64,000 nucleotides of DNA from assembly GCA_038861545.1 (NCBI GenBank), contig JAWCCZ010000006.1:1-64000 (forward strand), read 5' to 3'. This document shows positions 1-64,000 of the stretch, one piece after another. The translations under genes and the position numbers were made by a program. The notes beneath the pieces are model-generated. The model made no database searches, was not told the origin of the DNA, and was given only the letters and a program-made list of their open reading frames with translations. This DNA is from Thermofilaceae archaeon. GTDB taxonomy: Archaea; Thermoproteota; Thermoprotei; Thermofilales; Thermofilaceae. Position 1 is the first letter of the stretch; every line of letters starts with the position of its first letter.

Positions 1-2940
1 ATCGAGAATCTCAGTGTTCATCCCCTGATAGCACCCTTTCTTCGTACATCTAGAGAGAATCCCCCGCAGCTCTATCTGCACCAACATGAGGTTTTGGCTA
101 GGCTTGCACCTAGGCTACCGATCAGGGCACTCATTGCAGATGAGATAGGACTCGGGAAGACCGTAACGGCAATAGCTGTTATGAAGTACCTTGAAGCGAT
201 CGGTAGGGTAAAGAGGACGCTTATTATCGTACCGAGGGTTCTTGTCCAGCAGTGGCGTAAGGAGCTTATCAGGATGGGTATTCCCGCTTCTAGGATATTT
301 CACCTGGAGCGTTCGACCATCAGGGGGTTGGAGGCGCAGGGGTTCCCTGAGGGGTGCTACATAGCTTCTATGGATTTACTGAAGAGGGAGAGGCACCTTG
401 AGAGGGTTATTGATGCTTCGTGGGATCTGATAATAGTCGATGAGGTGCACAGGTTTGGCTACAGGACTGAAAGGTTCTATAACATTGGAAAGCATCTTAT
501 CGAAGCGCACCCTGAGAGGAACGTCCTATTCCTTTCAGCGACACCTCACAGGGGTGACGCTAGAGATTATATCGTGAGGCTTAAGCTGCTAGACCCCTTT
601 CTAGAGGATTGGAGGGAACTCGATCAGAGGGGTTTCTACGAGGCTACTCACTCCGCGTTGCTCTTTAGGAGGACGAAGGAGGATATCAACAATGTTTACG
701 AGGGGAAGCGTATCTTCCCGCCCGCTCGATTCTATGCGTGCTTAGTTGAATCAAGCGATTTGGAAAACAGGTTTGTCGAAGAGTTGGTCCGTTTCCTAAA
801 GAGTAAGCTCGTAGAACTAGTGTACGAGAAGAGGCTTCTGAACGAGAGGGTTATTCCGCTGTTAACGGTCCTCGTGTTTAAGAGGGCTTCCTCAAGTCCG
901 TACGCAGCTTACACTACGATGCAGAGGTTGCTTGCCAGAAGAGCTGGGGTTGACGAGTACAAGCTGAGGGGTCTTGCGGCGTCGGTTCAATCCTTCTTTA
1001 AGATTGGTTACGAGGAGTACGAGTATGAAGAGAGAGACCCTGACGAGGTGTTCAATGAGTTCCTTGAGGAAGCGTCAGCGCTGTTGAAGCCAGGGGATGA
1101 CTCGAAGATAAGAGAGCTGAGGGATATGGCTGAAAGGATAATGAAGACGCGTGATACCAAGCTAAACGCACTTTGCAGGCTGCTGGAGTGGGTTTCGGAG
1201 CAAGGGTTTAAGGCTGTGGTTTTCACCGAGTACAAGGATACGCTCCGGTACCTCTACGAACAGCTAACTCTTAGACACCCGGAGTGGGCGAAGGGCGTTC
1301 TGACGCTGAGTTCGGAAGAGACCCGCAATGAAGAAGCTTTTCAGAAGATTAAGGAGCGATTCGAAAAGGATCCTAAAGCTTGGCTGCTTATAGCGACCGA
1401 TGTTGTAGCGGAGGGCGTAAACCTCCAGGTTGCGAACATCTTGATTAACTACGAGATCCCCTGGAGCCTTGTTAAGCTTGAGCAGAGGATAGGTAGGGTT
1501 TGGAGGCTAGGGCAGAAGAGGGAGGTTGAAGTCTACACGCTGTTCATGAGGAATGTTGCAGATGAGGCCGCTCTGAATGCCATGTGCGTCAAACTCCTTA
1601 ACTTGAAGAGAGCTGAGCTCAAGCCGAAACCCTTTACGGGAGAAGAGATACTGGTGTACAGCGAGGATAAGGAGATCTTCGAGGCGCCACCGCAAATGGT
1701 GGTTGAAACAAGGAAGGGGAGGAAAGCTTTCAAGAGGGTTACGGAGTACAGGACCATCCAGACGTTCATCAAAGAGGGTAGTAAGGGGCTGGAAAGGCTG
1801 GTAATGAGAATTCTCGCGGCCAAGCAGGAGATCGAGAAGGAGTTGAAGAGTAAGGGTGTTCTTTATTTGCCTAAAACTAGAGAGGAGGCTGAAAGGGCTC
1901 CTGAAGCTCTTGGCTTCAGAAATCCTTCCGTCCTTATGGAGGCGGTGAAACAGCTGGTTAAGGGAGCGGCTCCATTCCTAGGTCTAACAGTTCAAGAGAG
2001 GGAAGGGGGTGCTCTCAGTGTCGCTCTTGGTGTTGAGATGCCGGCGCCCCTCTACACTCTTGAAGACTTTTTCGGTCTCTTTCGCGCAAAGAGGGGGGCA
2101 TCTCCTGTAACCCTAGTCCCTTACGGCGAGATGAGCGATGAGCTTCTACTATTAAACGTGAAAGTAACGTGTCAAGGCACCCCGATTTACTGCGAACCCG
2201 TAGGGGTCTACTGCAGAAGTGGTAGAGTTCTGAGGGGTGAAGAGCTAATTCTCGAGGTCTCGAAGGCTCTTTCCAGTTGCATCGGGGTTTCCGAAGAGGA
2301 TGTGCCAAACCTTTCGGTTAACCTAATGGCCCTTATTGAATCCAGGGTTAAGAGCTCTCTGAGCAGCATATTATCTCCTTGGTCTGATTATAGGTACAAG
2401 CTCATAAAGAGAGATCTTCGCGACCACGATACGTGGTTCGATATGCATGACTACGTTTTTGAATTTTTCAGGCCATTTGGCTGCATAAGGTTCGTTGAGA
2501 TACCGCGTGGTGAGAAAGTTGAACTTCCTGAAGACGTTAAGCGGGAAATTGAAAAGAAAGCTGTTGAATTAGTGCTAAAATCTGAAAGGGAGGAAGGAAG
2601 AATAGCGGAAATTGTTCCAGAAAGCGAGCATTACGACGTTAAAAGCATAGATCCGAGAAGCGGTGAGATTAGAAAAATTGAGGTTAAAGGTCATGCTGGC
2701 CCCGAGATTTACGCCGAGCTCACGAGCGCTGAAGCCGAGCTCGCTAGAAGGGAGGGGGATAACTACTGGCTTTACATAGTCTACGATATCATGAGTGGTT
2801 CACCGAAGCTCCTCCGCTTCAGGAACCCGTTAGAGACGATGAATTGGAGGGAAATCGAAAAGGTTGAGAAGAAAATCGAAAAGCGGGTTATACTCTGGCC
2901 TAAGAGCGCAGCAGCGTACGGTGAGGTGGGTCATGGTTAA
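1..2940 (+). CDS. SNF2-family (SF2) helicase with C-terminal DUF3883-like nuclease domain; 5'-truncated by window edge
   Basis: Motifs ADEIGLGKT, DEVH, LSATP, TDVVAEGVNLQ, EQRIGRVWR; C-terminal YDVKS..IEVKG..LTSAE..YWLYIV. Frame is open from base 1 (..PPQLYLHQHEV), so the real start lies upstream of the listed 94. Confidence 0.9.
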   Translation: MENLSVHPLIAPFLRTSRENPPQLYLHQHEVLARLAPRLPIRALIADEIGLGKTVTAIAVMKYLEAIGRVKRTLIIVPRVLVQQWRKELIRMGIPASRIFHLERSTIRGLEAQGFPEGCYIASMDLLKRERHLERVIDASWDLIIVDEVHRFGYRTERFYNIGKHLIEAHPERNVLFLSATPHRGDARDYIVRLKLLDPFLEDWRELDQRGFYEATHSALLFRRTKEDINNVYEGKRIFPPARFYACLVESSDLENRFVEELVRFLKSKLVELVYEKRLLNERVIPLLTVLVFKRASSSPYAAYTTMQRLLARRAGVDEYKLRGLAASVQSFFKIGYEEYEYEERDPDEVFNEFLEEASALLKPGDDSKIRELRDMAERIMKTRDTKLNALCRLLEWVSEQGFKAVVFTEYKDTLRYLYEQLTLRHPEWAKGVLTLSSEETRNEEAFQKIKERFEKDPKAWLLIATDVVAEGVNLQVANILINYEIPWSLVKLEQRIGRVWRLGQKREVEVYTLFMRNVADEAALNAMCVKLLNLKRAELKPKPFTGEEILVYSEDKEIFEAPPQMVVETRKGRKAFKRVTEYRTIQTFIKEGSKGLERLVMRILAAKQEIEKELKSKGVLYLPKTREEAERAPEALGFRNPSVLMEAVKQLVKGAAPFLGLTVQEREGGALSVALGVEMPAPLYTLEDFFGLFRAKRGASPVTLVPYGEMSDELLLLNVKVTCQGTPIYCEPVGVYCRSGRVLRGEELILEVSKALSSCIGVSEEDVPNLSVNLMALIESRVKSSLSSILSPWSDYRYKLIKRDLRDHDTWFDMHDYVFEFFRPFGCIRFVEIPRGEKVELPEDVKREIEKKAVELVLKSEREEGRIAEIVPESEHYDVKSIDPRSGEIRKIEVKGHAGPEIYAELTSAEAELARREGDNYWLYIVYDIMSGSPKLLRFRNPLETMNWREIEKVEKKIEKRVILWPKSAAAYGEVGHG

Positions 2941-4139
2941 CGTTAGGGTGCTGAGTGGGAAGGGTCATGTTGGCGGAAACTTCATTAGAGTGGAGGATGG
3001 AGATCGAGTACTGATATTCGACTAGGGTATAAGGTTCGGTGTTTTAGCTCGCTACTGCGGCGGCTTTATTGCGCCTAAGAGCCTTCACGAGCTTCGAGAG
3101 GTGGGCTCGGTACTCAAGGCAGAATGGTACGCGAGCGCTTCAACGGTGTATATTTCTCATATGCATCTAAATCATCTGGGCCTGCTCGCGAACATCCCCG
3201 CGAAGGTTAAGGTTTACATTCCAAGCCTAAGCGTGTACGAGATCCTGGAAGAAAAGTGGCGGGATTCGCCGACTTGGCTTTCGATGGTGCCTAGGAAATA
3301 CTATTTGGAACTTAAAGAGGTGAGGCCCCCTCGAAGCAGATGAGAATAACGTTATGCCGCTACCTGTTTCTCACAGCGCCCACCCGGCGTACGCGTTCCT
3401 GTACTTCGGGAGTGATGAAACAGTGCTGTATACGGGCGACTTCAGGGTTGAAGGCTTCCACTCGGATGAGCTGTGGGATCGTCCATTGATGCTGGATTAT
3501 CTCAGCGAGAATCGGGACATCAGGATCGATAGGTTAGTGATAGAGGGTACGAACTTAGTGCTCATAGATCTCCCATATCTCCGACTGAGGAGGAATCCAT
3601 GTTCAAGAGAATACTATCTGCGCACTCTCTCGTTGTTACGACTATGCACCCGCTTGACGCAGAATACGCGCTCTTCGTAGCCACTCTCGCAAGAGATTAC
3701 AATAGACCCCTCTACATAGCATCAGATGAGATTGCGAAACTGGTTGAAGTAACTGAGTTGCCTGCAGACGCGATGATTCTCGATAAGTATGTGAAAAGCG
3801 GTATTTCGCCTAGAAAGGGCTGAGGTTGCCGATATTGAGGATAACGCGCTGGTCATCGCGCCCTACAGCAGAATTGCGGATCTACTGAGGGATTTACGAG
3901 TGAAAGGCAACCTGCCGCTTAACGCCGTGGTTATGCTTTCGGAGCCGGAGCCACAGATTGAGGAAGCTCAGGAGTACAGTGTACTCATGAACTGGTTCGC
4001 CAAGCTGGGTGTTCAAAGCTACGCCATGAGGTTTTCTGGTCACTACTACCCTTACCAGCTGAACAGAATCGTGAGGGTAGTAAAGCCGAGGGAAATTGAA
4101 CTGGTGCACAGCATTCGAACAAGTATCAGCCACGCGTGA
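2933..4139 (+). pseudogene. MBL-fold beta-CASP (RNase J-like) hydrolase pseudogene
   Basis: ATG 2933 after GGTGAGG; MVNVRVLSG..VGGNFIRVED..LIFD*G with TAG at 3023-3025; SHMHLNH, VSHS, YTGDFR, IEGT, SGH and VHS motifs spread across ORFs 3101, 3354, 3599 and 3900, joined by three frameshifts. Confidence 0.85.
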
Positions 4140-4160
4140 CAGGCCTCCAGTAATCTGTTC

Positions 4161-4340
4161 CTGGGCAGCGTAGGCCTGGCGATTGACGACCCAGCCGGTG
4201 TCCCGGTCTCAGGCTTTCTATTCGGCGGCAGGGATCCTGACACGTGGCCTTCAGTGCAGGAGGCTTTCGACTGATGCCACGGTATCGTCACGGTGGGCGC
4301 ATCTCTAGAGTCGGAGCGTACCGCGGCTGTCCTCGGGAGG
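4161..4340 (+). pseudogene. pckG: Internal fragment of GTP-dependent phosphoenolpyruvate carboxykinase
   Basis: Manual translation DDPAGVPVSGFLFGGRDPDTWPSVQEAFD*CHGIVTVGASLESERTAAVLG matches the conserved PEPCK GVP..FGGR..EAFdW.HG..GA..SE.TAA segment; TGA at 4272-4274 replaces Trp. No start and no rest of the gene. Confidence 0.8.
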
Positions 4341-5239
4341 ATTCCCAGCTAGGGATGAAAAGCACTTTGAGAATGTACTGAAACTGAGGGTGGAGAATAC
4401 TAGTAACGCTTTTTCGTAAATTCGGGTAACGGTGCTACAATTCCTCTAAAGGTACAGTTTACAAGTTCACACTAGCTCTAAAGTTCAACCTATGCAGCCT
4501 ACTTAACAGGTTCCCCGCTATGCTACAGCCATCTAATACACTGTCGATTTGAACATCCACGCTTAAGTTTCCACTTAACTAAGCTTACCTCTCCACTCTC
4601 ACGGAAGCGTAACACTTACAGCAGGGCTAAAGCCGCTAACGCTAAGGTTTTCACCAGTTACCTCGAAAACAGGAATGTCACTGAATTCAACTACAGGCTC
4701 TGTACAGTGAAACTGCAATCGAAGTTCCTTCTACCCTAAAAGCCTCTGTTTAACAGCTGGCGCGATAATCTGAAACCCGCATTTGAGCTCGCAGTCACCT
4801 GCCCGCGAAGCTGATACTTGCATAAACACAGCGGAGGGTAACCAATTCTTCTAAACGGGTTCATAGCGAACCTTAACAAACCTATCAATGGTCCGCAGAG
4901 TGCTTCGACTAGGTAATGTGATTCTACACTAGCCGGATCATCACATTCAGCACGTGTAAACCAGATTTCATTCTGGATCTAAAATTCAATTCCCCGCTTT
5001 ACCAGGCATAAGTCTCAACATAGCTCCACGAGTATAAATACCGCTGCTAGCTCGCGTGCGCCGAACATGTAAACTGATGCTTTTTTAGCACACTTATGCC
5101 AGAATTCTAAAAAGTTACCTTAAACATTACCGTTTATTAAAGAAAAGTATATCAACTTCAAATGCTTCTTCAACTCGAAGGAGGACTGTTTTTCAAACTA
5201 GAACTAGAGAATAAAAAAGTGAATAAAAATCCATTGAAT

Positions 5240-5662
5240 TTAACCCTTAGTGAAGGTATACGTTGCCTCAGCGCCGCCTTTTGCAGAAACCTTCGCTATA
5301 TAAGTGGTACCTGAAGTAAGAGTGCATGTACCTGGAACGGTCACGCTTTTAGCTTCTTCTTTAGCTATGTTAATAGCAGTAGTTAGAGGGCCGCCACATA
5401 CGGCAGCAAAGTTTTCATCCAGTATATAGGCACTGATAATTGAAGTGTCTATTTCACCAATATTAACAACGAAAATATTTATGTCAGTACCGGTTTGAAC
5501 AGCATCAATCTTTAATCTTTCTTGCATCTGGGTTGGTGTTTCCCGAGGGGTTAGCGTACCCATGTACCCGGTGATCCAGATGTAAGCTAGCACGGCCGCA
5601 GCTACAGCTATAACTATCAGCAGCAGGGTGGCGATTACTGGGCTCACACCTTTTCTTTTCAT
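5240..5662 (-). CDS. Archaeal type IV pilin (probable major pilin)
   Basis: Class III signal peptide MKRKG/VSPVIATLLLIVIAVAAAV; ERLKID, VVNIG motifs; 140 aa. Confidence 0.92.
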   Translation of the reverse strand: MKRKGVSPVIATLLLIVIAVAAAVLAYIWITGYMGTLTPRETPTQMQERLKIDAVQTGTDINIFVVNIGEIDTSIISAYILDENFAAVCGGPLTTAINIAKEEAKSVTVPGTCTLTSGTTYIAKVSAKGGAEATYTFTKG

Positions 5663-6197
5663 TCTTCCACCTTCTCGAACCTCTCCAGCATATATTTTAA
5701 TATTTGTCGCTTAGAAATTTCCCTATAAGCTACTCTTAAAACTAATTAATCTTAAGGGTTTTCCGTTACTAAATATTTTCTCGAAAACTTATTATGAATA
5801 TTACCAAATTATTTAGATGGATAATTCAGCTTTCTACCTATAAGAGGTTTTACCTTGCTACTTAAATGTATAGATAATAAGTGGAAGCATCAACGGAGTT
5901 TTCTCCAGGGTTTCTCAGTAAGTGTGTTTCGAGAACCGGGTTTTACTTCCTCAGCTTGCCCTCAACCCGGATTCCCCTGCGCGTCGAGAGGGGGAAGTAC
6001 ACCTAGTTTGATTCAGTTGAGTTGCGACTTCCTATGAGCCCGGTCGTTTCCGCTATATGCGGACTGCCAGGTAAAATATCTTTCATTTTAAGCCGGCCTA
6101 TTGATTTAATTTACTGCTTGGGCGGATGCGTAGATAAACGTTTTTACCGGATATTTATTTAAGGCGCTAAACGTGCATGTTTACGGAGTGTCTAGCC

Positions 6198-6983
6198 ATG
6201 GGTAGCCGCGGTGTTTCAACTGTGCTGGGCACGTTGATATTCGTCCTACTAGCCTCTATGCTTATCGCTCTAATGCTCAAGATTTTCTACGATTACAGCT
6301 CGGTGCTAGCTGAAGTGGCGACTAGCCGCGCGGAGCGGGGGTTTCCAGCCCTGCTCGAGATACAGCTACGGTTTGCAGTTTCTTATGAACCAGCCGGACT
6401 CAGCGTAGCGGAGCGAATTAACGGAACAGTGGAAGGAGGTGGGAGCTACTTGAGAATCGTAGCTGAAAACGCTAGCGGAACTTACCTGGCTGTAGTGCAC
6501 TTGCGTGTTGTAGGGGACTGCCGGCTCAACTGCAGCCTGACTTTATCCTCTAACGTCACCGGCCTAGTTGAGATTTACGAGAACTACAGTGAGAGTAGCG
6601 GTGTCTGGACGTTAAGCTCCAAGTACTTCGTGAAGAGAAGCGAGGAGCAGTTCACCGTATCGCTAAGAAGCTCGGAGTTGCTCATTTACGCGTACGCCTA
6701 TAAGCCTATGGAGCTGTCGGTAAGCAACCCGCAGGTAGGGGTTTACGGCGACTGGATGACGCTCGCTGTGCGAAACGCAGGGTATACACCAGCTGAAGTG
6801 CATAGAGTTCTTTTACGGGATTTATGCGGGGGAGGGGAGTACATGCTCGACGATAAGCTTACCGTGCTGTTCCCCGGCGAGGAGAAGGTGTACACGCTTA
6901 GGCTGCAACCGCAGGAGGAGTGTGTTTACGAGGTTAGGGTTGTAACTGAGAACCAAGTATACACGGCGCGGTTCACGCCCTAG
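6198..6983 (+). CDS. Minor pilin-like protein with class III signal peptide
   Basis: MGSRG/VSTVLGTLIFV from ATG 6198; C-terminal VRNAG..VRVVTEN pilin-like domain. Confidence 0.75.
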   Translation: MGSRGVSTVLGTLIFVLLASMLIALMLKIFYDYSSVLAEVATSRAERGFPALLEIQLRFAVSYEPAGLSVAERINGTVEGGGSYLRIVAENASGTYLAVVHLRVVGDCRLNCSLTLSSNVTGLVEIYENYSESSGVWTLSSKYFVKRSEEQFTVSLRSSELLIYAYAYKPMELSVSNPQVGVYGDWMTLAVRNAGYTPAEVHRVLLRDLCGGGEYMLDDKLTVLFPGEEKVYTLRLQPQEECVYEVRVVTENQVYTARFTP

Positions 6984-6991
6984 GTGTTCTC

Positions 6992-7198
6992 GTGAAATTG
7001 GATTGGTTGATCAGGCGTGCGGAGGAGGAGCTTAAAAAAAGAGGGGGGCAAATTGAGCTTATAGCAATCCTTGCTCAAGGCTTACTGTACCTGGTTTCCG
7101 CGGCACTCATTATTTTCATGGTAGTGAGCATAGCAACTGCTGTCCAACTGTTAACCGAGAAGCTTTTATCGAGTTGCTGCTCGATTAAATTTCCCTAA
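6992..7198 (+). CDS. Small hypothetical membrane protein
   Basis: 68-aa ORF 8 bp after the minor pilin with one long hydrophobic helix; no family recognised. Confidence 0.35.
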   Translation: MKLDWLIRRAEEELKKRGGQIELIAILAQGLLYLVSAALIIFMVVSIATAVQLLTEKLLSSCCSIKFP

Positions 7199-7282
7199 AG
7201 CGGCTTTAAATGAATGCTTCAGCTACCGGTTGAGTTTAGAGGGTTAACTATAAGTATATACCAGCCGATAGGGGTGCTGTTC

Positions 7283-7624
7283 ATGTGCTGGGGGGTTCCC
7301 GCTAAAGTTGTAGAAGTTGAGGGGATGGAGGCTTTAGTCGACTTCGGCGGTGTGAGGAGAAAAGTGCTCCTAGTCGTAGAAAATGTGAAACCGGGAAGCT
7401 ACGTCGTGGTGCACGCTGGAACAGCTATCGGTGTCGTGAATCCTCGTGAAGCTTTAGATATGTTTAAAGCGTATAGGGAATTGGCCGCCTCTATTGACCC
7501 CAATCTCCTGGAGCCTATTGATAAGGCTATTGAGGAGCTTAAAAACTCGATTTATCCCCCACAATCCGAAGACGAAGCGCTTACGCCTGGCAAGTCTGAT
7601 ACTTATTCTGCCCCACTAGCCTGA
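7283..7624 (+). CDS. hypC: Hydrogenase maturation chaperone HypC
   Basis: MCWGVPAKVVEV..VDFGG..YVVVHAGTAI; the essential Cys2 places the start at ATG 7283, not 7214. Confidence 0.93.
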   Translation: MCWGVPAKVVEVEGMEALVDFGGVRRKVLLVVENVKPGSYVVVHAGTAIGVVNPREALDMFKAYRELAASIDPNLLEPIDKAIEELKNSIYPPQSEDEALTPGKSDTYSAPLA

Positions 7625-7683
7625 GGGAAAGCTTACTATTGGTTTTCAGCGTTGCGGTTTAATAGTTACCATCCTCAAACTTC

Positions 7684-8301
7684 TTGATGCTGTTCGTAGC
7701 TTTCGAGGGGATAGATGGAGCCGGTTTAACGACTCACGCTAGGATGACTGAGCGCTACTTGGAGGGTAAGGGGCTTAAGGTTGTTTTAACTAAGGAGCCT
7801 ACTGACGGCCTTGTCGGGGGGCTCATAAAAGCTTGCCTGAGAGGGGAGTGGAAAGCCGATCCAATGACTTTACAGCTTTTATTCGCCGCGGATCGGTGCC
7901 ACCACGTTAACACTGTGATCTCCCCTGCATTGAGGAGCGGTAGAGTGGTGGTGACGGACCGTTATCTGTTCTCCAGCCTCGCGTACGGTTCGCTCAATCT
8001 CGACTACGAGTGGTTAAAGGCCGTAAACTCGTTTTTCCCCCTTCCCGATTTAACGTTCATCTTGGACTTGAACCCGCTAGAGGCTATCAAGAGGATAAAG
8101 GAGGATCGCTTCGCGGTAGAGCTGTTCGAGGAGGCAGAGAAGCTGGAAAAAGTTCGGAAAGCTTACCTTAAGATAGCGCAAGAATACGGAGGTATTCATG
8201 TCGTGGAGACAGACGACGAAATCGGAGAAGTACAGAGGAAGATTGAGGAGATCCTAGAGTGCTACTTGCCGGAAGTGAATAGGAGACGCGCCCCTACTTA
8301 A
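7684..8301 (+). CDS. tmk: Thymidylate kinase
   Basis: FEGIDGAG P-loop, TKEPT, LLFAADR, DRYLFSSLAY, PDLTFILD. Confidence 0.92.
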   Translation: MMLFVAFEGIDGAGLTTHARMTERYLEGKGLKVVLTKEPTDGLVGGLIKACLRGEWKADPMTLQLLFAADRCHHVNTVISPALRSGRVVVTDRYLFSSLAYGSLNLDYEWLKAVNSFFPLPDLTFILDLNPLEAIKRIKEDRFAVELFEEAEKLEKVRKAYLKIAQEYGGIHVVETDDEIGEVQRKIEEILECYLPEVNRRRAPT

Positions 8302-8335
8302 AGCTGCAAAGGTAAAAATTTTCAACTAAGTTTGA

Positions 8336-9436
8336 TTATAAGCTGGTAAAGTCGCTGACCTTCTTCTCGTCCAGTTTCTTCACGAGCTCGGCGACCAGCC
8401 TTACAGCATTTGTTAAGTCGTCGAGGTGGACTATTGACACGTGGCTATGAATGTGGCGCGTGGGTACGCCTATTACGATGCTCGGCCTACCGGTTTTATA
8501 GAGGTGTAGTCGTCCCGCATCTGTACCGCCTTTCGCTATCGCTGAAAGCTGGTAGGGGATCTTCGCGTCCTCAGCTACTTGTATGGTGAACTCTTTCAGC
8601 TTCTGGTTGGGGACCATCGAAGCGTCGAAAGTGACGACCGTCGGGCCTTTACCGAGCCTTGCTTGTGCGTCGCGAGGGTCTATGCCCGGCACGTCTCCAG
8701 CGATATCCACTTCTGTTACGATAGCTAAGTCGTGGTCAACAAGCCAGCCTACGGTTTGAGCACCCCTAAGCCCGACTTCTTCCTGTACTGTGGCAGCAGC
8801 GTAAAGTGTGTTCGGGTGCTCGGCCCCGCTTTCCCTCAAGTATCTGAGCGCTTCAACTGCTATGAAGGCGCCTAGCCTATCGTCGAAAGCCTTACCCATT
8901 ATCGTTTTCCCGGTCGCTGATACAATGAAAGGCGAATAGGGGGCAATAGGGTCACCAATTCTTATCCCAAGGTTTTTCGCCTCTTCCTCGCTTGTCGCCC
9001 CCACGTCTATATACATTCGATCGATAGTCACCACTTTCTGCCTTTCCTCAGGGGTCAGCAAGTGCGGGGGTTTGCTGGTTATTATCCCGAGCACCTGCCC
9101 TTTCTTGGCTCGGATTACCACCCTTTGGGCTAGTAGAACCTGGTCGAACCAGCCTCCTAGGGGCGTGAACGTAATGTATCCCTCCTTAGTTATACTAGTT
9201 ACAAGGAAACCAACTTCATCTACGTGCCCCGCTACGAGCACGCGCGGCTTATCCCTTGAGCCTCTTTTCACGAAGACAAGGGAGCCGAGGTTATCCCGTA
9301 CAACTTCATCGGCGAAACGGTGTCCATAGGCCTGAAATAGCCGTAGTACTTCATCTTCGAAGCCTGAGGGGCCTACAGCCTCACAAACATCTTTTAAAAA
9401 CTTTTGAGCTTCATCGGAGATCCGGTACTCGCTCAC
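8336..9436 (-). CDS. M42 family (TET-type) aminopeptidase
   Basis: GPSGFE, AGHVDEVG, KAFDDR, VQEEVGLRGA, GGTDAG, RHIHS. Confidence 0.95.
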   Translation of the reverse strand: MSEYRISDEAQKFLKDVCEAVGPSGFEDEVLRLFQAYGHRFADEVVRDNLGSLVFVKRGSRDKPRVLVAGHVDEVGFLVTSITKEGYITFTPLGGWFDQVLLAQRVVIRAKKGQVLGIITSKPPHLLTPEERQKVVTIDRMYIDVGATSEEEAKNLGIRIGDPIAPYSPFIVSATGKTIMGKAFDDRLGAFIAVEALRYLRESGAEHPNTLYAAATVQEEVGLRGAQTVGWLVDHDLAIVTEVDIAGDVPGIDPRDAQARLGKGPTVVTFDASMVPNQKLKEFTIQVAEDAKIPYQLSAIAKGGTDAGRLHLYKTGRPSIVIGVPTRHIHSHVSIVHLDDLTNAVRLVAELVKKLDEKKVSDFTSL

Positions 9437-9577
9437 AAGGCTACTTAGAACACTGTTTCATTAATTTTCCGCTGGATACGCTGGGCGCTTTTACTATCTC
9501 CTTTTATTATTCCCAGGCTTTCTATAAAGAAAACCTTGTTACCGGGTTTTCCCCAAGGACGGTGCAGCCTCTTTAGC

Positions 9578-10492
9578 CTATGGCAGGTTCAGTAAGAGAA
9601 CAGGCTCCAGCCATATTTCAAGCAAGGTGAAGTATACGATAACTGTCGACATCAGTATCAGCGAATGAAATAAACCGGCTTTCACAGTACCTTTACTCAT
9701 TTTCCCGGCTACTAAGCCGCCTGAAACAGCCTGTACGAAGGAGGCGAAGAAAAACACCGCTTTGAATAGCGGAGGGGGTAAAGGGGTGAAGAACGCGGTC
9801 CCCTTAAGCCTATAGAGGGGGGCCACGAACACGGTTACAAGAATCGTTGAAATGGTTAGGAACACCGCTAGGGCTACGTACACGGTCCAAACGTAAGGGG
9901 CTAGGGAGGATCTCCGCTCTTCTTCATAGCTCCCGATCATCTCGTACATCTCAGCTGCCGCGTCCAAAACATCGGCGACTCTCCCACCGGATCTGTACGC
10001 GGTTATCAGCAGGTTAGCCGCTCTCTTTAAACCTGGTGTTGCCACTCTGTCTAGCATGTTTTCAAGTGCTCTTTCTAGGCTGCTGCCAAGTTCTACTGCG
10101 CTAACCACGTCAAGCATCTCTCTGCCAAGAGGTCCGCTGATGGACCTAGCCGTAACTTCAAGGGATTTAACCATCGGCATACCGGACCTTATGCCATCCG
10201 CAACTCCCTTAAAGAAGCTTGACATGCTTCTCTCAATTGCATCTACATATCTCCCGTTCATGTACTGAATAACGGCAAACGGCGCTATGGCGCATACAGG
10301 GATTAAGAAAACTAAATCGTAGATGGAAATAGACCAGAAGAGCTCTAAACCCCTCAGCAGCTCGAATGTTTCCACTTCCCACGTCCACTCCTCCCAGAGG
10401 AGAGCGAGAAAGGCAAGCGGCACTAAGCTAAGCGCCACCGAAATGGTGGTTAAAAGAAGTAGCCACCGACCCTTAAGCGGTACGTAAGGCAC
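9578..10492 (-). CDS. Type II secretion F / TadC-like pilus membrane protein
   Basis: Multi-TM; IRSGMP, VELGSSLERAL, YRSGGRVADVL, GLVAGKM. Confidence 0.88.
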   Translation of the reverse strand: MPYVPLKGRWLLLLTTISVALSLVPLAFLALLWEEWTWEVETFELLRGLELFWSISIYDLVFLIPVCAIAPFAVIQYMNGRYVDAIERSMSSFFKGVADGIRSGMPMVKSLEVTARSISGPLGREMLDVVSAVELGSSLERALENMLDRVATPGLKRAANLLITAYRSGGRVADVLDAAAEMYEMIGSYEEERRSSLAPYVWTVYVALAVFLTISTILVTVFVAPLYRLKGTAFFTPLPPPLFKAVFFFASFVQAVSGGLVAGKMSKGTVKAGLFHSLILMSTVIVYFTLLEIWLEPVLLLNLP

Positions 10493-10522
10493 AGTTAACC
10501 ACCCCTTGCACGTAGGTAAACG

Positions 10523-11386
10523 CTAAACTCTGGAAAGGGTTGCATCGAGCATCACCAGGATCGCAGCCGCTGAAGCCGGAACACCTATCACCAATATAAC
10601 GGCGATAAGCAGGTTCGTAGGTAAACCCCCGATAGAGCCGCCTAGCATCCCGATTACGGATAGCATAACAACGAACATGAGTGGCGCGGCAACCATTAAT
10701 GTCACATACGTTTCCGCGATAACGGAAACAGTGCTTGTAATCCTCCTGAGCTCGTATCTTTTGAAATCCAGAAGCCTTTGGGCTGTGAAAGCCGCATACT
10801 CGTAAAGGTTTCCGGCTGTTATGTACGCGTCCCTTAACCCGGAGAAGAAGAGGGACAGTAGGATCGAAGGGCTTCTAGAAGACCTTCTCTCAAGCGCTGT
10901 AAGCATGTCCAGTCCTAGAAGCTTTGTATCAGTAAGAAAAAGGGATAGCTCTCTAAAGATCTCTTTCTCCTCCTCTACGTCTGCCACGTTTTCAACGATC
11001 TTGTCTAAACCCATGCCGGACGCGGCCAGCGAGGCGAAGTACGCTAAAGTGTAAGGTAGTCTAGAGTCGATCTTCACCCCTCTTGAGTACCTCTTGTATA
11101 CTGGGTAGTAGAGGCAGGCGGCAGCGTAGATCAAGGTGTATGTAATGACCACCAAGAAGCTTAGCAGCGCGGAGAAAACTGGCGGGTAACCCAGTAGGAC
11201 CGAGTGGAGCGCGATAGCTGCTGTCATGATGGCTGGTGCCGTTATGATGTAAGCGGTAACCCATTTACCCATGTACGTCTCGAACGGCTCGGAAAAGCCA
11301 GCGGTGTAGTATATTTCCTCGAAAACTCCTGCGCGCTCGGCTAACCGCCTAGCTACCCGTTCGCTTAGGCTGTAGCTAAGACTCAA
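10523..11386 (-). CDS. Type II secretion F / Tad-like pilus membrane protein
   Basis: IDSRLPYTL..LAASG, LLGLDMLTAL..SPS, AETYVTL; overlaps the ATPase stop by 4 bp. Confidence 0.88.
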   Translation of the reverse strand: MSLSYSLSERVARRLAERAGVFEEIYYTAGFSEPFETYMGKWVTAYIITAPAIMTAAIALHSVLLGYPPVFSALLSFLVVITYTLIYAAACLYYPVYKRYSRGVKIDSRLPYTLAYFASLAASGMGLDKIVENVADVEEEKEIFRELSLFLTDTKLLGLDMLTALERRSSRSPSILLSLFFSGLRDAYITAGNLYEYAAFTAQRLLDFKRYELRRITSTVSVIAETYVTLMVAAPLMFVVMLSVIGMLGGSIGGLPTNLLIAVILVIGVPASAAAILVMLDATLSRV

Positions 11387-12888
11387 AACTCGTACACCCC
11401 TCTTTCCACCGCCGCGTATACTACAGCTGGTTTACGAGCGTAGTCGCTGACTAGCCTGCTAACCCTCCTGAAATCGGTTACGCCTCTGGTTAGGAGGAAC
11501 TTCAGTATTTCTTCTCTTTTCTTCAGCTCATCCTCCAGCTCGCTGACTGGAACGTACTTTTCTTCTGCTATTGCCTCCAGTAACCTGCTGGCTCCAACCC
11601 TTTCAACTCGGTCGGTGGTCGGATTATACTTGAATACCAGGTTCTTAACGGGCTCTAGCCCACTACTCGTTACCTCGTAGACTTCGACAACCCTCCTGTA
11701 GATGCGCTCCTCACCGGCAAACCGCTTGACTGTCATGAAAACATTCATCAAGGGGATTAGGAACTGGGGAACGTTCATCGGCTCCGATATTAACCTTTTT
11801 ATAGCGTAATCCACGTTTTCCGCATGGATCGTACACATACCTGCATGCCCAGTCGCGATCGCTTGGAATAAGGTAAAAGCTTCCTCACCTCTCACCTCCC
11901 CCACGATCACGTAATCAGGCCTCATTCTCAACGCGGACTTTAAGAGGTCGAACAGGGTAACGCTCCTAGCCCATGGATCGGTCGTGGGCCTAGCCACAAG
12001 GGGAACCCAGTTCTCATGGGGGAGGTTGAGCTCAGGCGTATCCTCGATTGTTACTACCTTTACCTCCGGTCTAATAAAGGTCGCCGTAGCATTCAATGTC
12101 GTGGTTTTCCCACTCGCAGTTGCGCCTACCACCATTACGCTTCTCCTGGATTCCACTACCAGCCACAGGTAAGCTGCAAGCTGAACCGAGACAGTACCCA
12201 GCCTAATCAAGTCGACGATGGAGAACGGAACTTCCCTGAACTTTCTCACCGTAAACGTTCCGCCTCTCCGTGTCACTTCTGATAAAGTGGCGTGGAGCCT
12301 GTACCCTTCGGGTAAAGCTCCCTCGACAATAGGTTGGGCAACCGAGATGTGCTTACCAGCTTTATGCGTAAGCCTCACTATCTCTCTCTCAAGCTCGTCC
12401 GGCGCCTGGAACACTATGTTAGTGGGTAGTGATTCATACCGGTTATGCCAAACATAAACGGGTAGCCCGATACCATCACAGGATATGTCCTCAACGTTGG
12501 GATCTCTGATCAGAACTTCCAAGCGACCGTAGCCAAGCGTGTCTCTCCTAGTATAGTAGAATATTTTATCGAAGGATTCTTTGGGTATCGGCAGCTTGTA
12601 CTTCTTCACAATTTGTTCTAGTCTTTCCCGAAGAACAGCCTCAGCTCCTTTCCTCCTCAGCTCGTCTAAGGCCGGCTTCTGCGATCCAAAGAGTATTCTC
12701 TTAACTTCCGCGATAACAGCTTCATCCTGAGGCGTCAAAACAGGTTCGATTACTCTATACAGCATGCGTCCCGTTCGGCGGTCCCTAGTGACTGCTACGT
12801 ACGCGTAAGGCTGCACTACTTCATAAAGGTCGACTACGCTTTCATGTTGTGGAATAGGCGGCAAAACTTGTTCGGTTTTCGAGCTCAT
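11383..12888 (-). CDS. Type II/IV secretion (FlaI/VirB11-like) pilus assembly ATPase
   Basis: GATASGKTT, TIEDTPEL, LRMRPDYVIVGEVRG, TGH..TIHA. Confidence 0.95.
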   Translation of the reverse strand: MSSKTEQVLPPIPQHESVVDLYEVVQPYAYVAVTRDRRTGRMLYRVIEPVLTPQDEAVIAEVKRILFGSQKPALDELRRKGAEAVLRERLEQIVKKYKLPIPKESFDKIFYYTRRDTLGYGRLEVLIRDPNVEDISCDGIGLPVYVWHNRYESLPTNIVFQAPDELEREIVRLTHKAGKHISVAQPIVEGALPEGYRLHATLSEVTRRGGTFTVRKFREVPFSIVDLIRLGTVSVQLAAYLWLVVESRRSVMVVGATASGKTTTLNATATFIRPEVKVVTIEDTPELNLPHENWVPLVARPTTDPWARSVTLFDLLKSALRMRPDYVIVGEVRGEEAFTLFQAIATGHAGMCTIHAENVDYAIKRLISEPMNVPQFLIPLMNVFMTVKRFAGEERIYRRVVEVYEVTSSGLEPVKNLVFKYNPTTDRVERVGASRLLEAIAEEKYVPVSELEDELKKREEILKFLLTRGVTDFRRVSRLVSDYARKPAVVYAAVERGVYEF

Positions 12889-12952
12889 TTAAGATTTAAT
12901 GAAAGATAAACACTTATAACCTTATCTTGTAACAACTAAGTAGGAATAAGCT

Positions 12953-13945
12953 ATGGCTACAGCTGCCCGGGAGCTGCTAGACCCTAAAATAAAGAGGGAA
13001 CCCCCAGTCGAGGTGCTGTACGACGCTATCTCCCAGGTAATCAGGGATGGAAAGGAGCTTTTAGCTCCAGCGGTTTCCTACACCGCAGGCGTGGTTTACG
13101 TGGACATATTGAAGGTCGTAACGAGGTACGGGGTACGCGACATCGACGTGCTTGAAAAGCTAAGCGAGCTGGGCGCGCTTGAAAAAGAGTACCACGATTC
13201 AATGGTTGAATGCCCTAAATGCGAGTCGTTCAGGCTTTTCGGGAAACTGAAGTGCCCTAACTGCGGTTCCGAGAGACTTAGGAAAATTTCGCTCGTATCT
13301 CACCTCAAGTGCGGTACTGTTAGCAATGTGGGAGAAGAGTCTAGAGCCTTCTGCTCCAGATGTGGGGAACAGCTTAACGAGAAGAACTCAGTTATCGTAG
13401 GCAGGCTTTTCAACTGCTTAGACTGCGGCGCGAGGTTTGAAAACCCCTTGCCATCCTACCGTTGCTCGGACTGCAACTATGGGTTTGACTACAGGGAAGC
13501 TCGCTATGTAATCCTGTACAGTTACAGGGTGAAGAGAGAAGTAGCTGCGCGCGCGGCTAAGCAGCTACTCGTAAGAGGGGCTCAGGAGGTAGTGAAAACT
13601 TACACGTTATCAGTCAATGTTTCAGCTCAAGTGACTGGCAAGAGCGGATATCAGCACCCAGTTGATTTAGTGTTAAGCGACGGTAAAGGAACAGTGTATA
13701 TAGACTTAGTGCCAGACTACGCTGCATCGATGAGCGAAGCCTTGTCTGCTATAGCTAAGAGGAGCGACCTCACAGGCAAGCATGTATTGGTATCCCCGAA
13801 GAGCCTGGAAAACTCACTTCAAGCGCTAGCCATTAAAGCCGACGTGGTCACTTACTCAGATGCATCCGACATGCGGACGAAGCTTTCCCAGCTGGTAGAA
13901 GAGGTCTTCAAAGGATCTACGCGAAGAGAGACCAGCCGGGGATAG
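12953..13945 (+). CDS. TackOD1-like multi-zinc-ribbon protein with C-terminal restriction-endonuclease-like fold
   Basis: wHTH-like segment then CPKC, CPNC, HLKC, CSRC, CLDC, CSDC; C-terminal VTGKSGYQHPVDLV pattern. Confidence 0.7.
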   Translation: MATAARELLDPKIKREPPVEVLYDAISQVIRDGKELLAPAVSYTAGVVYVDILKVVTRYGVRDIDVLEKLSELGALEKEYHDSMVECPKCESFRLFGKLKCPNCGSERLRKISLVSHLKCGTVSNVGEESRAFCSRCGEQLNEKNSVIVGRLFNCLDCGARFENPLPSYRCSDCNYGFDYREARYVILYSYRVKREVAARAAKQLLVRGAQEVVKTYTLSVNVSAQVTGKSGYQHPVDLVLSDGKGTVYIDLVPDYAASMSEALSAIAKRSDLTGKHVLVSPKSLENSLQALAIKADVVTYSDASDMRTKLSQLVEEVFKGSTRRETSRG

Positions 13946-13958
13946 CAGGAGCGCGAGT

Positions 13959-14837
13959 CTACCGCATTCTCCTTATCCTATACTCGCAGCACTCATCCCC
14001 TTTTGCTGCACATTTCGTTTCGTCTACTGTAATGTCATCGATTCCAGCTTTCCAGTAGCCTGCAGCTATGCCTGAGATAAACCCTCTTACAATGGCGCCC
14101 CTTGCCCCCTTTTCATTCTTGAAAATGGAGCATTCAAAGCTGTTGTAGACTCTGGCGATGCACTCACCGCCGGTAATCTTTTCGAATTTAAGTATTCCAT
14201 AACCTAACATTCTAAAAACTTCTTCAATTAATTTGAATCGTTCATCGATACTATAGGGAAGATTATCGATGTGAACTTCGTACTCTCTTTTAGCCCCGTT
14301 AAAAAATGCGCGGTAGAGCACTGCGGCAAAAGCCGGTCCGAGTTCTCTCCACCCACCTTTTAACATACCCTCAAGCATCCCTTGATTCATGATGAAAGCC
14401 CTTTCGCCTTGGAACGTAAGCGGAAACGACCATGTATCCACAACTATACCGTTAAACAGCGGGGGAGCATAGTTAGCATTAACCACATGCTTCCGACGCT
14501 TTAAGTTGTCCGCTAGCCTGTCAGCAAGCTTTTCCTTACCCTTTAAATCCACAGCGATTAAAACTCTGACTGGGTCGCCCGGGTTAGTAGTCGATACTTT
14601 AACTTGGAGTATTTGCAACTCTTCGCCTGAGAATACAGAAAGCAGTTCAGCCAGTATACCCACTTCTCGAAAGGCTTCAGGTTTTAGCGTAATGTTGTAG
14701 TAGTAGGGTCTAGCATCAGGTGCGAAGATTAAGCGCCCTACCTCGTAGGGTTTCCACCCCACTACCTCTTTTTCACTTGAAAAAAGACTCATGGTCTTAG
14801 GAGAAGGCTTTAGCACGTATATATAGGTTCTGCTCAA
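13959..14837 (-). CDS. ACT + V4R domain protein
   Basis: ACT-like GILAELLSVFS..LQILQ; V4R LGYG, YNSFEC, RGFISG, ETKCAAKGDECCEY. Confidence 0.85.
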   Translation of the reverse strand: MSRTYIYVLKPSPKTMSLFSSEKEVVGWKPYEVGRLIFAPDARPYYYNITLKPEAFREVGILAELLSVFSGEELQILQVKVSTTNPGDPVRVLIAVDLKGKEKLADRLADNLKRRKHVVNANYAPPLFNGIVVDTWSFPLTFQGERAFIMNQGMLEGMLKGGWRELGPAFAAVLYRAFFNGAKREYEVHIDNLPYSIDERFKLIEEVFRMLGYGILKFEKITGGECIARVYNSFECSIFKNEKGARGAIVRGFISGIAAGYWKAGIDDITVDETKCAAKGDECCEYRIRRMR

Positions 14838-14942
14838 TGAATAACTCCTCGATCTGCCTCTAATACTTTGAAATAAACTTTGGCAGCAACTAGGTTAACG
14901 CTGTAGTTGTTCTAAAAAAGCGTTCTTTAAACCGCTACTTCT

Positions 14943-16139
14943 TTAACTTGAAGACTCCAATGTTTCCGCTACTCTATCGGCGAGTCCTCCTCCGCCGAAG
15001 CGTGCCCAAATAGCACATGTGCCTTCGCTTGAAACCATACAGGGACCGTAAGGTTTCAACGGTGTGCAAGCTCTCATAAACAGTGGGCAATCAACCGGCT
15101 TCGCGAGGCCCATAATTACTTCCGGGCATCTGCATCCATTATGCATATTTTTCTTCTCCTCTACTTTCTTTAAACCATACGCATCATACGCGTCATAAAC
15201 TTTATAGAAGGTTTTAAGCTCGAGACCACTCGATGGTATAAAGCCTAGTCCGCGCCAGTGGGAGTCCACGACTTCAAAAACATTTTCAATTAATTTCTTC
15301 GCAAGCATGTTTCCGTTCCAAGAAACCACACGCGTGTACTCAATCCTAGCGCCAGATACCTTGTTGAGGATCATCTTCAGGAGAACTGAAATTGATATCA
15401 GTAAATCTATTGGCTCGAAGCCGGATACCACGGCTGGGAGCCTGAGATCTTTGGCCAGCTGATCCCACGGCCCCGCTCCTATTACAGCGGAAACGTGGCC
15501 TGGCGCTATAATGCCACTCACAGGGTCCAACCCATGTTCCGTAATAGTGAGAATAGCATGTCTTGCGGCAGGTGGAGTTAAACGCAATGCCGTTAACAAT
15601 TTCAAGTTGTCTGGCACGGCTCCCCGGGATAGGGGGAGTGCATAGCTAGGAGCAGTAGTCTCGAAACCGATCGCGAGAAATACGGACTCTCTACCGGAAA
15701 CTCTAACATGTTTTACGGCATCTAGGAAGCTGTAAACCACCTTCACGTCGCCTCCCTGAGCTTTCGCCTCAGCAAGGTTGCGCGTACCTTGAACCTGTCT
15801 CATAGCTGGCAACTTGTATGCGTCACCGAATGTGTAAACTGTGATTCCATCTAACGCTAACTTAATTGCGTTCTCAATGCAATACGAGGGAGTTATACAA
15901 ACAGGACATCCAGGTCCAGCAATGAGCTCAACATTCGGCGGCATAAGGCTTCTAACCCCATAATGGACTGTAGTCCACTCATGTGTACCGCAGAAGTTCA
16001 TTAACTTAATGGGTTTTTTCCCACGTTGCGCGAGTTCTGACGCCAGCTTGTGAAGTAGTTTGGTGACACGTTGCGCGAGTTCTTTATTCTTCAGTAGTAG
16101 ATTCAAATTATTTTCTATGGGCTGCAAGTCAAACACCAC
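14943..16139 (-). CDS. hypD: Hydrogenase maturation protein HypD
   Basis: CGTHE, GPGCPVC, GFETT, PGHVS, GPCMVSSEGTC. Confidence 0.97.
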   Translation of the reverse strand: MVFDLQPIENNLNLLLKNKELAQRVTKLLHKLASELAQRGKKPIKLMNFCGTHEWTTVHYGVRSLMPPNVELIAGPGCPVCITPSYCIENAIKLALDGITVYTFGDAYKLPAMRQVQGTRNLAEAKAQGGDVKVVYSFLDAVKHVRVSGRESVFLAIGFETTAPSYALPLSRGAVPDNLKLLTALRLTPPAARHAILTITEHGLDPVSGIIAPGHVSAVIGAGPWDQLAKDLRLPAVVSGFEPIDLLISISVLLKMILNKVSGARIEYTRVVSWNGNMLAKKLIENVFEVVDSHWRGLGFIPSSGLELKTFYKVYDAYDAYGLKKVEEKKNMHNGCRCPEVIMGLAKPVDCPLFMRACTPLKPYGPCMVSSEGTCAIWARFGGGGLADRVAETLESSS

Positions 16140-16188
16140 CTTACTCGATGGAAGTTAACTAACAATCCTCTTTAATCCTTCTATGTTA

Positions 16189-16548
16189 CTAACAGGTTAG
16201 ATGGAAAGCGCCTAAAACCCTCCTACCTTCTTCTACAAGTATATTATATAGTTCTACGGCTTTTCTTGTATCTGCTATGTATACCTTAACTCCTTTAGCT
16301 TTGAAGTAATCAGTTACTTCTTCTAGAACCTCCATCATACCGTTATAACCTGTACCTATTACCACGTATTCAATGTCTGAGTTCTTCAATTCACCAAAGT
16401 CCTTCAACTTTAGTAGGTGTCCTTCCCCACGCCACCATGGGCTTAAAACACCTCTGGGCGTAATTATCAGATCACTGCTGTATGCTTTTCCAGCTATAAC
16501 TATTTTCCCGAATTTGTACTCTTCGATACGGTGTTGCATATGGAACAT
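16189..16548 (-). CDS. Mth938-like (DUF498) protein
   Basis: YKFGKIVI, WWRGEGH, VIGTG, AVELYN, FHLTC. Confidence 0.9.
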   Translation of the reverse strand: MFHMQHRIEEYKFGKIVIAGKAYSSDLIITPRGVLSPWWRGEGHLLKLKDFGELKNSDIEYVVIGTGYNGMMEVLEEVTDYFKAKGVKVYIADTRKAVELYNILVEEGRRVLGAFHLTC

Positions 16549-16562
16549 TTTGTAACTATGGT

Positions 16563-17249
16563 TTAAACTTTGCTTTCAGAAAGCCTTGCCGCGTCTATAG
16601 CCCCCCTCAGTAGCATATACGCCCTTATAGCATCCTCTCTTTGCACAATAAAGAGCGTGTCCGTGTGAGTAGAGATAAGCTGAGTGATGTTAACCCCATG
16701 AAACCCTAGTAGAGTAGCCAAGTAGGCTATCACTCCAGGTGTGGTTATTATATCGGGAGGACTTACCAACACCACAGCAGCTTGATCCCTGTATACGGCT
16801 TCGATCCACTGACGTTCTAGCTCGCTTAACATGCTGTCTATATAGTCGTCATCCGTAACAATTGTAAGTGTTCGAATCCCTTGAGTAAGTTGAAAAAGAC
16901 GAGCTTTCGGTGCCGTACTCAGTGCTTTAGAAAGCAAGGTTAGCGGGTCTATCCCCCTTAAAGTCAAAAGCCCTACATCGTCTATCAGCGAGGCGGTGCT
17001 TTCCCTAATAACTTTAAGCACGTCTACACTACTTACTCGTGCAGTAAACTGATCATGAAATCTTAAAATAGCCATTTTTACCGCTGCCTCGCTCACTTTT
17101 CTGCCCAGTTTATTCTCAACTTCTTTTTTCAACAGACGCGCTAAAGCTGAATAATTAACGATTTGCATTTCTAGTGAAGCCAAAATAAGCGGTTTGGATA
17201 AAAGTAGCTCTTGAACTACTCGGCTAACATTCCCATATTCCCACTGCAT
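16563..17249 (-). CDS. HTH + ACT-domain putative amino-acid-sensing regulator
   Basis: VNYSALAR..AVKMAILR N-terminus; TTPGVIAY..GVNITQLIST ACT domain; divergent from the amino-acid ABC transporter. Confidence 0.8.
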   Translation of the reverse strand: MQWEYGNVSRVVQELLLSKPLILASLEMQIVNYSALARLLKKEVENKLGRKVSEAAVKMAILRFHDQFTARVSSVDVLKVIRESTASLIDDVGLLTLRGIDPLTLLSKALSTAPKARLFQLTQGIRTLTIVTDDDYIDSMLSELERQWIEAVYRDQAAVVLVSPPDIITTPGVIAYLATLLGFHGVNITQLISTHTDTLFIVQREDAIRAYMLLRGAIDAARLSESKV

Positions 17250-17398
17250 GTTAAGAAAAGTAATTTAAGAAGTATTTTAGCTATACTATGTACCATTAAT
17301 TTAAAATTTGTTTTATTTGTAACAAAAATGGTTTAACACATCACTGACTATATCATAATGAATTTTTAGCAATACACCGAAGCCCTCTTTGATAGGAA

Positions 17399-18217
17399 AT
17401 GGTTTCGAAAAACATTTTATGGATTTTAGTAGCCTTTATAGCGGGTTTAGCTGTTGGTTACTTTTTACCAATGCTTGTTCAGCAAGGAGGTGAGCAGTAT
17501 GTTCAAAAAATTAAGCAGAGAGGAGTCCTTATAATGGGTACTTCTGCTGATTGGCCACCTTTCGAGTACGTGGACAAAGCTGGGAACGTTGTGGGAATAG
17601 ATGCGGAGATCGCGAAAAGAATAGCTCAGGAGCTTGGAGTGAGGTTAGAGGTTAAGGATATGAAGTTTGCTGCGCTTATTGAAGCTCTAAAAGGAGGGCA
17701 AGTAGATATTGTATTAGCCGATATGACTCCCACGGCGGAGCGGGGTAAACAGGTAGATTTCTCCATACCTTACTACTTCAGCAAAGGTAATGCAGTAATT
17801 GTGTTGGAGAGTCGTTTAGGTGAGTTTAAAGGTATTAACGACTTTCATGGGAAAAAAGTTGGCGTGCAGTTAGGTACAATTCAAGAGGAGTGGGCTAACG
17901 ATAACTTAGGTGGTAAGGCTGAGGTAATTCCGTATGATAGAGTGTACCCAGAGATGGTTATGGCGCTTCAAAGAGGAGACATTGATGCTATAATTGTCGG
18001 AGATATCATGGCAGACGCTGTGATGCATAAGGTTTCAGGCCTGGAGTTAGCTTTTTACGCTGGAGGTACTAGAATTGGTGCGGCTGTAGCTGTGCCTAAA
18101 GGCGCTGATGATCTACTTTACGTGGTTAACAGTGTAATCGAAAATATGCTAGAGAGTGGCGAGATGGAGGCGCTGCTACAAACAGAAGTTTCAAAGTGGC
18201 TTGAAGCTGGCGGCTGA
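17399..18217 (+). CDS. Polar amino-acid ABC transporter substrate-binding protein (family 3)
   Basis: N-terminal anchor; GTSADWPPFEY, TPTAER, VDFSIPY, GVQLGT. Confidence 0.93.
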   Translation: MVSKNILWILVAFIAGLAVGYFLPMLVQQGGEQYVQKIKQRGVLIMGTSADWPPFEYVDKAGNVVGIDAEIAKRIAQELGVRLEVKDMKFAALIEALKGGQVDIVLADMTPTAERGKQVDFSIPYYFSKGNAVIVLESRLGEFKGINDFHGKKVGVQLGTIQEEWANDNLGGKAEVIPYDRVYPEMVMALQRGDIDAIIVGDIMADAVMHKVSGLELAFYAGGTRIGAAVAVPKGADDLLYVVNSVIENMLESGEMEALLQTEVSKWLEAGG

Positions 18218-18235
18218 GGTAAAGGGATGATGTAA

Positions 18236-18907
18236 ATGGAGCCTTTGTTCTTCATCTTAGGTATAATACCAGATCTGATTAGGGGCTTATGGATTACTCT
18301 TCAGATTAGCCTGATTTCTTTTGCTTTAGGAATCATGCTTGCAATCGTCCTAGCTCCTGTGAGGGTTTTCGCACCTGAGCCAGCTCCTTTAATCATAAGA
18401 GGGTATGTTGAAGCTTTCAGGGGGACACCTCTGCTTGTGCAGCTATTGCTTATATATTTCGGTCTTCCATCTCTAGGAATCAAGCTCGACGCTTACGCTG
18501 CATGTGTGCTAGCTTTGGGTTTAAACAGCGCCGCCTATCAAGCGGAAATTTTCAGGGGTGCAATGAAAAGCATTCCGGAAACACAGTTCCTTGCGGCTGA
18601 ATCGCTCGGCTTTAGTGAAGGTCAGACTTATAGATATGTTGTGCTTCCACAGGCGCTCAGGGTAGCGACTCCAGCGCTTGTAAACGAGCTAGTAACATTG
18701 GTCAAAGAGAGTTCTTTAGCATCTGTCATAGGTGTGGTGGAGCTCACGAGAAGGGGGGAGTATCTAGTCGCTTATACATTTAGAGCCCTAGAGGTTTACA
18801 TGGCGGTCGCGCTAGTATACCTAGTTGTTTGCGCACTTGCATCACAGGCAGTTAAACAGCTTGAATCAAAGTTTAGGATACCGGGTTACGAGAAGGTGGT
18901 AGCATGA
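18236..18907 (+). CDS. Polar amino-acid ABC transporter permease
   Basis: FRGTPLLVQL, SAAYQAEIFRG, LVKESSL. Confidence 0.95.
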   Translation: MEPLFFILGIIPDLIRGLWITLQISLISFALGIMLAIVLAPVRVFAPEPAPLIIRGYVEAFRGTPLLVQLLLIYFGLPSLGIKLDAYAACVLALGLNSAAYQAEIFRGAMKSIPETQFLAAESLGFSEGQTYRYVVLPQALRVATPALVNELVTLVKESSLASVIGVVELTRRGEYLVAYTFRALEVYMAVALVYLVVCALASQAVKQLESKFRIPGYEKVVA

Positions 18908-19659
18908 ATGACTTTCTACTGAAAGTTGAGGAGCTTAGAGCCGGCTACGATGGCCTTGAGGTGCTGAAAGGCGTCAATCTCAATTTAAGTAGAAGTGAGA
19001 AAGTGGTGGTAATGGGACCTAGCGGCTCCGGGAAAAGTACTCTATTAAAGTGCATAGTAAGACTGGTTGAACCTTGGGGTGGCAGGATCTTCCTTGATGG
19101 AGACGAAGTGACCTGCAAGCAGGTCGACCTGAGAAGGATTAGGGCTAAAACCGGTTTCGTTTTTCAGCAATATAACCTGTTCCCACATATGACCGTATTG
19201 AAGAACTTAACTTTACCCTTAGAAATCGTAAAGAAAATGTCGAGGTCGGAAGCCGAGAGTAAAGCGATGTATATGCTGAAAGCTTTCGGGCTTGAAGAGT
19301 TTGCTGATAAATACCCGCTTCAACTGAGCGGTGGTCAGCAACAAAGAGTTGCAATTGCTAGGGCGCTGGTGATGGAGCCAGTTCTTCTCTTGCTCGATGA
19401 ACCGACTTCAGCTTTAGATCCAGAGCTCAGACAGGAAGTTTTGGATACTCTATTAGAAGTGGCGAGGCAAGGGAGGTCCATGCTTATAGTGACTCACGAG
19501 CTGGATTTTGCCGAAGCGGCTGCTGATAGGTTAATTTTAATGGATAACGGGTTAGTAGTGGAAGAGGGTGATCCGTGGGAGCTGCTTCATACACCTAGAA
19601 GCGATAGAGCCCGTAGATTCTTAGTTAAGATCGCTAAGAGCGCTCAATCAGCTGCTTAA
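18904..19659 (+). CDS. Polar amino-acid ABC transporter ATPase (GlnQ-like)
   Basis: GPSGSGKST, LSGGQQQR, DEPTSALDPE. Confidence 0.95.
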   Translation: MNDFLLKVEELRAGYDGLEVLKGVNLNLSRSEKVVVMGPSGSGKSTLLKCIVRLVEPWGGRIFLDGDEVTCKQVDLRRIRAKTGFVFQQYNLFPHMTVLKNLTLPLEIVKKMSRSEAESKAMYMLKAFGLEEFADKYPLQLSGGQQQRVAIARALVMEPVLLLLDEPTSALDPELRQEVLDTLLEVARQGRSMLIVTHELDFAEAAADRLILMDNGLVVEEGDPWELLHTPRSDRARRFLVKIAKSAQSAA

Positions 19660-20059
19660 TTTTGCTCAGGTACCTAGCAATCTTCACTGTTTCCGGCTCT
19701 ATTTCCCAAACTTTCCCTCCCTCAATAACTAGGTGTTTTCTCGGAAAGCCTCCCACGATTTTGTCTACTTCCTCCACAGCTAGGTGAAGTTGTAAACAGT
19801 GGGGGCTTCCATCTACTGTTAACACAGAAACATTTTCGAGCTGAATCCTAGAGGCTATGGAAGCCAGCTTTAGCGCGACAACATTGAACTGGTATTCTTC
19901 CATGCAAACAGCAAGGGGAACCCGATTCTCCGCGTATTTCTCATAGATCTGAGGATACTCGTCTCGTATACATGTTCCATATATAAGCAGGCGTTTGCTT
20001 TCCCTAAGCTCCTTACAGGCAACATTGACATCGAGCAGCTTTCTATATGGGCCCTTCAC
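19634..20059 (-). CDS. Putative iron-sulfur/metal-binding protein
   Basis: Three spaced Cys motifs YGTC, VCME, DGSPHC; overlaps neighbours at both ends. Confidence 0.6.
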   Translation of the reverse strand: MKGPYRKLLDVNVACKELRESKRLLIYGTCIRDEYPQIYEKYAENRVPLAVCMEEYQFNVVALKLASIASRIQLENVSVLTVDGSPHCLQLHLAVEEVDKIVGGFPRKHLVIEGGKVWEIEPETVKIARYLSKIKQLIERS

Positions 20060-20511
20060 TGTACTTCCTCACTGTAACTATCTATGATCGTTTTCACCTT
20101 ATCGAGGAGCGGCGCAAGATCCTCCGCTTCGGCTTTCTCCAGCTCGTGTAAAAGTGTTCTTAACTCGTCCCTGTAGTGGCTGGATATACTTTCCCCCTTA
20201 TCGATCAGCGTGGCTATCATTCTTCTAGCTAAACAGCTGGCCTCATCCTTTGTCGCTGATGCTAGTCTTGCCTTCCAATCGCTCCAGATCTTTACTTTAC
20301 TCTCATCCAAGTTAACCGATAAAAGGGCATACTCTTTGACAGCTACTACCAGCTCGTTACCTAGGACGTAAGTGTATACAAGGTTTGGGGCTTCCGTGGT
20401 AAGCCTCCTTAAAGCGTTAAGCAAGCTTTCTTCTCTTAGAGTAGCTGCAAGGACGCGCGCGTCTTCAAGCGTCGGCCTGATCGCCTCTATACCGGTGACG
20501 GATCGTTCCAC
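20056..20511 (-). CDS. Hypothetical protein
   Basis: 151-aa ORF, 4-bp overlap with the downstream gene, TTTAAT box upstream. Confidence 0.65.
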   Translation of the reverse strand: MERSVTGIEAIRPTLEDARVLAATLREESLLNALRRLTTEAPNLVYTYVLGNELVVAVKEYALLSVNLDESKVKIWSDWKARLASATKDEASCLARRMIATLIDKGESISSHYRDELRTLLHELEKAEAEDLAPLLDKVKTIIDSYSEEVQ

Positions 20512-20703
20512 ATGGTTGGCGTGAAAAACTCATTAAATAATTTTCCGGTAAATTTAACGACTCAAACACCAGTTAGTAACGCAATTTGTCAAGATTTGTT
20601 GGCTTTCATTAAAGAATTGTATAGTTACAAGGTATAGAGTAACGGGCTACAGATACTGTTGAGACAGTGGGAAAGAGGGTGAAACTTTCAAGCTTATGAG
20701 TTT

Positions 20704-21762
20704 TTATAGTATTTTTCCTCTAACCTCATATCCTTTACTGCAAAGCTCTGCGACGCCTTTCTTCAACGCCTCCCTTAGTTCAGCAGCCTTTTCCTCCGGT
20801 AGGGAATCATAGGTGAATGTCCACGCGCCCCACTCGATTCCGGCTGCATACTTCAGCTTATCTTTATCTCGGTGTAGAGGGTAGAACTCGAGATGTAAAT
20901 GATAATACTCAGCGTTCAGCTTGCAAGGCTTTTGGTGGAAAATTAACATATAGGGGAGGCTGAAACTGAATAAATTGTTATACATGGCCGTAGTAACCTT
21001 AAGTATATCAGCAAGGAGAAATACTTCCCATTCGTTTAACTCTGTTAAAGAGCTTACATGCCTATTCGGGTAGACGTGTACCTCATAAGGCCACATCGCA
21101 AAGAAGGGGAGAAAAGCCGTGAAGCTGTCATTTGCGTATAGAAGTCTAACTCCCTCCCCCTTTTCAAGCTCGAGAATCCTACATAAAAGACAACCTCCCT
21201 TCTTCTCCCAGTAACGCTTCATGTTCTTAACCTCTTGCTGAACTCGTGGAGGAATGAAAGGTAACGCGTAAACTTGGCTGTGAGGATGAGTAAGCGATAC
21301 TCCAATAACTTCACCCTTATTTCGGAAAGGTATAACGTATTGAATTTCGGGGTCGCTGCAGAGTTCTTTAGTTACCCGAGATAATTCTTGAATGTATTTA
21401 ACTATGTTTTCAAAGGGTATATCGCTTAAATCACCTTCATGTTGCGATGTTTCGATGATTACTTTACAGTAACCGTAGCCAGCTTTTACCTTATATAAAT
21501 CGTTGCTTCCTCTTGAAGTCTTAGCATTCATCCTTAAGGCTGGGAATCTATTGTCAAGCGTTAGCACATCCCAGCCGTAACCTGTTTCTGGCGCCCCAGG
21601 GCAGAATGGGCATCCACCGCTGCGCCACGGCCTTCCCTTTCTCTTGCTAGAGACAACGATCCACGCCCCTAGGAGAGGATTCCAACGAAGCTCATTATAT
21701 GTTTCTTCCATCGAGAAACCCCGACCTGAGGCAAAGATAAATGTGTCCATATTGGTTCTCAT
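20704..21762 (-). CDS. galT: Galactose-1-phosphate uridylyltransferase
   Basis: ELRWNPL, RPW..CPFCPG, NRFP, GVSLTHPHSQ catalytic motif; true start probably ATG 21711. Confidence 0.95.
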   Translation of the reverse strand: MRTNMDTFIFASGRGFSMEETYNELRWNPLLGAWIVVSSKRKGRPWRSGGCPFCPGAPETGYGWDVLTLDNRFPALRMNAKTSRGSNDLYKVKAGYGYCKVIIETSQHEGDLSDIPFENIVKYIQELSRVTKELCSDPEIQYVIPFRNKGEVIGVSLTHPHSQVYALPFIPPRVQQEVKNMKRYWEKKGGCLLCRILELEKGEGVRLLYANDSFTAFLPFFAMWPYEVHVYPNRHVSSLTELNEWEVFLLADILKVTTAMYNNLFSFSLPYMLIFHQKPCKLNAEYYHLHLEFYPLHRDKDKLKYAAGIEWGAWTFTYDSLPEEKAAELREALKKGVAELCSKGYEVRGKIL

Positions 21763-22289
21763 CCTAGAGTCCTGCTATACTGTCTAGTGGGAAGTTTTCC
21801 TTCTCAGGATCACAGATAAGCCAGTGTTTTTCTGTGTTGAACGAACCTTCCAGTAAAACCTTTCTCAGGGCTGAGAAATACTTCTTTTCAGCAACGGTTA
21901 TGCTATGCTTCGAGTTTATTACTGAAACTACCACTTCCACGGCAAATAGAACTATTCTAGAAGAAGCATACTGGTCAACAGGGTCTTCCCTAGCCCCTAT
22001 CATGGCATTGCGATGCCTTGCATCGTAAATAAGGGTTAGATGGATTGGTACCCTAAGACCCAGGGATACTAGTTCCGATAAAAACCGAGAGTATCTATCT
22101 GAATGGAGTTCTAATGCGTGGAAAAATGTAATCGTTTTCTTTACTCTAGTGTCTTCCAGAAACGATAGAAAAACCTTAAACCTTTACTGTCAATAAAGAA
22201 AGATTCGCCATAACGTATATTGTTAACAGCCTTTTTCAACTATTTATTTTTAATTCCTCGCTTGGTTATTGTTTTTCCATCGTAGTAAT

Positions 22290-23156
22290 TTACCCTAGAA
22301 TATAGGCTAGAAAGAGGACTGATACTATAAGCAGGATGGCTGAAAAAAAGGTAGGCTTATCGTTAATGATGATCTCGTGTGGATGTTCTCCTACGCCTTT
22401 CTCTAAGGCTAGAGTGTAGCGTAAGAGGAAAAATGCCATTACGGGAACTGTGGGAATAAGCCTTCGACCAAGTGGTACCTCAGCACAGTAAACCGCGTAA
22501 GTTACGATGGTCATAGCCGTTGTCATGCTTAAAGCTTGGTCTAACCACTGGATACTGTATTCTTTTAGGCTCTCTCTTGCTTTAACACCGGATAACATGT
22601 GCTCCGCCTTTCTCTTACTGAGAGCTAAAAATAGAGCTAAGAAGAAGAAACCGGTGACGAGCCAGGGGGAGACCTCAATTTCAAGTAGGAAAGCTCCGGA
22701 GACAACTCTTAGCAAATAGTTTAACGCGATAGCCGTGACATCTACTACTGCTATGTGTTTCAAAGCAAAGCTGTACACATAAGATAAAGTTATGTAAGCT
22801 GCGATGCAGAGAGCAAATACGTAGTCAAGGAAATAAGCTGTTGCTAGAGAAAATATAGCGAGGGCAGCAGATAATATAGCCGCTTCTCTGACACTTATGC
22901 GCCCAGAAGGTAAAGGCCTTTCCTTTTTCCTCGGGTGCAGCTTGTCTCGTTGAAGATCCATGATATCGTTAAATGCGTATACGGAACTCGCTGCAGTGGA
23001 AAGAGTAAGGAAACCTATAGCTAGAAGAGGATATATACGCAAGTCTACGAGCTTAAGTGAAAAAACAGCTGGAATTGCAATCATCAAATTTTTATACCAT
23101 TGCTCGATGCGAATTAAATCCAGGTACGCGCGCATTTTTTTCGAGATGACCCGCAT
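22290..23156 (-). CDS. UbiA-family prenyltransferase, decaprenyl-phosphate phosphoribosyltransferase-like
   Basis: RIEQWYKN, NDIMD..DKLHPRKKERPLPSG, LKH..DV, LSKRKAE. Confidence 0.88.
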   Translation of the reverse strand: MRVISKKMRAYLDLIRIEQWYKNLMIAIPAVFSLKLVDLRIYPLLAIGFLTLSTAASSVYAFNDIMDLQRDKLHPRKKERPLPSGRISVREAAILSAALAIFSLATAYFLDYVFALCIAAYITLSYVYSFALKHIAVVDVTAIALNYLLRVVSGAFLLEIEVSPWLVTGFFFLALFLALSKRKAEHMLSGVKARESLKEYSIQWLDQALSMTTAMTIVTYAVYCAEVPLGRRLIPTVPVMAFFLLRYTLALEKGVGEHPHEIIINDKPTFFSAILLIVSVLFLAYILG

Positions 23157-23162
23157 TCCCCT

Positions 23163-26090
23163 TCACGCTACTCTAACTAAGATAGCCGGTCTAGCCGGAA
23201 GTGCTATCTTACTAGAAGGTAACTTAACCTCTGACTCGTTTGCGACCACAACCTTGACGCCGAGTTCTCTTTCGTAAAACACAGCTGCCGACTCCAGAGC
23301 CTTACGCTCTAACTCCGGTTTGATTAATAGTTGAATAACTTTAGGGTTCCTGACTATAGTTTCAATTAACTTACCGGCTTGCCCGCGAAGCTGTGGGTCC
23401 AGCGTATTAATTGCTATTTTGAGAGCATTTCTCAGGTCGAGACCTTTACGCATCTCTTCTGCCGCCGTTAAAAGGAATTTGAATTTCCATTCGGCGGCGA
23501 TAGCTATTAACACTTCCTTAGGTGTATCCCGGATCAGCTTTAGAACCTCTTTTATATCATCAAGCACGCTTTTCACAATTTCTTCAGCTGTTTCCACCTC
23601 GAGTTTAATGTATTCGTTTCTAGCTTCAGGCCAATTAGCCGTACTAATAAACCCTCTCTTACCCAGCTTCTCCCATATTTCTTCGCATATGTGAGGCACT
23701 ATCGGCGCTAGCAGAAGGGTTTGCTTCTCAATAAACTCGTTTAGTAAGTCCCTATTCGGTTCACCGCACCTGCGTAGGTACCATCGGAACTGCTCTTGCA
23801 GATTAAAGAACCCTTTCACCAATGCATCTTTAAAATCTCCTTCCTCTATTTCAATCTCTACGTCTTTTATGATTCGGTGGAGAACACTTCTGAACCACTC
23901 ATCAATAGGTAGCCACGTTTCCCTACCCTTACCATAGTTTTTGGTTGCGTACTCGTACCAGCCTATTAGGAGATCTACGGCTCGATCAGCTACTTCCGGC
24001 TCGAAGTTTGCATCATCGAGGCTTGAGTTACCTGCGTAAGCTTCTGCGAACCGTGTAGCGTCAGCACCCCACCATTCTAAAGCTTCTCTAAGTAGGATGA
24101 AGTTGCCGGCAGATTTCGACATTTTCTCACCAGCTACAGTAACCCAGCCGTTTACCCCAATACCTCGCGGCCACATTTCTGGCGGGAATATTGCCACATG
24201 GTGGAATATGAAAAATATAAGGTGGTTTGGTAATAGATCCTTTCCAGACATCCTCATGTCTACGGGGTACCAGTAAAGGAACTCATCTCTAATCTTCTTC
24301 AGCAGGTCTTCAGCGATTCCAATCTTAGCTGCCACTTTCCCCGGATCGCCTTGACCGAAAAATACGTAGTCAAAGAAAGAATCTTCAATCCTGTCTAATC
24401 GAATGCCGTATTCTTCTGGATGCTGAAGGTACTTAGCCAGAACATAATACGCCATGTAGAGTGTTGAGTCACTCAGTGATTCGAGTACCCATTCAGGATC
24501 CCAGGGAAGCGGGGTTCCTAATTCTCCTCGGTGTGTGCAAGCCCAGTCGTCGTACCAATCAACTTGGCTGTGAAGATAACTTTTGATGGAGTCGGGTAGC
24601 AAGTTCATCCTATTGATGCAGTCATGAGCTAGTTTCTTCCATTGAGGGTCACTATACTTTAGGAACCACTGGTCCTCAACTCTTTTAACATGTGTTCTAG
24701 CACCGCAGCGGCAATATACAGGCTGGGGTAGCGTGTAATGCCTTACAGCTGCACCGATCGATACTAACCAGTCAATAACCTCTTCCTTTACCTCGGCTAC
24801 TGTTTTACCAGCCCACTTACCGAACATTTCCTTCAGAACACCTTGGTAGTACTCCTTAGAGTAGATTTCACGGGTAGCTTCTTCAAGCTTCTCGCGATCA
24901 AACTGGTTCGAAACACCTAAACGTTCAACCACGGTTTTCGCTGGAATATTTCCATACCCCTCTAGTAATATAATGCTGACGGGCTGCACGTTATTAACTA
25001 GCTTAGGATCTACCCTGACTTGCGAAGGTAATCCCCGCTTAAGGTCCTCGAGCGCCACGTAATCAAATGGAGCATGGGCTGGAACGGACATCACTACTCC
25101 TGTACCAATGTCGGGTTCGACGAAGAACGCTGGTAAAACTGGCAAACACCAACCGGTAACCGGATTAATAACTTCTCGCCCGATTAGCTCTGAACCCATA
25201 ACCTTATCGATTATAGCTACACTATGTCCTTGGTCCCGCAACTCATGGAATCCATAGCTCCCAAGCACCCAGCGTTCCCCATCAACTTCGGCTACAAGGT
25301 ATTCGGAATCGGGCTTCACCCATATGTTTACAGCCCCGTATACGGTTTCTGGTCTATAGGTAAGGCATGGGTAAACGAACCCATCTTCTCCCTTGAATTT
25401 TACTATAATCACTTTTTCGGGTCCTATACCAGCATACTCATCAGGTCTATCATGGTCTCCGACTACTTTCTCTTCTTTCGGGCACCAAACAACTGGGTGG
25501 ATACCCTTGGCAATTAACCCTTTTTTAAGTAGTTGCCTATACTGCCATTGCACGAACTTACTGTAGGGCGGGTTAAGGTAGGTGGTGTGAAATTCTCTCC
25601 TCCAGTCGATCGATAAGCCATATTTTTCGAAGTCTATTTTCCACTCTTTACAGAAGAAGTGTACCCAATGTTCTGGGTTCGCGAACTTCGGTATCTCACT
25701 CTCAGGAATGCCCATAGACTTAAGTATGGAGATCTGCTTTCCATCTCCCTCCCTGATTCTCAGTGCTGCCGCGACTATCGGACTCCCAGTGGCATGCCAT
25801 CCTTGGGGAAAAAGCACGTTGAAACCTTTCATCCTCTTGTAGCGGGCCATAATATCATTCCTTAGCACGGTATACGCGCTTCCTAAGTGGGGATAAGCGT
25901 TAACGTAGGGGTAGGGGAAAGTTATGAAGAACTTTTGGTGTTTGGGATCAGGTTCAGGTTCAAAAAGCTTTGCCTCTTTCCACTTCCTCTGCCACTTTTC
26001 CTCTATCGACCTGAAGAACTGTACGCGCTCCTTTTCCGCGCGCGGCTTAATTGATCTTCCTTCTGAGGATTGAGCAATAAATCTCCCCAC
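23163..26090 (-). CDS. leuS: Leucyl-tRNA synthetase (archaeal type)
   Basis: PYPYVNAYPHLGS, DHDR, TYRPET, GTGVVMSVPAHAPFD editing domain, GKDL..NHL, KMSKS. Confidence 0.97.
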   Translation of the reverse strand: MGRFIAQSSEGRSIKPRAEKERVQFFRSIEEKWQRKWKEAKLFEPEPDPKHQKFFITFPYPYVNAYPHLGSAYTVLRNDIMARYKRMKGFNVLFPQGWHATGSPIVAAALRIREGDGKQISILKSMGIPESEIPKFANPEHWVHFFCKEWKIDFEKYGLSIDWRREFHTTYLNPPYSKFVQWQYRQLLKKGLIAKGIHPVVWCPKEEKVVGDHDRPDEYAGIGPEKVIIVKFKGEDGFVYPCLTYRPETVYGAVNIWVKPDSEYLVAEVDGERWVLGSYGFHELRDQGHSVAIIDKVMGSELIGREVINPVTGWCLPVLPAFFVEPDIGTGVVMSVPAHAPFDYVALEDLKRGLPSQVRVDPKLVNNVQPVSIILLEGYGNIPAKTVVERLGVSNQFDREKLEEATREIYSKEYYQGVLKEMFGKWAGKTVAEVKEEVIDWLVSIGAAVRHYTLPQPVYCRCGARTHVKRVEDQWFLKYSDPQWKKLAHDCINRMNLLPDSIKSYLHSQVDWYDDWACTHRGELGTPLPWDPEWVLESLSDSTLYMAYYVLAKYLQHPEEYGIRLDRIEDSFFDYVFFGQGDPGKVAAKIGIAEDLLKKIRDEFLYWYPVDMRMSGKDLLPNHLIFFIFHHVAIFPPEMWPRGIGVNGWVTVAGEKMSKSAGNFILLREALEWWGADATRFAEAYAGNSSLDDANFEPEVADRAVDLLIGWYEYATKNYGKGRETWLPIDEWFRSVLHRIIKDVEIEIEEGDFKDALVKGFFNLQEQFRWYLRRCGEPNRDLLNEFIEKQTLLLAPIVPHICEEIWEKLGKRGFISTANWPEARNEYIKLEVETAEEIVKSVLDDIKEVLKLIRDTPKEVLIAIAAEWKFKFLLTAAEEMRKGLDLRNALKIAINTLDPQLRGQAGKLIETIVRNPKVIQLLIKPELERKALESAAVFYERELGVKVVVANESEVKLPSSKIALPARPAILVRVA

Positions 26091-26113
26091 GCACCCCTTA
26101 AGGACGCTTTCGT

Positions 26114-27208
26114 TTAAACTTTTTCTAAACTTTTGCTAGCTTTGCGAGCAGCCTTGTAGACGGCTAGTATATTTTCCAGAGGCGTGCCAGGTTGAATGTC
26201 ATGAGTAGGGGAAAGGACGAAGCCTGTGGGTCCGAGCAGATTAAGCCTCTCCAACACGAGTTTCTCTATTTCGTTAGAGTTACTGAATAGAAGAGTTGTC
26301 TGGACGCTCATCGTCCCATGCAATGTTAGCAAATCGCCATATGTTTTCTTCAGCTTGTAAGGGTCCATACATTCTGGCTGTACGGGATCCAGAATATCAA
26401 CATGAATTTCGATTAGGTCTGGGATTATTGGTTCAATCCATCCATCGCTATGGAACATAAAGTATGCTCCGCGCTTGTGGCAAAGATCGACTAGCTCGAC
26501 GTATTTCGGTTTCAAGAATAGTCTCCACTTTTCAGGCGATATCATCATGCCTTTTTGCATGCCTACATCGTCTCCATCGTAGATCACGTCTACGCCGGCG
26601 TCGCACAACACTTTAGCCTCTACCATTCTGATTCTGTGAAGATGGTTTAGTATTTTTTCGAAGGTTACGGGATCCCTGTACATCATCTTCATTGCCTCGT
26701 TGAAGCCGGTAAGTTGCCAGGCATTTTCCCATAAATGTTCAACCCCCGCTACGAGGCAGTAGTCTGCATGAAGTTTTCTAGCACGCGAAGCTACCTCGAA
26801 CGTTGCTTCTTCATCGACGTATGGCCAGTTATACTCCTCTACTGAGATGTGTTGGAGCGGATGCCTAAGGTAAGTGTATGTATAAGTATGATCCGGAGCC
26901 CAGATGGTTTCCACTCCCCAAATGTTGGCCCGAAGCTCGTACTCTCCTATACGGCCGAGGGCATATGTGGGCCCGTATACCCACTCGCTAGCCAGCTTTA
27001 CATACTTGGGTGGAGCGAGACCACCAGCCAATATTGGTCCAGTACTTCGGAAATCTATGTCTAAAGCTCTTAATAATTGCTCGTAGTCTTTAACTTGTAA
27101 AGCTTCCATTAATGAGTTAAGCGGCTCTGGTCTACACTTGAAGTTTAATGGTACCCGGTCAAGCTGCTCATGCTCAAAACATCTTATACATCTTTCCCTC
27201 GAGTTCAC
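26114..27208 (-). CDS. Uroporphyrinogen decarboxylase / MtaA-like family protein
   Basis: NSRER..DRVP, GDDVGMQ..MISP, FHSDG, DPVQPECMD, SPTH; start placed at GTG 27208, removing the overlap with the Thg1-like gene. Confidence 0.85.
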   Translation of the reverse strand: MNSRERCIRCFEHEQLDRVPLNFKCRPEPLNSLMEALQVKDYEQLLRALDIDFRSTGPILAGGLAPPKYVKLASEWVYGPTYALGRIGEYELRANIWGVETIWAPDHTYTYTYLRHPLQHISVEEYNWPYVDEEATFEVASRARKLHADYCLVAGVEHLWENAWQLTGFNEAMKMMYRDPVTFEKILNHLHRIRMVEAKVLCDAGVDVIYDGDDVGMQKGMMISPEKWRLFLKPKYVELVDLCHKRGAYFMFHSDGWIEPIIPDLIEIHVDILDPVQPECMDPYKLKKTYGDLLTLHGTMSVQTTLLFSNSNEIEKLVLERLNLLGPTGFVLSPTHDIQPGTPLENILAVYKAARKASKSLEKV

Positions 27209-27260
27209 GGTCGTTCCACGGGCGCCCGGATCTAAGCTTTGCGCGTGTTCTAGTGTAAGC

Positions 27261-27974
27261 TCACTTATAGAGCTCCGGTGCCCTGTAAGCTTCAATAGCT
27301 TCAAGGAGAACCCAGGGCCCATCGTTCCAGTCGAGTGATCTAATGCCTCTTTTAGCTACCCAGTAAAGGCTTGTACCACCCCACTCCCAAAGCGGGTGGT
27401 CAATAACCCGCACTCCATTCTCCTCGAGTAGCCTGACCTGCTGGCGAAGGTTTGTATTCTCCCTAGGTTTAACGTTAAGTAGTTTTAACGAACGCCCAAC
27501 AAAGTTGTTGAAAGCGATTCGAGCCCGATACAATATGTATCGCTTGGCATCATCGATATCTATCAAGGGTACTACCCTAGCGTCGAAAAATAGGCGTCTT
27601 CCAATAACTTCGGAAGCGTTAACGGAAAGGATGGATGCTGAAATGCTCACGACTTTTTGCACCCGACCAGCGTAGGGTAGCGAGGGGCCTAAGAACAGGA
27701 TGTTAACTTCATCGCTAACGGTGTACGCACAGCTAGCGGAAAGCCTATTGACAACTTGAGAGGTCCCGGCTATAAGGGCTTCATGAACTCTTCTATCTCT
27801 CGGTTCCTGAAACCCTGACAACACTTTGCTAAACCCGACACCATCTAAACGGATAGCGAATGGCAGCCTAAGTCTGGCATCTAACTTCTGTTCACGTTCC
27901 CTGTAGTCACCCTCTAACTCATTTACCTGTAGCTGCAGAAGTTGTTCTAAAGCTTCTTCCAATTGGAATGCCAT
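27261..27974 (-). CDS. Thg1-like (tRNA-His guanylyltransferase family) protein
   Basis: RLDGVGF, SDEVNILF, GRVQK..S, FDARV. Confidence 0.9.
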   Translation of the reverse strand: MAFQLEEALEQLLQLQVNELEGDYREREQKLDARLRLPFAIRLDGVGFSKVLSGFQEPRDRRVHEALIAGTSQVVNRLSASCAYTVSDEVNILFLGPSLPYAGRVQKVVSISASILSVNASEVIGRRLFFDARVVPLIDIDDAKRYILYRARIAFNNFVGRSLKLLNVKPRENTNLRQQVRLLEENGVRVIDHPLWEWGGTSLYWVAKRGIRSLDWNDGPWVLLEAIEAYRAPELYK

Positions 27975-28019
27975 AACTGTCCCCGGTAACCCATTTTTAC
28001 CTCTTTACAGGTTTTATCT

Positions 28020-29030
28020 TTGATGGAGGGACTAGGGGTAGCGATTATCGGTTGTGGTTTCATTGGCGACGTACACTTTAAGGCATGGAGCAAAGTTAAA
28101 GGTGCCCGGATCACGGCCGCCGTCGATTTAATCGGAGGTAGAGCAAAAAAAGCCGCTGAAACTTATGGAGCATCGCATTGGTTCACAGATTACACTAAAG
28201 TACTAGAGATGAAGGAAGTCGATATTATAGATGTGTGCACTCCAACGTATACTCACGCCGAGATTGTTGTGAACGCGGCTAAGAGTGGAAAGCATATCCT
28301 CTGTGAGAAGCCAATCGCGCTCCGCCTTAGTGATTCAGATGATATGATCAAAGCAGCCCGAAAAGCTGGGGTGAAGCTCATGGTAGCCCACTGCCTTAGG
28401 TTCTGGCCTGAGTACGTTGAAACTAAACGCCTAGTTGAAGGTGAGGCGATAGGAGAGCCGAGAATCGCCAGGGCTTACAGGCTTTCCTCTTTCCCGGAGT
28501 GGGCGCCGTGGCATAAAGATCGCAGGCTCAGCGGGGGCGTCTTCGTCGACATGAGTATTCATGATGTTGATTTCCTCCGCTGGGTGATAGGCGAGGTAAA
28601 GGAGGTGTTCGCTAGAGGTGGAACCCTGAAGACTGCAGACTCTACATCCCATGACTTTACGCACGCAATTCTCAGATTCAAAAATGAGACGATCGCATAC
28701 GTAGAGGGGTCATGGATGCAACCGGCAGCTTTTCCGTTTACCACCTACTTGGAGATTGTGGGGACCCACGGCATGCTTACTGTTGACAACCAATCAACAG
28801 CGGCTTTAAAAGTGTACAGGTCCAGTGGATCACCAGCCGCGTATATTCCCTTTGAAGAGAACGCCTACGACAAGGAAGTGAAGCACTTCTACGAGTGTGT
28901 AGTAAAGGATCTTGAACCCGCTGTGCCAGGCGAAGAGGCTAGGAAAACCCTTGAGGTAACTTTAGCTGCTGTCAAATCAGTAGATGAGGGCAAGCCGATC
29001 AAGCTACCCTTGGAGGGTGAGGTACTATGA
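28020..29030 (+). CDS. Gfo/Idh/MocA oxidoreductase
   Basis: IIGCGFIG, CEKP, DMSIHD. Confidence 0.93.
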   Translation: MMEGLGVAIIGCGFIGDVHFKAWSKVKGARITAAVDLIGGRAKKAAETYGASHWFTDYTKVLEMKEVDIIDVCTPTYTHAEIVVNAAKSGKHILCEKPIALRLSDSDDMIKAARKAGVKLMVAHCLRFWPEYVETKRLVEGEAIGEPRIARAYRLSSFPEWAPWHKDRRLSGGVFVDMSIHDVDFLRWVIGEVKEVFARGGTLKTADSTSHDFTHAILRFKNETIAYVEGSWMQPAAFPFTTYLEIVGTHGMLTVDNQSTAALKVYRSSGSPAAYIPFEENAYDKEVKHFYECVVKDLEPAVPGEEARKTLEVTLAAVKSVDEGKPIKLPLEGEVL

Positions 29031-30043
29031 GGAAGCTGAAGTTCGCAATTCTCTCATTCGCACACGTTCACGCATGGAGCTACGCTAGAGTACTGAAAAG
29101 CCTGGAGGAAGCTGAACTCGTCGCAATCTATGATGACGATCCAGAAAGGCTAAAGAGAGCGGCGGAGACTTACAGGGTAAAGGATCTCTACAGCGACTAC
29201 CAACGGCTCCTGAAGCGGGAAGATATAGATGCAGTAATTATTGCTTCTGAGAATGCTAAGCATGCTGAGTTAGCGATAGCCGCAGCGGAGGCTGGGAAAC
29301 ATATGATTGTCGAGAAACCACTGGCCACGACGCTTAAGGATGCGGAAAGAATGATTAGAGCAGCTGAGAAAGCAGGGGTGAAGCTGCAGCAGGCCTTCGT
29401 GATGAGGTACCACGACGTCACGGTTATGGTGAAGAATATAATAGAACAGGGTGCAGTGGGTAGAATCTTAGCTATAACGACGACTAACCACGGCAAGTTC
29501 CCGGATCTCTGGTTCGATGACCCCAAGCTTGCTGGTGGAGGGGCGGTAATGGATCATGTAGTCCATACCGCTGATCTAATACGCTGGTACACAGGAAAGG
29601 AGGTTGATGAAGTGTACGCTGTCATCGGGAGGAATATCAGACCTCAGCTGAGGTCTGAAGATTGCGCGCTGATTTCACTGAAGTTCGAGAGCGGCGCGAT
29701 AGGGAGCATTGACTGCAGCTGGTCGCGGCCAGATACATTCTACACATGGGGTGACGTGTTTCTCGCTATCCATGGAACTGATGGTTTCATCTTTGTAGAC
29801 GCCTTCAGACCCTGCATTAATGTAGTAATCGAGGGTAAACCGCTTGCATGGCACTACTATGGTCCCGATGCCGACTACAACATGATTAGAGACTTCGTTT
29901 ATGCTGTTCAGGAAGATCGACCGCCGAGAGCAACAGGATACGACGGGTATAAAGCGCTCGAAGTTTCAATCGCAGCTTATGAATCAGCCCGCAAGGGTTT
30001 GCCGGTGAAACTACCTTTACAGAATAGCAAAGCGAGCGGCTAG
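29027..30043 (+). CDS. Gfo/Idh/MocA oxidoreductase
   Basis: LSFAHVHA variant N-terminus, VEKP, DHVVH; ATGA-coupled to the previous gene. Confidence 0.93.
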   Translation: MRKLKFAILSFAHVHAWSYARVLKSLEEAELVAIYDDDPERLKRAAETYRVKDLYSDYQRLLKREDIDAVIIASENAKHAELAIAAAEAGKHMIVEKPLATTLKDAERMIRAAEKAGVKLQQAFVMRYHDVTVMVKNIIEQGAVGRILAITTTNHGKFPDLWFDDPKLAGGGAVMDHVVHTADLIRWYTGKEVDEVYAVIGRNIRPQLRSEDCALISLKFESGAIGSIDCSWSRPDTFYTWGDVFLAIHGTDGFIFVDAFRPCINVVIEGKPLAWHYYGPDADYNMIRDFVYAVQEDRPPRATGYDGYKALEVSIAAYESARKGLPVKLPLQNSKASG

Positions 30044-30164
30044 ACATAGAAGATAAAGGCTGTCATAATGTTTACTACCTTCTACTTCGTTATTAAAGTT
30101 GAGCTAGTGGCTTCTCTTTTATAAAACCAGGTCCTAAACGCCTCATACCAGAGATTACATTTTC

Positions 30165-30574
30165 TTTCCTCGGGGCTCTCATTATCCCTAGTTTAGCAGC
30201 TTGTATCCTAGGCCTTATTATCGTAGGAAGCTAGGGGTAGTTCCCCGCGCGCTGCTACCGCTAGAATTATTTTGTCGTTAAAGTGTGAAAGGGAAAGTTC
30301 TTTTTCGACAAGTGTGTTGAGCGCCTACTTTACATCATTTATCTCCTTCATAATAAGAAGGTTTTTCATCAGTCATGTATCCGAACACTTTCTCGTATAC
30401 TATCCTAGTATCGACGAATAGGCCTTTTAGGAACTCTACATACTTAAAAACCACAATCATGGGGATAAGCCAGCGATTGAGCATATCTAGCAGGCTAACG
30501 GTGTTCCTGTGGTATAATGAGTCCTTGAAGGTATCGTAAATTAACATGATTGTATCGATTACAGCTTCATGCAA
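30165..30574 (-). pseudogene. PIN-domain (VapC-like) toxin pseudogene
   Basis: AVIDT N-terminus in ORF 30335-30574; continues in shifted frames as DVK*ALNTL..FNDKIILAVA..LASYD..RIQAAKLGI. 3' end approximate. Confidence 0.8.
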
Positions 30575-30794
30575 GTGCTTCGCCTAACCCTTTAACTATT
30601 AACACTTTAATCTCATCTCGGGTGAGCATTCTACCAGTTGTTAGCTTCTTCCTATCTCTCTTGATTTTTCCATAATGATTCTCCCGCTCTCATTTAGGTA
30701 TACTTCCAAGTAATCTCCAACTTGAATACCAACGCTATCACGGACATCCTTTAGAAGTGTAACTTAATAACTTATAGTAACTTTAACGCTCCAT
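30567..30794 (-). pseudogene. AbrB/MazE-type (VapB-like) antitoxin pseudogene
   Basis: Manual translation VKVTISY*VTLLKDVRDSVGIQVGDYLEV..GRIIMEK (TAA in place of the conserved Gln) plus frameshifts; stop overlaps the toxin start (ATGA). Confidence 0.75.
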
Positions 30795-30908
30795 TAGTAT
30801 GAATTAACCTCTACTTTTTTTAGTTTTCTCGGTAATTTTTCTCTGAAGCGTAAACTGCACGCAAAACTAAATTCTAAGAGTACAAAAAGAGGTGCTCTTA
30901 TCCTTAAA

Positions 30909-32165
30909 TTACCAATGGTCTATCAGCCATATATGCATCAGTTTAGGGGGAAACAATTCTTTAAGTAGGCGCAGGATCCTTTTAGCAGGCACATCAGCCT
31001 TCACGATAGAGTTCAGTAGGAGCTTCTCTGCGCTTGAACAACCAAAGAGGAATTTATTGAAAGTTTCCGGATCTAGGTCCACTACTGCACCCACAGAGTT
31101 CCCGCCCTTTTCTGCTTCTCCCTCTTTCACTGATATAGTAACAGACTCACTACGGTACTTTAGTTTAAGTGTTAGCCCATCCAGAAAGGCAGTTTTACAT
31201 GTAAATATGTTTTCAAGAACTGCCTTGAAGTTTAAAATTTCACACATGAATACTCCGCCGCCTCCCTGTGCGCGGAAACGACTGAATAATCGGGCGTAAT
31301 CGGCTCCCGGGATTTTTGGGGCACGTATGTATCGCGCCCCCTCTTCAGATGCACGTTTCACGATATATGTGTAAAGTGCTTGAAGCGCATCGGTTCGCCC
31401 TGGTAAAGCTATTAGTTCTGCTATACCAAAGCCTTCGGGATCCCATGGTACTTTAGCTGCCACAGCGTAGCCAATTACTTCATCCCCCTCTTCCGCTACG
31501 GCAAAATTTCTTGGACTGCGCGGCAGGTAAAAGAAGCTATGGTATGCGGTACGTGCAAACATTTTCTCTCTGTACTCAGACTCAGATCTTATAGGCCACC
31601 CGGTGTAGAGGCTACCCGAAGTCTCATACACTTTTCTTACATGTTCGACGTCACGCTCTTCTGCTTCCCTCACCTCGATCCAACGAACTTCTCGCATGTT
31701 TTCTTGAGCGTCCCAGATAGGGGCGATCCACCAACTGTCGAGACAGATATCAACATAACCTAATCTCCTATAGATCCTTTGTGGACTGCTTGCATAGCCT
31801 GTGAACAGAGCTGTAAGCGGGAATCCCTTTTGCTTGTAATCCTCCATCACATAGCTTAATAGTCTGGATGCGTAACCCTTACCTCTATACTCAGGATCTG
31901 TTGATACATTAGCTATTCCAGCTGTCTTCAAAATCCCAGCAGATGTACGCAGCCTTTTCTCGACTACTTGAACGTGAGAAATCGGTTTTCCATCGATTTC
32001 GAGTAGATAAGCCCCTTCAAGCTTAAACCCCTCATTTAACTTAGCCAGTTCTAGCCATTTAGAGCTATCGAGCCCGTAACTGTTATATGTTCCGAAACAC
32101 TTCCTAAGGAGATTAGCTATAGTTTCTTCATCACCAGGCCTGTAGGTTCTAATACTCTCTGTCAC
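30909..32165 (-). CDS. Eis-like GNAT acetyltransferase (two GNAT domains + SCP2-like C-terminus)
   Basis: GIANVSTDPEYRGKGYASRL, IYRRLGY; second GNAT fold; ISVKEGEAE..DLDPETF tail. Confidence 0.85.
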   Translation of the reverse strand: MTESIRTYRPGDEETIANLLRKCFGTYNSYGLDSSKWLELAKLNEGFKLEGAYLLEIDGKPISHVQVVEKRLRTSAGILKTAGIANVSTDPEYRGKGYASRLLSYVMEDYKQKGFPLTALFTGYASSPQRIYRRLGYVDICLDSWWIAPIWDAQENMREVRWIEVREAEERDVEHVRKVYETSGSLYTGWPIRSESEYREKMFARTAYHSFFYLPRSPRNFAVAEEGDEVIGYAVAAKVPWDPEGFGIAELIALPGRTDALQALYTYIVKRASEEGARYIRAPKIPGADYARLFSRFRAQGGGGVFMCEILNFKAVLENIFTCKTAFLDGLTLKLKYRSESVTISVKEGEAEKGGNSVGAVVDLDPETFNKFLFGCSSAEKLLLNSIVKADVPAKRILRLLKELFPPKLMHIWLIDHW

Positions 32166-32280
32166 GAATTTTTTAAAAATATCCTAGTAATTATTACTAC
32201 CGACGCTTAAATCATGACGCGTAGTGGAAGGGCGCGTAAGCTGCTGGGAAGGTTTAAAGGGCTACCAGCTACTTTACCGC

Positions 32281-32336
32281 GGGCAGTGACGTAAAACGCC
32301 TTTCTGAGGTTGATGAACGGAAGTACCTCTGAGCCC
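32281..32336 (+). ncRNA. Candidate box C/D guide sRNA
   Basis: GGGC/GCCC terminal stem; degenerate C GTGACGT 32286-92, D' CTGA 32304-07, C' TTGATGA 32310-16, D CTGA 32329-32; 11-12 nt guides; TTTAAA box at 32253; intergenic. Confidence 0.7.
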
Positions 32337-32364
32337 ATCATTTAGAAAGCCTTGTACCAATCTA

Positions 32365-33213
32365 TCAACTTGTCAAAATTCTTTTCAAAGCTTTTAGGTT
32401 GTCGCGAGCTGCTTTTATCCCGTCCTCAGGGTATGTGGGCTTATCGAGGTCTGGGTAAAACTCGGGCGGGCATTCAACGTTAAGGAAACTATCATACCCA
32501 GCTTCTTTCAACAGCTTGATAACATTCGGCCAGTCAATGCTACCTTTACCAACGTGGCGGAAGCCTCTGATGCCGCCAATATTTAAATCAAAATCCTTAA
32601 CGTGGACCATCGCGATCCGACCCTTAAGCAACCGGATCCAGTGTTCATGGTACCCTAAGGCTACCAGGTTTCCTACATCGAGGTAAGCTTGAACATAATC
32701 CGATTCTATTTCATCAATGAACCTTCGAAACTCGAAGGGGCTATACAAGAATTTATTCCAGACATTTTCAACCCCGATAATTACACCAAGGTCTTCAGCA
32801 ATTTCTGCGGCTTTTCTAAGAGAAATCTTCGCGTTATCGTACAGCGCCTCATAAGGTACGTCAGGTCTAGCTACACCTGGTACGACGAGGAGAACATCCG
32901 AGTCTAGATCCCTGGCTAACTCTAATCCCATTCTAACGTAATCCAGCCCGATCCCCCTTTCCCTTTCATCAAGAGAGCCCAAGTTGTACTTCCAGAACAC
33001 ACCGGTGGCAACACTCGGGATCTTAAGGCCTACCTCCTTAATCTTAAGGCGTTCCTCCCCAGCTATGGAACGGGGGTTTAGTAGACCATCATCAAATATC
33101 ACCTCTACACCTTCGTAGCCTAATTCTTTGGTCACGTTAACAGCCCAGACGAGATCAGGCCTAGCCTTATATCCGAACCCAAGCAAAGTCCACAAATTTA
33201 AGCCAGTTTTCAC
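32365..33213 (-). CDS. Sugar phosphate isomerase/epimerase (xylose-isomerase-like TIM barrel)
   Basis: GYEGVE, VENVWNKFL, DVGN, HVKDF, NVE metal-ligand set. Confidence 0.9.
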   Translation of the reverse strand: MKTGLNLWTLLGFGYKARPDLVWAVNVTKELGYEGVEVIFDDGLLNPRSIAGEERLKIKEVGLKIPSVATGVFWKYNLGSLDERERGIGLDYVRMGLELARDLDSDVLLVVPGVARPDVPYEALYDNAKISLRKAAEIAEDLGVIIGVENVWNKFLYSPFEFRRFIDEIESDYVQAYLDVGNLVALGYHEHWIRLLKGRIAMVHVKDFDLNIGGIRGFRHVGKGSIDWPNVIKLLKEAGYDSFLNVECPPEFYPDLDKPTYPEDGIKAARDNLKALKRILTS

Positions 33214-33355
33214 ACAGTTAAGTTGAAAGCAATGGTTAAAAGCTATTACGGTCCTCTAGTTATTACATTAGAAGCGCTCACTTAAATTAATAGTTTTTGA
33301 AAAGTTACCTGGAAGAAAATATACTTATGGATAAAACACTAAAATCTTTCTTATC

Positions 33356-34846
33356 TTAACCCTCTTTTGCTTTACCTTTTTTTCTAAGTATTAAAATCGC
33401 CCCAGCCACTATCACTACGGCAGCCACTGCTATAGCTATCTGAGTAAAGGAAATTCCGCCTCCAGTTCCCGGTACCGTTATCTCGACTTGCGGTTTAAGA
33501 CCAGCTGTTTCTAATGGTGGGATTACTGCGCCGGTGAACCAAAGCCCTTGATATTCTGGGTACCTGGGCCAGGAATTCACCTGTATAAGTAGTTCTTTAT
33601 CACTTCTTAACTTATGTATTCCAGGTAATGTGAAGAGGTATGGAGCATCTGCTCTAACCTTTACTGTCATTGTATCATCAATTAAAACCGTAGCATCCTC
33701 TTTTGAGTAAAAGTATACTTCTAAACTTGCATTTGAAGGAAACTGTACAAGGATATCCTCGTTTGGTTTCAGTGTATAGAACATTGTTGATCGCGGGTAA
33801 CCGCAGTACCAGCCTCCACCCATTCCTGCATTCTCAATCTCTATGCTTCCGTTATGCATAAACCAGATTGAAACTGGCTTTTCGCTGACTAATGCTATAG
33901 CGTAGGCGTTTGGTCTAAGCATTATGCCTGAGCCGCCAGGAATGTTAAAGTCGTCAATCTTAGTACCGGTTTCTAGATCATAAAGCGTTACCTTTGTATT
34001 CTCTATAGACAGAACCTTAAACCCGTAATCTCTGACTTTATCCCATCCCCACTCTATTGCTTTGAAAGCCCTAGTAAGGTAGAATTTCCCTTGGAAGCCA
34101 CCTTCAACTGAGGGGATCACGAAGCTTGTCGTCTCATAGGTTCCTATTCCAGGTATAGCCCCGGACATGACCATTATATTCCCAGTAGACTTGATTCTAT
34201 AAGCTCTGAAAGGAGCAAGTGTAGTATATTTATATTCGTTAGCTTTAAGTTTTAAAGATGTTGTTTGTCCATCATCTCTTTCAATAGTTACCTCTGCAGG
34301 CTCGACGGCCAGTATTGTGTAGTCGGTGGCCGTCAGAGACCCCTGTAGAGCCACAAATACGAATTCCTTGCCCACATATATCCCCTCAACGCTGTAGTAA
34401 AAACTATGAACCGTTGGCGGTAAAATTGGAAGCGGGAACTTAGGGGTCTGGTTGTAGTTCACCAGCTGAACCGTAACAGGCTTACTTGCTACGACTTTGA
34501 AGATAGTGTTGTTTTTAAGCAGCAAATACAATGGTTCTAAGCTTTTCAACGTAGCTTTTGCGATTAATTGGTTATACGTTAGATTATAGACCTCAACTTG
34601 TACTCCATCTTCTCCGGATACAATCGTTAAAAGCGATAAAGTGACTGGGCTGTTATATACAACCCAATCGTAAGGGGTCTGGCATGCAGGTTGTGACTGC
34701 CAATCCGCTGGCCTGTATTGCCATATTTTAGCCGGCACTTTACCGTAATAGGTATATACCGGCTGTCCATGGGAAATATAAGCGTATACGAAGAATATAG
34801 TTAAAAAAACCAAATAATAAGATGCAAAGTATCTTCTTTTTATCAT
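33356..34846 (-). CDS. Secreted, C-terminally anchored beta-repeat surface protein (IgGFc-binding-domain-like)
   Basis: Signal peptide; four repeats of about 90-100 aa; G-rich linker, TM helix, RKKGKAKEG tail. Domain name is tentative. Confidence 0.75.
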   Translation of the reverse strand: MIKRRYFASYYLVFLTIFFVYAYISHGQPVYTYYGKVPAKIWQYRPADWQSQPACQTPYDWVVYNSPVTLSLLTIVSGEDGVQVEVYNLTYNQLIAKATLKSLEPLYLLLKNNTIFKVVASKPVTVQLVNYNQTPKFPLPILPPTVHSFYYSVEGIYVGKEFVFVALQGSLTATDYTILAVEPAEVTIERDDGQTTSLKLKANEYKYTTLAPFRAYRIKSTGNIMVMSGAIPGIGTYETTSFVIPSVEGGFQGKFYLTRAFKAIEWGWDKVRDYGFKVLSIENTKVTLYDLETGTKIDDFNIPGGSGIMLRPNAYAIALVSEKPVSIWFMHNGSIEIENAGMGGGWYCGYPRSTMFYTLKPNEDILVQFPSNASLEVYFYSKEDATVLIDDTMTVKVRADAPYLFTLPGIHKLRSDKELLIQVNSWPRYPEYQGLWFTGAVIPPLETAGLKPQVEITVPGTGGGISFTQIAIAVAAVVIVAGAILILRKKGKAKEG

Positions 34847-34931
34847 GGGAATTTTTACCCTAAGAGTTCTTTTTAAAGGTTATGGTTTTATTACAACAAA
34901 TCTTAAATACTTCGCTTTTTAATGAACCCTT

Positions 34932-36941
34932 ATGGGCACAGAAACGAAAAGTGAAGTAAAAACTGCATTAAAACCGTCTCTCTGGGCCGGTTTAGCAGTC
35001 TTTTCCCTGGTAATGAGCCTTATTGGAGTGCTTACTGCCCCCTTCGGTCCTAGCTGGATGTTCTCGATGGTTATCGGTACATTTACTGCACCTATCGTCG
35101 TTCTCTTCATATTCCTTTTGCTTTCAAGAGTTACCGGTATTTCAGCATCGCCGCAGACTTTAGCATTACTTTATGCCGCGGCTTCTATGTCCATAGCCTT
35201 CTGCTACAGTATGATACCGTACGGTATAATACACAATGCGGCCGCCCTCCGGATGAACCAGTATAATTGGCATCCGACGAATTGGGCTGTTCCAAATTAC
35301 TGGGTTTTCGGTCCAATAGTTTCTGATCCAGCGGAAATGACTCCAATTACTACGGGAGGCCCAGTCCCATTGGATAAATGGACACCATTCCTAACATGGT
35401 GGATCACATACACAATACTATGGCTACTATTCTTCACAGGCTGGATAGGGCTACTATATGATAGGTGGATAGAGGTAGAGAGGCTGCCTTACCCTGCCTC
35501 ATTAACTGGTACTATGCAGATCGAGCTAATATCCAGTAAAGGTAAAGACCCAAGAATCAAGTACTTTATGCTTGGTGTTTTACTCGGAGCGATAACAATA
35601 ATTCCAATCATAGCTACTTATCTAAACCCTGCGATCCCCGATATTTACGGCTGGACTAGAGAACCATTCTTACCATGGTTCTTAGGTACAATGGACTTCT
35701 CCAGATCACCGCTTGGTGCCGCTATACCTGTGATAGCATTCTTACCTGTTAACCCAATGATCTATTCGCTATTCTACCTAATGCCGACGAAAACCCTGTT
35801 TACGATCTGGGCATTCTCATTATTCGGCATAATGATACCGAGCCAAATTGCGTTTTACATGGGATACTACAGCGACTTACCAACAATGGCGAACAGATTC
35901 CACGCATTCATGAACGGAGCACCATTCCGATGGAACGGATGGTGGATAGGCGTCTACTTCGGCTTATTCCTGATATGGTTTGCGCTGAACATCAGGTACA
36001 TGAGAGATATCTTTATGAGAGATGCTCCGGAGCGAGCGCTCCCCGGCAAGCTCGGTACTGTAATGATTATAGGTTCAACAGCAGCGCTTATCGCAATGCT
36101 TATCGTAGCCGGAGCCAACCCAATAGGGGCTCCCTTGATAGTTTTGACAATGTGGTTGCTGTTTATGTCCTCTGCAAGAGTTCTAGGTAATGCTAGCCTA
36201 GTTGGAACAGCTTGGGGCTTCCCGATAGATTGGACTCACCTTCCTAGCTTAGTTAAGTACCTTTACATACCGGATCCCGGCTACATTACAGCACCAGATG
36301 GATCACAAGTTAGACCACCAGAAATGGTAGCAACTCTATGGCTAGCAAACAGATGGACCGGCGAACTAATGGCCGAGAATAATACTAACTTCGGTATGGC
36401 TTTTGCTATCCCGCTATGCTATAAGGTTGGCTTTGACACCAAAACTCACCCAAGAGATATTACGAAGGTAATTCTAACTTCAGGTATAATTTCGGCCGTG
36501 GTCGGTTACACGGTTGGTCTATGGTTCAGCTATGCCGCAGGTACAAATAACACTAGGATGGGGATGTTCGACGCTTGGTGGCACTGGGTATTTGGAGCTC
36601 CGTGGAGCAAAGTTGAAGAACAGTTTATAGCTGAGCCGTTATTACCTTACATAGCTGCTGGCTTCATACTGATACTTTTAATCAGCTTCCTCAACTTCCG
36701 CTTCGTCTGGTGGCCACTAGACCCCGTCGGCGTAGCGATGGCTTTCGGTGCTTCTGGAACTGGTTGGATAATACCGGCTTTCGTAGCATGGATAGTGAAA
36801 AGGCTCATATACCGTATTGGCGGTGCAAAGCTTGATGAGAGTACAGTTACGCCGATAGTGGTAGGATTCCTTGTCGGCTACTGGGTAATGGTTTTCATCG
36901 GCGGAATAGGTTCAATGATACAGTTCTTCTTACCGAAGTAA
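34932..36941 (+). CDS. OPT-superfamily-like (DUF6785/DUF6784-type) polytopic membrane protein
   Basis: 669 aa, many TM helices; RWIEVERLPYP, WWPLDPVG, AWIVKRLIYRIGG, PIVVGFLVG. Confidence 0.8.
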   Translation: MGTETKSEVKTALKPSLWAGLAVFSLVMSLIGVLTAPFGPSWMFSMVIGTFTAPIVVLFIFLLLSRVTGISASPQTLALLYAAASMSIAFCYSMIPYGIIHNAAALRMNQYNWHPTNWAVPNYWVFGPIVSDPAEMTPITTGGPVPLDKWTPFLTWWITYTILWLLFFTGWIGLLYDRWIEVERLPYPASLTGTMQIELISSKGKDPRIKYFMLGVLLGAITIIPIIATYLNPAIPDIYGWTREPFLPWFLGTMDFSRSPLGAAIPVIAFLPVNPMIYSLFYLMPTKTLFTIWAFSLFGIMIPSQIAFYMGYYSDLPTMANRFHAFMNGAPFRWNGWWIGVYFGLFLIWFALNIRYMRDIFMRDAPERALPGKLGTVMIIGSTAALIAMLIVAGANPIGAPLIVLTMWLLFMSSARVLGNASLVGTAWGFPIDWTHLPSLVKYLYIPDPGYITAPDGSQVRPPEMVATLWLANRWTGELMAENNTNFGMAFAIPLCYKVGFDTKTHPRDITKVILTSGIISAVVGYTVGLWFSYAAGTNNTRMGMFDAWWHWVFGAPWSKVEEQFIAEPLLPYIAAGFILILLISFLNFRFVWWPLDPVGVAMAFGASGTGWIIPAFVAWIVKRLIYRIGGAKLDESTVTPIVVGFLVGYWVMVFIGGIGSMIQFFLPK

Positions 36942-37166
36942 ACTAAAGTAAACTATCTATTTTTTATAAAGTTTCTAGTTCAGAAATAATTAAATTCTAA
37001 CAATTTTAGTTTTTCTAAGACAAAGTGAAGAAAAATAATAATAATTTATATTATTGCTGAATTTTATTAACTTTTGATAGTCTATGATGAAAAGAAGTTT
37101 CTCTTCTTTTAAACATTTTATGAAGCAAGCTATATAAGGAGGTAACCTACACCAAACCGATTAGAA

Positions 37167-40100
37167 ATGTCAATTCGAAAAGCTCCGAGTTTGCTGCTTA
37201 TTTTCCTGCTAGTAGTGTCTACGCTAACGTTGCCGGCTTATCTAGTAGGTGCTCAACCAAGTAGTATTCCAATTTCCGAACTCGTCGGGCTGGTTAAACT
37301 CGATGAAATACTTCAACATACTAAGTATTTTTCTAATTTAGATTCGAGAGTCACAGGCTACGATGGTTTTTATCAAGCGGCTGAATATATCAAGGAATAT
37401 TGGAGTGGTCTTGGGTTTACTGTCAGAGAAGAGCCTTTTGATGTTGCTATTCCTATAGTGAAGGATGCCAGTATATCCGTTGACGTACCTGGAGCGGGTT
37501 TGGTAAAATACTCTGCCTACCCTTTATGGCCAAATCACGTTAACCCTTGTCCATACGTTAGTCCGGTTTCGGGAGATAAACTGGTTTACGCTGGTAAAGG
37601 GGGGTTAGAAGACTTTGACGGAGTAGACGTAGAGGGGGCATTTGTTTTGGTCGAATTCAATAACAGATGGTACTGGAAGTACGCCGCTATGTTTAAGGCT
37701 AAAGGAGTAATTTTCATCGAGCCGGACGATACAAGCGTTACTGAAGCTCTGCAGAAGGTTCTTAGTGTACCTGTAAACTTCCCCAGACTTTTTGTAAGTA
37801 AAAATGTAGGCGCCGAGCTTAAAGAACTTTTAAAAAAGCATAGCGAGCTCAAAGTATGGGTCAACTCAGAGGTAGAATGGGAGAGAAGGAGAGTAGCCAA
37901 TATTATAGCTACTATTGAAGGTACTAACCCCGATTTAAAGGACGAAGTGGCTGTCGTAGGAGCTTACTACGATTCCTGGTCTATAACACCTCAACTCTCC
38001 CCTGGAGCTACAGATGCAATCGGAATAAGCTTCCTTCTCGAGCTATCCCGCCTCCTGAAAGAACGCCCTGCGCGAAGGACTGTTTGGTTAGTGGCATTTG
38101 CTGGCCACTACCAAGCGCTAGCTGGGGCTAGAGAGTTCGTTGATAGTCATTTTGGCGAATTAGGGAGTAAAGTAAAAATGATGATAACGTTAGATCTTGC
38201 TAGTGATAGCGACGTTGTTGCAGCTTACGCTGCTGGAGCAATGTATGGCTATAACCGGCCTAGAGACATCCTGCCACAATACGATAGCTGGATGAACAGC
38301 ATCGTAAGCTTGGCTAGAAATATCGAAAATATAACTGGGGAGCCGGCACGCCTTATAGATGGTGTCCGCTGGACCTGGCCTCCATGGGCTGTCAGCTCGC
38401 CGCCTTTCGAGCCTTTTCTAAGGTACTTTGAAGCTGAGGTATTCACTAAAGCCTGCTATGGAGGTGGGCTTGCTTTCGTAACTACCAACGCGCTCCGGAA
38501 ATACCAGTGGACATTCATGGATACCTTCGAGAAGTTACGCTTGGAAAATCTGCGTAGACAATTAATTGTTTTAGCTCCAGTGATTTATCATTCACTGGAC
38601 ATGGAAAGAATACCTTATTCGCTTTACCCAAGGAGAATAGGAGCCGTTGATCATGGACTGGTGTCGGTCACGCTGCAGCTCGGTAAGTATAATAAAACTA
38701 CTAACATGTTTGACGACTATGCTCACAAGGATGCTTTAATCTTTGTTTCAGTTAGCCCGATAATGAGTGGAGCAGCTGGAATTTTAGCAGTTGGTTTTCA
38801 GCCTGCCGCCGCCGTAGGTTCATCTCAGAGTATCACTGTCCAAGGTGCAACCGTAGGTTTATTTGCAGCTTCATCCCCCGTTAGTGGAACTACAGTCACA
38901 GCCGCATCAATAAATACACCGGTAGGGTTCACGTTAATCCTCAAACCGGATGAAACTGGCAGGGTTGAGCTGAAAAGTATAATGCCTTTAACCGCCGTTG
39001 ATGCTCAAGCCTACGTAGTTGACTCAAGGACAGGCGAGGTGCTGAGCGCGACCGACACGGGTCCTTTCGGCACCGGTGTGTTTAGGCTTGGCGGGCTCTT
39101 CGGTGCAGCTGGCGCAATCGCGGCACCGTTGCTTTCACCGATGATGGGCGGACTCGGCTACTTAGCGGAAGCAGGCGCCTATGCGAGAGCTTTCACAGTA
39201 CAGGTGCCCCGCGGCCACAGGTATATTCCACTGTTTAATTGCTCTTCAATCGTCTTCATAGGCTTTTATGATCCGCTTTTGTTGTACGGTCCCCAAGGTT
39301 TATCTTTTGAGCCACTCAGCTTTATCTCACACAGCTATCTTGTTTGGAGAGATGTTTTAACAACCTGGCCCGAGGCTATGGCTTTTGTAGAACCAGAAGT
39401 ACCTGTTGAAGTATTGATTAGAAGTCAAGGAAGAGTTATAGCAGTTCTCAATAATGCTAGCGAAGCGAATCCGAATGGCCAGGGATATACTCTGCCTTGG
39501 GGTAAGACACTGGTGCTCACAGCGGTTGATGCTGTATTGAACACGTACCGGTTAGCTGAATACAGAGGGGGTTTCCTAGAGAGTAGGATGACAAGCAGTC
39601 CAAGGATGCTTCTTTACTTGGATACTATGAGAAAATACTTAGTTGCAGCTAAAAGTGCTCTAGATAAAGGCAGTAAAAGTATTTTTGTGAAATATGTTTT
39701 AGCGGCTTGGCAATTTGTTATCGGGTCCTACGATTCCACGATTTCCCTGCTTTTTGATGTTTCTCAAACTGCGGTCTTTTTCTTCTTCCTCTCGATAGCC
39801 TTCGCGCTTTTAGCCAGCAGGTTCATGGGTAGAATGGTTTCCGGAAAGAAGCAGACCCTTTATACTTTAGTTGTGTTGATAACCGCTAACGCGGCAGTAG
39901 CTTTTGTACACCCCGGTTACACGATTTCAAATAATGTTTGGATGCTTGTAAGCGGTGTCTCTGTCATCCTCTTCTTGGCACTCGTCCTATACACGGTTAG
40001 CGACGAGTTCAACACAGCTATATCCGAACTGAGTACGTCCATACTTGGATTCCATAGAGCTGATGTGAGAAGGGGATCTATACTTCCCTCGGCAATCTCC

Positions 40101-41789
40101 ATGGGTATAGAGAATCTTAAGAAACGTCCACTGAGAACCGCATTAACGCTAACCACAATAACAATCACGGTTATGGCCCTCGTGCTCTTTACCACAGTTA
40201 ACGTGTCACTTTTCTTCTATAATAGGAATCTCGGCCCAGCTCCCTACACAGGAGTTTTGGTAAGGCGTCCATTCCAGCAGCTCTACATGCCTATGCATGA
40301 AATATATCTGAAAATATTACCAGGCATGCTAAGTAACAGTAACGCGTTATTTGAGGCACATCCTAGGGCATGGCTATACCCTGCTGGGCAGAGTTTATTC
40401 CTAACTTGGGGGCCCAACGGGTCGGGTATAAGGTGTATGTTGGCGTTAACGCCGGAAGAATCCAAGTCTCTTGAACGCGCTCTAGATGGTTATTACTTTA
40501 CTCCTGCTTCTACTTACTCGGTTATTATGACAAAATCGCTGGCCGAGAGGCTCAGCGCAATACTCGGCTATCCAGTCGGTCTAGGAAGTGAAATAAACAT
40601 TTACGGTATCAACATGACTGTAGTAGGGCTACTTGATAAACAGATAGCGTCTGCGGTTCTCGCCAGGGATTTAGATGGATCACCTATAACGCCGCCTGAT
40701 CCGATAGCCACTGGTTTAGCTGCTACTTACTCACCCTTGGATTTAGATACAGTGATTATTATCCCATATAGCTTCGCACTTCAGTACCTAAACGCTCAAC
40801 CGAACGTTATGAGAGTAAGTACAGAATCCCGAATCGACAAAGAATATATGCTGGCTAAAGCATACGAAATAGCCACGTTCCTACCCTTTGATATCTCGTA
40901 CGGCGTTAAGGATGATACAGCGCAACTTATAGCTAAAAGAGATATCTATGCTATGGGCGGCTTTGAGAACGTCGCAGTTCCCCTAGTTCTTTCGGCGTTA
41001 ACGATGCTTATAACGATGCTGGGCGCGGTATACGAAAGACGTAGGGAAATACACACACTTGCAACCGTTGGCGCAGCACCTGGGCACATAGATATCATAT
41101 TTGTTATGGAGGGAGCCACGCTAGCGTTCTTAGGTGCCTACCTCGGCTACATAGTGGGCGCTAGCGCATTATTCGCTGTGTGGAACCTGCGCGCTTTCCC
41201 ACCGGGCTTAGTGCCCAATGTCTCATCTGGAGTGGTAATTGTAGTTATAGGGGTTATAATGATTACCGTGATTCTCTCGACTCTCTATCCAGCATCTAGA
41301 GCTTCGAGGTTAGCTACTCCATCATTGTTAAGGTCTTGGGCTATTGAGACTAAGCCTAGAGCTGGTAGCTGGCAGGTGAGGATGCCGTTTATGGCTACAC
41401 GTGACGAAGCTATAGGGTTGCTCGTGTTTATCAGTGAGTACCTCGAAGCTTACAGCTCTGAACGGGAAAGGTCCAGGGTTTTCATGCTTTTATCTCCACC
41501 TCAGCTAGGGAAAGATGATAAAGGTTACACGTTGAGTGCAAGGCTTCACATGGCGCCTTTCGACGCAGGAATAATACAGGATATGAATATATTCGCTAGA
41601 ATCACCCAAGCGGATAGGTACCTGTTTGATGTCGTGCTAAGGAGGCAGCAGGGTCCTGAATCCTTATGGGTAACTACAAGTAGAGCTCTCATAGGCGAGC
41701 TTCGTAAGCAGTTCCTTGCTTGGAGGGCGTTGCCTCCAGCCGAAAAGGAAAAGTATGTCAAGAAGGGAGCGACCGCGGGACTGAGGTGA
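37167..41789 (+). CDS. Fusion of M28-peptidase-like/PA ectodomain and MacB/FtsX-like permease
   Basis: Signal peptide; SRVTGYDG, PA insert, ANIIATIEG, GAYYDS; later MGIENLKKRPLRTALT, extracellular core, YERRREI..VGA..FVMEG, YPASRAS FtsX motifs. Confidence 0.88.
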   Translation: MSIRKAPSLLLIFLLVVSTLTLPAYLVGAQPSSIPISELVGLVKLDEILQHTKYFSNLDSRVTGYDGFYQAAEYIKEYWSGLGFTVREEPFDVAIPIVKDASISVDVPGAGLVKYSAYPLWPNHVNPCPYVSPVSGDKLVYAGKGGLEDFDGVDVEGAFVLVEFNNRWYWKYAAMFKAKGVIFIEPDDTSVTEALQKVLSVPVNFPRLFVSKNVGAELKELLKKHSELKVWVNSEVEWERRRVANIIATIEGTNPDLKDEVAVVGAYYDSWSITPQLSPGATDAIGISFLLELSRLLKERPARRTVWLVAFAGHYQALAGAREFVDSHFGELGSKVKMMITLDLASDSDVVAAYAAGAMYGYNRPRDILPQYDSWMNSIVSLARNIENITGEPARLIDGVRWTWPPWAVSSPPFEPFLRYFEAEVFTKACYGGGLAFVTTNALRKYQWTFMDTFEKLRLENLRRQLIVLAPVIYHSLDMERIPYSLYPRRIGAVDHGLVSVTLQLGKYNKTTNMFDDYAHKDALIFVSVSPIMSGAAGILAVGFQPAAAVGSSQSITVQGATVGLFAASSPVSGTTVTAASINTPVGFTLILKPDETGRVELKSIMPLTAVDAQAYVVDSRTGEVLSATDTGPFGTGVFRLGGLFGAAGAIAAPLLSPMMGGLGYLAEAGAYARAFTVQVPRGHRYIPLFNCSSIVFIGFYDPLLLYGPQGLSFEPLSFISHSYLVWRDVLTTWPEAMAFVEPEVPVEVLIRSQGRVIAVLNNASEANPNGQGYTLPWGKTLVLTAVDAVLNTYRLAEYRGGFLESRMTSSPRMLLYLDTMRKYLVAAKSALDKGSKSIFVKYVLAAWQFVIGSYDSTISLLFDVSQTAVFFFFLSIAFALLASRFMGRMVSGKKQTLYTLVVLITANAAVAFVHPGYTISNNVWMLVSGVSVILFLALVLYTVSDEFNTAISELSTSILGFHRADVRRGSILPSAISMGIENLKKRPLRTALTLTTITITVMALVLFTTVNVSLFFYNRNLGPAPYTGVLVRRPFQQLYMPMHEIYLKILPGMLSNSNALFEAHPRAWLYPAGQSLFLTWGPNGSGIRCMLALTPEESKSLERALDGYYFTPASTYSVIMTKSLAERLSAILGYPVGLGSEINIYGINMTVVGLLDKQIASAVLARDLDGSPITPPDPIATGLAATYSPLDLDTVIIIPYSFALQYLNAQPNVMRVSTESRIDKEYMLAKAYEIATFLPFDISYGVKDDTAQLIAKRDIYAMGGFENVAVPLVLSALTMLITMLGAVYERRREIHTLATVGAAPGHIDIIFVMEGATLAFLGAYLGYIVGASALFAVWNLRAFPPGLVPNVSSGVVIVVIGVIMITVILSTLYPASRASRLATPSLLRSWAIETKPRAGSWQVRMPFMATRDEAIGLLVFISEYLEAYSSERERSRVFMLLSPPQLGKDDKGYTLSARLHMAPFDAGIIQDMNIFARITQADRYLFDVVLRRQQGPESLWVTTSRALIGELRKQFLAWRALPPAEKEKYVKKGATAGLR

Positions 41790-41795
41790 AATGGA

Positions 41796-43685
41796 ATGTC
41801 TTTAAGTATTAAGGAAGGCGGAAAGATGCTCTCCTGGCGTGTTATCCTAATATACTTGTTTATAGTAGTTGTTTTACACCCCGTTTTGATTTACAATTGG
41901 CTTACAAGCGGTCTCTGGGGCGTAGCAGGATTAAACGCTTGGGCAATTATACTGATCTTAGTCTGGTTAACAGCGAGAACTGGTTCGCCGTTAACGAAGG
42001 GCGAGATCTTTGCATTAAGGATGATAGACTCAGCAGGCTTGATGTACACTGGCTACTATTTCGCTTACATGCTTCGAAACATGTACTTCGCTAACTCCGA
42101 GATAGCTAAATTGTTTGGCCTCCAAGAGGAGGTTCCACCGTTCTTCGCACCTATCAAAGAGGACTTCATTCGAGTATCTATATTTAGAACGTTTTTCGAT
42201 AAAGCATGGCTTCAGCCGATATTCTCTACCATCATAATACCTTTTGCTCTAGTCGTAACTGCGAACTACATACTCGGGCTAATATCCTATAGCATCTACG
42301 TCAGGGAGGAGCGGCTAGCGTTTCCATGGGCATCGTGGGACGCTAGAATGATGATCGCGTTCGGAGAGCGAGAGCCGACTAGGATTCGAACAATCTCCTT
42401 GGCAATAATCGTCGGCGCGCTGTACGGTTTCATGACCAGCGGTTTATCGACTATCTTCAGATATCCGCTCGTCCCCCGTATGATGGTTGACTTCACGAGC
42501 TTGGTGGAAAATGTGATGCCTGGAGCAGCTTTCGCTTTCACAACGGACTTCATGAGCTACGTAGTCGGTTTTATTCTTCCGGTCAGGTATACTGTTCTTC
42601 AACTCGCTGCCTCCGCAGCAATATCGGTGCTCGGTAACTACTATGTAACAATTAACGATTTATGGCCAGCTGAGGCTAAATGGCAACCGGGTAGAGGTAT
42701 ACTCTGGAACTTTAACATGTCAACCGTTTACTTCTGGAACAGCTTTACGCTGGGCTGGGGTCTCGCAGCAGCTCTGCTCCCATTAATAATCAGATATAAA
42801 GTAGTAGCCCGTGCATTCTCTGGTATCACTAAAGGACTTTCGGGTAGTACCGGTATCAAGTGGCTGGACTCTAAGTACCTTCTAGCCTCTTACTTGCTGA
42901 TAACATTGCTGTCAATAGCATTTGTGGAGTCGCTGGCACCAGGTTTTCCAATACATATACTCCTCCTATTCACTGTGGGAATTTCGCTACTTATCACTCT
43001 GCTACAGACACATGCAGCCGGTATTCTAACGACAGTGAATATTCCCTATCTTCGTGAAGCTTTAATATACTTCAGCGGTTATAGGGCATTAAGTATCTGG
43101 TTTGTCTCCTCCGATGCAATGCTATTCACAGGAGGCTCGGGAGTTGCGCAGCAACTATTACAAGCTACAATGGTTGGAGTAGATGTAAGAGAGTACACTA
43201 AGGCTTACTTCATGCTGTCGCTCTTGGGGCTGGTAGGTAGCTTCGCCTTCGTCTCGCTTTTCTGGTATCTCTTCCCCATACCCGGACATGCTTATCCGTA
43301 TACTCTATCAGGATGGCCAGTTGAATCGATGAACTTCTGGCGCTGGCAGTCCTGGCTTTGGACAGGTTACCTTTTCCGGAGAAACTGGATGATAATGGGC
43401 TTCGGGCTCTCAACGGCAATGTACTTTATCTCTGACTTCCTATTGCATGATTTCTCTCTGCCTGTAGCGTTCATGAGCGGCATGCTGCTACCAATACATA
43501 CGGCTTTAGCATACTTTGCTGGTTCACTAATCTCGAATTTCATAGCAAAGTATGCAGGGGAGCAATGGTGGAATGAGAATAGAGGGTACATAGCTATGGG
43601 TTTATGGCTCGGTGATAGTATAGTCTCGGCTTTCCTAATGTTAATGCAGCTGCTCAGTAGGTCCATCTGGTTACTGCCGTATTAA
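41796..43685 (+). CDS. OPT-superfamily-like polytopic membrane protein
   Basis: 629 aa, many TM helices; YVREERLAFP, FPIPGHAYP, IAMGLWLG; 6 bp after the fusion gene. Confidence 0.8.
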   Translation: MSLSIKEGGKMLSWRVILIYLFIVVVLHPVLIYNWLTSGLWGVAGLNAWAIILILVWLTARTGSPLTKGEIFALRMIDSAGLMYTGYYFAYMLRNMYFANSEIAKLFGLQEEVPPFFAPIKEDFIRVSIFRTFFDKAWLQPIFSTIIIPFALVVTANYILGLISYSIYVREERLAFPWASWDARMMIAFGEREPTRIRTISLAIIVGALYGFMTSGLSTIFRYPLVPRMMVDFTSLVENVMPGAAFAFTTDFMSYVVGFILPVRYTVLQLAASAAISVLGNYYVTINDLWPAEAKWQPGRGILWNFNMSTVYFWNSFTLGWGLAAALLPLIIRYKVVARAFSGITKGLSGSTGIKWLDSKYLLASYLLITLLSIAFVESLAPGFPIHILLLFTVGISLLITLLQTHAAGILTTVNIPYLREALIYFSGYRALSIWFVSSDAMLFTGGSGVAQQLLQATMVGVDVREYTKAYFMLSLLGLVGSFAFVSLFWYLFPIPGHAYPYTLSGWPVESMNFWRWQSWLWTGYLFRRNWMIMGFGLSTAMYFISDFLLHDFSLPVAFMSGMLLPIHTALAYFAGSLISNFIAKYAGEQWWNENRGYIAMGLWLGDSIVSAFLMLMQLLSRSIWLLPY

Positions 43686-43712
43686 AGAGCTCACCTTCAA
43701 CTATTTTTCAAA

Positions 43713-44522
43713 TTATTCTGAAGAACGTTTAGCTACTGCTAACGTGGAACCAGTTACTAAAAGTGCTACTCCAGTAACTGAAAACATGGACACGATTAGC
43801 GATTTAACGATCTCCCTCCTATCGGGTCGCAGGGCTCCAACAAAGAACAAAGCTACTTCTTGTGAGAGAGTCGTTAATACTGCAACTCCTATAGTTACAC
43901 ATCCGACTAGTAGAAGAACAGCTACCAGTTCAGACTTAGGCGTAACTCCCTCAAGACATTCCTTGATTATATCCTGAGGTACAAGATTGGGAATAGACTT
44001 GGCTAAAGCCTTTAAAACTGGTGGAACAACAAGTAACTGGAAGGGTAGCATAGTCGAGAACCACCAGATGGTTAACCCAACGCTAAGCCCAGGTAAAAGC
44101 TCAATCGGCACGACACCTATAGTTGCTTGGTATAGAATGTAGAGAACCGCACATAAGGCGTTCCCGACACCTAGCGCTAACGTCGACGCTGCTATGAATC
44201 TCGGCCATCGAAACCTTCCCTGAAGCAATTTTCCGAATAGGTAAAAGGCTAAGAAGTTTGAAGGTACTGCAGCCACTAAGCTCGGAATGTATAATGTAGC
44301 ATGCTTTATTGAATCCGCGATCAACGTACCAATGGCTGCGCTCAACCCTCCGACAACCGGCCCTAAAAGCAATGCAAAAATGCTTGGAATAATTACCGCT
44401 GGCCTAAATTGACCCAAACCCCAAGGGCTCTGGATATAGGCTGTTGCGTATGAGCCCACGAAGTACAGAGCAGCTCCTAGGCTCGTAAACGCGACGAGTT
44501 TTGAAGGGGTTCGCGTTTTCAC
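43713..44522 (-). CDS. ECF S-component-like membrane protein
   Basis: QFRPAVIIP..LLGPVVGGLSAAIGTLIAD S-component pattern; extra C-terminal TMs. Confidence 0.65.
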   Translation of the reverse strand: MKTRTPSKLVAFTSLGAALYFVGSYATAYIQSPWGLGQFRPAVIIPSIFALLLGPVVGGLSAAIGTLIADSIKHATLYIPSLVAAVPSNFLAFYLFGKLLQGRFRWPRFIAASTLALGVGNALCAVLYILYQATIGVVPIELLPGLSVGLTIWWFSTMLPFQLLVVPPVLKALAKSIPNLVPQDIIKECLEGVTPKSELVAVLLLVGCVTIGVAVLTTLSQEVALFFVGALRPDRREIVKSLIVSMFSVTGVALLVTGSTLAVAKRSSE

Positions 44523-44595
44523 GAAATAGCCTGCTAAAAATCGCTTTTAACACTGCTGTTTAATCATTTAAACAGTTAAAACTAAAAAGGGTTAT

Positions 44596-45345
44596 CTAAG
44601 CTTGAAGTGTACAAAGGGCTTTTAAAACACCTTTAGCGGCTTTTAGTTCGAGTTCCTTTCTTTTTTCCGCTCCTGCTTCCATGAACTCGCCGGTTGCAAG
44701 ATTATCTATAACGATTAACGCTGCTCCCACCTTTAACCCTTTTAGCCTAGCTACTGTAAATATTGTGGCACACTCCATTTCAACCGCTAAAGCCCCCATC
44801 CCACTCCATAAAGGTAGATTAGCTTCCTCGGCGTGGAAGGCATCGCTGGACGCTACAATTCCTCTGTGCACATTTAACTTCTCCTCTTTAAGAGCTCTTT
44901 CAAGTTCTAGCACCACCTCTGGGTCCGCCACTGCAGGGTAGAAGACGCCTGGGGCATACATCGCCACTGTGCCCCCCGGGTTATGCATAGCGCCGAGCGC
45001 TACCACGGTATCACCTAGGTTCACCTCACTTGTAAGACCTCCGCATGTTCCAAGCCTAACGATTAGCTTCGCGCCTAGCATTTTGAGTTCCTCGACGACG
45101 ATTGCAGCTGACGGCCCACCAATACCGTGCGTAGCTACAGTAATCAAGTTATCTTTGAAGAAACCGGTATATGTGTTAAAACCCCTATGAAGATTCACTG
45201 CACTAGCGTTACTCAACAATTCCCGAGCTATCAGGTCCGCGCGCCCTGGGTCGCCAACCACTAAAACTTTTTCTGAAATTTCCCCTGGTTTAGCCAGTAT
45301 ATGGTATGGTTTCTTCGCAAGTATGTGCTTAGACTGTTTCAGCAT
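44596..45345 (-). CDS. Nucleoside phosphorylase (PNP/UDP family)
   Basis: GDPGRA, HGIGGPS, RLGTCG, SSDAF, VEMECA. Confidence 0.93.
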   Translation of the reverse strand: MLKQSKHILAKKPYHILAKPGEISEKVLVVGDPGRADLIARELLSNASAVNLHRGFNTYTGFFKDNLITVATHGIGGPSAAIVVEELKMLGAKLIVRLGTCGGLTSEVNLGDTVVALGAMHNPGGTVAMYAPGVFYPAVADPEVVLELERALKEEKLNVHRGIVASSDAFHAEEANLPLWSGMGALAVEMECATIFTVARLKGLKVGAALIVIDNLATGEFMEAGAEKRKELELKAAKGVLKALCTLQA

Positions 45346-45432
45346 AGTTTTCCTACTAAAACTAATTTTTAGCGTTTTCCTCGGTTAGTAGAAGTGTACT
45401 GCCTGAGGTATAGAATTATCCGAGCAATTGAC

Positions 45433-46275
45433 TTAGAGTTTTGCTAGAAGGTTTTCTAGAAACATATACGAGGTTGTTACTTCTCTATCCAGATCGCTGC
45501 ACTCAAGTTCTCTGCTGAATCCCTCTGTAACCAAGTAACCCTCGTAGTGTATACGTTTGAGTTTTCTAAGTATAGTGGAAATGTCAACCCCTATGCTCTT
45601 ATTCCAGTATTCGTTTGCAGGATCGACTAGATGCACAAGTTTAATCCAATCCCTACAAGCATCTATATGCTCTTCTAATGACTCGCGATTTGGTCTCGCA
45701 TGGACGTTACTGACTTCAAGGCATAAACCCACGCTATCAGATCCCACGGTCTCTAAAAAGTTCAAGATACTTTCCGAGGAAGTGAAGAAAATATTGACGA
45801 ACTCAATGGCTAATTGGACTCCGCTTTCTTCGGCTAAGCGAGCGCTTTTACTGACAAGTTCTAAGGTCCAGCGATAGGCTTTTTCGCTAGGGACGCCGAA
45901 CACGGGTAATGGGCTAATTCCATACATTACAGTGTCCCCCTCAAGGTAATGAGCTAGATGAATAGCATTTTTCAAGCGTTTAAACGCAAGCACCCTATCT
46001 GCTTCAGTGGGTAAAAGCTCTAAGCCGGGAGCGAACGTGGGGATCGTTATTCCTGAAGCTTTCAGGTTTAAGTGTTCTAAAAGCTCTTTAAGCTGTTTCT
46101 TTTCTCTCTCCGACATAGCTGAAGGCCAGAACTCTAACGGATACTCGCATAGGTCAACAGCTCTGTAATAGTTTTTCACTATCCTCTTCAGGATTTCGAC
46201 CAGCGTGAAGTTAAAGGTTCTTCCAGGCCATTCATAGCATTTCCAGAAAACCCTAGTCATTATGGAAATTTTCAT
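45433..46275 (-). CDS. Divergent sugar phosphate isomerase/epimerase (xylose-isomerase-like TIM barrel)
   Basis: LAIEFVN, LCLEVSN, VHLVD, YEGYLVTE; ATGA-coupled to the oxidoreductase. Confidence 0.8.
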   Translation of the reverse strand: MKISIMTRVFWKCYEWPGRTFNFTLVEILKRIVKNYYRAVDLCEYPLEFWPSAMSEREKKQLKELLEHLNLKASGITIPTFAPGLELLPTEADRVLAFKRLKNAIHLAHYLEGDTVMYGISPLPVFGVPSEKAYRWTLELVSKSARLAEESGVQLAIEFVNIFFTSSESILNFLETVGSDSVGLCLEVSNVHARPNRESLEEHIDACRDWIKLVHLVDPANEYWNKSIGVDISTILRKLKRIHYEGYLVTEGFSRELECSDLDREVTTSYMFLENLLAKL

Positions 46276-47360
46276 CCATCCACCTCAGTCAGCTTGAACA
46301 GTGGATTGTAATCAATCTTCAGCGGCAGGGTTACAGTTTCTCTTAAACGGGCTGATTCAAAGATAGCCATTAAAACTTCTAAAGTTTTACGAGCTTGAAA
46401 CCCGCTAGATAATGGCTGTCTGTCTTCTTCAACGCTTTTCACCAAATCTTTTATAATTTCAACGAAGGGGTCACTTTGAGGTATTAACGGAGTTTCCCAT
46501 TTATCCATGCCTTTCCCCCAGTACCTAAGCCTCGGTTCATTCCATTCTCCTACCTCCAGTGTTCCATTGCTACCAGCCACGTAAAAGGAGCAATATGGGA
46601 TTCCCCGGTTCCACCAGTTTATTCTCTTAGCTCTGCCAAGATTCTTGAACACACTTTCGCTACTAAAACCGAACTGGCCTAGGGGGACTTGAGTACCTGT
46701 TATTTGCGAAGTCTCGACGAATACTTTGACACCATTGCTAAGTTTAAGGTAGCCGATAGCGGCATCTTCAACTAGGTGCCCATACCTCCTACGTTTCTCA
46801 TAGAGGTCAACTTGTCCTATAACCCACTCGGCATTCGAGTCACCGGCCAGGAAAAACGCGAGGTCCACTAGATGCGTCCCGTCGCTCAACATGTCGCCCA
46901 CGGCTGCTCCATGAATAAAAGTCACTTCTCCGATGACGCCTGAAGCCAGCAATTTTCTAGCTAAAATATATTCACCTGAGTAACGTCTGATGTGAGCTAC
47001 GGCAAGCTTCGACCTAGCCCTTTCACAGGCACTAATCATAGTATCTGCATCTTTAAGTGTAAGGGCTATAGGCTTCTCGCATAAAATTCCATTTACTCCA
47101 GACTCGGCTGCTGCAACGGTTATTTCACAGTGCAAGGATGGCCATGTGCAGACGCTTACCAGATCGAGATCTTCTTTTTTAAGCATCTCCATGTAATCTG
47201 TATATGTTCGCTCAACACGATACGTTTCCTTAAATTTATAGAGCTTAGTTACATCAATATCGCATGAAGCTGTTATCTTCATACCTAACTCAAGGTAAGC
47301 TCTAGCGTGGGCTGCAGCAATGTTTCCCGTTCCGATGATCCCTACATGATACTCATACAT
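46272..47360 (-). CDS. Gfo/Idh/MocA oxidoreductase
   Basis: IIGTGNIA, CEKP, SDGTHLVD. Confidence 0.92.
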   Translation of the reverse strand: MYEYHVGIIGTGNIAAAHARAYLELGMKITASCDIDVTKLYKFKETYRVERTYTDYMEMLKKEDLDLVSVCTWPSLHCEITVAAAESGVNGILCEKPIALTLKDADTMISACERARSKLAVAHIRRYSGEYILARKLLASGVIGEVTFIHGAAVGDMLSDGTHLVDLAFFLAGDSNAEWVIGQVDLYEKRRRYGHLVEDAAIGYLKLSNGVKVFVETSQITGTQVPLGQFGFSSESVFKNLGRAKRINWWNRGIPYCSFYVAGSNGTLEVGEWNEPRLRYWGKGMDKWETPLIPQSDPFVEIIKDLVKSVEEDRQPLSSGFQARKTLEVLMAIFESARLRETVTLPLKIDYNPLFKLTEVDG

Positions 47361-47515
47361 GCAACCTGCATAGAAACGCTAATATTTAATGCTACTTTAG
47401 TCCACAAAACATTCTCCGAAGATCTTGAAATTGGATAGACCTTTTACTCCACATAGAACATGGGTCGATTAATTTAAGTAAAACTTAAAATGACAGTGAG
47501 ACGCACTTTTCCTCC

Positions 47516-48592
47516 GTGAGGCTTAAGTCACTGTTTACATCGCTTGCTTTATTTGCGTCTCTGCTCACCGTTTCTGCACAACCTGTTAAATGGGTAACCT
47601 ATGGGGAAGCACTTAACTTAGCTGTTAAAGAGTGGAAGCCTATATACATTTACTTTTTCTCTGATAGATGTCCTTACTGCAGTATGATGGAGGATACTTT
47701 TTCTAATCAAAGTGTGATGAAGGTATTAAGCACGGGTTTTGTAGCTGTGCGGGTAAACATTGCAGAGCAGCCTGACTTAGCTTCAACATACGGTATTCCT
47801 GGAACTCCTTCCCATGTATTCCTTTATCCCAACGGTAGCTTAATTGGGGGAGTCGCTGGCTATAGAGATCCCGAGAGTTTTCTCGCAATACTTCATAAGG
47901 TTTTGAGCATAATTGGGCCGGCTAGCAGCAGTAGTGAAGCCAGAAGTTCTCCTTCACATGATTCAGAAATGTTAAGCGCGTTTGCATCTTTCACTTTAGG
48001 GTTAATTACACCTCTTACTCCATGCATACTTCCGATGCTACCAGTAGTGCATTTAATATCATCGAAAAGCGGGCGAAAAGGAATACTTCTTTTCTCACTG
48101 GGTTTTATGTTCACCTACAGCATCCTAGGTATAATAGCCAGCGGTTTTCTTTTATTTATTAGAAACACGATTGAACCAGCTGTTCACTTTCTCTTACTCT
48201 TATCCGGTTTAGTTTTAACTGTGAACCAGGCAAATAAGCTGTTTTCAGCTTTACTAGGTTTTTTAACAAATAGGCTTGCAGGAATAGTGCGTAGCAGGAG
48301 CACTTTAATCCTAGGCGGGTTAAGTGTATTTCTTTGGGGGCCATGTTTAGCCCCTATGGCTGGGGCTGCTCTCGCCACCGCGGTTATCGTAGCCAGTCCT
48401 GTTTTCGTTTACCTGTCTACGGTGCTTTTCGCCCTCGGTTTCTCTACTATGCTGTATATTTTATTGATTGCAATGAAGAAAGCTCGAGGCTTAGCTACTA
48501 AGCGGCGGGCTTTAAAGAGCTTCGAGAAACTGTTAGGTTCCATTATGGTATTTTCAGCTCTTCTCTACTTTAGCGGTCTAATTAAGTTTTAA
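47516..48592 (+). CDS. Exported thioredoxin fused to CcdA/DsbD-type membrane domain
   Basis: Signal peptide, CPYC, GTP; TPCILPMLP and WGPCLAP membrane cysteines. Confidence 0.88.
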   Translation: MRLKSLFTSLALFASLLTVSAQPVKWVTYGEALNLAVKEWKPIYIYFFSDRCPYCSMMEDTFSNQSVMKVLSTGFVAVRVNIAEQPDLASTYGIPGTPSHVFLYPNGSLIGGVAGYRDPESFLAILHKVLSIIGPASSSSEARSSPSHDSEMLSAFASFTLGLITPLTPCILPMLPVVHLISSKSGRKGILLFSLGFMFTYSILGIIASGFLLFIRNTIEPAVHFLLLLSGLVLTVNQANKLFSALLGFLTNRLAGIVRSRSTLILGGLSVFLWGPCLAPMAGAALATAVIVASPVFVYLSTVLFALGFSTMLYILLIAMKKARGLATKRRALKSFEKLLGSIMVFSALLYFSGLIKF

Positions 48593-48673
48593 CCTTAAAT
48601 AATTCACCATGATACTTAACCGAACTATCCGGTACTAGAAGGGTTTATTTTCCAGTTTCTCTTAATTTAGTTT

Positions 48674-49213
48674 ATGAGGGAAGTTAAAACATTCTACCTC
48701 TTGCTTCATCCTAGGCCAGCTTACATTATAGGAAGCGGGAGATTCGGCGAGCGCGTAAACGTTATGGCTGCCTCGTGGGTTGTTCCGGCAGCTGAAGAGC
48801 CCCCATTAGTGGTCATATCGATAGGTGTTGACAGTCTTACTCACAAGTTAATCGAAACCTTCGGCGAGTTCACGGTGAATATAGTATCCATGGAGATGCT
48901 GGGTCAGCTGTATTATGTTGGAAGGATAAGTGGACATAAGGAGGATAAAACTAAGCTTGTGAAAGTGGTTAAAGGGGAAAAGGTTTCAGCGCCGGTTGTA
49001 GATGGAGCCGTAGGCATAATTGAGTGTAAAGTGTATAGCAAAGCGAAAGCTGAAGATGTGACAATTTTTATCGGAGAAGTTCTGACTGCAAGGGCTGATG
49101 AGAGGTTTTTCGATGATCGGAAAGGTTGGGATTTCAAAGAGATTGATCTTCCTCTGCATAACTGGGGTCGCGGTTTTTACGGAGTAGGTGCATTCAGAAT
49201 GGCTAAAAGCTAG
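48674..49213 (+). CDS. Flavin reductase-like FMN-binding protein
   Basis: LLHPRP, NVMAASW, GEFTVN, GRISG, IFIGEV. Confidence 0.88.
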   Translation: MREVKTFYLLLHPRPAYIIGSGRFGERVNVMAASWVVPAAEEPPLVVISIGVDSLTHKLIETFGEFTVNIVSMEMLGQLYYVGRISGHKEDKTKLVKVVKGEKVSAPVVDGAVGIIECKVYSKAKAEDVTIFIGEVLTARADERFFDDRKGWDFKEIDLPLHNWGRGFYGVGAFRMAKS

Positions 49214-49295
49214 GTAAATATTTTCTAACAATTTAAATGAATGTTTATTCCACCTTTTTACACTAAACCAATCAGTTCCTATTAGTGCTGGGTTA

Positions 49296-49538
49296 TTAGT
49301 CTTCCTCTTCTTCCTCTTCCTCGTAAAATTCTAATCTTTCCCGGGTTGCCTCTTCCTCCTCTGGATGCTTACGTAGGTGTTCTATTAAGGATGCTTTACT
49401 TTCGAATTTCTTCCAACACTTCGGACAAACTAGGTAGTAGGGACCTCCCGGCGTATGCCAGGAAGCTATATGAGCTTGCATGTCTTCTTCGTAATAGAAT
49501 AGAGCTCCACATTCAGGACATTCCCTCAATCCACTCAT
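49296..49538 (-). CDS. Tandem C2H2 zinc-finger protein with acidic tail
   Basis: CPEC..F..H...H and CPKC..F..L..H...H; EEEEEEED terminus. Confidence 0.8.
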   Translation of the reverse strand: MSGLRECPECGALFYYEEDMQAHIASWHTPGGPYYLVCPKCWKKFESKASLIEHLRKHPEEEEATRERLEFYEEEEEEED

Positions 49539-49667
49539 AAGCCCTTAATCATATTACCTTTATACAGGCTTCGGTTGCATTTAATACAAATCTGCCTGTA
49601 TCTCAAACTAGCTAGTTTTAACTTGAATTCATAAATGGCGAGTAAATTATTTTTAAAATACGGGATT

Positions 49668-50705
49668 TTACGACTGGTATTCCTCCAGAGAAAGATCGAC
49701 TGTAGCTTCAAGTATATCCATTGAATAGTCGCAAACTCTTCTTAAGCTGTCCGCAATAAGCCTTATAATCATGTGCCGCCTAGCATCGCAAGGTTCTTCA
49801 AGTATCTTGCTTATGAATCTTCGTTCGGTTTCAATTAGCTTTGGCGGGTACTCGTCCAGCAGAGATAAAGCCCTAGCGCGGTCTCTAGTTGTGAAGCAAC
49901 GTATTGAGTTAGTAAAAACTTCTTTAGCTAGCTTTGTCATTAGGTCTAGCTCGTTTTCAAGACCTTTAATTGACACATGAGCTTCGATTAAAGACTCGGT
50001 ATTAGCTGCTATCTTCTGGGCATGATCAGCGGCTCTTTCAATGCTCTTTCCAGTGATCGCGTACTCTATCGCCTCTTCAAGGCTTCTTAACCCAATCTCC
50101 TTTATGCTGACAAACCCTCTAACGCTAGCGTTAAGTTGTCTAAGCAAGTATAAGTGTAGTTTATCCACAAAGTCATCCCGCTCAACCACGTCCTTTAACA
50201 ACTTAGTATCACTTGAGAACAAACCCTCCATTGAGTCGCTAATCATACCACCTGCTATTTGCCCCATTCTTTGGATTACCACGTTAACTGGAAGTTCTTC
50301 CACGTTAACTAGTACCTGGAGAACTATCGTTTGCTCATTTTCTTCGAGGAGTTCAACTCCAATCATTTTATTGGCTACAACTTTCCTTACAATGTCTCGG
50401 TACTCGATAGCATCGTCGGGGAAAAATATTTCTACAATCTTGTAGCCAGCTAGGTAGCGAGCCATAAGCTCCCTTATGAATGAATCTTTGCTTGTATCTC
50501 TCTCCACGCTCAACTTTATCACAGGCTTTTTCATCCTTTGAAAAGTGGGTGGGAGGATTCGTAGTGACCCGTCCGGCTCGAATGAGATGGAGACTGGTAT
50601 ACCCTGCTGAAGGCCAACCCGTTTGGCCCAGCCCTTAGGGAGCGACACAACGTACGTGGATTTACCAATCACTTGTATCCTGCGTACTACTTCTCTAGTC
50701 TCCAC
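49668..50705 (-). CDS. AbrB-PhoU family phosphate uptake regulator
   Basis: RRIQVIGKSTYVVSLPK, ERDDFVDKL, IERAADHA, SLRRVCDY. Confidence 0.92.
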   Translation of the reverse strand: METREVVRRIQVIGKSTYVVSLPKGWAKRVGLQQGIPVSISFEPDGSLRILPPTFQRMKKPVIKLSVERDTSKDSFIRELMARYLAGYKIVEIFFPDDAIEYRDIVRKVVANKMIGVELLEENEQTIVLQVLVNVEELPVNVVIQRMGQIAGGMISDSMEGLFSSDTKLLKDVVERDDFVDKLHLYLLRQLNASVRGFVSIKEIGLRSLEEAIEYAITGKSIERAADHAQKIAANTESLIEAHVSIKGLENELDLMTKLAKEVFTNSIRCFTTRDRARALSLLDEYPPKLIETERRFISKILEEPCDARRHMIIRLIADSLRRVCDYSMDILEATVDLSLEEYQS

Positions 50706-50802
50706 CTTTTAATCACCTTTCGTAAGCCCCTTATAGAATCCTTTAAAAACTTATACCACCTATATAAAAACTACTTAGAATACTTGCAAGCTATTATAGC
50801 TA

Positions 50803-51303
50803 TTAACTTACACTGCTTCTCAGTTTATTGAAACCCACGATAAGCGTGCCATTTAGGCCTGCCCCCTCCAGCAGTTGTAATAAGTAAATGTGGGCAAGAG
50901 GTGACGGTGATGCAACTATACAGTCTTCAACTATTGAATCCAGTTCGGGTATCCTCAAAGGTAATATAACTACTATGTGTTCGCCCCTGGAATCTTTTAA
51001 AGCCTCGTGTCGAACTTCCAACCCCCGCTCGGTAATAAATCCAATTTCTCTCCCACCAATTTTTAAAACCGCGTAAGGTCCGGGAGGCCAATTAAAGCCA
51101 GGAGACGTAAGCGCAGCAAAAACCTTTCTCCTCTTCAAGCATTCTTCTACGCCAATATTAACCGGTTTACCTAAAAAACTCGTAAATTGGGAGTAGTTTA
51201 ACTCGAGTTCTTTAATCCTGTTCCTCTCTTCACAGTTCAATTCCTTGACTTTAAGCACTCCTCGCCAGCTTAAAGTTTTTAATAGAGTTTCCTCGAATCT
51301 CAC
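50803..51303 (-). CDS. Hypothetical protein
   Basis: 166-aa ORF with 4-bp overlap to the oxidoreductase stop. Confidence 0.65.
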   Translation of the reverse strand: MRFEETLLKTLSWRGVLKVKELNCEERNRIKELELNYSQFTSFLGKPVNIGVEECLKRRKVFAALTSPGFNWPPGPYAVLKIGGREIGFITERGLEVRHEALKDSRGEHIVVILPLRIPELDSIVEDCIVASPSPLAHIYLLQLLEGAGLNGTLIVGFNKLRSSVS

Positions 51304-52307
51304 AGTTTAACTGTTCCCCCTTTAAGGCTTGATTTAATTACAGCTTCTATTATTCGTGTATTTTCAATGCCTTCTTCAGCCTTAATTAATGGGGCTGCTC
51401 GACCTGATACACACTCGATAAAATGTTCATCAGCTTTGCGGAGGAATCCCGTCACTGTTCCTCGAAGCTTGTAAAACTTAGCTACGTGCGGATACGCTAA
51501 TTTATCTTTAGATGTAACCGTTAATCCCTCTGATTCCGCGTTTATGTGAACTGTGCCTTCACTACCTACAAGCTCCAGCTTAAAGTCGAATATTGAGGGT
51601 GAGGATTCGGGTAGCACCCATCCGCTTTCGAGAAGAGCAAACCCCTCTTCATCAAATTTGAGCAAAGCACCTACAGCATCTGGGGTGTTCAGATCCGATA
51701 AAACTTTGCACACGCTTACAGCATACACTTCGCACACTTTCCTTCTAAAATACCAGCATGCAAGGTCTGCCGTGTGGCTCATCAGGAAATATGCAACATT
51801 AGTTTGAGAGGCCCAAGAAAGCATTCTCTTAGGCACGTATATAGTATCACTCAGCCTAATGTAGGCATATAAGGGTGAACCAATCTCGCCTCTTTCCAGA
51901 AGTTCTTTAATGTACATAAATGGTGGATTAAAGCGGTTCTCGAAATTCACCATCAGGATAAGGTCCCTGCGCCTAGATTCAGCACACATTAGCTCAGCAT
52001 CGTTAGATTTAGTAGCCATAGGCTTTTCAACAAATACATGTTTTCCAGCTTTCAGCGCCTCCAGCACGGGTTCAAGATGCAGGTGATCAGGCGTAGCTAC
52101 GATGACAGCTTCAACTTCAGGGTCTTCACATAATTCTTTGACATTGGTATAATACCTTGGGATTTTATATTCATCGGCTATACTTTTAGCTTTCTCTGCG
52201 TTAATGTCGGCTACAGCTACAAGCTCAGCGCCTTGTATGCTTTTCAATGCTTCTACATGCAGAATGCCCTGGTTTCCCAAGCCTACTATACCAATCTTTA
52301 CCCTCAT
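51300..52307 (-). CDS. Gfo/Idh/MocA oxidoreductase
   Basis: MRVKIGIVGLG (start moved to ATG 52307), TPDHLH, VEKPMA, LMSHTAD. Confidence 0.92.
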   Translation of the reverse strand: MRVKIGIVGLGNQGILHVEALKSIQGAELVAVADINAEKAKSIADEYKIPRYYTNVKELCEDPEVEAVIVATPDHLHLEPVLEALKAGKHVFVEKPMATKSNDAELMCAESRRRDLILMVNFENRFNPPFMYIKELLERGEIGSPLYAYIRLSDTIYVPKRMLSWASQTNVAYFLMSHTADLACWYFRRKVCEVYAVSVCKVLSDLNTPDAVGALLKFDEEGFALLESGWVLPESSPSIFDFKLELVGSEGTVHINAESEGLTVTSKDKLAYPHVAKFYKLRGTVTGFLRKADEHFIECVSGRAAPLIKAEEGIENTRIIEAVIKSSLKGGTVKL

Positions 52308-52364
52308 AGCTTGCGGACTTAAAGCTGGAGAGGTAGATAATAGTAGCGCACGGCTAGGAGAGTA

Positions 52365-52431
52365 GAGGTCAGTTTTCCTAGCCCCTCTCACTCTCACTTA
52401 GAGTCGAGAGTTCCAGCGTTCATCACTCCCC
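52365..52431 (-). ncRNA. Candidate box C/D guide sRNA
   Basis: Minus strand: GGGGA, perfect C GTGATGA, 12-nt guide, D'-like TCGA, CTC/GAG hairpin, C'-like GTGAGAG, 12-nt guide, D CTGA, CCTC closing stem; TTATAT box about 20 nt upstream. Confidence 0.65.
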
Positions 52432-52583
52432 GGTTAAGTACCCTGCTGGAATATAACAGTTTAGCTTACTTGACTGTAGGTTGCCACTGAAAAATATTAT
52501 CTCTGATTAAGCCTCTCATTTTCCTTGCGCTCTCCTTCTCGCAGAAGATTTTTATTCTTAGCCGAGCATTAACACAGGGTTTT

Positions 52584-53288
52584 ATGTCGCAAGTCATCTG
52601 GACAGGAAAGCCTTACATGAGGAAGACCGTTGTGAAATTCGCGACCTTGTTCATCGTGCTTACGTTGTTTTTATTCCCCCTGTTTATTGTAATGCCATTC
52701 GCTTTCCTGGCTTGGATTTTAGGTTTGGCAATTCTCTTCCCATTTTACTACTATTACAAGAGCTCTTTTACCTACTACATTACAGACAAATCGGTTAGGA
52801 TCGAGCAAGAATGGAGTTTTGGTAGCTACTCTAGAGAAGTAACTTTTGACCAGATCAGAGACGTTCATGTTTTTCAAGGCGTCTTAGCAAGGGTTTTTAA
52901 CTGCGGATCCGTAGCCTTCGTTACATCAGCGGGCCTCGAAGTCGCTTACGCCTACAGCGGCGTAGGAACTGGAAGAGTTGGACCGGGTGTAGGTGTTGGC
53001 CAGGCTCAACCCCAAGTAGTTAAAGGAAGGAAAAACATGTTTTGGGACATACATTCACCCAATCAGGTTGGGGCGATGATTAGTGAGAAGCTGGCTGAAT
53101 GGAGGGAAGTTGTACAGCAACGAAGAATAGCTGCTTCTATGGAGAAAATGACTGGAGCGGCTACGCCCCAACGGGTTCAGCCTGCGCATATTTTAGATGA
53201 ACTTGAAAGATTGAAGAGGTTACTAGACGAGGGCGCTATAACTAAGGAGGAGTATGAAAAACTGAAGAAGAAACTCTTAGAAGATTAA
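52584..53288 (+). CDS. Membrane protein with bacterial PH domain and C-terminal SHOCT domain
   Basis: 2 TMs; YYITDK..QIRDV..QG..RVFNCG; ELERLKRLLDEGAITKEEYEKLKKKLL. Confidence 0.88.
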   Translation: MSQVIWTGKPYMRKTVVKFATLFIVLTLFLFPLFIVMPFAFLAWILGLAILFPFYYYYKSSFTYYITDKSVRIEQEWSFGSYSREVTFDQIRDVHVFQGVLARVFNCGSVAFVTSAGLEVAYAYSGVGTGRVGPGVGVGQAQPQVVKGRKNMFWDIHSPNQVGAMISEKLAEWREVVQQRRIAASMEKMTGAATPQRVQPAHILDELERLKRLLDEGAITKEEYEKLKKKLLED

Positions 53289-53319
53289 GAATCGGCGTAT
53301 ATCCTCTAGTCAGGGTTAG

Positions 53320-53341
53320 AACAGCTTTTCCAAAAGCTGTT
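53320..53341. promoter_or_regulatory. Perfect inverted repeat (candidate operator) abutting the SDR gene TATA box
   Basis: AACAGCTTTT-CC-AAAAGCTGTT running into TTTAAG, 25 nt before GTG 53367. Confidence 0.5.
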
Positions 53342-53366
53342 TAAGTACCTTTAGATATCTTTTCGT

Positions 53367-54272
53367 GTGGGCAGGTTCGAGAACAAAGTAGCTATAGTAA
53401 CTGGAGGGGCTAGGGGAATTGGAGCAGCGATAGCTTACAGGTTGGGATCCGAGGGTGCGAAGGTGGTTCTCTTCGATTTAGACGCAGAAGCTGGTACAAA
53501 GAGGTTGGAAATGCTCAGGAGTAAAGGGGTTAGAGGAATCTACGTGCAAGGAGATGTAGCTAGGGAATCCGACGTTAGCCGGTGCGTTAGAACCGCTGTG
53601 GAAATTTTCGGGCGAATCGATATTTTAGTGAACAACGCCGGCATAGGCTTCTCGGGAAAGCCTTTATTCCAGCAAACGTTAGGGGAGTGGGAGAGGATTA
53701 TTTCAGTTAACTTAACTGGTCCGTACATTTTTTCGAAGTATTCAGCTAAGGTAATGGCAGAGCTCGGGGGTGGGGTAATAATCAACATTGCAAGCACCCG
53801 GGCGCTGCAATCAGAGCCTAACACTGAACCTTACTCCGCATCAAAAGGTGGTTTAGTAGCTTTAACTCACTCTCTAGCGGTGAGCTTAACTAAGTACAGG
53901 ATAAGAGTTGTTGCAATTTCACCCGGGTGGGTTGACACCAGCTACTGGCAAATCCCGCCAAAAGAGCCCTCGCTTACCGAGCTAGATCACGAACAGCATT
54001 TAACCGGTAGAGTGGGTAGACCTGAGGACATAGCCTCGCTCGTAGCTTTTCTGGCTTCAGATGAAGCTAGCTGGATCACTGGTGTAAACTTTATCATTGA
54101 CGGAGGGATGACGGTGAAAATGCTATACTTAGACGATACCGTAATCGCAGACGCTGCTGCCACGCTGACTGGCGATTCCGATTTCGCCAAGCTCTTAAAA
54201 CTGCTTCTGTCAGGGGATCCAAATACTCAGGCGAAAGCCAAGGAGGTTATGAAGAGTGTGCTGGAGAGCTAA
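53367..54272 (+). CDS. Short-chain dehydrogenase/reductase
   Basis: TGGARGIG, NNAG, YSASK, SPGWVDT. Confidence 0.95.
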   Translation: MGRFENKVAIVTGGARGIGAAIAYRLGSEGAKVVLFDLDAEAGTKRLEMLRSKGVRGIYVQGDVARESDVSRCVRTAVEIFGRIDILVNNAGIGFSGKPLFQQTLGEWERIISVNLTGPYIFSKYSAKVMAELGGGVIINIASTRALQSEPNTEPYSASKGGLVALTHSLAVSLTKYRIRVVAISPGWVDTSYWQIPPKEPSLTELDHEQHLTGRVGRPEDIASLVAFLASDEASWITGVNFIIDGGMTVKMLYLDDTVIADAAATLTGDSDFAKLLKLLLSGDPNTQAKAKEVMKSVLES

Positions 54273-55344
54273 CGTTAATCCTTCGGTACTTATTGGCCGC
54301 GTCGTACAGCGCAATTATATTCCCCAGAGGAGTGCTAGGCAATATTGTATGGCTCGGCCTTAAGGTATAGCCCGTAGGTCCTAGTACATTGAATACGTAC
54401 TTTACTTCAGCTGTCACCTCGCCAGGCGATTTCCAGGGTAAACTTTGCACGCCAATACCTCCCTCAAAGCTTAACTGATCGCCGTAGAGCCTCTTTATGC
54501 GCGCTATATCCATTGCTTCAGGCTGTAAGGGTTCCAGGACATCTACTCCAATTTCTACTAAGTCCGGGATTATGGGCTCGATCCATCCGTCGCTATGAAA
54601 ATGGAAGAACGCACCATGCTTATGGACCGTTCTTGCTAGTTTCTCGTAGCGCGGCTTTAGAAAGCGCCTCCACAACTCGGGGGAAATCATCATTGTGGTT
54701 TGTGTACCCACGTCATCTCCGCTGTACACCTGGTCTACCCCAGCCTCGGCCAGTAGAGCGGCTTGCCGCTCCGCGATGCCGAAAAGCCTGTCAAGCACGG
54801 ACTCGACTTTCCACGGCTCTAGGAGCATCAACCGGAAGATCTTGTTATAGCCGAAAAGAGCACACGCTGTCTCGAAAGGTTGAAGCACGGCACCGACAAC
54901 GCAGTAATCCTCAAAGCTTTGCCTAAATTCCTCGACCACCTTTACGTCCTCCTCTTTGAGTTCAGGGTACTCGTACTCATAGGTTTCCACAAGCTCTAGT
55001 GGATGCTCGGCATGCATGCTAGTTCGGCCGTCACTTGAAAACCTATACACTACGCCGAAAGAATCCCTATACAGACGCCTACCATTGTTATCCCTAAACC
55101 AGCCCTCGTACGAGCTCACCAGCCCTATTCCAAGCCAGCTAATGTTAGGTAGAAACCCTCTGTAGTCAATATTCAATCTCCTCAGTAGGCGCTCGATATG
55201 GTCTACACCCAACGTTGATGAAAGCTCCTCCAAAGGCTCGGGTGATTCAATCCAAATGTTCAATGGAACCATGTCCAATTCTTCTCTCCTAACGGCTCTG
55301 TAGCAGCGTTCCCTAGGGGTGAGCATGGCTATCGATAAGTTCAA
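54247..55344 (-). CDS. Uroporphyrinogen decarboxylase / MtaA-like family protein
   Basis: TPRER..DMVP, GDDVGTQ..MISP, FHSDG, LQPEAMD, RPSH; true start probably the internal MLTPRER. Confidence 0.85.
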   Translation of the reverse strand: MNLSIAMLTPRERCYRAVRREELDMVPLNIWIESPEPLEELSSTLGVDHIERLLRRLNIDYRGFLPNISWLGIGLVSSYEGWFRDNNGRRLYRDSFGVVYRFSSDGRTSMHAEHPLELVETYEYEYPELKEEDVKVVEEFRQSFEDYCVVGAVLQPFETACALFGYNKIFRLMLLEPWKVESVLDRLFGIAERQAALLAEAGVDQVYSGDDVGTQTTMMISPELWRRFLKPRYEKLARTVHKHGAFFHFHSDGWIEPIIPDLVEIGVDVLEPLQPEAMDIARIKRLYGDQLSFEGGIGVQSLPWKSPGEVTAEVKYVFNVLGPTGYTLRPSHTILPSTPLGNIIALYDAANKYRRINVSSPAHSS

Positions 55345-55469
55345 GGACTCTCTAGTTAATAGATTTGCCTCCTCTACATTTACTATAGATAGCCTGAAAC
55401 TTTGGATACCAGTTTAGAACCGCAATGCATAAATGGTTCCTTCGTTAACTAAAAACAAGGCGTGGAGAT

Positions 55470-55877
55470 ATGTCTATAGCTAGAAGCCAGTTAATAGGTA
55501 AAAAAGTTTACAACCCTGATGGGAGTTTTGTCGGCGACGTTACGGATATAGGGCTCGCAGTAGGGGAAAGTCAAATCTCACTCGTGGTTGCTACTGCCGC
55601 TGGAACCACTATCAACATACCTTGGAACAACGTTTCCGCAGCCAAAGATATAATTCTGCTCAAAGAAACTGTGGAAGTTCCTCAACCCACCATGATACCC
55701 TCAGTCACCCCCGTTACCACTACACAGTTTTCTCAGCCCGCCCAATCTAAGACTGGCTTAAAATTGCCTTTTAAACGTGAAAAAGAGCAGATGATGTGCC
55801 CTACATGCGGTCAGCCAGCTACTTGGATACCCCAGTACCAGCGCTGGTACTGTTACAACTGCCAGAAATATCTATAA
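55470..55877 (+). CDS. PRC-barrel protein with Pro/Thr/Gln linker and C-terminal zinc ribbon
   Basis: LIGKKVYNPDG..VGDVTDI..IPW..DIILL; CPTC..WYCYNC. Confidence 0.85.
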   Translation: MSIARSQLIGKKVYNPDGSFVGDVTDIGLAVGESQISLVVATAAGTTINIPWNNVSAAKDIILLKETVEVPQPTMIPSVTPVTTTQFSQPAQSKTGLKLPFKREKEQMMCPTCGQPATWIPQYQRWYCYNCQKYL

Positions 55878-56128
55878 AAATTAGGATTGTTTTTTAAAAG
55901 GATTAAAACACTTTTCGATTACCTGTGCCTCTCTCTTCTCGGAAAGCATTATGCTTAATCTAGTTCTTTAGGCATAGTTATCCGTGTCATCGCGGGCAGC
56001 ATTTTGCACTTCCGGATGAACATAGCGTTTCTCTAGCACGGTAACTTGCACAACTTTCTCCCGTAGTGTCGATACCAGGCAGTTGCGCTGTCGAAAGACT
56101 AATATGGCTGCCCTAAGAGGACAACCGC

Positions 56129-57007
56129 ATGGAAAAGAGGGTTCTGGGGAGAACCGGGTATCGGGTTACGATCCTGACAATCGGTGGAGCGGGGCCCGGT
56201 TTCACGCCTTTCGTAGAAGAGGGTATCAAAGCCTTCGAAATGGCAGTCGAGAGGGGCTTAAACATGGTTGATATAGCACCCAGCTACAGCGAGGCTGAAG
56301 TTAGGCTTGGCCCACTGATAAGCAAGTATAGGGATAGACTTGTGATCGCTGAAAAGACTATGGAAAGAACGAGGGAAGGCGCTTGGGGAGAGCTAAAGCA
56401 GTCGCTTATCCGGCTTGGCGTTAAAAACTTTGATATCTACCAGTTTCACGCTGTCAGCTCACTAGAGGAGCTCGATAAGATTTTCGAGAGGGGAGGTGCA
56501 GTGGAAGCTTTTACTGAAGCTAGGGATCAGGGGCTCATCAAGTTCATTGGGATCACAGTCCACAACGACATGAGGATTGTGCTCAAAGCTCTCAACCGCT
56601 TCGATTTTGATACTATTCTCATACCGGTTAACGTGGCGAGCATGATACACCCCACGCCGGAAAATGATTTTCGACCAGTGCTTAAAGTTGCTGTGGAGAG
56701 GGATATCGGGATAATCGCGATGAAAGCTATTGCGAAAAGAAGATGGCCTGGCGAACGGAGGCTAATCGGCGATAGGCAGTTTACGTCTTGGTACGAGCCG
56801 CTAGAAGAACAAGCGGATATTGATAAAGCTGTTTGGTTCACTTTATCTCAAGAAGGCGTTGCTACTTATACGATGTCTTCTGAAGTGAGGCTATGGTCTA
56901 AGATAATAAGCTCTGGAGAAAGATTCAGGGGACTCAGTGAAAAAGAGCAATCAAACATTGCTGAATATTTCAGCCAAAAAGGCGTAAAACCGCTCTTCCC
57001 GGAGTAA
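56129..57007 (+). CDS. Aldo/keto reductase
   Basis: LGRTG, DIAPSY, EKT, QFH, IGIT, IAMK. Confidence 0.92.
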   Translation: MEKRVLGRTGYRVTILTIGGAGPGFTPFVEEGIKAFEMAVERGLNMVDIAPSYSEAEVRLGPLISKYRDRLVIAEKTMERTREGAWGELKQSLIRLGVKNFDIYQFHAVSSLEELDKIFERGGAVEAFTEARDQGLIKFIGITVHNDMRIVLKALNRFDFDTILIPVNVASMIHPTPENDFRPVLKVAVERDIGIIAMKAIAKRRWPGERRLIGDRQFTSWYEPLEEQADIDKAVWFTLSQEGVATYTMSSEVRLWSKIISSGERFRGLSEKEQSNIAEYFSQKGVKPLFPE

Positions 57008-57166
57008 CGTTTTTACATTCGTTAACTTGGGCGAGCGTTACAGGTAACTTTTCCTCTCTGTTACTCGATCCTATGCTGATGACTTAACATCCAAAACGTG
57101 CATGTATGACAGAAGGCTTCGCCAGTGTAGTAGTTAAATTAAAATGGAGGGGAGAAATACTGACGC

Positions 57167-58123
57167 ATGGGTGTAATTAGAACGGTTCTTGGCGATATTA
57201 CACCCGATAAACTTGGTATGGCTTTAACTCATGAGCATGTGATCTGTGATTTTATCGGTGCGGATAAAGTTGACAGGTCTAGGTACAGCCGAACCGAGGT
57301 TTTCGAGATCATGTTTCCATACTTGGCGGAAATTAAACAGTTAGGTGTGAGCGGGTTTATAGACTGTACTCCAGCTTTTATCGGGCGGGATCCCCTGCTG
57401 CTATCTGAATTATCGAAAGCTATTGGGTTACACATTTTAACAAATACTGGCTTGTATAAGGAGCCTTTTTTACCCAGATATGCTTTCGAGTATAGCGCCG
57501 ATCAATTAGCTGAGATTTGGGCACTCGAGATAGAGGAGGGAGTAGAAAACGAAATAGTTAGAGCTCGAAGCAGTGCAGTAGAGAGATTCCCTCTGAAAGC
57601 TGGTTTCATAAAAATTGCTGTTAATCCAGGCCATATAGTCCCAATACAAGAGAAGATAATACGGGCAGCATCTCGATGCAGTTTGTCCACAGGGGCAACT
57701 ATAGTTTGTCACACAGCGAATGGAACAGCCGCCATTGAATTGCTCAAAATCGCAGAGGAGGAAGGACTCGACGCTAGCAAGCTAGTTGTAGCTCACAGTG
57801 ACGCTATAGATGAGTGGAGTTATCATCTAAGAATTTTTCAGCTGGGAGCTTGGGTATCTTATGATGGAATCAGTAAGGAGACTGTTCAAAGAACCCTTAA
57901 GCTACTTGGTCTCGTAGTTGACAATGGTTTCGAAGATCAACTCCTTTTATCTCAGGATGCTGGTTGGTACAATGTTGGTCAACCCAAGGGTGGGACAATA
58001 AGGGGCTATTCATTTATAATAAAGGAATTTATCCCTATATTTATCGAAAAAGGCTTCAGCCACAGCTTAGTGCAAAAGATTCTAGTCAACAACCCGGCAC
58101 GGGCATTTCAAATACCGGTTTAA
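57167..58123 (+). CDS. Phosphotriesterase-family amidohydrolase (PTE-like/lactonase)
   Basis: IRTVLG, THEH, GRD, FIK, CHT, AH, SQDAG, NNPAR. Confidence 0.92.
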   Translation: MGVIRTVLGDITPDKLGMALTHEHVICDFIGADKVDRSRYSRTEVFEIMFPYLAEIKQLGVSGFIDCTPAFIGRDPLLLSELSKAIGLHILTNTGLYKEPFLPRYAFEYSADQLAEIWALEIEEGVENEIVRARSSAVERFPLKAGFIKIAVNPGHIVPIQEKIIRAASRCSLSTGATIVCHTANGTAAIELLKIAEEEGLDASKLVVAHSDAIDEWSYHLRIFQLGAWVSYDGISKETVQRTLKLLGLVVDNGFEDQLLLSQDAGWYNVGQPKGGTIRGYSFIIKEFIPIFIEKGFSHSLVQKILVNNPARAFQIPV

Positions 58124-58210
58124 TTATTACGTAATCTTCGCTAAACTTAGGGTGTCTTATTCTTCACTAAAATAAGAAAGATTAATATGTAGGAAGAAGT
58201 TCCTAGCTTT

Positions 58211-58741
58211 GTGACAAGCGGATCAACCATCCGGCTAACTTCGAGTTTGCTTGAAAAACTTCTTATAGTAGTGCTGCTTATATGGGCTATCTCCGCTAGT
58301 AGTTTAGCAGCTTATAACTACCTAAGAGCTGAAAAGCTGGCATCTGAAGTTTCCCATCTCACTACTGTGCTGAGTACAACCGAGTCGGAATTACATGATC
58401 TGAGGATGCGTATAGTAATTGTAAATATAGGTATCGATTATGGCAATGGTACGGTTAAATGGTTTAATGTAACTCCTTTATCTAAGGGAGCAACTGTACT
58501 GAAAGCGTTACTGGCTGTTGCCAGCCGTGTCGAATACACGTATGGTCCTTGGGGGGCTTATGTAACCTCAGTTAACGGTGTAAAAGAGGAAATCATTGCT
58601 TCTAATGAAGGCTACTCGTGGCTCTGGTATATATACGATAAGGAGAAGGGTGTATGGATCCCAGGTCCTGTGGCTTCTGACCAGTACGAGCTACCTGACG
58701 GGTCTTCCGTTAAGTGGATATATGAACACTGGAAATTTTAA
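58211..58741 (+). CDS. Membrane-anchored DUF4430-like protein
   Basis: TM + coiled coil; IDYGNGT, TVLKAL, GAYVTSVNG, WLWY, VASDQY. Confidence 0.78.
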   Translation: MTSGSTIRLTSSLLEKLLIVVLLIWAISASSLAAYNYLRAEKLASEVSHLTTVLSTTESELHDLRMRIVIVNIGIDYGNGTVKWFNVTPLSKGATVLKALLAVASRVEYTYGPWGAYVTSVNGVKEEIIASNEGYSWLWYIYDKEKGVWIPGPVASDQYELPDGSSVKWIYEHWKF

Positions 58742-59313
58742 TGTGGCTTAAAGTGAACCGTAAAGAGTTGAAGATTGCTTTTCTTTTAACGTTAAGCAGC
58801 GGGGTTAAGGGGAGGTATACCCTGCGTGATGAACTTGGAGTTAGAGAAGGTATACTTAAGGGGCTGTACGAAGAGTTGAAGAGAGAAGGTTTAATTGAAG
58901 TTCATAGAGGAGGTGCTCGGATTAGTGCAAAGGGGCGTGAAGCTCTAGCTTTAATGCTGCGTGAATGCGGTGTAATGGATGCTAGGATTCTTGAGGAGGT
59001 TAATGCATGGGGGGAGCAGCTACGAGGCGTTGCAGCGGCCCTAATCAGCGATGTAAGGAATATAGTGAAAGCTCGGGATGTTGTGGTAAGAGCTGGAGCA
59101 GCAATGGCCTTAATCGTAAAGGTTAAGGACGGACACATGTACCTACCAGCTGTCGAAGACTACGATATTAAGGAGCATTTACCGGCCGTTTACGAGATCC
59201 TGGCTTCGATGCCACGTACCGCTGCGTACATCGTGGCTCTATCGGAGAAAATTTACCCTTGTATACTGGGAGTTCTTAGACTTGGAGAGTTAGTTTCAAA
59301 AGGCTTTGTTTGA
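58741..59313 (+). CDS. wHTH + DUF4443-like putative regulator
   Basis: GRYTLRDELGVREG..GLIEVHRGG wHTH; RDVVVRAGA. Confidence 0.65.
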   Translation: MWLKVNRKELKIAFLLTLSSGVKGRYTLRDELGVREGILKGLYEELKREGLIEVHRGGARISAKGREALALMLRECGVMDARILEEVNAWGEQLRGVAAALISDVRNIVKARDVVVRAGAAMALIVKVKDGHMYLPAVEDYDIKEHLPAVYEILASMPRTAAYIVALSEKIYPCILGVLRLGELVSKGFV

Positions 59314-60025
59314 CATACCTACTATGGGTCATAAACTCGGGCTCGAAAAGCTGACACTGCTAACCGTGTTCATGCTCATTTCGTGTGTAGCGGCGCAGCC
59401 GGTGGCGTTAACCAGCGGAGATACCCCCTTAAGCGGGGCAATAGTGGATGTGGAGAAGCTTGATGGCACTAGATTAAGGCTCACCGCTGGACCCGATGGG
59501 ACAGTGACTGTGATGGAGGTTCCGCTAGGGATCCTGAAGGTTAAGGTAGTTAGCTGGAAGAACGTTCCCGTAAACTATGAGTGTGTAACCACCCCCGAAA
59601 ATAGGACCATCACCGTCAAGGGTATAAACCGCGTTGTAGTAACTGTAACTGGGTCTAGGGGTCAGGGGTTGCCCGGAGCTCTCGTGAAAGTATTTTACGG
59701 GGGCTTAGAAGTGGAATCCGGGTTGACCGACGATTCAGGGGTTTACCGAACCTTGCTCCCCTCCGCAAGCTATGTAATAAGAGTTGAGTACAATGGGGCA
59801 GCTACAGAGAGGAGCGTGGAATTGAGAGACTATCTTGAAGTAAAAATCCCATTGGATGTATTCACTGTTATAGGGAACTACCCTATTTCATCGAGCGAAT
59901 TCATGGGGATTATGGCCTTTGTAATAACGCTTGTATTTACGATCTTCGTCATAGCCTACGAGTACGTACAGTGGCGGAAGAGGAAAACAATTAGCGCCGT
60001 AGTTAAGGCAGGTGAGGTTAGATAG
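59306..60025 (+). CDS. Membrane-anchored protein with carboxypeptidase-regulatory-like beta domains
   Basis: Signal peptide; PLSGAIV and GLPGALV..TDDSG..Y repeats; C-terminal TM + RKRK. Start may be ATG 59324. Confidence 0.75.
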   Translation: MFDIPTMGHKLGLEKLTLLTVFMLISCVAAQPVALTSGDTPLSGAIVDVEKLDGTRLRLTAGPDGTVTVMEVPLGILKVKVVSWKNVPVNYECVTTPENRTITVKGINRVVVTVTGSRGQGLPGALVKVFYGGLEVESGLTDDSGVYRTLLPSASYVIRVEYNGAATERSVELRDYLEVKIPLDVFTVIGNYPISSSEFMGIMAFVITLVFTIFVIAYEYVQWRKRKTISAVVKAGEVR

Positions 60026-60038
60026 ATTTCCTAGCTAA

Positions 60039-60647
60039 CTATGATTCCCTCGTTAGCCTAACCGTTTGAAGCCTCCTCTCCACTTGGCTGGCTATCAATT
60101 TAGCTGGGATAAAGGAGAACAGCGTGTGGATACAGTTATAAGTAGTCACTAGAACCAGAGTTAGCACAATTACGTCTGTCCACTCGCTAACTCCTATGCC
60201 AGCGGCGTTCAGCAAAAACTTTGAGTAATCAAGCCAGCTCGGGAAAAGGAAGCTTAGCAAGATGTAATTGGCGAGGGCCATAATGAAAGACCTTAAACCC
60301 ATACCTAGGAGAAGAGCTAGCCAAAGTTTAGTGGATTTAGAGCGTAAACCCCAGTGCATACCGAATAGCATAGATAAAACCGCCGTGAACTTCATGGTCG
60401 GTCCTAGGGGGTCACCCCCTCTCGAGAGTAGACCGAAGTAGTGTAATAGTGCGCAAAAGTAACTCCATTTCGGGGCAACCAGCATAAAGGTTAGTAGTGA
60501 GGGAATCTCTGCAAAGTCGAGCTTGAGGAACGTCAAGGGATAAAAGGGTAACTCTACTCTTAGCGATGAGATAATCAACGCCGATGCGGACATGAGTGCG
60601 GTGAATGCTATTGCTTGACTTTTACGAGGTTGCGTGTCCACTGGCAC
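60039..60647 (-). CDS. ECF transporter S-component (RibU-like)
   Basis: FLKLDFAEIP, LRSFIMALANY, TYN; substrate not assignable. Confidence 0.8.
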   Translation of the reverse strand: MPVDTQPRKSQAIAFTALMSASALIISSLRVELPFYPLTFLKLDFAEIPSLLTFMLVAPKWSYFCALLHYFGLLSRGGDPLGPTMKFTAVLSMLFGMHWGLRSKSTKLWLALLLGMGLRSFIMALANYILLSFLFPSWLDYSKFLLNAAGIGVSEWTDVIVLTLVLVTTYNCIHTLFSFIPAKLIASQVERRLQTVRLTRES

Positions 60648-61211
60648 ACCAATTGAAACATCGGCTTAAAGGTTACGTCAAAAAAGCTTAACTCTTTAAA
60701 CTTTTTGTCCCTTCAAGCCCAACGGCATTATCAAGTAATCTATCGCCTACTCGGGTTAGGAACAAATTGATGCTGGCTTCTTGGTTCCATCTAGCTCTTT
60801 ACTCAATTCACGTGGCTCCGGGGCTCTGTGGTAAGTCTGAGATCACCTACTTTCAACGGTAAACCGAGAGAGCTGGCAAGCCCGAGTACATGGCTCTGAT
60901 TTTCGGTCTAATATAATCTCGTAAAGCATTGGGCTTCCGCCCGAAAATGCTAAACTTAGTTCTCTATATTAAGCGTAAGCTTCGCAAACTAATCGAGCAA
61001 GTGGATAAACTTTAGAGATCAGCTGCATGCATTTGAGCCAGACTTTTCGCGCCCACTAGGCGTGGATTACGATGGAAGTACTCCTCCATAGTCCCCCTTA
61101 AACCTGTTTTTCCTTTTCCAAGCAAGTTAACAGTTCCACCGTGGCTAGCGAGTGTCTGCAAAGAGTGTGGAAGGCTTGGCAAAGAATACGTGGTAGAGCG
61201 TTCAGCTAACG

Positions 61212-62015
61212 TTACTGGATGGATTTACTGCGCGCTATCATTTTAGCAACTTCTTCCGGTGTAGGGGCGCAGTCCTCTAGCCTAGAAGCCAGTACCTGAA
61301 GTTGAGTTGGTACGAAACCGTGCCCGGTTAAGAATTTAATGTCTCTCAACACCTCTCTAGAGGGGCCGTCACGCACTACAGATCCGTTTTCGAGGGCTAC
61401 GATTCTTTTAGTGAAACGGGCGAGGAGGTCTGTATCGTGAGATACGACAATGATGGAGTTTCCCTGCCTATTCAGCTTTATAAGCGTGTTGAATAGCGCT
61501 GCGCACCTTGCATAGTCTAAACCAGTTGTCGGCTCGTCTAGTATAATAACCTCAGGCTCTAAGGCTAGAACGCACGCTATTGCAAGCCTATGCTTTTCGC
61601 CGAAGCTAAGCGCATGCGGCGAGGATTCTAGCGGTTTATTAAGATCAACGTTTTTGAGTGCGCGTAACACTCTCTCCTCTACCTCTTTTTTCTCATATCC
61701 GAAGTTCCTCAAAGCAAAAGCTACCTCATCATAGATCGTGGAGGAGAAGAGCATCATATCAGGGTTCTGGAATATATAGCCGACTTTCCTGGCCAGCTCT
61801 GAGACTGAGATGTCTCTAGTATCGAGACCGTCTACGAGCACTCTTCCTTTAGTGGGTTTAAGTATTCCCGCAGCGAGCTTAACTAAGGTGGTTTTACCAG
61901 CGCCACTGTGGCCTATTATTCCGATGCTCTCCCCCCTCCCGACTTTCAACGTGACTCCCTTTACTGCTGTTGGGCCACCCGGGTAAGTATAGCTTACATT
62001 CTCGATTTCTATCAT
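61212..62015 (-). CDS. ECF transporter ATPase
   Basis: GHSGAGKTT, FQNP, LSFGEK, DEPTTGLD. Confidence 0.93.
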   Translation of the reverse strand: MIEIENVSYTYPGGPTAVKGVTLKVGRGESIGIIGHSGAGKTTLVKLAAGILKPTKGRVLVDGLDTRDISVSELARKVGYIFQNPDMMLFSSTIYDEVAFALRNFGYEKKEVEERVLRALKNVDLNKPLESSPHALSFGEKHRLAIACVLALEPEVIILDEPTTGLDYARCAALFNTLIKLNRQGNSIIVVSHDTDLLARFTKRIVALENGSVVRDGPSREVLRDIKFLTGHGFVPTQLQVLASRLEDCAPTPEEVAKMIARSKSIQ

Positions 62016-62851
62016 AGGCCATACACCCGTAATGCATCGTTTAATCGCACTGGAATGGGCGTCTTTATCCCGGCTCTCCTTAACTCATAAGCTACTTCAC
62101 TGGCTCCAGGAGGTCTTACACCATACTTCTCAATTTCCTCAACTCTACTGAAAAGTTCCTCCGGTTCTCCCTCCAACACTATGCTACCCTCATGCATGAC
62201 CGAGATACGGTCTGCGACTTCAACCGCCCACTCAACCTTATGTTCAGCTGCTACTATCGTTAAACCGTGCTCTCTCTTCAGGAGGGATACCGTGTCCAAC
62301 ACTAGCTGGGTTCCTCTATGATCTAGCATTGAGGTTGGTTCGTCCAGAAGCAGTACTTTAGGTCTCATCGTTAAAACGCTAGCTATAGCTAACAGTTGCT
62401 TTTCCCCTCCGGAGAGAGATTGCGGGTTCTTAGTCAGATACCTGCTTAAATCTAACGCGTTAACAACCCATTCAACTCTTTCGATAACCTCATCTTTAGG
62501 TAACCCTATGTTTTCTGGTATCATTGAGAGTTCTTCGTAAACTGACTGGGCTATAACTTGCATCTCCGGGTTTTGAAACACGATACCTACTTGGCCTATC
62601 AACCCCTTATATCCATCTTCAACAACATTGATACCCTCAACCAAGATTTCGCCTTTCACTACTCCTGGTATAACCCATGGAAGTAAACCGGCCACAACGT
62701 AAAGTAATGTGCTCTTACCGCAACCACTTGGTCCCATTAACACTAACATTTCGCCTTTCCTAACTCCCAATGTAATATTTCTCAATATCCAGTCTGCAGA
62801 TATAGCGTACCTAGCATGTAAGTTTTTCAAGTGTACGGAAATATCCCCCAT
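62012..62851 (-). CDS. ECF transporter ATPase
   Basis: GPSGCGKST, FQNP, LSGGEKQ, DEPTSMLD. Confidence 0.93.
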   Translation of the reverse strand: MGDISVHLKNLHARYAISADWILRNITLGVRKGEMLVLMGPSGCGKSTLLYVVAGLLPWVIPGVVKGEILVEGINVVEDGYKGLIGQVGIVFQNPEMQVIAQSVYEELSMIPENIGLPKDEVIERVEWVVNALDLSRYLTKNPQSLSGGEKQLLAIASVLTMRPKVLLLDEPTSMLDHRGTQLVLDTVSLLKREHGLTIVAAEHKVEWAVEVADRISVMHEGSIVLEGEPEELFSRVEEIEKYGVRPPGASEVAYELRRAGIKTPIPVRLNDALRVYGL

Positions 62852-63612
62852 AGAGCCACACCTCCATAGAAAAGTATCGAGAAGATCAGAAAAATACTAT
62901 CTCTTTTAGTCCATTTAGGTTCAAAAACATATGTCCTTTTCCCATAACCGGCATACCTTGAAGCGAGTACCATACCGAGATCCCATATATCGCTGAGAAG
63001 CCTAGCTATGAGGGGAACGATTACTGGAACATGTTTCCTGAGACGTTCTAGTGGTCCACCCCTATCTAATGCTAAACCACGGGTTTTCTGAACTTCAATC
63101 ACTTCTCTAGTGGATTTGACTATAGATGGAAGCATGCTTAAGGAGATGGTAAAGGCTAAGGAAAGTTTGTGTGGCAACCTCAGCTTATCTAGGACCCACA
63201 TCACATGGTACGGCTTCGTTGAAGTGAAGAATACGGCGAATGCAAGCACAGGGCAGATTATAAGGAAAAACTTGCCTATAGCAACTGAGACCCCTATATC
63301 TGTGAGTTGAAGTATACCTACTTCAAAGATGACTTTACCGTGCGAGCTGTACATGCCAGCCCATACCAAAGTAACAGCAATCAAAAATGCTAACATGTTG
63401 AATATTAGAAGCGCGGCGAATCCTGCGCCAATTCCAGAGAGCGCGAGGGCTACAACAGCGGATATGAAAACAGGTGTTCCTTTAATACCGTTAAACTGTG
63501 TCGCCATCGAAGCCACCAGTACCAGAAAGGTCCAGAGAAGCTTAGCCCTTGGATCAAGCCTATGGAAAAAAGTATCTTTAGAGACGTATAAACCTGTAAG
63601 CACTTCAACCAC
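62827..63612 (-). CDS. ecfT: ECF transporter T component
   Basis: HRLDPRAK, QKTRG and LASR coupling motifs. Confidence 0.9.
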   Translation of the reverse strand: MVEVLTGLYVSKDTFFHRLDPRAKLLWTFLVLVASMATQFNGIKGTPVFISAVVALALSGIGAGFAALLIFNMLAFLIAVTLVWAGMYSSHGKVIFEVGILQLTDIGVSVAIGKFFLIICPVLAFAVFFTSTKPYHVMWVLDKLRLPHKLSLAFTISLSMLPSIVKSTREVIEVQKTRGLALDRGGPLERLRKHVPVIVPLIARLLSDIWDLGMVLASRYAGYGKRTYVFEPKWTKRDSIFLIFSILFYGGVALWGIFPYT

Positions 63613-63646
63613 CGGATGGTAAAAAATAAACTTAGCTAACTTTAGC

Positions 63647-64000
63647 TTAGAGTGGCCTTACCCTATCTCTCCAGTATAACCCCCTGCCTTTAACCATGGG
63701 GAACAACACTCTTCCAAGTAATGGTGAGAGTACTGCGTTAACAGTAACATTGTTTAGAAGTATTGTCGGTGCTATTATTCCCCAGGTAACGAAAAGCGGT
63801 AAACCCACTATGCTTTCAGCGAAGTCTAACCACCAGCAGATATAAATCGCGCTGTAAAAAGCTTGGACAATTACGCCCCACAGGTAGAATTCACCTATCG
63901 AAGAGGCGCTTGCAAAGCTATGATCTCTAACCATTTTATAGGGCAGATAAGCGATGAGGAAGTTACCGATGAAACCACCAAATGAGCCTATACCGAAGAA
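63647..64000 (-). CDS. ECF S-component-like protein (QueT-like), 5'-truncated
   Basis: Frame open to the window end: FFGIGSFGGFIGNFLIAYLPYKMVRD..; lies directly upstream of ecfT. Confidence 0.7.
   Translation of the reverse strand, partial: FFGIGSFGGFIGNFLIAYLPYKMVRDHSFASASSIGEFYLWGVIVQAFYSAIYICWWLDFAESIVGLPLFVTWGIIAPTILLNNVTVNAVLSPLLGRVLFPMVKGRGLYWRDRVRPL

Follow-up and report, generated by a model that had tools for sequence, protein, structure and literature searches.

The locus described here represents one copy of an envelope module that is conserved in the Thermoproteota and self-contained, and in which the gene for a large fusion protein, joining a peptidase-like ectodomain to a MacB/FtsX-type permease, is followed directly by the gene for a membrane protein with a predicted OPT fold. 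It is suggested, with a probability of about one half, that the module acts as a nutrient capture-and-import device whose MacB unit would be powered in trans. No publication describing the module was found, and the full-text literature on DUF6785, DUF6784 and archaeal M28+FtsX proteins yielded nothing relevant.

Organisation of the locus

The locus lies within a 64,000-nucleotide stretch of contig JAWCCZ010000006.1 (the window). The source organism is an uncultured, hot-spring-type archaeon of the Thermofilaceae. The four genes and the two larger intergenic regions are as follows.

33356..34846, minus strand: surface protein P0001, 496 aa
34847..34931: divergent AT-rich intergenic region of 85 bp with TATA-like boxes, from direct sequence reading
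34932..36941, plus strand: OPT-like protein A, P0002, 669 aa
36942..37166: AT-rich spacer of 225 bp between A and the fusion gene, from direct sequence reading
37167..41789, plus strand: fusion protein P0003, 1540 aa
41796..43685, plus strand: OPT-fold protein B, P0004, 629 aa

Translations and direct sequence reading bear out the four open reading frames of an earlier note on this DNA, together with the 85-bp spacer and the 6 bp between the fusion stop and the start of B. In the 225-bp spacer gene A is followed by a T-run, and a TATA-like box lies some 30 bp ahead of the fusion start; GGTGA precedes B. The fusion gene and B probably form their own transcription unit, with A as a separate unit in the window, and translation of the fusion and B may be coupled.

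P0001 was described in the earlier note as a surface repeat protein. Its translation does have a signal peptide and is of surface type, and it can now be more exactly described as a protein with a beta-rich body, a C-terminal TM anchor and a basic tail. It has no Pfam match, and its family profile matches the designed beta-propeller blades Ika8/Tako8 (E 8e-12) and, weakly, WD40. Relatives of P0001 adjoin the DUF6785 gene, represented here by gene A, in 11 of 28 related loci (15 ORFs), and P0001 is regarded as a fourth, facultative component of the module.

Conservation and co-divergence

The fusion gene is directly upstream of B in all 25 related loci compared, which come from Thermofilaceae, Bathyarchaeia, Thermoprotei and Brockarchaeota, and across these classes the two genes overlap or are separated by gaps of at most 25 nt. 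Gene A is present in 20 of 28 related loci. Among the 301 Thermoproteota genomes sampled, all 55 that carry B also carry the fusion family, and this extends to genus g67, in which the two genes are about 700 kb apart and yet both present. That the genes co-occur elsewhere, as had been supposed, is thus evident from the synteny, from six loci within this genome and from complete phyletic co-occurrence. Of the 123 Thermoproteota genera sampled, 22 have the fusion family, Bathyarchaeia included, often in multiple copies per genome (counted up to four in the genus survey). The earlier note's mention of similar gene sets in "Thermofilum-type" genomes was right at the level of the family, Thermofilaceae, but six complete genomes of the sister genus within that family are without the module.

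This genome holds six paralogous fusion-B pairs of 25-38% identity, which are ancient paralogues, and a single genome can hold between six and eight such modules, paralogous and highly divergent. Distance matrices of the fusion and of B are correlated across loci (r 0.97, 21 pairs; 0 of 2000 permutations reached this value) and also among the six in-genome paralogues (r 0.85; 18 of 2160 permutations). The fusion-B pair has duplicated and co-diverged as a unit.

The fusion protein

P0003 consists, in order, of a signal peptide, an ectodomain of about 830 aa, three extra TM helices, a MacB-type permease unit and a cytoplasmic tail. Its recognisable parts, all on the plus strand, are as follows.

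37284..38606, plus strand: PA + M28-like ectodomain, about aa 40-480 (profile match to 2ek8_A, E 1.1e-20)
39723..40046, plus strand: three extra TM helices, aa 853-960, ahead of the MacB unit (AF2 model)
40077..41336, plus strand: type VII ABC permease unit, MacB/YtrF/LolC-like (profile and structure matches)
41352..41786, plus strand: cytoplasmic C-terminal alpha/beta domain, aa 1396-1540 (model; family-specific)

In Pfam, P0003 matches Peptidase_M28 (PF04389) at 51.8 bits (cut-off 21.3) and FtsX (PF02687) at 45.2 bits (cut-off 25.5; aa 1273-1382), while the match to MacB_PCD (PF12704), at 22.3 bits, is weak and below the cut-off. The ectodomain family profile also matches TfR and nicalin weakly.

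Alignment to 2ek8 and YwaD indicates that the M28-like site has been remodelled. Both Asp metal ligands are kept in P0003, but the sHhDS/aHyDS segment reads aYYDS (HxD to YYD) and gaEE reads aGHY (EE to HY). The last metal-binding His, which we take to belong at a YHTxxDT motif, is Gln in the family (Glu in 1 of 17), this position being placed by the motif and not by alignment to a solved structure. The His of HxD is retained in only five of 17 family members. An M28 two-zinc site (His, Asp, Glu, Asp, His) with its catalytic Glu is therefore not found in P0003, where the catalytic Glu and two of the five metal ligands appear to have been lost. An active M28 peptidase was rejected because the HxD/EE site is replaced, and the domain is probably inactive. 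At the EE position of the family alignment H314 is invariant and Y315 near-invariant; since the replacement His-Tyr pair is itself conserved, it may form a new site for binding or catalysis.

The permease unit is complete, with an elbow helix, TM1, a periplasmic core domain and TM2-4. Its profile aligns with YtrF (9o9x_C) over the full length (residues 12-426, E 3e-14) and also matches MacB and LolC/E/F. VIA comparison of the model gave Z scores of 12-16, with 15.7, 15.5 and 15.3 to YtrF, MacB and 5xu1, respectively. After TM2 the coupling-helix motif is ERRREI in P0003 and ER.REI.....G in the family; in a 22-sequence alignment of the permease region, E440 and R441 (alignment numbering) are invariant and R443 and E444 at least 90% conserved. 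The three TM helices ahead of this unit (model residues 2-37, 44-70 and 74-110, pLDDT 55-80) are absent from MacB, LolC and FtsX.

The tail follows TM4 in every full-length member of the fusion family. It is modelled as a beta-alpha-beta4-alpha2 fold whose best structural matches, to TBP-like, SRPBCC, Aha1 and KA1 folds (Z 8-9), are of generic resemblance only, and its profile matched no PDB sequence. The fusion family is a large one, its tail domain delimiting more than 1300 clusters at 50% identity. The domain was counted in 1510 representative clusters, always at the extreme C-terminus and mostly in proteins of 1430-1550 aa. It was considered as a replacement NTPase and rejected, as it has no P-loop and instead has the TBP/SRPBCC/KA1-like alpha/beta fold.

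The OPT-like proteins

The AF2 model of gene B (pLDDT 86.8, pTM 0.87) had only two significant PDB matches in Foldseek, the barley YS1 structures 7wsr and 7wst (E 4e-9; TM 0.66/0.68 across the whole chain). On the strength of this model gene B is an OPT-fold protein, the fold having about 16 TM helices in HvYS1. B itself has no Pfam OPT match, but four of 23 B-family members pass the threshold (best E 1.5e-8), as does the B paralogue at C1:473728-475716 of this genome, with 39.1 bits (cut-off 25.8). The B-family profile had no matches among PDB sequences. No fused (Rosetta-stone) form of B was found among proteins of 1163-3320 aa, a result of little weight as evidence. Latescibacterota and Planctomycetota have proteins structurally related to B.

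Gene A encodes a polytopic membrane protein that matches both DUF6785 (PF20581, 33.6 bits, cut-off 25) and DUF6784 (PF20580, 44.3 bits, cut-off 26.4), as do all 23 of the gene A homologues, and it does not reach the Pfam OPT threshold (PF03169). The A-family profile likewise had no matches among PDB sequences. BLASTP of A against B found only the ERLxYP/ERLxFP loop (E 0.055), so a profile-profile comparison was needed to address their homology. By hhalign the two families align (90.8%, E 1.2e-6) over 420 columns, from the motif to the C-terminus, and atlas clusters mix DUF6785 and OPT annotations. Judged from these profiles, gene A is a distant homologue of gene B. The earlier note had proposed a shared ERLxY/FP motif and C-terminal region, which the profile alignment upholds, and an OPT-like fold for the membrane proteins, which holds for B by AF2/Foldseek and is suggested for A by its distant homology to B. 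Formally, however, A is a DUF6785+DUF6784 protein and not a Pfam OPT member.

Two motifs, NPG and KIPPR, characterise the eukaryotic PT clade without being universal. Both are absent from the translations of A and B, in which the conserved loop is ERLxFP; they have been described from many OPT proteins (PMC3061005, citing Koh 2002).

The search for an ATPase

The ABC ATPases of the window comprise one of amino-acid type (18904-19659) and an ECF pair (61212-62851). The signature ADEPTGNLD of MacB/LolD is missing from all of them, which confirms that the window has no MacB/LolD-type ATPase. A cognate MacB-type ATPase is neither fused nor adjacent at the six loci of this genome, nor adjacent in 28 related loci, of which 27 have no ATPase within 10 kb; the sole match is an ABC_membrane-type exporter. 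Contig C6 (75.5 kb) has an ABC ATPase at its end, which is of ABC-2 and not of MacB type. Elsewhere the genome holds three ADEPTGNLD-type ATPases, one of them an orphan. The candidates for the module are the orphan and a paralogue of it.

C5:60848-61594: orphan MacB/LolD-type ATPase
C3:20764-21492: MacB/LolD-type ATPase paralogue, 71% identical to the C5 orphan, beside a mini-FtsX

The gene after the orphan ATPase encodes 179 aa and looks unrelated, being THUMP-like on reading.

A homologue of this ATPase clade with at least 62% identity (E <= 1e-103) is present in all 55 module-positive genomes, whereas in module-negative genera within four of the same families matches get no further than about 1e-55 to 1e-70. 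Three genera have the ATPase genes at a distance of 2-7 kb from the module, one of them (g45) together with a mini-FtsX. The earlier alternative of an ATPase "in trans or none" has thereby gained a concrete in-trans candidate, a clade with an orphan copy that tracks the module across genomes. The clade normally adjoins its own mini-FtsX and also occurs in genomes with only FtsX relatives of about 1000 aa, and therefore it may serve those proteins. The correlation between ATPase and module could also reflect shared lineage history.

Flanking genes and possible cargo

Flanking genes in different lineages include GH106 with GH10, GH130 with TrmB, GH4, galactokinase and a weak GH125, and in the window they encode sugar-isomerase-type TIM barrels and GFO/IDH/MocA oxidoreductases. 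Among 96 deduplicated flanking ORFs sugar families are recurrent but few (TrmB 3, TIM barrel 3, GH130 2, galactokinase 2), several of these counts coming from related genomes. The other five loci of this genome have unrelated housekeeping flanks, such as DNA ligase, P-type ATPase, IMPDH, RuBisCO-like protein, MttB and adenylate kinase, which give no clue to substrate. CarboxypepD_reg+FtsX proteins of about 1000 aa are often adjacent to the module. Genomic context points weakly to glycans as the cargo, and domain logic to peptides; there is published precedent for OPT-peptidase fusions and operons (PMC3061005).

Proposed function and alternatives

The core of the module is the MacB/FtsX-type permease and the OPT-fold protein B, usually with A, which often lies beside a beta-propeller-like anchored surface protein. 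It is proposed that the ectodomains would bind or position an extracellular oligomer, somewhat more likely an oligosaccharide or glycoside than a peptide or glycopeptide. The MacB-type unit would perform mechanical work outside the cell and not transport across the membrane, and the OPT-like proteins would import the cargo, driven by the proton gradient. Power for the MacB unit would probably come in trans from the dedicated MacB/LolD-type clade, its C5 orphan and C3 paralogue being shared among the six paralogous modules. A nutrient role is favoured because there are many divergent paralogues per genome, sugar-related flanks and the OPT-peptidase precedent; an ATPase in trans is favoured because the NBD-docking ER.REI motif is invariant, an orphan ATPase exists and its clade tracks the module. 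Against import, characterised MacB-type systems export or extract and do not assist uptake. The hybrid uptake machine of the earlier note thus finds support in the co-occurrence of its genes, the OPT fold of B and the candidate ATPase, although its central step, in which the FtsX unit might gate delivery to an OPT channel, is conjectural. A bolder reading, a new transport architecture in which a receptor-like dead-peptidase mechanotransducer is physically coupled to OPT carriers and an ATPase set is shared, is put forward only tentatively. In such an architecture many surface modules, each specific for its substrate, would draw their power from the mini-FtsX and two MacB-type ATPases and hand extracellular oligomers to proton-driven importers. 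This would be the archaeal equivalent of the PUL or Opp systems of bacteria, assembled from unrelated components.

The scarcity of nearby ATPases, with 27 of 28 loci lacking one within 10 kb and none near the six in-genome loci, could instead mean that no ATPase is involved. The FtsX unit might then serve the ectodomain as a passive membrane scaffold or anchor, perhaps under regulation by the tail, with all energy coming from the proton gradient via the OPT-like carriers. The family-specific, non-NTPase domain after TM4 in every full-length member would suit such a role, but the NBD-docking coupling-helix motif is invariant across the family and the MacB-type ATPase clade co-varies with it and is cis-linked in three genera, and we consider an ATPase-independent module unlikely. 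Unlikely, too, is a role in envelope export or maintenance resembling that of LolCDE or MacAB. There the MacB unit would extract or expel a surface component (a lipid-anchored or glycosylated protein, S-layer or matrix), and the OPT-like proteins would be exporters, flippases or recyclers of breakdown products. Such a role is consistent with the structural matches, with the outward or extracytoplasmic action of all characterised type VII ABC systems, with the anchored surface proteins that belong to the locus and with the frequent CarboxypepD_reg+FtsX neighbours. However, a set of six to eight highly divergent modules in one genome is better explained by substrate diversification than by a housekeeping role in the envelope, whole genera of the same family are without the module, the flanks repeatedly contain glycoside hydrolases, TrmB and sugar kinases, and the characterised OPT members are all importers (PMC3061005).

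It could finally be argued that the OPT-like importers and the FtsX fusion are functionally unrelated and merely adjacent, given their separation in g67 and the separate transcription unit of A in the window. This is very improbable in view of the synteny at 25 of 25 loci across classes with such short gaps or overlaps, the complete co-occurrence, which extends to genomes with the two genes unlinked, and the co-divergence of paralogous pairs.

If the module is indeed an uptake system, it would be a major means by which uncultured heterotrophic archaea acquire organic carbon, and one that has gone unannotated. Bathyarchaeia are among the most abundant sediment archaea. Uptake would also provide a functional context for prokaryotic OPT-fold proteins and two DUFs, and an example in which a MacB-type unit cooperates both with a secondary carrier and with a shared ATPase in trans. 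Prokaryotic OPTs were biochemically uncharacterised as of a 2011 review (PMC3061005).

Comparison with known systems

With the type VII ABC systems (MacB, LolCDE, FtsEX, YtrEF, HrtBA and BceAB) the module has in common the 4-TM unit, elbow helix, periplasmic core domain and ER.REI motif. It differs from them in having no fused or adjacent ATPase, in the PA/M28-like ectodomain of about 830 aa, three TM helices and C-terminal cytoplasmic domain added in P0003, in its obligatory OPT-fold partner, and in an archaeal host without peptidoglycan or outer membrane. FtsEX-EnvC/PcsB likewise has a hydrolase-like extracellular partner, which in P0003 is fused in cis. The whole-chain fold of B is shared with the OPT/Yellow-Stripe-like family (TC 2.A.67, PF03169; HvYS1 7wsr), to which A is related at the profile level, but A and B fall below the Pfam threshold, have no PDB sequence match and lack NPG/KIPPR. 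Known OPTs act alone, whereas in the module the OPT protein has an FtsX-type partner.

Inactive M28-fold receptors (nicastrin, nicalin and transferrin receptor) resemble P0003 in combining PA and M28 domains, and in P0003, as in non-catalytic M28 folds, Glu-Glu and one His ligand are replaced; unlike these receptors and the 2ek8/YwaD aminopeptidases, the P0003 domain is tethered to a MacB-type permease and has a conserved His-Tyr. A peptidase-family domain is also tied to an OPT carrier in the fusions Osa16 (pepsin-like) and Ncr4 (S41-like) (Gomolplitinant and Saier 2011, PMC3061005). In those proteins the peptidase domain is joined to the OPT itself and has a predicted cytoplasmic location, while that of P0003 is extracellular, probably inactive and carried on a separate MacB-type protein. 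With SusCD-type PULs and archaeal ABC importers that use anchored binding proteins, the module shares multiple divergent paralogous loci and surface-anchored accessory proteins, and glycoside hydrolases, TrmB or sugar kinases adjoin it in several lineages. It has, however, no homology to SusC/D, importer permeases or binding proteins, and its association with CAZymes is patchy, five of the six loci in this genome having unrelated flanks.

Results

The four open reading frames predicted by the earlier note are all present, exactly where it had placed them, and its two spacers of 85 bp and 6 bp are borne out by the sequence.

33356-34846, minus strand: surface protein (P0001)
34932-36941, plus strand: OPT-like gene A (P0002)
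37167-41789, plus strand: M28-MacB/FtsX fusion of 1540 aa (P0003)
41796-43685, plus strand: gene B, 629 aa (P0004)

The 85-bp spacer between P0001 and A is AT-rich with TATA-like boxes, the 225 AT-rich bases between A and the fusion gene contain a T-run and a TATA-like box, and the ATG of B lies 6 bp past the fusion TGA, with a GGTGA overlapping the fusion stop. The ABC ATPases of the window belong to one amino-acid system and one ECF system, and none of them carries the ADEPTGNLD signature of MacB, LolD and FtsE ATPases, in agreement with the earlier claim that the window has no MacB/LolD-type ATPase.

Several other features of the neighbourhood were recorded. The genes on both sides of the module include four GFO/IDH/MocA oxidoreductases and two TIM-barrel proteins resembling xylose isomerase (28020-30043, 32365-33213, 45433-47360 and 51300-52397), a mixture characteristic of the oxidative breakdown of glycosides or of inositol-type sugars. 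An ECF S-component-like gene (43713-44522, minus strand) is convergent with B and has a counterpart beside the module of the closest relative (L022); the ECF A/A'/T genes are 17 kb from it (61212-63612, minus strand). Assembly genes of type IV pilus/archaellum type (a T2SSE ATPase with PilB3_C and two T2SSF, at 9578-13945) adjoin a TackOD1 output-domain protein. Genes of the URO-D family (MtaA/CmuA-like) recur, and one adjoins the paralogous C1b module of the source genome; the flanking genes of the C1c module are a methyltransferase of the MttB family and one that is RuBisCO-like. This group of genes was noted at 26114-27322 and 54247-55344 of the window and at L017:3380-4471 and L020:4408-5835, all on the minus strand.

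P0004 itself gave no match in a Pfam search. OPT was matched by 4 of 23 B homologues, the best at 1.5e-8, and an in-genome paralogue of B passes the Pfam OPT cut-off (39.1 bits). The AF2 model of B, made from 23 sequences (pLDDT 86.8, pTM 0.87), had only two significant PDB matches, both to barley Yellow Stripe 1 over the whole chain (E 4e-9, TM 0.66/0.68). A is a DUF6785+DUF6784 protein by Pfam, as are 23/23 of its homologues. BLASTP aligned A with B at the ERLxYP/ERLxFP loop only (E 0.055), and hhalign of the two family alignments extended from this loop to the C-terminus over 420 columns (90.8%, E 1.2e-6); the loop is the common motif noticed earlier. A search with the family profile among proteins of 1163-3320 aa found no form of B fused to the fusion protein. 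Given the hhalign result and the mixed OPT and DUF6785 labels of atlas clusters, the description of A and B as two OPT-like paralogues is right at the superfamily level, the relationship being a distant one that rests, on the A side, on sequence profiles. One in-frame TGA splits the DUF6785 gene of the paralogous C1a module (source genome C1:247455-249563, L001) in two, leaving a 173-aa and a 490-aa ORF, which could reflect either a pseudogene or an error in the sequence.

The fusion protein begins with a signal peptide, followed by a PA+M28 region with a profile match to aminopeptidase 2ek8 (E 1.1e-20) and weak matches to nicalin and the transferrin receptor. The extracellular part continues for about 380 residues, with a variable stretch rich in Gly, Ala and Ser that is missing in some relatives. 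Three extra TM helices and a complete MacB-type unit follow; the profile of this unit aligns (E 3e-14) with residues 12-426 of YtrF, and also with MacB and LolC/E/F (structural Z 12-16). The NBD-docking motif ER.REI is invariant across the family. Compared with active M28 enzymes, HxD is replaced by YYD and Glu-Glu by a His-Tyr pair that is invariant or nearly so over 17 family members, both Asp ligands are retained, and the last His ligand, whose position we take to be that of the YHTxxDT motif, is Gln (Glu in 1/17). Judged from these residues, the ectodomain is not a canonical M28 peptidase, although the residues conserved in their stead could make up a new site. The protein ends in a 145-residue cytoplasmic tail of alpha/beta fold, the best matches of which are generic (TBP-like, SRPBCC, Aha1 and KA1, Z 8-9); it has no P-loop and a PDB sequence search found no relative. 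This tail domain is present in 1510 representative clusters; in every case it is the last domain of the chain, right at the C-terminus, and most of the proteins that carry it are 1430-1550 aa long. The surface protein P0001 starts with a signal peptide and is anchored by a TM segment at its C-terminus, and its family profile matches beta-propeller blades.

The source genome (1.63 Mb in 12 contigs, 92% complete) contains six fusion+B pairs, with a DUF6785 gene beside four and a P0001-like gene beside at least two. Retrieval via B gave 28 loci from other genomes of Thermofilaceae, Bathyarchaeia, Thermoprotei and Brockarchaeota. In all 25 loci having upstream sequence B comes directly after the fusion gene, the two genes overlapping or lying at most 25 nt apart; A is found in 20/28 and the surface-protein family in 11/28. 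Of 301 sampled Thermoproteota genomes, 55 have B (22 of 123 genera), and the fusion family is present in all 55, so that the lack of co-occurrence elsewhere by which the earlier note would be refuted is not seen; both are missing from six complete genomes of the sister genus in the same family. Fusion and B distances correlate at r 0.97 over 21 pairs (reached by 0 of 2000 permutations) and at r 0.85 among the six source-genome paralogues (18 of 2160), and since the latter correlation is within one genome, species phylogeny is not its cause. The pairs have therefore been duplicated as units and kept together at 25-38% identity. In genus g67 (L060, L062 and L063; G098 and G122) the fusion gene lies about 700 kb from B and is followed by genes of 339 aa (about 5 TM) and 296 aa, and A and B are divergent neighbours, with four uncharacterised co-directional genes and a MacB-type ATPase after them. 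Linkage of fusion and B is thus not obligatory, though their co-occurrence persists. At two loci of one Thermoproteota lineage (L040:12234-15357 and 17317-19236, likewise L057), the beta-propeller protein is replaced, ahead of DUF6785, by two proteins of about 510 aa whose C-terminal parts are coiled coils, and an unannotated protein of 630-640 aa stands between DUF6785 and TrmB.

An ABC ATPase was found in only 1 of the 28 loci, 8.6 kb away and of the ABC_membrane exporter type, and 11 of the 14 FtsX-domain genes of the source genome have no adjacent ATPase. Besides the six fusions, this genome has single-FtsX proteins of 714-1090 aa with large uncharacterised ectodomains (for example L017:23-3292, minus strand, and L053:2902-6153, L054:2563-5586 and L010:484-2625, plus strand), whose CarboxypepD_reg+FtsX relatives often adjoin the module in other genomes. 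Its MacB-type ATPases are three:

C2: beside a 390-aa FtsX
C3:20764-21492: beside a 238-aa mini-FtsX
C5:60848-61594: orphan with 71% identity to the C3 gene, beside unrelated neighbours

Matches to the orphan in the 301 genomes are bimodal, with 70 genomes at E <= 1e-95 (62-90% identity) and the other genomes that have a match at best 1e-84, mostly 1e-50 to 1e-80. The high group takes in 55/55 module-positive genomes and 64/66 with any fusion-family match, a correlation to be read with the caveat that this clade comes with a mini-FtsX partner of its own and co-occurs with FtsX relatives of about 1000 aa, and that genomes related to each other do not count as independent. Four families offer internal contrasts, in which one side has both the module and the ATPase clade and the other side neither (f1, g1/g3 versus g2; f10, g45 versus the remaining genera; f23, G045 versus relatives; f33, g67 versus g81). 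Two complete g45 genomes have a mini-FtsX and two ATPases of the orphan's clade 3 kb from B, g60 has one ATPase about 2 kb from the fusion gene and 7 kb from B, and g67 has one about 5 kb from B. This phyletic tracking, the cis-linkage in g45, g60 and g67 and the invariant ER.REI lend moderate support to the suggestion that an ATPase is shared in trans by the fusion modules.

Discussion

Two lines of evidence bear on the cargo. The domain logic points to peptides: an M28-like head is combined with OPT, and OPT-peptidase fusions and operons have been published (PMC3061005). The genomic context points weakly to glycans: the module is flanked by GH106 and GH10 in a Bathyarchaeia genome, by GH130 and a TrmB sugar regulator in one Thermoproteota lineage, and elsewhere by GH4 and a TIM barrel or by galactokinase and a mannosidase fragment, and a weak GH125 match lies beside a distant DUF6785. 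In the window, the TIM barrels and oxidoreductases around the module belong to the same weak pointer. However, counts of sugar-related families were small among 96 flanking ORFs left after deduplication, and the flanking genes of the other five source-genome loci are unrelated. We put the probability of an oligosaccharide or glycoside cargo at roughly 0.5; a peptide or glycopeptide is less likely, and some other cargo less likely still.

The earlier note had envisaged a hybrid uptake machine, an interpretation that is partly supported. The analysis establishes what the domains and folds are, that fusion and B are a conserved, co-diverging pair, that the module lacks an ATPase in cis, and that a candidate trans ATPase exists and tracks the module phyletically. 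Beyond this, we infer that the ectodomains would capture an extracellular oligomer, that the MacB unit would use ATP for mechanical work outside in the manner of FtsEX or LolCDE, and that A and B would import the cargo via the proton gradient.

A literature search found no publication on the module, and it is a real, conserved membrane module that is apparently undescribed so far. Each of its parts belongs to or resembles a known family, namely the type VII ABC permeases, the OPT/YSL carriers and the inactive M28 receptors, and the novelty appears to lie in their combination. To this combination belong the bundle of additional TM helices, the tail domain, an obligatory partner of OPT fold, and an arrangement in many copies without an ATPase.
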